The notes beneath the pieces are model-generated. The model saw only the letters and a program-made list of their open reading frames with translations. It had not been told where the DNA came from and made no database searches. The translations under genes were made by a program, and so were the position numbers. Below, piece after piece: positions 1 to 64,000 of a stretch of 64,000 nucleotides of DNA (the first letter of the stretch is position 1; every line of letters starts with the position of its first letter). The DNA is from Macrostomum lignano (Eukaryota), in NCBI GenBank assembly GCA_002269645.1, contig NIVC01000570.1:62001-126000 (forward strand), read 5' to 3'.

Positions 1-40
1 TTATTTCTAGCACCTTGTTATAGCACTCTGATGCCCATTA

Positions 41-895
41 TGTTAGATAGAGGATCATGTCAGATAGGATCATGTCAGATAGGAGATCATGTCAGATAAG
101 GGATCATGTCAGATAGGAGATCATGTCAGATTAGGAATCATGTCAGACAGGGGATCATGTCAGACAGGGGATCATGTTAGATTAGGAATTATGTCAGACA
201 GGGGATCATGTCAGATAGGGGATCATGTCAGATTAGGAATCATGTCAGATTGGGGATCATGTCAGACAGGGGATCATGTCAGATAGGGGATCATGTCAGA
301 TAGGGGATCATGTCAGATAGGGGATCATGTCAGACAGGGGATCATGTCAGATTAGGAATTATGTCAGACAGGGGATCATGTCAGATAGGGGATCATGTCA
401 GATTGGGGATCATGTCAGATTGGGGATCATGTCAGACAGGGGATCATGTCAGATAGGGGATCATGTCAGACAGGGGATCATGTCAGACAGGGGATCATGT
501 CAGACAGGGGATCATGTTAGATTAGGAATTATGTCAGACAGGGGATCATGTCAGATAGGGGATCATGTCAGATTAGGAATCATGTCAGATTGGGGATCAT
601 GTCAGACAGGGGATCATGTTAGATTAGGAATTATGTCAGACAGGGGATCATGTCAGATAGGGGATCATGTAAGATTGGGGATCATGTCAGATAGGGTATC
701 ATGTCAGATTAGGAATCATGTCAGATAGGGGATCATGTCAGACAGGGGATCAGGTCAGATAGGGATCATGTCAGATAGGGGATCATGTCAGATAGGGGAT
801 CATGTCAGACAGGGGATCATGTCAGATAGGGGATCATGTCAGATAGGGTATCATGTCAGATTGGAGATCGTGTCAGATAGAGGATCATGTCGTAT
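41..895. repeat. 17-bp minisatellite (GGGGATCATGTCAGAYA, variant GGAATCATGTCAGATT), ~50 units
   Basis: Direct tandem repetition; the ORF track shows a 17-aa (3x17 nt) period. Confidence 0.95.
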
Positions 896-1379
896 AAGGA
901 ACTATCAGTCGGGAGTATGTCAGTTTCAGAAGACAAAAAGTTAAAGAACAGTTTCGTATCAGCTGGGGATTAAGCAGGCTGAGTCATAATTAGTTTCGTC
1001 CTTGTCATTAATTTAAACTTTGCTTGTTCAACTTAAAAAGAACTGTAGGAAACTCCCGGAACTCTTTGTCCACTCATAGGCTCACCAGAGAAGTCATCAC
1101 TTAAGGTAGAAAAGTCCTGTGGGCAGAAGAGGTGCCGGACCCAACTGACAGGGGGTCTGCCCCCCCCCTCCCCCAACCCCCAAAGCTTCCATGTCGGAAA
1201 TTGACTTGGCCCCCGTCTGCGCAAAGTGAAAATGGTGTTGAAGCGTTTCTTGACCATTCGGGTCGGGAGCATTGACAACAGCTGTTGGCCAGGCAGAGAG
1301 GTTTATTGCCCCTTCCAGAGGGCCGCGGAGCCCACAGCGCCACCCCATGCACCTCTCTGCTGTTCTGTGCTTTCCGCAG

Positions 1380-14911
<13,532 letters not shown>

Positions 14912-15369
14912 AAACCTGTTTCAGTCTGTTAGTACATCTTAGTCCCCCAATAGGATAGCTAATGTACACCCTTGCTGCAGTTCCGAATTTTCCAGCGATT
15001 TCTACATAATGAAGTTCGTATACTTACATCAGTGTGTCTGAACAGTCCTGCACCTCAAGGATTTGAATGACTCTCCCTGTCCAGTCAATGGTCAACAAGT
15101 TAGCAACGTACAACAATTAATGAATGAAGACACATAGCAAAGTGTACCACCTGCTACCCCATTTTGCCTCCGTACACATTCGCTTGTTCTTTTTAACTTT
15201 TTCAACATCGCTTGTTGTAATTCTGTTCCGTCTGTTTCAAAAAATTCGAAATCTGCTGTTCAGAGAGCAACATCACAGCAACAGCCATTCCCTAGCATGC
15301 GAACTGTTTCACCTGCAATCTCTCTCAGTTAGACTTTAAGATTCTGTAGGTTTCTCTATTATATAGTTC

Positions 15370-15375
15370 AATAAA
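15370..15375 (+). promoter_or_regulatory. Candidate polyadenylation signal of the Ig/FN3 gene
   Basis: AATAAA ~460 nt after the stop codon, followed by GT/T-rich sequence. Confidence 0.4.
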
Positions 15376-17923
15376 GTGTTTAAAATATTCCATTGGCTTA
15401 AATTATATTGTTAGTTAATGTTAGTAGTACCTAAAATCCTCAAAATCTAGCAATAATGAACGCATTGAAAAAAATTTGTGTTTTTTGTTTGAATTGGCTT
15501 TGCAATACGCTTTTCAAATGTGAATTTTTATTCGATCTAAATTGTCGCTTTTTCAATGCTGGCGTTAGTTAGGTTTTTCGCTACTCGTAAGATAAAAAAG
15601 TTCGAGAAACTTTATTGTTCTCAAAGTCTACTTTTAAAAAACTTGCTAAATTAGTCTTTTAAATTTTTGCTTCCCTTCAATGTTCAACTATTATGTATGC
15701 CTGTGTAATGTCTAAAAAAGAAGACAAAATTACATTTTTAACCGCTTAGCGAGCAGCAAATTGTTTGTTTTTCTCATCATCATCGGTTTATTTTTAAAAG
15801 AAAAAACTGTACCGGTTGAAATTTATGTACCGGCAAAATAGGGTTTTTGTGAAGTTTAGTCGTGCTTTGAGCAGCAAACCAGACCGCAGGTTTTGTACGT
15901 AAAGCTTCATTATATCTTTATACTTACATGCTTTGCTCTTTTGCCTGAGTTGGAGTTCACTTTCGCTGCTGTTATACACACGGTTGCTCAATCCAATTTA
16001 ATCGAGGTAAGATTTAGCTAACAAAATTTGAATTATTTCAAAAACTTTGGAAAGCCGGTGCAGACCTTTAGAAATTAAAAAATAATATTTACTTACAGTT
16101 CTTAAATTATATATAATTTAGAAAACTTTTCGTAACTTCGACAACAAAGTTTTGTATGTCGGTTTTTATAAAATAATAAGTATCCTAGTAGCTACTAGTA
16201 GTATGAGATAAAAACAATTTATAAAATCCATGTCAATCCTGCAGCAGTAATTCCGGTAGCTTTTATGTTAGATTTTTGCGTTGCCTAATTTTGTAACAAA
16301 AGTTTCGTTTAATATACGATTATTATTACAAATATACTTTGTAATATTCTGAATATTTTATATAACCATAGAAAACCTCAAAATGCGTGGTTGAAACTTA
16401 GCTATCAAATTGAAATGACCGATTTTGCATTTTGGCGTCAATTTAAATGATACATAAATTAAGTTGCCCGAAATTTCAAGTATAAAAAATGCAGGAGCAG
16501 GATTGTCATTAATTTTATTGGTTTCATTGCGCGAGCACCATGCAGCGTGGATAGGAGGCTTACCCAGCACCATTTAGAAAATATAAATTTAGATTTTATC
16601 AACTATTTGGTTAGTTCAAACAAATTACGAACTTAATTGCGCTATACGCTTTCCGTGTGTTCTTGTCGTTTTTCTTTGTCGCGTTGATCGTTTTCAGTTG
16701 CTTGCAATTTTAACCCATTAAGCTCCATGGCAAACTTGAATTCCCGATCGAGTCGACGGGGACTCTGCATAATCAATTTTTTACTTACTACCTACTCGTT
16801 TGTCTATCTGCTTTCTGCATACCAAATATATTCTAGAAAATTGTATGCGTTCCTTGAAAAAAATCTGTCAAGACTTTCTTTAACTTCCTTCGATTTCTTC
16901 AGCTCGCGTGAAGCCATCCGGTATGCATGGACCGATTGAAAGAAAAAATCAAAAGGCAAGCAGTTATAGCAGTGATGAGGCATCGATGCGTGTGTAGCAG
17001 GAGTCGGCAAGTTTTTTTACTTCAGGGGACAGAAAAAAAACCTAGCTAATGGCTTCGGGCCAGATGAGAGCGGAAACTAAAAGGAATAAAAAGAGAAGGA
17101 GAGAAGTGAAGAGAGATGAGATATGGGATGAGAGAAGATATGAGAGAGAATATGATAAGAGGAGATCGAGAGAGGAGGGAGAGCTAGGAGAGAAGAGAGC
17201 TTGAGCGGGCCGGAATGCTGTTGTGAAATTTCAAAGAAACCGAGGGCCGGATTCGGAGGATGCAGAGGAAGAAGGAAAAATTTGGCCACGTTGCAGTTTT
17301 ACGAGTATCAGCAGTAATTTTACTAGCGAATTGGAGGTAAGATCTTCATCACTCGGAAACGAATATAGCTGTTAGCTGTGCAATATAAATATTTACCAGC
17401 ATACATGTATATTAGCACTTCTTAAAACCTTGCCAAAGACGTTAAAGCGGTTAAAATAGTCAGTCTGCCAAAAAGAAGTGCAGTCGAAGTGCACTACAGT
17501 ATAAATACAAATGTGTAGCTACAGAGCGCCATAAATGAAAACCCAGCAGTGTTTCCTTGGGCTTCCAGAAAAAATATTGATAAGTAGGAATTTTTGCGAT
17601 TAAAATTTAAAGTGTGCAACGCAAGTGCAATTAAAATATTGGCTGTGATAAGTACGTTGTTGGGTGCAGGTTGCTAGCGTGCTCAGATAAAGCGGAAGGA
17701 CGCAATAGCAAGATAGGAAATTTTAGTTTTTTTACGATTCGCGAGTGTATAGCGTCCCTCTGCTTCAGTTTTCCATGATCGCCAGTGGTGGCTGAATGAG
17801 TCGAAAGCCCACTCTCTCAGTGGCTGCATGTAATATCTAATATAACTTGAGTGAGGTGTGACAACAGCTAATAAAACTAACAACTCAGTTAACTCAAGTA
17901 GCGACTCGACACAGTTTAACTAC

Positions 17924-20024
17924 TCAAAGTCCATCGCGACGCATGAGTTGCAGCTGAAATGGCGGCGGGCAAGCCACGAGGCCAAGCGAGCCGCCCTCGG
18001 AAAGGAGGCGCTCCGCTTTGACCTGACTGGCGCAGTCTTTGTCGTCGCCACCGACGGCAATTCCAATGCGGAAGTGCTGCAGGAAGCGGGCGGCAGTCAG
18101 GAAGATTTCCATGCGGGCCAGCTGCTCGCCGAGGCAGGCGCGCGGACCCACGGAGAAGGGCAGCGCCATCGGCAGAGCTAGGAAATTACCATCGGAGTCC
18201 AGAAAGCGCTCCGGCTTGAACACAGACGGCTCGGCAAAGTGGCGCGGATCCCGCTGCGCCGCCTGGATGTTTGGAAGCAGCCAGGCGCCCTCGGGGATTC
18301 GGTAGCCGCCAGACAGCAGGACAGACCGCTCAGCCCGGTGGACGACGGCTGTTGGCACCGGCGGATTCAGCCGTAGCGTCTCCTCGATGAAGGCGCGCAG
18401 CAGGTTGAGCTGAGCGCGGTCGGCGTGTCCAACGTGACGATCGCCGACGATGCAGTCGATCTCGTCAGCCAGACGTCGCTGCCAGCTGGGGTGGGCAGCG
18501 AGCCGCAAGAAGATCCACTTCAGAGCGGAGCCGGTGGAGTCCGTGCCGGCGATGGTCAGGTCGAAGAGCGACACGGCTAGACGGCCTTCGCTGAAAGCGT
18601 CGTCAGGTTTGCTGCTGCAATTGGTGTCAAGATTGTAGCCGGCGGCGCCTTCGGACTCAGCGACGACACGTACAGCTGCATCCAGGAAGGTGCATGCCTG
18701 CAATATTGGTAGTTGACGCGTTACTTCTAGTGGTCCTTGTGATGCATTTGCTGGATTCAGGTAGGAAGGGTGACCCCAAGTAGCTGGGATAAAGACCTCA
18801 GGTAGCCGTAAGGAATTAACTTGCCTAGGAGGAAGAAATTTGAGTAAGATCCGAGGGAGAACCCCAATGAAACTCATTTCAAAGCAAGATCCGCAAAAGA
18901 AAATAGCAAAGCACTTGCCTGATAAGTGTTGTTGTTATTCCTGCTCGCGGTCGCCTCCTTCACTCGCTCCTCCGCAATGCCCAGCACTCGTTCGATAGCG
19001 GCTTTGGCTGCTCGAATCCGGTTAAGGCGCCACAGAAGCGGCGGGCAGCGGCGCAGCAGTGGCAAAAGGACAGCGCCGCCAAATCCGCTGTACACATCTG
19101 CCTGGACGACTGTCTGGACTGCGCGCAAGCTGCCGCCTAAGTCTGTGGTGTCGCTGGCGCGTTCACCGAACACCAGTCGGCAGATGATGTTGGTAGCAAT
19201 TCTAGCCAGTAGGTCGCTGTCAACTTCAAGCTGCCGACCGCTGGCGGGCAGTTCGGACAGCTGGTGCTGCAGCTCCGACTGGACGATGTCCTCCATGCCA
19301 CAGCGGTTGAAACCGAAGTCCTTCAGAACGCGGAGGGCCAGGTTGCGGTGCTTGCGCCACACCTGAATGTAGGGAAGGATAAATTTGGAATAAGCACTGA
19401 GAGGAAGGCTAGAGAGGGAGATACTAAGGTCAGGGAAGAGGGACACTGAGGGAGACACTGAGGGAGACACTGAGGGAGACACTGAGGGAGACACTGAGGG
19501 AGACACTGAGGGAGACACTGAAGGAGACTCTGGGGAGGACGAGACAGGAGGCAGTGGTGAGGATAGTAACGATGGAACAGTGAAGTACACAATGAAGAGT
19601 TCAGCCTGCTAGACACCCAATTCCAACTCACCTCTCCGTCGCCCAGGACGAGTCCGCTGCCCTTTAGCAGAGTCTCGGACCAGAGCAGCCGCTGTCGGCC
19701 AGACAAATCGTCGGCGTGGTCCAGCAGAGCCTCCCGGATGCGCTCGGTGCTGTTAAGTGTCACCCAGGTTCGTCCGGCCAACCGGAAGGCGAGTAAATCG
19801 CCGTACCGACCGACAGCTTCCGGTAGCCAGGCTCGGAACGGAAGTCGCAATTGAAAGTAGCTGCCAAAAAGCGGCAGGCGCCAGGGTCCTGGGAGACGTC
19901 GCTCAAGAGCATTGTTATTTGTAGGCTTCTTCATCATCAGCAGCAGCAGCATCAGCAGCAGCAGCAGCAGGGTGCCGCCCGCCAGCACCCAGCCGAAGCC
20001 GAGGCAGAGAATTTCAGTGGGCAT
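17924..20024 (-). CDS. Cytochrome P450, CYP2 clan (~536 aa, 3 exons)
   Basis: Exons 20024-19632, 19362-18919 and 18697-17924 total 1611 nt in frame. Motifs: N-terminal TM anchor, PGPWRLP, WRKHR, AGTDST, EETLR, FKPERF and heme motif PFSVGPRACLG. Intron 2 has a GC donor. Confidence 0.93.
19432..19526. repeat. 12-bp tandem repeat (GAGGGAGACACT) in CYP intron 1
   Basis: About 7 units, by direct inspection. Confidence 0.9.
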
Positions 20025-20079
20025 CGCGAGACAGAAGCAGACAAAAGCTCAGGGCTTGGAATCGCCTCGGTGGCTCCGA

Positions 20080-20086
20080 TTTTATA
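20080..20086 (-). promoter_or_regulatory. Candidate TATA box of the P450 gene
   Basis: TATAAAA on the minus strand, ~55 nt upstream of the ATG, in a GC-rich context. Confidence 0.45.
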
Positions 20087-20424
20087 GACGGGAAAATGCC
20101 GGTGAACTCGCCCAACCCTCCCCTCACCCGGCGCGTCCCGAGAAATGCCGCTCGCCGCGGGGTCCTCCGGTTGGTTGGTTCGGATTGGCGGAGTTGTGTA
20201 ATAAATACTGCAGGCATTGTAAATTTGTTCAACTATTTTTAGCTTTTTTTAGTCAGCACTTCAATATATTTTGGTTTAATGTGAAAGTTCATTTCAAGGT
20301 CGGGTAGCAAATATTTTTCAACTGTTTTTGTGTGACAGCAACATAAGGACTATACTGAAGCCATCCTTGAAATAAACTGGAGACTGTGCCGAGTTCCAGA
20401 TTGGGCACCAAACCTACGAACTGA

Positions 20425-22248
20425 GGTTCCAAACTAAGAATCAGTTCACTAAAACTAAGAATAAGTTCACCAAACTAAGAATCAGTTCACCAAACCAAGA
20501 ATCAGTTCACCAAACTAAGAATCAGTTCACCAAACCAAGAATCAGTTCACCAAACTAAGAACCAGTTCAACAAACTAGGAATCAGTTCACCAAACTAAGA
20601 ACCAGTTCAACAAACTAGGAATCAGTTCCCCAAACTAAGAATCAGTTCAACAAACTAGGAATCAGTTCCCCAAACTAAGAATCAGTTCAACAAACTAGGA
20701 ATCAGTTCCCCAAACTAAGAATCAGTTCACCAAACTAAGAACCAGTTCAACAAACTAGGAATCAGTTCACCAAACTAAGAATCAGTTCACAAAACCAAGA
20801 ATCAGTTCACCAAACTAAGAATCAGTTCACCAAACTAAGAATCAGTTCCCCAAACTAAGAATCAGTTCACCAAACCAAGAATCAGTTCACCAAACTAAGA
20901 GCTAGTTCACCAAACTAAGACCCAGTTCACCAAACTAAGAACCAGTTCACCAAACTAAGAGCTAGTTCACCAAACTAAGAGCTAGTTCACCAAACTAAGA
21001 ATCAGTTCACCAAACTAAGAACCAGTTCACCAAACTAAGAACCAGTTCACTAAACTAAGAACCAGTTCACCAAACTAAGACCCAGTTCACCAAACTAAGA
21101 ACCAGTTCACAAAACCAAGAATCAGTTCACCAAACTAAGAATCAGTTCACCAAACTAAGAACCAGTTCACCAAACTAAGAACCAGTTCACTAAACTAAGA
21201 ACCAGTTCACCAAACTAAGACCCAGTTCACCAAACTAAGAGCTAGTTCACCAAACTAAGAATCAGTTCACCAAACTAAGACCCAGTTCACCAAACTAGGA
21301 ATCAGTTCACCAAACTAAGAGCTAGTTCACCAAACTAAGAATCAGTTCACCAAACTAAGAATCAGTTCACCAAACCAAGAATCAGTTCACCAAACTAAGA
21401 GCTAGTTCACCAAACTAAGACCCAGTTCACCAAACTAAGAACCAGTTCACCAAACTAAGAGCTAGTTCACCAAACTAAGAGCTAGTTCACCAAACTAAGA
21501 ATCAGTTCACCAAACTAAGAACCAGTTCACCAAACTAAGAACCAGTTCACTAAACTAAGAACCAGTTCACCAAACTAAGACCCAGTTCACCAAACTAAGA
21601 ACCAGTTCACCAAACTAAGAGCTAGTTCACCAAACTAAGAATCAGTTCACCAAACTAAGAACCAGTTCACCAAACTAAGAACCAGTTCACTAAACTAAGA
21701 ACCAGTTCACCAAACTAAGACCCAGTTCACCAAACTAAGAGCTAGTTCACCAAACTAAGACCCAGTTCACCAAACTAAGACCCAGTTCACCAAACTAAGA
21801 CCCAGTTCACCAAACTAAGAACCAGTTCACTAAACTAAGAACCAGTTCACTAAACTAAGAACCAGTTCACCAAACTAAGACCCAGTTCACCAAACTAAGA
21901 ACCAGTTCACCAAACTAAGACCCAGTTCACCAAACTAAGAGCTAGTTCACCAAACTAAGACCCAGTTCACCAAACTAAGAACCAGTTCACCAAACTAAGA
22001 ACCAGTTCACTAAACTAAGAGCAAGTTCACCAAACTAAGAATCAGTTCACCAAACTATGACCCAGTTCACCAAACTAAGAACCAGTTCACCAAACTAAGA
22101 ACCAGTTCACTAAACTAAGAGCAAGTTCACCAAACTAAGAACCAGTTCACCAAACTAAGAACCAGTTCACCAAACTAAGACCCAGTTCACCAAACTAAGA
22201 ACCAGTTCACCAAACTAAGAGCTAGTTCACCAAACTAAGAGCTAGTCC
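20425..22248. repeat. 20-bp minisatellite (ACCAGTTCACCAAACTAAGA), ~90 units
   Basis: Tandem units whose first bases vary (ATC/ACC/CCC/GCT); lies just upstream of the P450 promoter. Confidence 0.97.
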
Positions 22249-25200
22249 AAGAGTTTAGGCGCCAACCAGAATCTTTGTGGCAAGTTAGAGTTTAGACAGA
22301 CATTCGGGCGCCAAATTTGAATGTCTCCTAGTGGGGTCAAGAATTGCCAGGTCTATTGGGGCTGACTGGCCGCTGCGTGGACAAAGACCGGCTGCGTTAC
22401 GAGTGCAAGCAAACTTTGTGCTCGATTTTTAAGACTGTCTTTGTAGCCATTTTTCGACCCCGTTAATGCTCTTCATTCAGTGTGTTTATTACCTAGAATT
22501 TTGGCCCAAGTCCCGTTTAATACCAGATCCGATGCCAGGAATTGAGGACGACTATACTCGTATTTAGTGCTGCGGCACTTGACGCAACTGGACGAAACCA
22601 GCTTTATTTTTGTAGTGTTCTTTTCGTAAATCTGGTGCATAATTCTCTTGCTGTAAAGAATGACTGCAACATGGCCGTGCACCCGGACAAAGGCTGAGTG
22701 TTGTGTGTGTTCAAAGTCGTAAACTCCTTCTACAGTGCTGGTGGAACTAAAAGACAGGAAAATTGAATAACGCAATTAGCTTAATAAATTGTGTCATCAA
22801 AACCGCCACCCCTGCCCGGATGACTGCTTGCTGTTTTGCTTACGCATATTAACAAATAATAGTGCAAGAGAAATGTCAACTGTGACTTCTGTACCCTGCC
22901 GCTCTTTCCGGGCTTCTTGCTTTCGTCTTCTGCGAATGCGAGTGCAAAACTTAGTCAGCTGTTCCAACTTGATTAGTCCACATAGGTAAGCTGTGCATTC
23001 TGCATTTTCAACTCGCTTCGGAGCAGAGACCAGACGCATCTCAGGTGGGTATCAAGCTTAGGATTTTTTGTCAATACGAGAGTAGAGATCAATTTTGCAA
23101 GATTTGTGCATCATTTATCGCGGGGAGTTTGATTGAACGCGAGTGACAATACGCAGTTAACGTACACTGGCACTAATGTACGACAAGCTGCAGATGGGTG
23201 ATGTGTCCAGGGGCCCGCGCTGTGAAACGCATACTCGTGACTCCCTCTGAAGTGTTTCGAAATTGCATATTAATCATGGTAACGAAGTAGCCCATGATAC
23301 TTGGGGTGCACGTGTGACAATCTCAGCTACTTCCTTTGGTAAAAGCAGTCATCCATGCGCTTAGGACATCATGTACTATGAATATTTCACTGATACCATG
23401 CAAGAAACGATTTGCTGAGGATTTTAAGAACCACGAACCATGCGCCCTTTGCTTTTAGGACCTTGTTGTCAGGCCTGCAAACTGTCACTCTGGTGACTCT
23501 GGTGCACTGCACTTATAGTTTCACTTTCACAGCGATTTTTCTAATAACCGTTTCAACGCCCACGCGGAAACCCAGCACTTGTGGCTGATTAAAGCTGGAA
23601 TTCGCAGAGCTTTTTTGTAATTCCTAACTCAAAATCTCTCAAGGACATGCATCGCAACGATGTGTCGTAAATCTTTATTTTCATAATTCTAGTGGAATTT
23701 CTAGCAATAAAAAATGAAAACTTCGAAATTCAAAAAGAAACAAAGACTTCTGGACATTGAATTTGTTCCCTAGCTTTCATTGGCCACTCGCACGAAAGCT
23801 CGATTGCGGAAATCTTGAAACTGGGTCAGCACTGTGAATTCGTCAGCAATGAGTCACGTGGTCCGAAAAACCGAGGGGAGGCCATGCGCAACTGCACCAG
23901 AAGCCGCGATTCAACTTCGAAATTATAATTCGATTCTGACTGTTTTGGTGCAATAGCACCAAATATATTCATTGCTCTTCACTGTTCAATAGTTTTCCTA
24001 CTGCTTCTGCTTTCTACTGCCTATTTGTTACGAGAGAATGCAAAACTGATTGCATGAATGCCGGAAAGAAACGCTGGATGGAGTCGTACTCGTATAATGA
24101 GTTCAGACCATTGTTTGCCAGTTTTCTCAATACCTGTGCATGCTCGAGATAGCATTTTTCATTTTATTTCAGAAGTCGAGCATCGTATTCAACCGTATTC
24201 AACCCATGCTTCGACGATTGTCATGGCTAAAACCGTATACGCTCTGTGCAATTTCTGGGTTCCATGGCACGAGAATCATGCTCCTCGTGCAATGCTCTGG
24301 CGATTGTAGAAGGTGCTCTGTGCAGTTGTAGAGAAGCGAATATCCAGCGCAATTGTAGAGAATGTTCTTTGCAAAATTCGAGAACGTTATATGCAATTTT
24401 TCAGTTTCATTGCTCTAGAATCTCTATATAAAATGCTCTGCAATCTCAAAAAATTATGTGTGCGATGCTCTGTGAAATTTTAGAGAATGCTAATGTGCTC
24501 ACGGAGAGAATTACTGAGATGTCCAGGGCTCAAATTAAGGGGGTGAATTGCTGAGAGGTTCCTACATGGCTCTCACATGGGGGTTGTTGAGGATTCCAAT
24601 GATCAATTGAAGGTTTTTGGTAGGTCAATCATCGAAGCCAGAGCAAGGACCACTAGGAACACTTCGTTATAGTCCTTGAGCGAGAGTTGGGCCGGGGTTA
24701 GGCCATAACTTAAGGAAAAGCTTTGATGTCAAAAGCTCAAATATTACGGAGTGTTAGCTGATATCTGAGGCTACTAAAGCTGGCACAGATATTTTTTGAT
24801 TTATAAGTAGTATATTTTTCTTTAGGAAACTATAACAATAGTGACTGTTATAAGGTCGAAAGCTACATGCATATTGTATAGTTTATTTTAAAAGTATTGC
24901 TTTCTTTATATTGTGGTCACCCAAATGGAGGCAAAGATGACTAGCTTGTACAAAGCATGAAATTTTCATGCTCAGTGGAAGGATAGACGAACTTGGTAAT
25001 TGTATATATTACAGTTCAGCCAACTAACCATGGTAATTTACTTTTAATCTGACGCTTATCGTCTTTTAACGTCGTCTAATGACGTTACAAGAGAATAATT
25101 TTGTCGGACGCCTCATACTTCTGCAATAAATGAAAGTTCTTTGCTGTTTTAACCCTCAAACAAAACTTTGGAGTCCAATGGAACTCACGATAATTTTCTA

Positions 25201-27504
25201 TGTATTTCATATGGAGTATTTGTTATCGTGGACGTGGCCCAACCTTTGGGGGATAAAGTCAAAGAGTAGCTTTTAAATTAATTTGCATACGCATACCTGC
25301 AAACGTGTTAAGTATGCAGGAAGATAAACAATACGAAAAATTAAGAATGCCTTTAAAGCACTTAGAGGTGCAAAAAACCGCAAGAAAAACTTTTTTAAAT
25401 TATTTATATAAAAAAAATCGTAACATAGACTGTAAGTAAATGTCGACACCGCAATTTAATTTGTAATTTTTTTATTTTGATGTTTATAGTCATGGACTGT
25501 GAAATCTATGCATGGTCATTGTCATGATATTGATAGCTACATGGGCAGGCGACTTTGGCGTGTTTGGTGTTACATTTTTCTCTAGTTGTATTTTTCGAAC
25601 CTATAAAATTAAATACAATAAAGCATTTACTTTTATTAACATTATTGTTATTATTAACATTTTAGTTACAATAATATAGCCATAGCCATATCAAAGCCTG
25701 TGCTGCATAGCATAGATTGGTTAATTAAGGTAAACAATAGTAAAATCAAGTTGCAATAAAGTCCTAAACCAATATCGTTTAATTTACTACATGCCTTATC
25801 TGTGTATTTTTTTTATTCTACTCTATTATAGTATAATTGTATCTAGTTATTTAAAAACTCTAATTAAAGTATTTTAAGTTTAACTAGGCCTATATAGAAA
25901 TTTAGACAAATGGAAACTAGAAAGAAGGACTAGCAATCAGTGCTCCCATTGGGGAGCCAAAAAATGCAGTATAAGTTTTTTTAATAAACTACATATAGTA
26001 TCTTTTTGCGATATACCTCAGTAGTCCCTTGTAAGCCTTGATATCTTAGTAATTCCTCCCCATAAGCCTTAATTAAATATATCAACTCCCCTTGCCCCCC
26101 TGCCCTAACATCTTAGCGATGCCCCCAAAAGCCTTGAAATCTTAAAAAAATTGATTAACCTTTTTACCATGGCATAACCTTAGCCTAACCCTAACCCAAG
26201 CCCTCTAATCCTAGCCCTAGCCTAGCCCTAGGCCCTAGCCTTAATCCTAATCCTAGGCCTAACCCTTACCTTAATGCATTGACATTTCAGTAATTCTTTC
26301 CAAGAGTCATTAAAGCACTACAGCATTATAGTGATTCCCTCTAAGCATCAACATCCCAATTTGACCTTTCTTAATGATTTTTATAAATCCTTTAATTTTC
26401 TATAATAAACTATATTAAAATACAGACAATACAAAGACAATACTTACAAAGACAGTACTAATATTTTAAAAAGACAATACTAATTAAAAATCTAATAAAT
26501 AATGTATAATTATATATCACTATGATTCACTATTACATATATTGATATAATTATAGTTATATTAATATTTATATATCAATATATGTTATTATGAATCAGA
26601 GTGATATTTATTCATTATTTATTAGATTTTTAATTATTATTGTCTTTGTAAAATAAATAAATTTATATTTATTAATATTATGATATATGAAGTATAAAAG
26701 TATTGCAAAGATATAATAAGACTTGTCATTTATATTTTTATTAAACAGTCAAACAAATAAAAAAATTACATTTTAAATTATATATTTTTTTTGTTTTAAC
26801 TCATTTTCATTTATCTAATAGGCTAAGATCATGGGTCTAAGACCTATGTATGTCCTATTCATTCATTCATTCAATAGTTATATAGTTTATGTGACTAGTA
26901 ATATTTAGCTTAAATGATTGATGCAATTGCAATGCCAAGCTAATATATCTTTATAATAAGTTATTTAAACATATTTCTAATAAGTTACAATTAAAAGTTC
27001 TTTGTTTCTTATATTTTAGGCCTAGTTTTTTAATGACTGCAAGAATTAAAAAATGCAATCCATTGAGAATTATTTTTTGTACAATAGAAAATACATTTTA
27101 AAATGGACCTAGTAAGTCTATAAGAAAATGATTTTTTACTTAGAATTATTTTTATAGAATTTTCCTTTAATTGTAATATAATATAAAATTACAAAAAGTA
27201 GAATGCAAGCGTATTTATGGTGCAAAAGTTTATAAAATAGTTACTTTAATTTTGCTTTTTGAAATTTTCTAGTGCTTTATCTTGATATAAAATTTTATCA
27301 ATTGCATAAAATGAGGAAAATATTATTAAAGTTTTAAATATTTGCAAAAATTATAATTATAATTAAAGAAACTTATAATAAAAGAAAACTTTTTTGTTTA
27401 GAAGAAATATTTACCTATAATCTTACATTTAAAAAAGGCAATTTTTTAAAAATATAGAAAATCTAGCTACATGTATACTCCCAATTTTCCCAATCTCAGT
27501 TTTC

Positions 27505-28305
27505 CTATTGAGCCATGCCATGGTATCACAGCATTCCCCCTGAGTCATGGCATCTCAGCATTCCTCTATTAAGCCATGTCATCTTATCATTCCCTTACTG
27601 AGTCATGTCATCTCAGCATTTCCCCTGAGTCATCATCTCATCATTCCCCTACTGAGCCATGCCATCTTAGTATTCCCCCTACCCATGGCATCTCAGCAAT
27701 CAGCATTCTCCCTGAGTTGACATCTCAGCATTCCCCTACTGAGCCATGCCATCTCAGCACCCCCTACCCATAGCATCTCAGCACCCCCTACCCATAGCAT
27801 CTCAGCACACCCCTATCCATAGCATCTCAGCACCCCCTACCCATAGCATCTCAGCACACCCCTATCCATAGCATCTCAGCACCCCCTACCCATAGCATCT
27901 CAGCACCCCCTACCCATAGCATCTCAGCACACCCCTATCCATAGCATCTCAGCACCCCCTACCCATAGCATCTCAGCACACCCCTATCCATAGCATCTCA
28001 GCACCCCCTACCCATAGCATCTCAGCATACCCCTATCCATAGCATCTCAGCACCCCCCTACCCATAGCATCTCAGCATTCCCCTATCCATAGCATCTCAG
28101 CACCCCCCTACCCATAGCATCTCAGCATACCCCTATCCATAGCATCTCAGCACCCCCTACCCATAGCATCTCAGCACCCCCCTACCCATAGCATCTCAGC
28201 ATTCCCCTATCCATAGCATCTCAGCACACCCCTATCCATAGCATCTCAGCACCCCCCCCCCTACCCATAGCATCTCAGCATTCCCCCTACCCATGGCATC
28301 TCAGC
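27505..28305. repeat. 24-bp minisatellite (CATAGCATCTCAGCACCCCCTACC) with degenerate 5' units
   Basis: About 22 regular units at 27755-28290, ending ~45 nt before the AP1G1 acceptor. Confidence 0.95.
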
Positions 28306-28350
28306 ATCCTTCTGAGCCATCAAACAAAGACCCGAGTCCATACTTTGCAG

Positions 28351-31300
28351 AGGGGGATAATCGCCCCAACGCCCAAGCGGCTGCGCGATCTGATCCGCGA
28401 GATCCGGTCGGCCCGCACCGCAGCAGAGGAGCGCGCTGTAGTGAACAGGGAATGCGCCCAGATACGGGACAGCTTCCGCGAGGAGGACAACACTTATAGG
28501 TGCAGGAATGTGGCCAAACTGCTGTATATCCACATGCTGGGCTATCCGGCGCACTTTGGCCAGATGGAGTGCCTCAAGCTGGTTGCGTCGCCGAAATTCA
28601 CTGACAAACGAATTGGCTATCTGGGCGCTATGCTGCTATTGGACGAGCGCACCGATGTGCACCTGTTAGTGACTAACTCGGTGAAGAACGATATGAATCA
28701 CGGCACCCAGTACATAGTTAGTCTGGCCCTATCCACCTTGGGCAGCATCTGCAGCGCCGAGATGAGTCGAGATCTTGCGGGCGAAGTGGAACGCTTAGTC
28801 AAGTCTAGCAATGCATATATTAGAAAAAAGGCCACTTTGTGCGCTTTGCGAATTATCCAGAAGATACCGGACCTGATGGAGGTGTACATCCCGTGCGCTA
28901 GGTCGCTGTTGAATGAGAAAAATCACGGTATGTCTTCTGTACTATAGGTATTTTGGTTATTTGCTTGACTGCTTGATTAATATTGAGCAATTCATTTAAT
29001 AAGCAAAGGTAATGTCACTTGATTTAGGAGTGTGTTGATTAGTTGAGGAGCCGCGTGTGTTACATTGGGTGTGACTGAATTTGATTGGTTGAGGAGCCGC
29101 GTGTATACATTGGGTGTGACTGAATTTGATTGGTTGAGGAACCGCGTGTGTACATTTGGTGTGACTGAATTTGATTGGTTGAGGAGCCGCGTGTGTACAT
29201 TGGGTGTGAATGAATTTGATTGGTTGAGAAGCCGCGTGTGTTACATTGGGTGTGACTGAATTTGATTGGTTGAGGAACCGCGTGTGTTACATTGGGTGTG
29301 ACTGAATTTGATTGGTTGAGAAGCAACGTATGTACATTGGGTGTGACTTCAGGAATTTGATTGGTTGAGGAGCCGCGTGTGTTACATTGGGTGTGACTGA
29401 ATTTGATTAGTTGAGAAGCAACGTATATGTACATTGGGTGTGACTGAATTTGATTGGTTGAGAAGCAACGTATGTACATTGGGTGTGACTGAATTTGATT
29501 GGTTGAGAAGCAACGTATGTACATTGGGTGTGACTGAATTTGATTGGTTGAGAAGCAACGTATGTACATTGGGTGTGACTGAATTTGATTGGTTGAGGAG
29601 CCGCGTGTGTTACATTGGGTGTGACTGAATTTGATTAGTTGAGAAGCAACGTATATGTACATTGGGTGTGACTGAATTTGATTGGTTGAGAAGCAACGTA
29701 TCTACATTGGGTGTGACTGAATTTGATTAGTTAATGAGCAGCGGGAAGCAGGAGCTGAGGAGTTGAGGAGCAGCGTGTGGTTTGTGCAGCAAGGTTTGTG
29801 GCTAGCTGTTGAATAATAATGAAGTCATAAATTGTTGCAGGCGTACTGCTCACCGCCGTGTGCCTCATCTCGCAGATGTGCATTCTCAGCGTTGACACAC
29901 TGAACCACTTCAGACGGGTATGCAAAGCTTTTCGATTTTAACTGTCGATCAATATTAGTCTTTGTTATTAAATCAGAGCTCTGTTGTGTCTTAGTTGCAA
30001 ATATTTATACAATATCTAATTATATAATGCATATTTTCTTGCCTGTGGTTACCAGACTTTATTTAGCATTAGCATAGACCTGATATTACAGTTGTACACC
30101 TATCTATCTATCATCTATCTAAATATACTAAATCTATTCTATAGTTCATAGTTCTGTGATTAATAGTGCACATACACCTTGCCTGTGCACTGAAAACAAT
30201 GAATATACACTCAATTCGAAACCTATGAAACAGTGGGAGTTGGTTGCTTGGAAGCACTGGGGCGTAATGCACAATCACCAATAGTATTTTAATTGGTACA
30301 AAAATTAGTTAATATTCACCTTTACCTTGCTAGTGTTGTATGATATTACCCTGAACTTAAAGTCCCTGCATTTAAATTCGACACCAATTTTTGCAGTGCA
30401 ACGATGGCGAGGTAAGCATTTAATTGATAGCAGTATGAATGGCAAGGTGTTAATTTGTAAAAACCAGAGGCACTGTCGCTTTGCGTTTGAACCCTGCAAA
30501 CACTTTGTCCTAAAATTTTATTGTCAATCAATAATATACACTCAGATTACCGATTTTTTTCGGTCGTCGCCTTAGACAACCACCCCAGGATTATCAGTCG
30601 TCCCCGTCAGCCAGCCACCCCAGGATTATCAGTCGTCCCCGTCAGCCAGCCACCCCAGGATTATCAGTCGTCCCCGTCAGCCAGCCACCTCAGGGTTATC
30701 GATTTTCCAGTCGTCCCCGTCAGCCAGCCACCCCGGGTTATCGATTTTCCAGTCGTCCCCGTCAGCCAGCCACCCCATGGTTATCGATTTTCCAGTCGTC
30801 CCCGTCAGCCAGCCACCCCATGGTTATCGATTTTCCAGTCGTCCTCGTCGGCCAGCCACCCCAGGGTTATCGATTTTCCAGTCGTCCCCGTCAGCCAGCC
30901 ACCCCAGGGTTATCGATTTTCCAGTCGTCCCCGTCAGCCAGCCACCCCAGGGTTATCGATTTTCCAGTCGTCCCCGTCAGCCAGCCACCCCAGGGTTATC
31001 GATTTTCCAGTCGTCCCCGTCAGCCAGCCACCCCAGGGTTATCGATTTTCCAATCACCTGCCCATTTTACCCATTTTACGCATTGTTTTGCACGCTCTGG
31101 TTACTGATTTTTTGCCGAAACTGGCCCTTGTTTTTTAATGCAACCCACTTCATTATGTCCATGATCTTATAGGACTGGGGGTTGCAAAGAAGCATTAATA
31201 AATAGGAATTGGTACTCTTAAATCGTTTTAATAATCTTATTTAATATTAGTTTATTTATACACACTCAAGCTATTAAATTTAACTAAAAAGCAACTAAAA

Positions 31301-34300
31301 ACTTATATTGAAAGTTTTTGAGTAATATTTTTATTTGTAAAGCATGCATTTTTGGTAAGAAAATATTAATTTTATTTAGTGTTGTTAGTTTTTGATAAAT
31401 CTAAATACTATTACGTTCACAAAGGTCGATTTTCGTGTTGTGACTCGTTTGAAAATGAAAATCAGAAAAAAAAGATTTTTTATAACTACGAGATATTAAA
31501 AGAAGAATATGCTCAGCTCAGAGCTGCTAGCCAATCACAGCAGGGTGAAGTGGGGCTGTTCAATCTAATTTTCTACCCTCTTGTGATGGCTGTCTTGGGA
31601 TTGAGAGTCACGTTAGCAGCGTATACCACAGAATATTCTGTGGCGTATACTGCTGCGTACAAACCGCTGCGGACTCTGCTTAACCTGCAGTTCTGGCGGC
31701 GCCTATTTTTCATGCGTAAATTTAAAAACGGATTGCTTTTCATAAGTGGATTTCCAACCCTCATTATTTAAGGCACTCAACAATGCAATAAATATTTAAA
31801 TTTTTTACCAACTTTGTTTTTTGTTCAGCTGGTGCCCAACTTGGTGAGAATTCTCAAGAACCTCATCATGTCCGGCTTCTCGCAGGACCACGATGTCAAT
31901 GGCGTTAGCGACCCCTTCCTGCAGGTGAGTGAGGGGTGGGATGGGAGTGAATGCAGGTGAGTGAGGGGTGGGATGGGCGTGAATGCAGGTGAGTGAGGGG
32001 TGGCATGGGACTGAATGCAGGTGAGTGAGGGGTGAGATGGGCGTGAATGCAGGTGAGTGAGGGGTGAGATGGGAGTGAATGCAGGTGAGTGAGGGGTGAG
32101 ATGGGCGTGAATGCAGGTGAGTGAGGGGTGGGATGGGAGTGAATGCAGGTGAGGGGTGGGATGGGCGTGAATGCAGGTGAGTGAGGGGTGGGATGGGAGT
32201 GAATGCAGGTGAGGGGTGGGATGGGCGTGAATGCAGGTGAGTGAGGGGTGGGATGGGCGTGAATGCAGGTGAGTGAGGGGTGGGATGGACGTGAATGCAG
32301 GTGAGTGAGGGGTGGGATGGACGTGAATGCAGGTGAGTGAGGGGTGGGATGGGAATGAATGCAGGTGAGTGAGGGGTGGCATGGGAGTGAATGCAGGTGA
32401 GTGAGAGGTGAGATGGGAGTGAATGCAGGTGAGTGAGGGGTGGGATGGGAGTGAATGCAGGTGAGTGAGGGGTGGGATGGGAGTGAATGCAGGTGAGTGA
32501 GGGGTGAGATGGGAGTGAATGCAGGTGAGTGAGGGGTGGCATGGGAGTGAATGCAGGTGAGTGAGGGTGGGATGGGCGTGAATGCAGGTGAGTGAGGGGT
32601 GAGATGGGAGTGAATGCAGGTGAGTGAGGGGTGGGATGGGAGTGAATGCAGGTGAGTGAGGGGTGGCATGGGAGTGAATGCAGGTGAGTGAGGGGTGAGA
32701 TGGGAGTGAATGCAGGTGAGTGAGGGGTGGCATGGGAGTGAATGCAGGTGAGTGAGGGTGGGATGGGCGTGAATGCAGGTGAGTGAGGGGTGAGATGGGA
32801 GTGAATGCAGGTGAGTGAGGGGTGGGATGGACGTGAATGCAGGTGAGTGAGGGGTGGGATGGACGTGAATGCAGGTGAGTGAGGGGTGGGATGGGAGTGA
32901 ATGCAGGTGAGTGAGGGGTGGCATGGGAGTGAATGCAGGTGAGTGAGAGGTGAGATGGGAGTGAATGCAGGTGAGTGAGGGGTGGGATGGGAGTGAATGC
33001 AGGTGAGGGGTGGGATGGGAGTGAATGCAGGTGAGTGAGGGGTGGGATGGGAGTGAATGCAGGTGAGGGGTGGGATGGGAGTGAATGCAGGTGAGTGAGG
33101 GGTGAGATGGGCGTGAATGCAGGTGAGTGAGGGGTGGGATGGGAGTGAATGCAGGTGAGTGAGGGGTGGCATGGGAGTGAATGCAGGTGAGTGAGGGGTG
33201 AGATGGGAGTGAATGCAGGTGAGTGAGGGGTGGCATGGGAGTGAATGCAGGTGAGTGAGGGGTGGCATGGGAGTGAATGCAGGTGAGTGAGGGGTGAGAT
33301 GGGCGTGAATGCAGGTGAGTGAGGGGTGAGATGGGAGTTAATGCAGGTGAGTGAGGGGTGGGATGGGCGTGAATGCAGGTGAGTGAGGGGTGGGATGGGA
33401 GTGAATGCAGGTGAGGGGTGGGATGGGCGTGAATGCAGGTGAGTGAGGGGTGGCATGGGAGTGAATGCAGGTGAGTGAGAGGTGAGATGGGAGTGAATGC
33501 AGGTGAGTGAGGGGTGGGATGGGAGTGAATGCAGGTGAGTGAGGGGTGGCATGGGAGTGAATGCAGGTGAGTGAGGGGTGAGATGGGAGTGAATGCAGGT
33601 GAGTGAGGGGTGGCATGGGAGTGAATGCAGGTGAGTGAGGGGTGGCATGGGAGTGAATGCAGGTGAGTGAGGGGTGAGATGGGCGTGAATGCAGGTGAGT
33701 GAGGGGTGAGATGGGAGTTAATGCAGGTGAGTGAGGGGTGGGATGGGCGTGAATGCAGGTGAGTGAGGGGTGGGATGGGCGTGAATGCAGGTGAGTGAGG
33801 GGTGGGATGGGAGTGAATGCAGGTGAGGGGTGAGATGGGCGTGAATGCAGGTGAGTGAGGGGTGAGATGGGAGTTAATGCAGGTGAGTGAGGGGTGGGAT
33901 GGGCGTGAATGCAGGTGAGTGAGGGGTGGGATGGGAGTGAATGCAGGTGAGGGGTGGGATGGGCGTGAATGCAGGTGAGTGAGGGGTGGGATGGGCGTGA
34001 ATGCAGGTGAGTGAGGGGTGGGATGGGAGTGAATGCAGGTGAGGGGTGGGATGGGAGTGAATGCAGGTGAGTGAGGGGTGGCATGGGAGTGAATGCAGGT
34101 GAGTGAGAGGTGGGATGGGAGTGAATGCAGGTGAGTGAGGGGTGGCATGGGAGTGAATGCAGGTGAGTGAGAGGTGAGATGGGAGTGAATGCAGGTGAGT
34201 GAGGGGTGGGATGGGAGTGAATGCAGGTGAGTGAGGGGTGGGATGGGAGTGAATGCAGGTGAGTGAGGGTGGGATTGGCGTGAATGCAGGTGAGTGAGGG

Positions 34301-37300
34301 GTGAGATGGGAGTGAATGCAGGTGAGTGAGGGGTGGGATGGGAGTGAATGCAGGTCAGGTGTGGGATAGGGGCAATATGAAAACACCTTTAGATAGTACA
34401 TTAGTTTTAATTAATTCTAGACTACTCCAAACCTGTATGCAGGTAAAGATTCTGCAGCTGCTCCGCATTCTGGGCCACAACGATCAGTCTGCCAGCGAAC
34501 AGATGAACGATATTCTAGCGCAGGTGAGACCAGCTTTATCGTTAGAGTACTAGTAAATGTACTTTTATAACTTAGTTTGCGTTTGAGTTCAAAGTTCTCT
34601 TACAGTTTTTTTTCTTGTTAATTCAATGTTTCCGCGGTTTTCAATATATAGCACCCGTTGCCGTCGCCCTATTGCTGCTTTCAGGTGGCCACCAATACTG
34701 AGACATCGAAAAACGTTGGGCACGCAATTTTATACGAAATTGTTCTGACCATCATGGGCATTGAGTCGGAGTCTGGACTGAGGGTAAACTTTATAATGTA
34801 TATATTAGCTAGCATGCCATAGTTCGATACAGTGTATTCATAGATTTTTTTACATTTTTGCCTAACATGTCTTGTTTAATTTATCTGATAGTTGCCTCTA
34901 ATATTAACACTAATTGCTTCTTTTGTTGTGGTTGGCTGGGGAAAATGCAGAGGAAACTTCTAGAGAAGAGACAGACTGGCAGACGGACGGGACAAAACAT
35001 GAAAGCGCAGATGGATGAAAAGACAGACACAGACGTATAGACAGACAGGCATGTAGGTCAATGAATGTTCAACCTCGCTTCATTTGTGAGCCAGGCGGCG
35101 CAAGTTTGGTATGACATCATCCATTAGTGGCTGTCCATCTGTCTGCTTGTTTTTTCGTTACACTCGCTCTGTTTCGAGTCGTCGGTAACTACATTTTTGG
35201 CCACCGCTTCTGAATTGGGTTGAGATTTCCAAATTACTTGGATAGCCACCCTTACAGAGGCTACAGACAGGTAGACAGACAGACAGACAGGCAGACAGAC
35301 AGGCAGGCATGTAGACAGGTAGACAGACAGACAAACAGAAAGACAGACAGGCAGGCAGGCATGTAGACATGTAGACAGACAGACGGGTATGTAGACAGGT
35401 AGACAGACAGACAGGCAGGCAGGCATGTAGACAGGTAGACAGACAGACGGGTATGTAGACAGGTAGACAGACAGACAGGCAGGCAGGCATGTAGACAGGT
35501 AGACAGACAGACAGACAGGCAGGCAGGCATGTAGACAGGTAGACAGACAGACGGGTATGTAGACAGGTAGACAGACAGACAGGCAGGCAGGCATGTAGAC
35601 AGGTAGACAGACAGACAGACAGACAGGCAGGCAGGCATATAGACAGGTAGACAGACAAACAGACAGATAGACAGACAGACAGACACTAAGGAAAGACAGA
35701 CACTAAGACAGACAGGCAGACAGACAGGCATATAGACAGGTAGGCAGACAGTAGTATAATTATGATGATGCGCTAGCAATTACTAAGACGCCACCTTGTA
35801 TGTAAGGGCTGTGATTCTTTAACGGAAAACTAGCCTATGAATGTACTAATATATTGCCTTCCATATATTGCTTAAAAGGGTCCCTATGCAAGGTAGCTTA
35901 TTTTATTACGTCTCTGGTGCAGATATATCGAAAGATCAACCAAATATAATTCCCAAAAAAGGCGGCCACGCACACCGATTGCCGCTATCACTCGGGCCGG
36001 GCTGTGCTGCACGAGTTAACCCTGACCATAGCGGGACTGGGCAGGGCTGCTGAGCCCGCCCTGAGGGTAACGATTGCCCTAATAATGCTCATAATATCAG
36101 CCAAATAACGTTATCGTTATAGAAATTTGCTTTTTCACATTGTTCCCAAGTTAGAGTTAGTAAAATAGTTTGTTTTTTTAATTGTTTTTTTAAATGAAGT
36201 ATGACGTTAGTCGTTATTTGAGGACCATGATTGTGTCAGTTCCGTTGGGTTGGTACGTCTGTCGAATGGAATGTGAGTGGGACAATGCACTGAGTGACCT
36301 CGGGTTGCTTTCTGAGTGACCTCGGGTTGCTCTCTGAGTGACCTCGGGTTGCTCTCTGGGTGACATCGGGTTGCTCTCTGAGTGACATCGGGTTGCTCTC
36401 TGGGTGATCTGAGCTTGCTCTGAGTGATCTGAGCTTGCTCTGAGTGATCTGAGCTTGCTCTGAGTGATCTGAGCTTGCTCTGAGTGATCTGAGCTTGCTC
36501 TGAGTGATCTGAGCTTGCTCTGAGTGATCTGAGCTTGCTCTGAGTGATCTGAGCTTGCTCTGAGTGATCTGAGCTTGCTCTGAGTGATCTGAGCTTGCTC
36601 TGAGTGATCTGAGCTTGCTCTGAGTGATCTGAGCTTGCTCTGAGTGATCTGAGCTTGCTCTGAGTGATCTGAGCTTGCTCTGAGTGATCTGAGCTTGCTC
36701 TGAGTGATCTGAGCTTGCTCTGAGTGATCTGAGCTTGCTCTGAGTGATCTGAGCTTGCTCTGAGTGATCTGAGCTTGCTCTGAGTGATCTGAGCTTGCTC
36801 TGAGTGATCTGAGCTTGCTCTGAGTGATCTGAGCTTGCTCTGAGTGATCTGAGCTTGCTCTGAGTGATCTGAGCTTGCTCTGAGTGATCTGAGCTTGCTC
36901 TGAGTGATCTGAGCTTGCTCTGACTGAACTGAAGCAAGGGTCAGCAGCCCAGAATTCATAATCAATAATAGGACTCCAATTCACCAACGCCGCTGTGCAG
37001 GTGCTGGCCGTGAACATACTCGGCCGTTTCCTGCTTAACAACGACAAAAACATTCGCTACGTGGCCCTGAGCACGCTTCAACGAGTTGTACACGCCGACT
37101 ACAACGCTGTGCAGCGTCACCGCACCACCATAGTCGACTGTCTGCGCGATCACGACGTCAGCATTCGCCGGCGCGCTATGGAGCTCTGCTTCGTGCTCAT
37201 CAACGCCCAGAACGTGCGCGGCATGGCCAAAGAGATGCTGCAGTTTGTAGCCGACTGCGATGTTGAATTCAAAGCCGATTGCTGCTCAAACTTGGCCATC

Positions 37301-39615
37301 GCGGCCGAACGATTCGCGCCGAACAAGCGCTGGCACGTGGACACGCTGCTCAAGCTGCTGTCTACAGCCGGTAATCACGCCAGGGATGATGTTGTTGTCT
37401 CACTTGTGCAGCTCATCAGCGAGCAGCCCTCCTATCAGGCCTACGCTGTGCACCGCCTGGCTGAGGCCTGCTCCGATGATGCCACTCAGCAGCCGCTAGT
37501 GCAGGTGGCTTGCTGGTGCATCGGCGAATACGGCGACCTGCTCATGGCCGACTGCTGCGCCGACGAGGTGGAGAGCTTCCAGGTATGTGCTGTGGCTAGA
37601 CTAGCCTCCATAGCTCCACCTCTTTCCAATGCGTCTACCTATCTCTTCCCTAGTCTGTCTACCCTACCTTTTTCTCTACCCAAACTGTCTATCATATCTA
37701 CCTCTCTCCTTAAACTGTCCACTGCATCTTACTTCTTTCCCCAGTCTTTATATACGGCCGGCATCTACCTCCCCCCCACCAATCCACCTCTCTCGAATCT
37801 GTCTACCAATTCCGTTTACCTCATGTTCTATTTCTCAAGCTGATTTATAAATATCAATCCGATCATCTCCCTCCCTCTCCAATCCGCGCCCCGCAGGCCC
37901 GCCAGCCAATGGAAGTTGTCCAGCTGCTCGAACGCGCCCTAATATCAGCCGGCAGCCGCCCAGTAACCAAACAGTTCGCCCTCACCGGCCTGATGAAGCT
38001 GTCGGCCAGACTGTCCAACTGTCCGGACGCCGTGGCCCGCGTGCGCAGCCTCACCAGCCGGTACGCGGCCAGCTGCGAGCTGGAATTGCAGCAGCGCTCG
38101 GCCGAATTCTGCGCCATCTTTCAGCATCACGAGAGCCTTCGACCGGCTCTGCTAGAACGAATGCCGGTGATGGAGGGCCGGGCAGAGAGCGGCCGGGATC
38201 TGCCCGATGACATGCAGCAGCCGCAACAGCAGATTAACCAGCCTCAGCCTGAGGCTCAGCATCAGCTAAATCTGATCGATGTCATATCTGACAGCAATCC
38301 GAATCACCAACCGGCTCCTCAGCCAGTTAGCAATCTGTTTGATTCGCTTATTAATCTGGATAATGAGCCAGTTGCGCCTAGCCCTAGCAACGCGCTTAGC
38401 AACGGTAGCGCTACTGTGCCGGCAGCTCAGCATCCGCAGTCGCCGCAGCAGCCGCCGCCGCAGCAGCAGGACAATTCGCTGCCGTCTGTAACAGCCTACG
38501 AGCAGCCGGGCGGCCTGCGTATCACTGTGCAGGGCTCTCGGACACCCGGCTCCACCACGTCTAGCCTCACCTTCCGAACTGTTAATAGCGGCCAGGTCCC
38601 GCTTACTGCCTATCTGCTGCAGGTGGCCGTGCCTAAATCGCTTCAGCTGTCCATTGCTCCAGCCTCGTCTGATTCTGTGCCGCCTAATCAGGCTGAAGCT
38701 GTCACTCAGGTGGCTCAGATCACCAACTCCAACGGGGTGAGTTGCTACAATCCTGCAGGCCTGTCTGACCTTCGATTGGTCTCTGCTACCCTCCTACCCT
38801 TCCTTTGTCTATCTGATTGACCTCTGCTGATCTTCAGTTGACCTCTGCTACCCGCCCTCTTGTCTGTCTGACCTTCAATTGACCTCTGCTACCCGCCCTC
38901 TTGTCTGTCTGACCTTCAATTGACCTCTGCTACCCGCCCTCTTGTCTGTCTGACCTTCAATTGACCTCTGCTACCAGCCCTCTTGTCTGTCTGACCTTCA
39001 ATTGACCTCTGCTACCCGCCCTCTTGTCTGTCTGACCTTCAATTGACCTCTGCTACCCGCCCTCTTGTCTTTCTGACCTTCAATTGACCTCTGCTACCCG
39101 CCCTCTTGTCTGTCTGACCTTCAATTGACCTCTGCTACCCGCCCTCTTGTCTGTCTGACCATCAATTGACCTCTGTAACCAGCCCTCTTGTCTTTCTGAC
39201 CTTCAATTGACCTCTGCTACCCGCCCTCTTGTCTGTCTGACCTTCAACTTACCTCTGTTACCAGCCCTCTTGTCTGTCTGACCTTCAATTGACCTCTGCT
39301 ATCCGCCCTCTTGTCTGTCTGACCTTCAATATACCTCCGCTACCCTCCTGCCAGCCTGCCTGACCTTTAATTGACCCGAACCAATTAATTTTTTATTGTG
39401 GTAAAGCTTACAGTGTCAATAAGCTCGCCACTATGCTATTTACTGCAATCAGACAGTGAGTTAGTAGTTTATCATCGCCTATACAATTATGAATTCGCAT
39501 AACGCAGGCCCAACTGAAGCTACGCCTGCGCATCAGCTATTCAATCAACGGGAAGCCGGTCACCGAGACCAAGGACGTTGCCAATTTTCCGCCAGCCTAC
39601 TGGCAGCGGCAGTAG
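28351..39615 (+). CDS. AP1G1: AP-1 complex subunit gamma-1 (gamma adaptin), ~820 aa; the start codon is on an unidentified upstream exon or leader
   Basis: Exons 28351-28927, 29841-29917, 31829-31924, 34443-34523, 34685-34783, 37001-37582, 37897-38736 and 39508-39615 total 2460 nt in frame. They encode the hallmark [42 protein letters not shown] and ELQQRSAEF motifs plus the C-terminal GAE ear. Confidence 0.96.
29030..29732. repeat. 35-38-bp minisatellite (TACATTGGGTGTGACTGAATTTGATTGGTTGAG...), ~19 units
   Basis: Tandem units of two sub-types (GAGCCGCGTGTG and AAGCAACGTATG). Confidence 0.93.
30580..31055. repeat. 35-bp to 43-bp minisatellite (CAGTCGTCCCCGTCAGCCAGCCACCCCAGGGTTATCGATTTTC)
   Basis: The first units are 35 bp; later units carry an 8-bp insertion. 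Confidence 0.93.
31921..34346 (+). repeat. 32-bp G-rich minisatellite (GCAGGTGAGTGAGGGGTGGGATGGGAGTGAAT), ~75 units, each containing the exon/intron junction sequence
   Basis: The first unit overlaps the true donor CTGCAG|GTGAGT at 31924/31925. The array fills ~2.4 kb of a 2.5-kb intron. Confidence 0.97.
35063..35750 (-). mobile_element. Microsatellite-carrying dispersed element, copy 2 (inverted relative to copy 1)
   Basis: 35063-35270 is the reverse complement of 2885-3075, followed by an AGAC/AGGC/GTAG compound microsatellite. Confidence 0.75.
36292..36925. repeat. 22-bp then 20-bp minisatellite (TCTGAGTGATCTGAGCTTGC), ~26 identical 20-mers
   Basis: Direct inspection; ends ~75 nt before the acceptor at 37000. 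Confidence 0.96.
38765..39365. repeat. 41-bp minisatellite (TGACCTCTGCTACCCGCCCTCTTGTCTGTCTGACCTTCAAT), ~14 units
   Basis: Tandem units in the last AP1G1 intron. Confidence 0.95.
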
Positions 39616-40169
39616 TAGTAGTAGTGTGTGCTGCACGATTAATGCGAAACTATATTATTGAAATACTAACTTTGAATTTGAATTCATTTATTTGAAAACA
39701 ACAACATTTGTGATGCAGTAGCACTAATTCTATCATCCCCGAACCAATTATTTGCACTTTTAACTATTATTTGTATTTGAAATGTGCGGCTTTTGCTACT
39801 TAATCGGGAATAACACGCGCATCAGTAGGATAGTTTGTGCGTTTTCCTGTTTTTTTTCTTTATTTCTTGAAATTTCTATGCAAAAAAGTTAAACGCCCTT
39901 CGCCTTCGGTAATAGCGCGCTAACTCGTTCATCGTTCAGTATAAAAAACTCTGTGACACACTGTTTGAAAAATCACATTCCACCTGCTCAGTAACAGATA
40001 TGTTGATTAGCATTGATTTTTGCAGAACTGTTGGGGACTTGTTTAAATACACAGATGCTAGAATGACTAGATGGGCCACTAGGCTTATTTTCGTGTAAGC
40101 TAAAACTCATCCTATAGAGGCAGGCCAAATCTAGCTCAGCCAATGAGAGTGCAGCAAGGATAGAGGTTA

Positions 40170-40325
40170 GGCTCATTTATTGGCTCTACCCCGCAGCCCT
40201 AGCTTAACCCTCAAACTGTGTCTTTCTACAAAACCTGCCCCCGCCCCGCCGCCCAATTTTATTGCCTACCCCAATTTCAGCCTAAAGCTGCCATGTACAT
40301 GTCAGTGGCGAATGTACATTATGGC
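40170..40325 (-). repeat. Motif-block dispersed repeat, copy B
   Basis: The minus strand reads AATGTACATT...ATGTACATGGCAGC...GGCAATAAAA...GAGCCAAT. Confidence 0.55.
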
Positions 40326-41152
40326 TGAACCAATTAGCAAGTAGGCTTTGGCTCATATTCATCCTAGCTATTGAACGGAAGTAGAAAGCTGTTTTACTAA
40401 CTAATATATTGCATTGAGTGAGTGGCCCATGTAGTTATTCTAGTATATGTGTTTAAATATGAATTTGTTTATCTGTTGTTATTCGGTTAGTAATATATAT
40501 TGTTTTAAAGAAACAGTCGATCAAAAGTATCAATATTGTTGTTTCCTACTGTGTTTTTTCTCTATATTCTCATTAGTAGCGTTTTTTAGCCTCGATCTCA
40601 CAGATCGGGCATTGAAAATCCGTTGTGTGTTGTTTGTCTTACGTGTAGCTTTGTAGTCTGATGATATATATATGTGTGCCATGTTGGACCCGTACGAATC
40701 ATATGCTGTGCTTGTCCCCTCCCTTTCTATAGCAACAATTCTGTCACACAGCAGCGCGGCGCTTAAATTAATATCTTTATTCATTAACTAATTCGATTAA
40801 AGTTAATACTATCCGGTATGCAATTAGCGAGATTATTTATGTATACATATTTATATAAAATCTTGAGCAAAGTTTGCTTGCGTTTTCTGTCTAGCTTATA
40901 AATAAGCAATGATTATTTCGTTATCTGCTATTTTGCTTTTTACTGCGTATCCCAGTATCTGTTCTTATTGTGTCTTGCGTAATTTCAGTCTGCGCTCTCA
41001 CTCTCGATCTGTCCCTTTAACCTGCAGCCTGCAGGCTCTGTAATAACTAGATGGGACGCTTTCTAGCTGACAGTTTTCTAATCAGTAGCTAGTGCAGAAA
41101 TCGACGGCAGCTAATACTTAGTGTTAACAGATAGCAGATTGTATTATATAGT

Positions 41153-41460
41153 AGAGAGTCACGTGACACGTTTTTTCGGTGCAAGAAGAAATGTACATTA
41201 AGGCGGGTGGATAGTAATGTACATGGCAGCCTAACCTCTGCCGCTACCCCAGTCAAGCGCGATCGACTGGGGTAATAAAATTAAATAGCGAGCCGAGAAG
41301 CAGCAGGCGCAAGCCGCAAGGTTTGCGTGAAATGGCGCAAACGATGGGTAAATAAATAGGGGGAGTTGAGTGAGGAGAGATACTACTGAGTTGAAAGTAG
41401 CATTGTAGTTTGTGCTGGGTAACCTATCTAGTTATTATGGTATCTGCACTCTAACCCAGT
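41153..41460 (+). repeat. Motif-block dispersed repeat, copy C
   Basis: Aligns block-wise with 44463-44760 (TAATGTACATGGC, AATAAAAT, AATGGCGC.AACGAT, GAGATACTACTGAG). Confidence 0.7.
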
Positions 41461-41879
41461 TACCCAGCCTGTTTGCCATCGGGATTTTTGATTTGCAGTT
41501 TTTCTTAAATTCACTTGTTAATTTTATTGCTACTTTTCACTTTTGAAAGTAAATTAATAATTGCTATCACAAATTTTCATCAATAATTATTGAATTTGAA
41601 CTTTTTTTTTAGACGAGCCGCTCTGCTGTTGATTAGCCCGGCAGTGCTTGTTTGGAAATTAAATAAAAATCATTAACTAACGCACCTCGATCATCTGCTG
41701 CGTTTAGTGCCTGAACTTTTAGCGTTGTTTATTTTTCGCTAGACTTATTTTTTACATAAGTGTATTGACCAATGATTTTCGGGTTTTCGAAGGCTAGTCC
41801 CTTTGATTTTTTAGTGGATATCCTACCCTAATCCTAATCGTTTTGATCCTTTCATTGAATCTGCTGTTCTAGTTTTCGG

Positions 41880-42332
41880 CTAGTTCCTTTGATCTTATTG
41901 AACCCGCTACCCAAATCGGCGGCAAGTTCCTTTGATCTTATTGAATCCGCTGCCCCATTCGGCGGCAATTTCTTTTGATCTTATTGAATCCACTGGCCCA
42001 TTCGGCGGCAAGTTCCTTTGATCTTATTGAACCCGCTACCCCAATCGGCGGCTAGTCCTTTGATCTTATTGAATCCGCTACCCCAATCGGTAGCTAGTTC
42101 CTTTGATCTTATTGAATCCGCTACCCCATTCGGCGGCAAGTTCCTTTGATCTTATTGAACCCGCTACCGCAATCGGCGACCAGTCTTTTTGATATTTTTA
42201 GTGAATCTGCTACCCAATCGGCGGCTAGTCCCTTTGATATTTTCATTTAATCTGCTATCCCAATTGGCGGCTAGTCCCTTTGATCTTTTCAATTAATTTG
42301 CTATCCCAATCAGTGGCTAGTTCCTTTGATAT
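41880..42332. repeat. ~42-bp minisatellite (TTCCTTTGATCTTATTGAACCCGCTACCCCAATCGGCGGCWAG), ~11 units
   Basis: Tandem units ending ~50 nt before the zinc-finger ATG. Confidence 0.9.
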
Positions 42333-42384
42333 TTGAATCATTATTCTGCAAGCGTCTCCCGCATCCGCACTGCCCGCAGGCATC

Positions 42385-44199
42385 ATGTCCTTCCAGCAGC
42401 CGTTCACTATGCAGTTCATCACTGCTGACGGCGTGTCGCTACTGCCGCACACCATCATCGCCGGTACGCACGCCGACTATCTGCGCAAGGACAGCGCGGC
42501 GGCTGCAGCGGCGGCGGCGGCGGCCTGCCACCAGATGCCTGGCGGGCACGGCGGCGCCGGCTCTAGCTACCCGCATCTGGACCCCAAGTCCAGTCAAGCC
42601 GCCGCAGCCGCCGCTCTGGGCTCCGGCCACCAGTTGTTAGCCGCGCACCAGGGTCGAGCCCAGGACCTATTCGCCGTGGCGCATCACGCCGCTCTACCGC
42701 AGGGCGGCGTCAAGGTGCCGCACTATCCGCATCATCATCATAATCACCATCCAGGCGCCGCCGCGGCCGCTGCTGCTGCTGCCGCTGCCGGGCCGCTAGG
42801 CCTCCCTGCGCACTCCATTATTGTGCCTACCACCGCTCAGCTGCTGCCAGGCATGCCGCACCCGCCGCCTTCGCATCATCAGCCGCCCCAGCTGCCTAAG
42901 ATGGAGCCAACCGCCAAATCGCATGTTGCTAGCAGCGGCGGTGCTGTCAATCCGCATCATCTGCAGCACGTAAGCTGGGTGTATGCATTTTTGGATTTTT
43001 GCTTGTTTTTTGGGTAGTTGCGCGCTGTTAAAAACGGTTTTGAAGCGACTTTGATAGCCTCAGCAATCTGTTAGTCGTTTCGATGCATTTACGGGTGGAT
43101 TTGACGCATCTGTGGGTAGTTTCGACGCATCTTTGGGTAGCTTTGATGCATCTATGGGTAGTTTCGACGCATCTTTGGGTAGCTTTGATGCATCTATGGG
43201 TAGTTTCGACGCATCTTTGGGTAGTTTCGACGCATCTATGGGTAGTTTCGACGCATTTATAGGTAAGTTTAATGCAGTTAGGGGTGGCGATGCAGTTACT
43301 GCGCTCTATTTGCACACCCCTCGTCAATCCAGCACTTACCCACTGTTATTGCGCAGGCCTGGCCAACACCTGAGGTAAAGCCTTCGACAACAAAGCTGGA
43401 GCCTCATCATTCGCATCCGCAGCATCACCTGCCGCATCAGCAGCAGCCGCCGCAGCAGCAGCCACAGCAGCACCAGCAGCAGCAGCAGCAGCAGCAGTCT
43501 CAACCGCAGCCGCACCATCAGCAGGTGCAGCATCATCCCAGTCAGCACCAGCCGCAATCCCAGCAGCAGCAGCAGCAGCAGCCACCGCAGCCGCAGGTGC
43601 TCTGTCCAACCTGCGGCAAAGGTTTCGCCGACAACGCCAAGCTGAAGCGGCACATGTTCAACCATCAGGCCGCCGCTTCCGGCGCCACCTTCGAATGCGA
43701 GGTCTGCCAGAAGACTTTCAACTCCAGCTATAGGCTGCGCAGGCACTCCGTCACCCATAGCAACGCCAAGCCGTACGAGTGCCTCACCTGTCACAAAGCG
43801 TTCAGCCGGTCCTACAGCCTCACAACGCACATGAAAATTCACAGCGGAGTCCGCGACCACCGCTGCCCTATGTGCGACAAGGCCTATAGCCGCACCGACC
43901 ACCTCAAGCGGCACATTATTCACAGCCACACGCCCGGCGGAGCGCCCAGCGCACCGAAACCGCCTTCGGCTAAGAATTTCATCTGTCCGGCCTGTCAGAA
44001 GGCTTTCTCAGATTCTTCCCATCTGCGCAGGCACATGCGCACGCATCCGGGTCTGGTGCCGCCGCCTACGCAACAACAACAACAACAACAGCAGCAGCAG
44101 CAGCAGCAGCAGCTCCATCAGCAGCAGATGCAGCAGCCTCAGCACCAGCAGCATCAGCATGTGCCTCAGATTCTGATGAAGCCTGTCGCTCATCATTGA
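42385..44199 (+). CDS. C2H2 zinc-finger transcription factor (5 fingers; polyA/H/Q low-complexity regions), ~475 aa
   Basis: Exons 42385-42969 (CAC|GTAAGC) and 43357-44199 (GCGCAG|GCC), phase 0. Five CxxC-x12-HxxxH fingers, e.g. CEVCQKTFNSSYRLRRHSVTH. An AG acceptor 5 nt before the ATG means an upstream exon is possible. Confidence 0.9.
43075..43260. repeat. 21-bp tandem repeat (TGGGTAGTTTCGACGCATCTW) in the zinc-finger intron
   Basis: About 8 units. Confidence 0.9.
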
Positions 44200-44462
44200 G
44201 AGGCTAGCTAGCATGAGGAGTTTCAATTTTTTAATTATAGCTCGTCTCACTGAAAAAGTCAACTGCCTGTAGTAGCTCATAGTAGACTTGAATTCACCGA
44301 TTCGATCTGACGTGACTGCCGTGTAAAGATTTTTAATTCATTAATAATTCAAACTATTTTAGGTTAACGGCACGGATTTTAAATAACTGGATGGCTGCTC
44401 TCACACACTGCTGTTAGTAGCGAGTAAATAAATTGGCCGGCAGCTATTTTTCTGCTGAGGAT

Positions 44463-44760
44463 AGAGAATCACTATTTTGTTATCAGTGCAGGCACAATGT
44501 ACATTGGCCAATGTCACAGATAATGTACATGGCTGCTTAAACCCCCTTCCCCCACCCAGTCAGGACGCGAACGATGGGGGCAATAAAATCGGAGGGGCAG
44601 AAAAGCGACAGAGGTGCAGAGTTTGTGCGGAATGGCGCGAACGATAAGGCAGCTAAATGAGCCAATAGGAAGTCGGGAGGAAGAAGAGATACTACTGAGC
44701 TGATAGTAGCTTATTAGCATGTTTTGAGTAACCCATCTACTTTATAATATATCTGTGCTC
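44463..44760 (+). repeat. Motif-block dispersed repeat, copy D
   Basis: See copy C. Confidence 0.7.
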
Positions 44761-45227
44761 AGAGTTGACCGACACTTTTAATTGATTTTTACTCTGAACA
44801 ATAAATATCTTTCCTGTTAATAATAGCCATTTACCTGTCTGATTATTAACTAAAGCTGTACATAGCAGTTTCACTTGTTATAACTGTTAATAGATGAATT
44901 GATTATATTTATAATTTGCTTGATGGATTGAATTAATTGATTTTACTTCATCTAACAGTTTTATTCGCATATCTGAAATGCTGATTGTTGCTTTTGATGA
45001 AGGAAGCCGGATTTTTAGTCCTTTGGTAACACAGCTCGTGTGTTTAGCGTGACTTGCTAAGCAGTGCAAATTCAAGCTTGAGGCCCGGCTATCGTGTTTC
45101 CTATCCTAATCAGCCCTGCTTTTTTAGCCTGCAAATCTGAGTTTAACCAGGTCTGCAATTTGCAGTTGAGTTAGTTTAGGCTGTTGGAATGTATAAATAT
45201 AGAAATATCGGTTGTCGGTGGACAGAC

Positions 45228-45738
<511 letters not shown>

Positions 45739-46934
45739 TTATCTGCATGAATGAATGGACACGCATTAGTTGCTAAGCAAATAGGCCAGTCTTGTGCATG
45801 CAAATTGCAGTGTTTGGATCGCAGCAGTTCTTGGTCGAACTCCGCTTCCTCGTTCCCGGCTCTGTTGCCTTATTGTATCTCATATTTCATATCTATTAAT
45901 ATCATTTCTCTGGCCAGTCTCTATGCTCACTCATTTGCCTGTTCTCTGTGCAGCTGGCATGTATATTTATTGATTACTGATGCATATTTACATCCCGTGA
46001 GTCCATTACACTCTTAATCCCGTCATCATTACGAGTGCATGCCAGTTTTCTCCATTGCCAGATGACCCAACCTATATTGACTGTTCTGAGCTGTTGCCTA
46101 TTTTAATGAAATCAGAACCTTTGGCCTTTTTGGCAACTTTTGTCATGTCTTTTTTATATTTCTGGTGTTTCGGCATTCGATTGCTAATCGTTTTAATATA
46201 TACACACACATATATACATGCAGTGTTGTGGTTCTGTCTATCGTCTCTAGTTACTTAAATCTGTTTGCTAGACATTGTTCCGCTGTGAAACTAATTAAGT
46301 TTTGTTTGCTTTTGCTTTGTTTTACTAGATTCATTCTTCACACCCGAACTGTGTTCATATTATTGTTTTTACTCGAGACTGTCATTAGTGCCGGATTTCA
46401 AGCTCTAATTAACACCTGCTATTGTCCGTTAATAATTGATTAGGGCAATAATTGGCCAGTTTGCAGCAATTGGATTATTGAAGTCTGGGGTAGCCGCCTA
46501 TTTAACCTGAACAATAACCGTGTGTTCTCTACTGAAGTGAACCGCTTTTTACCTGTAAATACTTATTACATAATATTTATCTATACTTGTATTATGATCT
46601 CAGTCTCGCATCCTCGTGCCCAGTACGTGTGCTCCATAATAAGCACTAGCTCTATACATAATCAACTTATTTAATCATAAATCTTCCCATAAATTTTCCC
46701 ATACAATTTACCCGCCCTTTTCCCTCGCCCGCAGTACCATATATTGTTTTTTCTTCTGCCTGTTGCTATTGACAACAATATAACCAACAACTGGCCAGTC
46801 TGACCGTAGAAATTTACGTAGTTTGTTCATTTTTGCTGCTTTTTCATTTTGTTTTTCCTTGGGCTCAAAATGATCTCTTGGGGTCAGTTTGCGTTCTGAC
46901 GGTCCTTTCTGATACAGGTTGTACCAACAATTTT

Positions 46935-47125
46935 GAGTACTCGTTAGGTTGGGTTCTTTTGTTAGACTGGTACTACCAACAGTACGAGTATTAAGTACAT
47001 TGGGTTCTTTTGTCAGACTGGTGCTACCAACAGTACGAGTATTAAGTACATTGGGTTCTTTTGTCAGACTGGTGCTACCAACAGTACGAGTATTAAGTAC
47101 ATTGGGTTCTTTTGTCAGACTGGTT
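46935..47125. repeat. 51-bp tandem repeat (GACTGGTGCTACCAACAGTACGAGTATTAAGTACATTGGGTTCTTTTGTCA), ~4 units
   Basis: 17-aa periodicity in the ORF track; direct inspection. Confidence 0.9.
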
Positions 47126-47855
47126 GTATTAGCACCTCTTAACACCCTTGGTTGGTAGACTAAAACCATTAACCGTGTTAAGAAATGGATGCAATTTTTC
47201 TGAAATTAAAGCGTCATCAAAAATTAAATTTCAATGTATCATTCACTCGGTAAAAAAGTATAATAAGAGTATTTCCCGTGAACTAAAGTGAGCACTCAGT
47301 TATTTTAAGGTTAGTTTATTAGTAAATTTCCAACTGGGGCAGGGCACAAAACACGCTGCAAAAAAGAATAAAAATTTTCGGAAAGGGCAAACGTTCTGTC
47401 CGTTTATAAAAAATTAAAGGTTCAATGGAGGATAACAGAGCGATACGTTGCTCAATATCAGCTGCTGCAAGCGATTGTGACGCAATTAAAAATATCGAGA
47501 AAATAAGTGAAACTGACCGTCTAATAAAATCTGGTAAATCACGCATGTACAAAACTGAAATAAAAAGGATTGCTTTGTTCGCATAAAGAAGCAGCAATTG
47601 TGCTGAAGTACGCGTTTCGAATCGGTGTCGAAAACATAATTACTGTATAGTGAAAATATTGCTTAAAAATCTTAAAATACTACTGATTCGACTCAGCTGG
47701 TGAGTTGAGACGAAGAAAATTTGCTCCATCTTGTAAATACTGACGAAAAAATCGTAATAAATAAAATTTGAGCCTTGACTTGATTTTGTAATTTAAAAAC
47801 TTGCAATAGAAGCAGTTTTGAGTACAGTCAGATTCGGCCCGGTAAAGCGTCGACT

Positions 47856-50800
47856 TCACCAGACCGAGCACTTATCAATCGGATTCATTTTCGAGCCCGG
47901 TCGGCAGCCGAAAGCTCGTCCAAATTCGGGCATGTTGGCCACGGGGCCCCAGGGGTAGTTCTCAAATTAAGGTCATGATGTTTTGGTACAGAAAAAAAAG
48001 TTTTTGAATAAAGTAATTATTTTGCAAAAACGATTCTTTCGTCAATTTAATTAAAAAACTGCCGTTAAAACCACAAGAAACCAAATATTTAAGACGAAAT
48101 CTAGCAATTTGTTATTTTTCGCAACGGAAAATAAAACGACCAAAAATTGTGAAATAATGCAAGTTTTCTTTTATTTTTTTATAAATTAGATACATCTTTT
48201 ATTCTATGTTTACTATTTAATAAGTATTATTTCAATAGAAAATGTTATTTTTAAATCAACATTTTGTTTTTTTCGTATAAATTGCTTGTATTTAAAATTA
48301 TCGCGTAACAAGAAACACCCGAAATAATTGATATTGTACCACTCAAGAATTTAATATTGTACTTAAACACCGAAATATGATGCTTAAAATATACAAAACT
48401 GGTTTAGCTAAAAATTAGGCTTGCAAAATATGTCTTTTAAAGCATTAAAAGTTTTTTTGAATTAGAATATATATAGTAAACGAGCTAGGAAGCCATTTCT
48501 TTTAAAACCTAAAATGCATGTATCTTTTTTCGAACAGACTTGCGTTTTTTTTTAAAATAACTCAGCAAGCATTTATATTCTGCAACATAGCTTTAATACT
48601 ATTTTACTATTTTACTATACTATTTTCTTATGCTGCATAACTACTAAAAGAACAGCTTATAAATTTAAATTAAATACTTTGGTCTTGGTAAGTTAATTAG
48701 CCTATTACAGACGTCTGACTCGGCAGCCACATGGATCACTGCAATTGCTCTGGCGAACCTCTGTAATCGATTCTGGCCCTGCACTAGCTGTCATGCTCGG
48801 TATACAATTCGTCTCATTTGATAAATTACGTCGATGCCTGCAGAACTAACCACATCCAAAGGACCACTGCACATCTTAGCATTGTGGCACATACAATGAT
48901 GCTGGTGTTCTGGCAGAGAAACAGGTAAAAGTGCAGCAAATGGCATTACATATCCGTCCGAGAGGTGTGCAGTTTACAGTGCTTTAGCCAATTGGGTCAG
49001 TAGAATTAAATCGATCACATTAGAATAAAAGTAGATGTTCGCTGTACATGTAACAAACCAATAGCAAGACACTATTGGATGTCTTTCCCTTTTACTGATG
49101 CTCGTACATCAGCTGGCTGTCTCCACAGGCCACAGCTCATCGCATTCTCTGTTAACCGCCGCTTCAGTGCTGTCAGCCGCACTTAACTGTGTCTGGCCTC
49201 GGTATATAGAGTCAGTCCCAATGGAAAATCATCATCTAAAACATATCTAAAGCGTAATTGTCAATCGAAGAGTAATATAAAATATAGTATGTCTGTTATG
49301 GTACTGCCATGACTAATTTGTTAAACACTTCACAAATTCGTGTGGCAGCACTCTGTAGAGATTCCATCTTTCTGTACCATATTTAATATTACATTGCCAG
49401 CATCAATGGCAATTAAGTTTTTTCTTTTGTCTTTTTTCTTGTTAGTAGCTATATGCATCCAAAGGTGGAAAGTATCAACTGAATGTTTAAGTTGCTACAT
49501 ATATATCTTTAATGAATTGCAGAACATATGAGAATGAATTTAATGTTTCAAAGAAATTAATTTTTTGTGCTTCAGACAGCTAATTTCATAGATAATAAAT
49601 CAGATGCAAAATTGTTTTTATACTATTTCTTGACTAATCAAATCATGCAACTTTTTTATTATTCGTTACTCTTATTTTCTTTTCAGTTTCTACTACCTCT
49701 TGTTTTGACTCATTATGTTTACTTGTAACTTACAATACAAATTTTAAATCAGTTAAAAAAATTGTGTGAAAACAACAAAAAACGACTGTTTTTAAGAGAA
49801 AAATAGTCAATTTTATCTACATAAATGAAATTCTGTTTGTTCTGACTAACATATTGGGTGATTAATAGCAAAAATTCATCTAAATACGAGCGTACATAAA
49901 AAACATCCAAAAAACCTAACAATATGCTGAGAAATTTTTTTTTCATAACTAGAGACAAAAAAGTGGTACTTTTTCTCATCCCACAGATGAGGACTTTAAA
50001 TTAAAATAACTTTGGTGCTACTTGCTTTGTTGTAGTCAGCGAAATCTCTCTTTGTTAGGTTAATTTTGTGCTATTGAAAAAAACTTAAAATTGAATTTAT
50101 TTAACTTTTCTTTTTTAATATAGAATGAAACTGCCTTAATTGATACTTTAGTGTTAGATATGACTATCTTTCTTAAAAAAACAGCAGAAAACGCAGCTAT
50201 TAGCTTATTCTATCAACAGAACAAATTAATTAGAAGTGCATTTTTTAATCATTCATAATGTTACGTTTCTAGCAAAAATCGAAATAGCAACATCTGCTTT
50301 GCAATCGAAAGAGTTAAATGGGTTCTAGGTTGTGTTAACCAAAGTTATAAATAAAATTTATCAATTTTCTTCTTTAATAAGACCACGTGAACAGAATGTA
50401 GCTTCTCTAAAGTGGGTATTATAGCTCGTGCGATAATAAAAATATATATCGAAAAATGAAATAGCGCACTCTGATGAGATTAACATCAAAAGTTCAATGT
50501 TAAAAAAGATTAAGACCCATGAGAGGCATATATTTTTTAAGTCCTTTTAGAGCTAAAATAAGAAAAGATTCAATATTTCAGGCTGATTTTCAAAAATATT
50601 TGTTTCACTGCTTACGACTAAACTTTGAGAACGACCCCCAGACTCGCATCTGGCCTGGCGGGTGTGTGTTCACCGTAATTAACTGGCGCAGCGCCTCCGG
50701 GGTGATCAGCTCGCACCAAGTCTGTGCAGAGCACGATGTGGGTTCGAGTGTTGTTGCAAGCATAATAATGGTTTTACCAGGCTAACTAGCTGCCTATTTA

Positions 50801-53800
50801 ATACAAAAAATGTTTCGTTTCTAATCGCCTACTTATAAGCCCATTGTGTGCGAATTACTGCCGGATTTTGCGATGACACGTGAGATTTGTCGACTTTGGT
50901 CATAGACAGGAGCTTGGAACCAATAAAAACCCAGATTACGCTTCACTAGCTGTATCCTGTATGCTATGAATTTTTACAAATGAAGACTTATGAAAACTCC
51001 AAACGGACGTCCATAGTGTTTTAGTGTTTTAGACCTCATCTATATGTAAACTGACCCGGCCTATAATGATCGGAAATGACCTGTACTGCTGCTGGCCTGC
51101 CACGATCAATCTTGACCTGACCTCAAACAAACAAATATTCGCAAGAGGATTGTTGGGCACCCTGGTAGAACATTGTCTCACAAGCGCTTAGACAATTCTG
51201 CCCATTCCGCTTACTCCTGAGCATACAAGCGCGCAGATACTGAACTCAGACACGCACGTATACACACTCACTCGGCCCCTTTTGTACAGCGGCCCTGACT
51301 TTCTAATTATCAGGGATGTACAATCTCTGTGCCTTGGGGGTTGGGCCTCACGGCTGTGAATTGCAGCCGCCCCCCACCCACTAATTTTCGTCCACAAGCC
51401 CCAATTGAATATTGTGGCCTTGCGCAGAATCGAACCACCAAGGAGTCATGACGCGAAAGTCAGACGCGCGTTTACCGCTGGGCTGCTCTGCCCCTCTGAC
51501 CAGACCCCACTTAGCCTTTTCAAACAAAGTCGAACACTTGACTTGACACGCCCTAAGAAGACTTTGAATTGTTAATTAGGCAAATTCAAAACTGCAGAGT
51601 ACGCACCTGCGCGTAGGCAAGGAACAGAACCTGCTCTCGGCTGTACCGATCGCCAAGGTAGGGCAGCAGCGGTTCGTCAGGTTTCTGTTGCTGCTTGTAG
51701 GCCTACGGGATTCGGGAGAAGGCGATGTTAGGAATGAAGTCAAGGTCATGCAGCTAGGTTGAGATCATGGCACTTTAACAAGATACGACGACATAAATTC
51801 AAGGTATAGAAATGAATATTAAGTCGTATTCAAGGTGGGGGCATCATATTTTCACAGTCTGCAGAGCACCATTGTTCCGAACTGAGGTCAACGTTATACC
51901 TGTAGGTAACTTTTACATTAGAATAAGACATGGTCAATTCGTAATTCTAAATGTACACTAAGTTCAGAAAATGAGTTCCAGGTCATGGAATAAAGTATGC
52001 ACATCAAAGTCGGTGTGACGGAATGAGGATATAAAGTGTGACGTAATAAACGTCAATGTCACAAGAGAAAACCAATTGTTACCCATTGTTAGTCAAAGTC
52101 AACGGGGTTGAATACAAACACCCTGAGGTTTCATTATAAAGAATGAAAATCTCACCCGGTATGCCATCTTTAGTCCACCGTTATCGGCGATGCTCTCACC
52201 CAGCACCAGCTGGCCGCTGACTTGAACGTTGCCATCAACCGTGAACGCTTCGTACTGTCTGTAAAAAGTTTTTTTATGCTTATACAACACCAAGAGTAAA
52301 AAACAGGTATAGTAAATTTATTACGACTGTCTGCAGTCTATCAGTCTCTCCACCGCCTGTCTGCATGTCTTCTTGACTTATCTTGGTGTCAGTTTTAGTG
52401 TCTAGGTCATAGGATTTGTATATCACTGTCGTTAATTGAAATGTGGCACAATGTGGTCAAGATTTCTCAAGCCTTTAGTGTGATTAAGAGTCCTGTCTTA
52501 CTGTGTCTGTGCCTATCTCAATTTGTCTTTAAGACTTTTGCATTGTGTCAATAGTTTCTGTCTAATTGTGTCTAAAAGACTGTTGTCTTGTGTCCTTAGT
52601 GTCCGTCTTACTGCTTCTTAAAGACTTTTATTGTGTCCTTAGTGTCTGTCTTACTGTGTCTAAAAGACTGTTGTATTGTGTGTGTCCTTAGTGTCTTTCG
52701 TATTTTCACACTGCTTATCTTATTGTGTCTTAGAGACTGTTGCATTTGGTTCCTTAGTGTCTTAGTGTCTTATTTGCACACTGCCTATCTAATTGTGTTT
52801 TAGTGCCTGTCTCTGTGTTTACTCGTGCCTCTCAGCATATTCAACAAGGATTTACAACAAAGCTTACTAATAAGTGTAGCAGTTAACAAACCTGGCAATG
52901 CAGTCGGTGGCCCTGTCGAACGCGGCAACGGTGCCATTGCTCCACCATTCCCGCTTATTGCCGTCCCTGTCGTGGTGCCGGCCGCTGTCATCGAAGCCGT
53001 GCGTGATCTCGTGCCCGATGACGGCTCCGATGGCGCCGTAGGACACGTAGGCTGGGAACTGCGGCCGGTAGAACGGCTGCTGCAGGATGCCGGCGGGGAA
53101 GGCGATGGCGTTGAACGAAGGCGAATAATAGGCATTCACAGACTGCGGAGTCATGCCGAAGGTCAGCCGAACCGGCTCGGATAGCCGGGACAGAGCCTGC
53201 GGACAGAGGAGGGAGCGGCTTGTCAAGAATCTTCTTCTAGTACTCGTAGAAACGAAACTTTCAAAGAACTTTTGGCTGGTAAACGCCAATTGCTCTTTCT
53301 ACAAGACAGCGGATAACCCTATCAGTGATAATCTACTCTGAGTAGACAGCGGAAAACTCAAATCCCACACTAGCCGCTCACTTACCCTGTTAGTGCTCTC
53401 CCGTTGAATCTGCACCACATTGTCAAAGTAGCGATCCGGCCGCAGTCGGTAGCCGCCCAGCTCCCTACGCAGCTCGGTGGCATTGTTGAAATAGTGCGGA
53501 TAGCCAACCAGGCGGCGGATGGCGTCCAGCTTGCCGACGGCCTGGCGACGCGTGGCCTCGTCCATCCAGCGGGCATCTGCTAAGCTAGCATTGAACGCGG
53601 CCATAAGGCTGTCAATCAATCGCTCAATCGCCGAATGCGAGTCTCTTAGAAAGTAACTGTCGACAAATAATTTGCCCAATGGAAAGCCGAAAATGCCATC
53701 AACGGATTGGACGCAAATTTTCCAGGGCGCTTCGGTGCCGTGGACTCCGCGTATTCTGTAGGTGAGCTTCTCCGGGATACGGTAGGCGGCGGGGGTGGTG

Positions 53801-56800
53801 AACGGAAGCAGCGGCCAGATGCTGCGCACCAACAAGTAGTTGTTGACCAGCCTGCGATTGATGGGGAGGGGGGCAGTCGACCAGCAAGGGGGCAAGCAAT
53901 TATGCTACGGGCGTGAATCGCTCGACCCCGGCAAGCCTCCGCAAACCATCCTGCACAAGGCACTTCGGGTACTTGTACTTGAAATAGGGACTAAAAGCCA
54001 AGGCCATATAAAACTGGGTTGCTGAACCCCCGGTTAATTTGACATCTCCCCCAAGGAACAAAATTTTATTATTCTCGTTTGTTGGCATTTTCGAGCTTTT
54101 GAACTTTAATAAAGCTAGTTTAATACGAGAAACGGTTTTGGAAAATTAATAAAAACACCAGAAGAATTCAAGGTCAAAAGCATCACGAATCACGACCAAA
54201 GATGGCTAATCTCGCCACTAACACTGACTTCGTGGTCCGGCCGGGTTACTTTGAACATGTACTATTATTCGGTCGCACAAGCGCGACAAAATCCTGGACG
54301 ACCACCATAAAATAACTTGGAAAATGCATGCATTGCCAAACTTGCAGACTTGCGCTCACCGAGTCTGCTCCGCATCAGACGAAAGCTGATTTAGCAGCGG
54401 ACACAACTGCTCAAAGAAGGATCGATCGTGAAGATTTACCGGAGTATCGTTCGTAATTGCGTAGCTTGAGTTGCTCAGTAGCGTCAGCAGCACACTGGTC
54501 CAGTTTATCTGCGTGGGGGATTCGGCAGCACTCTTTGAGCTGAAGATGGCGCAGGCCACTGAAGGATCTGGGAGTGGTGAGGGTCACTGAAGGATCTGGG
54601 AGTGGTGAAGGTCACTGAAGGATCTGAGAGTGGTGAAGGTCACTGAAGGATCTGGGACTGGTGAAGGTCACTGAAGGATCTGGGAGTGTTGTAGGTCACT
54701 GAAGGATCTGAGAGTGGTGAAGGTCACTGAAGGATCTGGGAGTGGTGAAGGTCACTGAAGGATCTGGGAGTGTTGTAGGTCACTGAAGGATCTGAGAGTG
54801 GTGAAGGTCACTGAAGGATCTGAGAGTGGTGAAGGTCACTGAAGGATCTGGGAGTGGTGAAGGTCACTGAAGGATCTGGGAGTGTTGTAGGTCACTGAAG
54901 GATCTGAGAGTGGTGAAGGTCACTGAAGGATCTGGGAGTGGTGAAGGTCACTGAAGGATCTGGGAGTGGTGAAGGTCACTGAAGGATCTGGGAGTGGTGA
55001 AGGTCACTGAAGGATCTGGGAGTGATGAAGGTCACTTAAGGATCTGGGAGTGGAGAGGCGAAGACGGTAAAGGATTTGAGAGAATAAATACTTAGTGATA
55101 TCTCACACAGGGAAAATCCTCCTGCAACTGCTTAATCGTGGAGTTCCCCATTAGCAGGGAGCCGCGCCTCTTCCATTCGGGCAGAGAGATCTGTGGTGTA
55201 GAAAAATTGCGGAGAAAGTGCCTGTCTGTTTCTCTGTTTGTCGATGCTTACTAAGACGCAGACACTATGGCAGTAAGGCATTTGGACACTACAATAAGAC
55301 ACTAGAGACTCTACAACACTAAGACACTAAACCAAAAAGCACTACAAACGCTACTATGACACCAGGACACAACAACATAAAGACATCAGCACATTAAAAC
55401 ATTAGGACAAAACAAACACTAATACTAAAGCATTAAAGAAAACTAAGAGACCAGAACTAATGTAGTATTTTAGTGGCCGAGTGTCTTAGTGTTGTGGCGT
55501 CCTGGTGTCTACGAGCTAAGTGTTGTACGAGATAGTGTTCCCCCGATGTGTCTTACTGTTGTAGTATCCTGATGTCTTAGTTTACACGCTACAACACTAA
55601 GACACTCAGAGAACAAAACGGTCAAACCTCCGCAATCTTGCGCTCCAGTTCGATAATATTCCTGACATCCTGGGCAGTCATAGTCAGGCCAAACAGTTTC
55701 GCCAGTTCTTCAAGCGACTCTGCCAGAGCGGCCAAATTCGCCGTCCGATTGTGCACGTAGTCATCGCGCAGAAGCAGCGTGCTGGACTGGCTGAGGTGAA
55801 CTGCGCGTCGCTTGGTGTTGAAGATGTCAACCGTGACACCGAGGTAGAAGAATGGCGGATTCTCCGAGTGGGCAGCGGAGAACACGGCGGATCTGAGCAG
55901 GCCGTCGGCTATAGTCCAGCCATCCTTGTAGGCCCGGGCGGTGGCGTTGCAGGCGGCCCAGGGCCCGACTGGAGCCACCAGGTCCAGCAGCGGCTGCAGG
56001 CCCGCCTCCTCTCTGGCGGATTCGTTAAGGCAGGACCGGTAGAGCGCGGCCAGGTTGGACCGCAGCTCAGCGTTGATGTCGGCGTCCGCTGACACTGATG
56101 GAGAGGCGGATTCTGCAGACAGAATTGGCAGGAAGTTGGAGTTTTCTTAATACTTGAATTGCAATAAGAATACCAGAATAGCTTAGGCATAACTCAGCTT
56201 TGCAGCGCCTAAGACTGTCAAGATACCTGAGCCGCGCGCCCCGAGAATTCGAAAAGCTCTAATCATCTTGTGCGCAATTTCCGCACCATTAGCTTGGCTG
56301 AAATACCCATTCAAGGCACAAATTTAGCTAAATTTTCTTAGAAATGAAGCCTCTCATTGTTCTTAATGCCATTCGCAGATATTACACACTCTAGGCTTTG
56401 CTCTAGGAAAATGTAGAAAAATTATCCATCGAGAGAGAGAAAAAATCGAAGACCAATCGAGCAGCCGCCGCCCTCACCCAGCAGACTGCGCAGTAGAATC
56501 TCATTAGCTCCGGACTGCAGGCTGAACACGTTGGCCTGCTGCCGCCCAGCCGGAATGGTCACCCGTTGGCGAAATAATCCGCACGAGAATTCGTAAAAAT
56601 CTTCGCACGGATCGGCAGATTCGTTCATGTAGGACAGCAGCCGGGCGGTTAGCTGGACGCACACCGGATGTGTACAAGTGGCTGGCGGGTGGGTGAACAC
56701 GCGGAAATCAGACGCTGCGTTGTTATTGCAACCCAATTTGCTAAGCTGGATGGGAATTAAGCCTGCCTATTGCAACCCTATTCGCTAAGCTGGATGGGAA

Positions 56801-58673
56801 TTAAGCCTGCCTATTGCAACCCGATTCGCTAAGCTGGATGGGAATTAAGCCTGCCTATTGCAACCCGATTCGCTAAGCTGGATGGGAATTAAGCCTGCCT
56901 ATTGCAACCCGATTCGCTAAGCTGGATGGGAATTAAGCCTGCCTATTGCAACCCGATTCGCTAAGCTGGATGGGAATTAAGCCTGCCTATTGCAACCCGA
57001 TTCGCTAAGCTGGATGGGAATTAAGCCTGCCTATTGCAACCCGATTCGCTAAGCTGGATGGGAATTAAGCCTGCCTATTGCAACCCGATTCGCTAAGCTG
57101 GATGGGAATTAAGCCTGCCTATTGCAACCCGATTCGCTAAGCTGGATGGGAATTAAGCCTGCCTATTGCAACCCGATTCGCTAAGCTGGATGGGAATTAA
57201 GCCTGCTTATTGCAACCCGATTCGCTAAGCTGGATGGGAGTTAAGCTTGTCTATTACAACCCAATTCACTAAGCTGGATGGGAATTAAGCCTGTCTATTG
57301 CAACCCAATTCACTAAGTTGGATGGGAATTAAGCCGCCCTATTGCAATCCAATTCACTAAGCTGGGTGGGAGTACGATTCTGTACTAAGCCTGTCTACAG
57401 ATGTAAATCAATATAGAATAGTAATGTACAATATAGGTTGTTTTCAATCAGATACTAAGGGAGTTTGAGAAAAACATTACCAGAGGTTTGTGACTGTGGG
57501 ATGAGCTACCTTAGAAAGAACAGAAAAAAACGTTTCTTTTGGACAAGAAAACTTGAAAAGGACGCTGGTACTAATTTTTAAGAGGAACATTAGCCAGATC
57601 AAGCGGTTGTTAAGTCACAATCTCGCCGTGCTGTCGCTTGCAATTATAACAAAGCGGGTCAACGGTCAGGTCCAAAAGAAACTCTTTGATTGACACGTTC
57701 GACTGTTTCACAAAATCAACTGGATTCTAGAAGGAAGCGCCATGTCTGCTACTATTTTTAGCTTTCAAAGTTCGATCGTGAAGATTATTTGGGAAATCTG
57801 CAGGCTAATTGCCTATGGGAAGGACTTTTGGGAATTAACGGTCAAGTCGACTTGAAGTCCACAAATCTTATACGTGATGAACACTTTACTAAGAGTGGAA
57901 ATATTGCATAATTAAATAAGAGCCCTTTAAAGTGGAGTTCGTCTAGAAAACGCGGTCAAAGCTCTTTGGATCTCAGATACTTGGTAAGGGAGAGTGAATC
58001 CTCATGTATCTTAGGTAAGGGAGTCAGGAAGGATCGAAAGTAAGGGAGGGTTACAATTCTCACGGATCTCAGGTAAGGGAGTCATAATACTGAAGGATAT
58101 CAGGTAAGGGAGAGTCGCAATACTGAAGGATATCAGGTAAGGGAGAGTCAGGAAGGATCGAAAGTAAGGGAGGGTTACAATTCTCACGGATCTCAGATCA
58201 AGGATATTTTAAAGTTTACACTAACGCATCGAGTTAGCCACACACCTGGGGCACATCAGTAGAGGTTAAGAAGTGAATATTCTTAGAGCGTATACGAACA
58301 CGATATCAAACTCACAATTGGCACTGGCGGTGACATTGTACGGCTGATTGGCATATCCCAGCCGGCCAGAGGACGCGGTGAGGCGCACATTGTACAGCAT
58401 GCAGGCCAGAATCAATACTATCAGAAGCAGCACCAGCACCGCCAGTAGAGCCAGCTTTTCCAAGTAACTGCACCTCTTAATCACAACGCCCAGCCTGTGC
58501 AGGTGGGTGATGCGCCTTGGCTGGCTGACGCCGTTACCCGGACTGCCAACCGGCAGGACCGAGTCGTCGCTTTGCATGGCGGCCATGCTACTGCCGCCTG
58601 TGGCGCTGCTGTTTGTCGCCAGGCTGCCGCTCAGTTCGCTGTTGTCGTCCAGATCTGTGCGAACATATTTCAT
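47856..58673 (-). CDS. M13 zinc metallopeptidase (neprilysin/ECE-like, type II membrane), ~819 aa; last exon interrupted by a TIR element, so possibly a disrupted allele
   Basis: Exons 58673-58316, 56714-56478, 56112-55628, 55190-55107, 54508-54360, 53851-53386, 53196-52892, 52258-52156, 51702-51607 and 50721-50639 + 47949-47856 total 2460 nt in frame. Motifs: TM segment, DPCEDFYEFSCG, VNAYY, GHEITHGFD, GESIADNGG, THPP, MNPIDKCSVW*. The exon-2 acceptor is the least certain boundary. Confidence 0.92.
47952..50638. mobile_element. ~2.7-kb non-autonomous DNA transposon with 15-bp TIRs (GGGGTMGTTCTCAAA) and a short target duplication (CA, CAG or CCAG)
   Basis: GGGGTAGTTCTCAAA at 47952-47966 and TTTGAGAACGACCCC at 50624-50638 match at 14/15 positions. 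Both ends sit in CCAG. Excision restores the M13 reading frame. Confidence 0.85.
51182..51492 (-). mobile_element. tRNA-derived SINE, copy 3 (most complete)
   Basis: The minus-strand head reads AGCCCAGCGGTAAACGCGCGTCTGAC...GGTTCGATTCT; the body is shared with the other copies. Confidence 0.8.
52330..52800. repeat. Degenerate low-complexity tract built on CTTAGTGTCT; related tracts at 55260-55610 and ~35690
   Basis: Recurring TGTGTCYTTAGTGTC motifs without a fixed period. Confidence 0.6.
54558..55045. repeat. 28-bp minisatellite (CACTGAAGGATCTGGGAGTGGTGAAGGT), ~17 units
   Basis: Fills most of M13 intron 4. Confidence 0.95.
56730..57365. repeat. 44-bp minisatellite (ATTCGCTAAGCTGGATGGGAATTAAGCCTGCCTATTGCAACCCG), ~14 units
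   Basis: Abuts the acceptor of M13 exon 2. Confidence 0.95.
57965..58195. repeat. Degenerate repeat built on (GGATMTC)AGGTAAGGGAGAGTC
   Basis: About 7 irregular units, including a duplicated GAGTCAGGAAGGATCGAAAGTAAGGGAGGGTTACAATTCTCACGGATCTCAG block. Confidence 0.75.
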
Positions 58674-58769
58674 GGCTGCTGCGGATGTTTGATAAAGCTG
58701 CAGAGTATTTTACAAACGAAGGCACGGCTAAATACTGGTGAATAGCGATGCATGCAAGAAAATGGTATT

Positions 58770-59030
58770 TACTGCAAGCGCGCAGATACTGTACGCATGT
58801 GCACTCATACACAGGCTCACGCAGGGTGTACAGCAGCCCTGAATTTTTAATCGTCAGGCATGTAAACTCTCTGTGCCTTCGGGGTTGGCCCTCACGACTG
58901 TGAATTTCATGACAGCCCCACTCATTTTCGTGCACACAAGCCCCAAATATATGTGGCCGCGCACGGAATCGAACCCAGGGTGGTCGTGGTGTGAGAATCA
59001 GATGAGTTTGTCGCTTGGCTGCTCTGCCCC
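58770..59030 (-). mobile_element. tRNA-derived SINE, copy 4
   Basis: Perfect B box GGTTCGATTCC on the minus strand (58965-58975); the body is shared with the other copies. Confidence 0.8.
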
Positions 59031-61371
59031 CAGCTGTAGCACCTACATCTTCAAGATTCAATGGCTAATGATTAGCCAAGCACCAAATTTATATTAGTAT
59101 TAGCGTCAGTGTCAATGTCTGGTATAAAATCAGCCTCCTAGATTTTTCTTCATGATTAGTAATAAATAATTATAATAATTATAATTGCATTTGGCAATCC
59201 AGTTCCATATGGTTCCCTACAGTGCAAATGCAGGCCTTAAAGTTAAGGTGGTTAAATTGAAGGAACAATATAGTATATTTTAAATTGTTCTTTATAAAAC
59301 AATCATTTGATATTCAAATAGTGCACAGAAGATGAAATAATAATGAGCTTGTTGGAAAACCTTTTGTTCAAGAAATCTATGTACTTTCACTTCAAAAATA
59401 GTTTGAAAATTACATGGTTAGTATTATTAGATTTTAGACAAATAGCTGTTTCTGCTCTGTGACCTGCATTTTATTTTGGGTTATAATTCCTTTATCTTTC
59501 TTATTACTAATAAGGGTCAACAAAGAAAATTAAATAAATCATCTAGACAGTTGAAGCTTCAAAATCATGATAGTAATGCAAAGTTTCATTTTAAAGCATG
59601 AAAATATTTTTCATAGATTTGAAGGCAAATAAGAATCTAATTATCATGTCCTGTTATTTAAGTGAATTTTATTTATGTTTTTCCACTGATCTATTAAAAT
59701 TATTTTATACCTATTTCTAACTTCTGAAAAATTATTGATTTATTAGACATTAGTACTATATTTTTTGTCTCATTAAATGAATTTATTGTCTCTAGATACT
59801 GCAGATAGGACAGGGATGATAGGGGTAAGTGTGAACAAGAGAGAGTTTTAAAAATAATATTTTGAATAAGTAGCCATTTCAATAACAAGCCTTAAGACTA
59901 AGTTAGGGCTCATATTTTCGTCCTTAATATCAACAAGGTTATAGAATAAATTAAGCCTTTATTTTAATTATGGATTCAAAACAAATTATGCAAAAATTAT
60001 TTCAAAACATTTAATAAAAGTTAATATAGTAGCAGTACAAAAGCAGATCTGACTTTAAAATTTAATCGGCAGTAAAAAATTGCTGTATAGACTCATCAAA
60101 ATTTACTTTTAACGAGTAAATTTTCGGTTTCTGTTCGTTTATAGCAATTCTAGCTGTTTTATTTTATGGCCTTTGGGACAGTCAGCTTAGCCTAGCGAAT
60201 AGCTAAAATTAGCAATTCTATTCAATATAATTGAAAATTTAAAAGTTTACCGTCTGAATTATCGGGCCAGCATTTCAAATCGCAGTCTCTTAAATCTTAA
60301 TTTTTATAACTGGTAAAACAAATAATAAAACTATCTGCTTTAAAAACCGCTCGATGCACATTCAAACTTTACTTTTTTATACATAGTTATATTTTATTGC
60401 AAATACTCGTATATAATTTCTGATTTCAGCTATACACTTCTATATACTAAGTGCTAAAAGTCATCGAGTTGTAACACATTTCTTCAGTGCATGCGAGGCT
60501 AGGAGTAGGAGCGTATGAAAAAAAACGGATGCAATCAACAAGAGAAGACCTATTGTATATTTGCCTAATTCAGGGTCTTATGTGTTTAAATTAAGTGATG
60601 TTGCAAACAAATTTTAAGTCCATTATTTTCACTTTCAACTCAAGCGAAAGTTTATTTTTTTAATTGCACTTAAATATTGTACACTCGTAAAGTATGTACA
60701 GTAGTAAGCTACTGAGGTACAAGCATGCACATTTCGACAATTAATGTCTACGATACTGGCTTTCCAAAGTTACTGTACGTAGTAACAATGAGGCACCGCC
60801 TTAGAAGCTCATGAAGTACAAAAAAGTACGACTGATCAGTACATTGTATGACAATCCTAGCTAGGGTACAGAACTGCTAGTACAACGAAAACAAAAATTT
60901 GGACAAAGAATTCTAGGAAAAGGGTTTGTTTAGCAGGGAAAAACTTGTATAAATGAATCTACGACCTACGAATGAAACTTGGCAATAAGCCAGCCAAGAC
61001 ATAGGAAAGCAACTATAGCGTTCCGGACTGTCTGGAAGCATCTGGACTGGAAACTGACTTCTCGCAAGGACATATAAATTGGTAAAACTGATAACCTTTT
61101 GCAACAACATCAAACTTGTTTTTGCAATGTTGCAATTTTGTTGCAACTTCTAACTTGTTTCTTCGACAAATTTTGCTCGACAATGGCTAAGGATTTGTTG
61201 GATTTCAAGTACCCTGCTGCACTCTGCTCTGTAAGCAAGCTTTTGTATATGTGCAGCAATTGTCTTTTGTAGCTTTCGTGCTTCCAGTCCAGTTTCTCTG
61301 TTTATAAAACCTTTTAGCATTATATGAGCTCCTATTCAATAATATTTATGAATGGATCGATAAAGTTCGTT

Positions 61372-61460
61372 CTATACATCTGTCTCCAAGACGCCGCTGG
61401 CTAAAAATCTAGTCCCGCAGATCTCTTGTTGCTCCTGCTGTTGCTGCTTCTGCGGCAGTG

Positions 61461-61499
<39 letters not shown>

Positions 61500-63437
61500 G
61501 CTTCGCTGGCTGCGCCCTGCTGGATTCGTCATCACCGCTAGCACCGCCGCTGCTGCCACTGCTGCTGGTGTCGCTGAATAGACCGCTACGATGACCGTAG
61601 CGAGTCGACTCCTCAGAGAAGTTGCCGCGCCGGCTGGCGACTGTCATTGTTGCGGACTTGCGACTCGTTCCGCCGCCGAAGGTCGGATGAGCCCGCCTAG
61701 GCCGCCGATGTCTTCGACGCTTCACCACCGCTTGTACTGGCCGGCTCTGGGCTTCCTCAGCTTCGACTGGCAGCGTCTGAAGTTTGCGAAGCTTTTGAAC
61801 GCTGCCTGTTGGTTCCACTATTGCGGCAGAGTCAGCGACCTCCTCTTGCTTCGGACTGCTTCTGCTTGAGGGGTGAGGATTTTCGAATTCGTTGGTGCGT
61901 GCACCTTTGCTACTTCAATTAAATGTTTTAAGTAGTCGCAAGTAAAACTAATAATGAATTACATAATTGTTTGTAGCAATGATTTAAAACGAGCAAATCA
62001 AAAAGCTGTTTAAATACAGTTTTATCCGAAACATAGTAGGTACTCGCACTCGCAGGCCCCAGCAACCTAGGAGGACACAGGGTGCACAGCGACCCTGGCT
62101 TTTTCATCGTTAGAGATGTACACAGCTGACTACTCACTTCATCGTTATTTGATCGCGCACCGCAGCTGACCCAGTGCAGTCAAGCTCGGACATGTTTGCG
62201 CTGGTGCTCCTAAATAATCCAGTCTGAGCGCTGTCCACTTTGAACACTTTAGTCGCAATGTCGGACATCTTTTTGACACCCGAATATTCTTCTTTGTTTC
62301 CTTTGTCCACAAATGATTTGGCATCGCCAACTGAATTCGGAGAGCAGGATGCCTCGCTTGGCAACTGAGCTGTGCCTTCCGAGCTCACGGACGCCTTTGG
62401 TGACGCTGGCGTATTCGAAGATTCACTGCGATATTGCCGTTGCTCATGCTGGTACTGATGCTGCTGATAGTCCTGACGATGCTGATATTGATACTCTTGT
62501 TGGTGCTGCTGATGCTCCCGCTGGCTCCGATATTGAGCATGATACTGTTGCTGCAACGTGACAGACGGTTCAACTATTCGATGTCGCTCGGTCTTAGACA
62601 AGATTTTCACACAGTTTTCTGTGCATCGAAGGCCTGATGGCTGGCACTGCGGCGGCTCTTGCAGCTTTTGATGTCGCTGCAAGAGCCGATGCAGTTCCGG
62701 AGGCACAGAGTTCAGCGAACTGCTTCGCCTTGGTGGCACGGGACTCTTGAATTCTGATACAGCGGCAGGGGTCGTCTGCTTTGGCGAGCGATTTCTGGGG
62801 CTCCTTTCCAGACTGAGCAGAGCGAATGACTTGCCCGTCATCGACGGCTGCTGAGCTGCAGGCTTGGCAGATTTACCAGTAGCGCCTGTTTCGCTTGAAG
62901 CCGTCGTCGTTTGACGGCTGGACCGAGAGCTCGAGCGGCAGCGGATCGGGGCCATGGCCAGGTCCCGAACCCGGCTCAGGGCGCTGCTGCTGCGCCGCCG
63001 TTCGTCTGACCGTTGGATAGCTTTGAATGCCTTCACCAGCTCGCGGCTACCCTTGATGACGTCGTGCGACATGGCTTTGCTGCGCAGGCACAAGTCCTTC
63101 AGCAGCTTGGTTGTCTCGCGATATTTGACGCTGATTAAGTCCGGACTATTATCCACTTTGAAGCTCAGAGCCGAGCGCAGCTCCGACCTGAGCAGGTCAA
63201 ATAGCCGGCCGCTGTAGTTGCTGTGCAGCTGCAGAACGAGCAGGGCGGAGCTTAGCTTTCTCGATAGGGTGTCCCCAGTTGCTGCTGCTGAAGCGGCTTC
63301 AGACGGCTGTTGCAGTTGCTGCTGTTGCAGAATCTGCTGCAACTGTTGGCACTGACCAATTAGCAGAGCGCCGCACTTTTCCAATAAAGTCAATGTCTGC
63401 TGTTCCGATTGTTCGTCCATGGATAAACAGAACAGGC
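61372..63437 (-). CDS. Hypothetical protein: helical N-terminal region, S/R/P/Q-rich disordered remainder; no recognisable family
   Basis: Long stop-free exon 63437-62138 (ATG at 63420; donor AA|GTGAGT), phase-compatible with an acceptor at 61861 or 61864 and an ORF running to a stop at 61372. GC-rich, codon-like sequence flanked by AT-rich DNA. The true ends are uncertain. Confidence 0.55.
62070..62122 (-). mobile_element. SINE body fragment, copy 5
   Basis: CAGGGTGCACAGCGACCCTGGCTTTTTCATCGTTAGAGATGTACA matches the SINE body block. Confidence 0.55.
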
Positions 63438-63594
63438 CTGTAAAATTAATGCGCGGTCCGACGTTAATGTTTCTGTTTGGATGCCATACGCAGCCAGTTT
63501 TTACTTTTAGCCTGAGCGTCCTTAAATGCATTCCGCATAGGCTGTACGCCTCGTCTACCTCACTAGGCCTTTGCTGCCATAGAAATCAAAATAA

Positions 63595-64000
63595 TCCATA
63601 TACTAAAAATGGTCTGTCGGTATGTGTGTGTGTGTATGTGTGTGTGTGTGATCGATTTTAGCAAAAATGGCTCAACCGATTTTGTTCAAACTTGCACCAT
63701 TCGATCAGAAATTTTTCCGTGACGGTACATGCATCGTGGCTAAGAAATTGCTCGATGCTAAAGGGATTAAATATTCGAAAAACATGCTTTTTTGCAAAGG
63801 TCAAGCAGCTATTTCGACTTGAAACGCACTGTAAAAATGCTAGAGAAAAAACTGACTGGTTGAATTCTGATTCTGAAATAGATTGCATCACAATACACTT
63901 TATTTATCGTCTGTGTACTGGCTGAATTTGACACTCAATTGAATTGCGTCACAGCTTTGAGTGTGAAAGTATAGTGCAGTACTGAATTTATATTACGTAA
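63595..64000 (+). mobile_element. Possible 5' part of a non-autonomous Helitron-type element carrying a (TG)n microsatellite
   Basis: A|TCCATATACTAAAAATG start, then (TG)n, then AACCGATTTTGTTCAAACTT. This layout recalls microsatellite-bearing Helitron derivatives; the 3' end is not seen. Confidence 0.35.

Follow-up and report, generated by a model that had tools for sequence, protein, structure and literature searches.

What becomes of a coding exon when a DNA transposon lands in it, and can the spliceosome then handle most of the insertion as an intron? The question is raised by the gene for an M13 (neprilysin/ECE-like) metallopeptidase in Macrostomum lignano, whose last coding exon is interrupted by about 2.69 kb (gene at 47856..58673, minus strand, from start codon to original stop; GenBank BOX15_Mlig017057g1). 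The gene lies in a stretch of 64,000 nt, here called the window; the deposited locus (L002; NIVC01000570.1, GCA_002269645.1) matches the window without a difference over 26,126 nt. We consider it highly likely that a transposon of ~2.69 kb inserted into one of two copies of this M13 gene and is spliced there as a new, out-of-frame intron.

Apart from this interruption the host gene is intact, as the first-pass annotation of the window had held. Once the element and one of the flank copies are taken out, it consists of 10 exons encoding 808 aa; exon boundaries were set by hand, guided by homology, and then validated by two deposited proteins (P0121 and P0148, below). All nine introns are GT-AG (189-1,634 nt), with eight CAG acceptors and one TAG. 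The excised product matches PF05649 (Peptidase_M13_N, 1-381/381, 248 bits) and PF01431 (Peptidase_M13, 1-205/205, 220 bits) in Pfam, carries the zinc-binding HExxH and ExxxD motifs as HEITH and GESIADNGG (GESIAD), and keeps the conserved C-terminal CxxGxxMNPxxKCxVW of the M13 family. Its alignment to human ECE-1 (3dwb) and neprilysin (1dmt) reaches the last residue. The best match to the C-terminal 206 aa searched alone is 52% identical (a full-length query retrieves M. lignano's own proteins), and across the excised junction 13 homologues, from animals and a bacterium, align without gaps, with R33 and V34 invariant and G36 nearly invariant. The large open reading frames in the window include a P450, alpha-adaptin, and repeat-derived or unassigned frames, and no transposase was found among those scanned against Pfam.

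The interrupted exon starts at 50721 (acceptor ctctgcacag/ACTTGG) and originally stopped at a TGA at 47858-47856 on the minus strand. Its 5' part (50639..50721, minus strand) ends in the left copy of the target duplication, and its 3' part (47856..47949, minus strand) encodes the conserved C-terminus in the ancestral frame. On the minus strand the left junction reads ...CAG ATG CGA GTC TG/GGGGTCGTTCTCAAAG... (in a longer reading, /GGGGTCGTTCTCAAAGTTTAGTCGTAAGCAG...) and the right junction reads ...TTTGAGAACTACCCC/TG GGG CCC CGT GGC (in a longer reading, ...CCTTAATTTGAGAACTACCCC/TGGGGCCCCGTGGCCAACATG...); the window agrees with these junctions as first quoted, and their coordinates were verified. 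Reading straight through the element from the last exon gives RVWGSFSKFSRKQ and then a stop, the product that had been read earlier, and covers the Pfam model only to position 182 of 205.

The first-pass annotation had suggested looking for an empty-site homeologue, and one is present in the same assembly. This second gene copy (NIVC01000753.1, locus L001; protein P0148, PAA77300.1, 808 aa) has a coding sequence 99.4% identical to that of the filled copy and flanks 97-98% identical to those in the window, and at the site of the insertion it reads ...GAGTCTGGGGCCCCGTGG... (also given as ATGCGAGTCTGGGGCCCCGTGG and ...ATGCGAGTCTGGGGCCCCGTGGCC...). The alignment blocks on the two sides end at 50636 and 47952 and overlap by 6 nt (CTGGGG, present in one copy in the sister locus and in two in the window), and the window has 2,689 extra nt. 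The C-terminus of the sister protein is exactly the one obtained by removing the element and one flank copy, a reconstruction that the first-pass annotation had already given. The last exon of a paralogue that is 49% identical (P0122, locus L003) starts at the same AQ/TWCE boundary and runs uninterrupted through ATGCGGGTGTGGGGGCCT to its stop. From the empty sister site and the uninterrupted paralogue exon it follows that the ancestral last exon was one 177-nt piece, without an old intron.

These comparisons bear directly on the reading, named at the outset as the one that would overturn an insertion, in which the interruption is an ordinary ancient spliceosomal intron whose inverted repeats arose by coincidence. 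Everywhere else the gene is indeed interrupted by normal introns of 189-1,634 nt, but no GT-AG pair at this site restores the conserved RVWG junction, exact splicing being unavailable as had been claimed; the exon is whole in both the sister copy and the 49% paralogue; and matching inverted repeats would arise by chance with a probability of only ~3e-7 (see below). The empty site refutes this reading, whose probability we put at practically nil. We conclude that the interruption is not an ancient intron. It is a TIR transposon that entered the last coding exon, as proposed from the filled copy and now proven by the sister locus, which is 98% identical and has the site empty.

The inserted segment is a TIR DNA transposon, as seen in TIRs at the exact breakpoints, a target duplication and the empty site. 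This non-autonomous cut-and-paste element occupies 47952..50638 on the minus strand and measures 2,687 bp if the duplication is taken as 2 bp, or 2,686 or 2,685 bp if it is taken as 3 or 4 bp. The left TIR (50624..50638, minus strand, GGGGTCGTTCTCAAA) and the right TIR (47952..47966, plus strand, GGGGTAGTTCTCAAA) are complementary at 14/15 positions, and their similarity ends after 15 nt. With boundaries set independently by the empty site, and 7 possible registers arising from the shared CTGGGG, the chance of at least 14/15 complementarity is 4.3e-8 per register and ~3e-7 over all 7; 200,000 pairs of positions drawn at random from the window included none as good as 14/15, and the 15-mer, with up to one mismatch, occurs in the 64-kb window at these two sites only. 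The GC content of the element is 31%, with a core at ~49260-48700 of 45%. Its six frames contain no Pfam domain at E<=1, no Rfam family was found in the whole window, and exact-product look-ups of an open reading frame spanning the left junction and of one internal to the element found neither on record.

Since G residues are common to the target and the TIR, the length of the duplication may, as had been noted, be taken as 2, 3 or 4 bp: TG with 15-bp TIRs, CTGG with 14-bp TIRs, or CTG with one extra G at the left end. The left copy is accordingly TG at 50640-50639, CTG at 50641-50639 or CTGG at 50641-50638. Other copies bearing the 15-bp TIR had been suggested as a means of fixing this length; blastn and a fuzzy TIR search of the window and loci L001, L002 and L003 (the window, L001 and L003 make up ~120 kb of M. 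lignano DNA) revealed no second copy beyond chance matches of 14-31 nt, and the duplication keeps its three readings.

The ends also guide the choice of superfamily. Sola elements make 4-bp duplications, and the readings that leave symmetric ends here are a 2-bp duplication with 15-bp TIRs and a 4-bp duplication with 14-bp TIRs. The element may thus belong to a superfamily other than PHIS/NuwaI, with a CTGG or TG duplication; a superfamily with 4-bp duplications such as Sola is the main alternative, and we give membership outside PHIS/NuwaI a substantial chance that stops short of even. Against it stands the published NuwaI signature, which pairs TIRs starting GGG with a C-W-G target core (PMC4482050), and the AT target of ISL2EU and the TA target of Tc1/mariner do not fit the site (PMC4482050, PMC5199201). 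The CWG duplication that the first-pass annotation had named for the NuwaI group is stated in the published description of that group, which is part of the PHIS (PIF/Harbinger-ISL2EU-Spy) superfamily and has TIRs of 12-61 bp, usually starting GGG (PMC4482050). Like NuwaI as so described, the element has TIRs that start GGGG and whose 15 bp fall within 12-61 bp, has a target readable as CWG (CTG/CAG), and is non-autonomous with a size near that of NuwaI-1_DRer, which is 2,531 bp long and without an open reading frame (PMC4482050). Unlike NuwaI, it holds no DDE_Tnp_4 or Myb/SANT open reading frame, and its 3-bp reading needs asymmetric ends: CTG flanks both ends only if the left TIR is one G longer, and TG and CTGG fit equally well. 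Judged by these ends, membership in NuwaI or PHIS is plausible, and comes near to an even chance.

The two gene copies also indicate when the element arrived. The M. lignano assembly contains 180 Mb of duplicated blocks that are at least 95% identical, which are ascribed to additional large chromosomes in line DV1 (PMC5730564), and for this reason we read the two loci as recent duplicates; they could conceivably be divergent haplotypes instead. Of 2,427 coding nt, 15 differ between them (11 synonymous differences and 3 non-synonymous), and their introns and flanks differ by ~2-3%, more so upstream. The 94-nt exon fragment stranded beyond the element has a single difference from the sister, which is synonymous. 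The strong synonymous excess implies that purifying selection has acted on the filled copy during most of the period after the split, and hence that the insertion is young relative to the duplication. The opposite order, in which the insertion is older than the gene duplication and the sister has lost the element by precise excision, gains some ground from the fact that a single empty site cannot show the direction of change and from PIF/Harbinger-type elements such as mPing, which excise precisely. We nevertheless regard it as very improbable: neither the distant paralogue nor any homologue has an interruption here, which makes the empty state ancestral, the 94-nt piece of exon left stranded is wholly undamaged, and the ratio of 11 synonymous to 3 non-synonymous differences points to long purifying selection on both copies. 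A young insertion into one of two existing copies is the history that we retain.

How the filled copy is expressed can be read from its GenBank protein (PAA80706.1; P0121, BOX15_Mlig017057g1), which matches this gene at 99% identity and ends ...RVWGSFSKFS/QLPLGPRGQHARIWTSFRLPTGLENESD and a stop (in full, ...GQMRVWGSFSKFSQLPLGPRGQHARIWTSFRLPTGLENESD). Joining 50616 to 47960 reproduces this tail exactly and no neighbouring register does so, and the annotated gene range ends at 47875, the stop codon of the shifted frame. This transcript-derived model implies a new GT-AG intron of 2,655 nt (47961..50615, minus strand) lying wholly within the element. Its donor, GTC/GTAAGC, has its GT at 50615-50614, 23 nt from the left end of the element; its acceptor, TTAATTTGAG/AAC (TTTGAG/AAC), has its AG at 47962-47961, inside the right TIR and 9 nt from the end. 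This AG is the only one between 48035 and 47960 and the first downstream of a pyrimidine tract (CTTTTTTTTCTGT, 48000-47988, minus strand); as a GAG acceptor it is unusual against the eight CAG and one TAG of the gene's other introns.

The mRNA so spliced keeps 23 nt of the left element end (50616..50638, minus strand, GGGGTCGTTCTCAAAGTTTAGTC, encoding ..GSFSKFS) and, at 47950..47960 on the minus strand, 9 nt of the right end (AACTACCCC) together with the right duplication copy TG, and these 34 nt (23 + 9 from the element and 2 from the duplicated target) cause a +1 frameshift. The 3' part of the exon is then read out of frame as ..GPRGQHARIWTSFRLPTGLENESD up to a new TGA at 47877-47875, and the last 29 conserved residues give way to 34 unrelated ones, with loss of both C-terminal cysteines and of the terminal ..KCxVW; the resulting form has 813 aa. 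Where the first-pass annotation had posed a choice between a knockout allele and a transposon being converted into an intron, the model suggests both at once: most of the element is spliced out, as the second idea would have it, but out of frame.

The gene models of this assembly were built from RNA-seq by STAR and StringTie/TACO and from de novo transcripts by BLAT, with open reading frames called by TransDecoder (PMC5730564). Since the 32 element-derived coding nt in the model are not obtainable from the intact copy, the splice joining 50616 to 47960, seen through a deposited transcript-derived model rather than through reads, is very probably real. An older annotation of the filled copy (P0151) jumps from ...ALRQLIT to a downstream open reading frame, YLQDGANFLRLNSPAESNQ (47871-47683), which is what would be expected of a gene predictor meeting the same interruption, if the earlier assembly also held the element. 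Both public assemblies were built from the same PacBio reads (PMC5730564), and their evidence for the junctions is to that extent not fully independent. This reuse of data, in a genome that is highly repetitive and redundant (PMC5730564), might prompt the suspicion that the junction is an assembly artefact or chimera and that the element is not truly in the M13 gene. The flank duplication is perfect, though, and the TIRs lie exactly at the breakpoints; in the transcript-derived coding sequence the 32 element nt are joined in frame to exon sequence at either end; and the earlier annotation likewise avoids the region. We regard an artefact as extremely improbable, and take the element to be where the assembly places it.

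A separate question is whether a minor isoform could escape the frameshift. Two joins are in frame on paper and absent from the annotation, one of 50644 to 47960 (donor CGA/GTCTGG with the same acceptor, giving R-NYP-WGPV) and one of 50616 to 47914 (giving ...KFSPFGC), and both need a much weaker donor or acceptor. Neither of the in-frame rescues offered by the first-pass annotation is the one annotated: the deposited model joins the donor of the second (C/GTAAGC) to the acceptor of the first (GAG/AACTAC), and this combination is out of frame. A minor in-frame isoform could in principle restore function, for instance through CGA/GTCTGG, as the R-NYP-WGPV product matches PF01431 over 1-205/205 at 215 bits (220 for the intact form) and shares an acceptor known to work. 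Yet its donor fits the consensus at only 2/7 positions, a much better GTAAG lies 28 nt downstream, and the deposited model does not use it. Such a rescue is unlikely, and the frameshifted product is the one whose consequences we follow here.

The course of events that best joins these observations begins with the insertion itself, which the empty site establishes: in M. lignano line DV1, a non-coding element of ~2.69 kb with 15-bp TIRs starting GGGG inserted at GAGT-CTG(G)-GGCCCC. By chance the element brought with it a good 5' splice site, GTAAGC, as well as a pyrimidine tract and an AG in its right TIR. To judge by the transcript-derived model, the spliceosome would then remove 2,655 of the 2,689 inserted nt as a GT-AG intron, and the 34 nt left behind would shift the frame and replace the conserved C-terminus. 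The new stop codon falls within the last exon, and the mRNA is therefore expected to evade nonsense-mediated decay. In the neprilysin structure the C-terminal cysteines form disulfides with distant parts of the chain. The segment lost here aligns with the final 29 residues of neprilysin (1dmt) and ECE-1 (3dwb), and the protein of the filled copy is probably misfolded or inactive. The intact sister copy presumably supplies the function, and such cover, in a neopolyploid genome, would account for the persistence of the insertion.

Imprecise splicing-out of an exonic cut-and-paste element is a well-known mechanism. In the maize Ds and dSpm alleles studied by Wessler and colleagues in the late 1980s, insertions were reportedly spliced out at cryptic sites in their ends, and Rushforth and Anderson are said to have found in 1996 that C. 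elegans Tc1 insertions are spliced from pre-mRNA at cryptic sites. The present element resembles these in being an exonic cut-and-paste element with splice sites in or beside its termini, most of which is removed while a few nucleotides stay in the mRNA and alter the frame. It differs from them in being a natural allele in a flatworm reference genome, carried by one copy of a recent duplicate, and in having both splice sites within the element and a single annotated isoform.

A second comparison is with introner elements, the transposon-derived introns that have spread through the genes of Micromonas, Aureococcus, some fungi and others. Introners are multi-copy and are removed precisely or in frame, and the target duplication often completes a splice site. 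PMC4457414 deals with a fungal case. As with introners, a TIR DNA transposon here appears to serve as a spliceosomal intron within a coding exon; unlike them, this element has a single known copy (in ~120 kb of M. lignano DNA), and when it is spliced out the 34 nt left behind disrupt the reading frame. A literature search for introners in Macrostomum, for M. lignano DNA transposons and for these gene ids found nothing relevant. It is tempting to imagine that Macrostomum has a family of non-autonomous, splice-competent PHIS transposons, this element among them, whose genic insertions are routinely made into introns, a long shot in our estimation. If it were true, the TIR would provide the 3' site (TTTGAG/AAC, which in both orientations lies 9 nt from the end) and subterminal sequence the 5' site, neopolyploid redundancy would shelter out-of-frame insertions until clean introns evolved, and introner-like intron gain would be under way in an animal.

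We suggest that the value of this locus lies in its being a documented natural case, in which the filled and the empty site are both at hand together with a transcript-derived model of the splice; the example is clean, young and supported by transcript evidence, and comes from a neopolyploid flatworm. It indicates that a DNA transposon in a coding exon can be treated at once as an intron, through splice signals of its own, and it illustrates how such events usually fail, through a frameshifting footprint, and how gene duplication can shelter them. For users of the M. lignano genome, Mlig017057.g1 and Mlig031358.g1 are not equivalent, the former being a C-terminally scrambled and probably inactive peptidase. 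NuwaI has been reported from fish, one beetle, one crustacean, one mollusc and one anthozoan, and not from flatworms (PMC4482050); if the assignment to NuwaI holds, the group would be extended to flatworms. At least one cut-and-paste element in the assembly has moved since the recent genome duplication, and it may therefore still be mobile.

The older annotation of the interrupted M13 peptidase gene in the window (P0151; UniRef A0A1I8FVM1) corresponds to approximately 63500-47683, and joins an upstream low-complexity gene (63585-61375) and the M13 gene in a single model. Its M13 C-terminus is artificial, having been drawn from an ORF past the real stop, and the model is a mis-prediction, apparently provoked by the transposon. 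In the search for homologous proteins, a 206-aa C-terminal query missed the species' own 100%-identical proteins but an 808-aa query found them; in this type of search, lack of a match to a short conserved-domain query is not equivalent to absence.

The core of the transposon (49260-48700) has a GC content of 45%, in contrast to approximately 26% in the element's arms. We detected no coding or RNA homology in this core, which could be a captured fragment, or a remnant of the regulatory region of an autonomous element.

Tandem repeats occur both in the M13 gene and downstream of it. Two intronic minisatellites (54553-55053, 18 copies of 28 nt; and 56724-57371, 15 copies of 44 nt) can be aligned to the sister locus, the second M13 gene copy on NIVC01000753.1, in many registers. 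Downstream of the gene, an (AGAT)n microsatellite of approximately 130 units (45224-45737) and a 51-nt repeat of 3.5 copies (46949-47124) account for the long IYLS.. ORFs and repeated ORFs found there.

Elsewhere in the window are a cytochrome P450 gene on the minus strand (17924-20024; PF00067, 8e-58) and an alpha-adaptin gene on the plus strand (28345-38820; Adaptin_N, 4e-57; Alpha_adaptinC2, 3e-13). Inside the alpha-adaptin gene span (28.3-38.8 kb) lies a minisatellite with a 32-nt unit, TGCAGGTGAGTGAGGGGTGGGATGGGAGTGAA, present in 77 copies with 92% matches (31920-34355); the extreme GC skew of +0.83 and the stacked long minus-strand ORFs of this interval both result from it. Every unit contains CAG|GTGAGT, a perfect match to the 5' splice-site consensus.

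The window and the sister locus have in common the gene order M13 peptidase, a protein of approximately 475 aa, and alpha-adaptin. The sister locus also carries approximately 6.4 kb (1863-8246) without counterpart in the window, where its flanks align to 60282 and 60290. Two 115-aa ORFs in this segment, at 3435-3782 (minus) and 7158-7505 (plus), are mutually inverted, an arrangement suggestive of a further insertion whose long repeats would be either inverted or terminal.

A dispersed repeat of approximately 300-470 nt, whose copies are 73-78% identical to one another, is found at 51150-51620, 58775-59030, 4796-4968 and 10804-11010 in the window, and at 17395-17868 and 9690-9899 in the sister locus; ARAGORN identified no tRNA within it. 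One copy occupies the intron directly 5' of the last exon of the M13 gene, and a second lies near the gene's 5' end. Because the same positions are occupied in the sister locus, we conclude that the dispersed repeat is older than the gene duplication.
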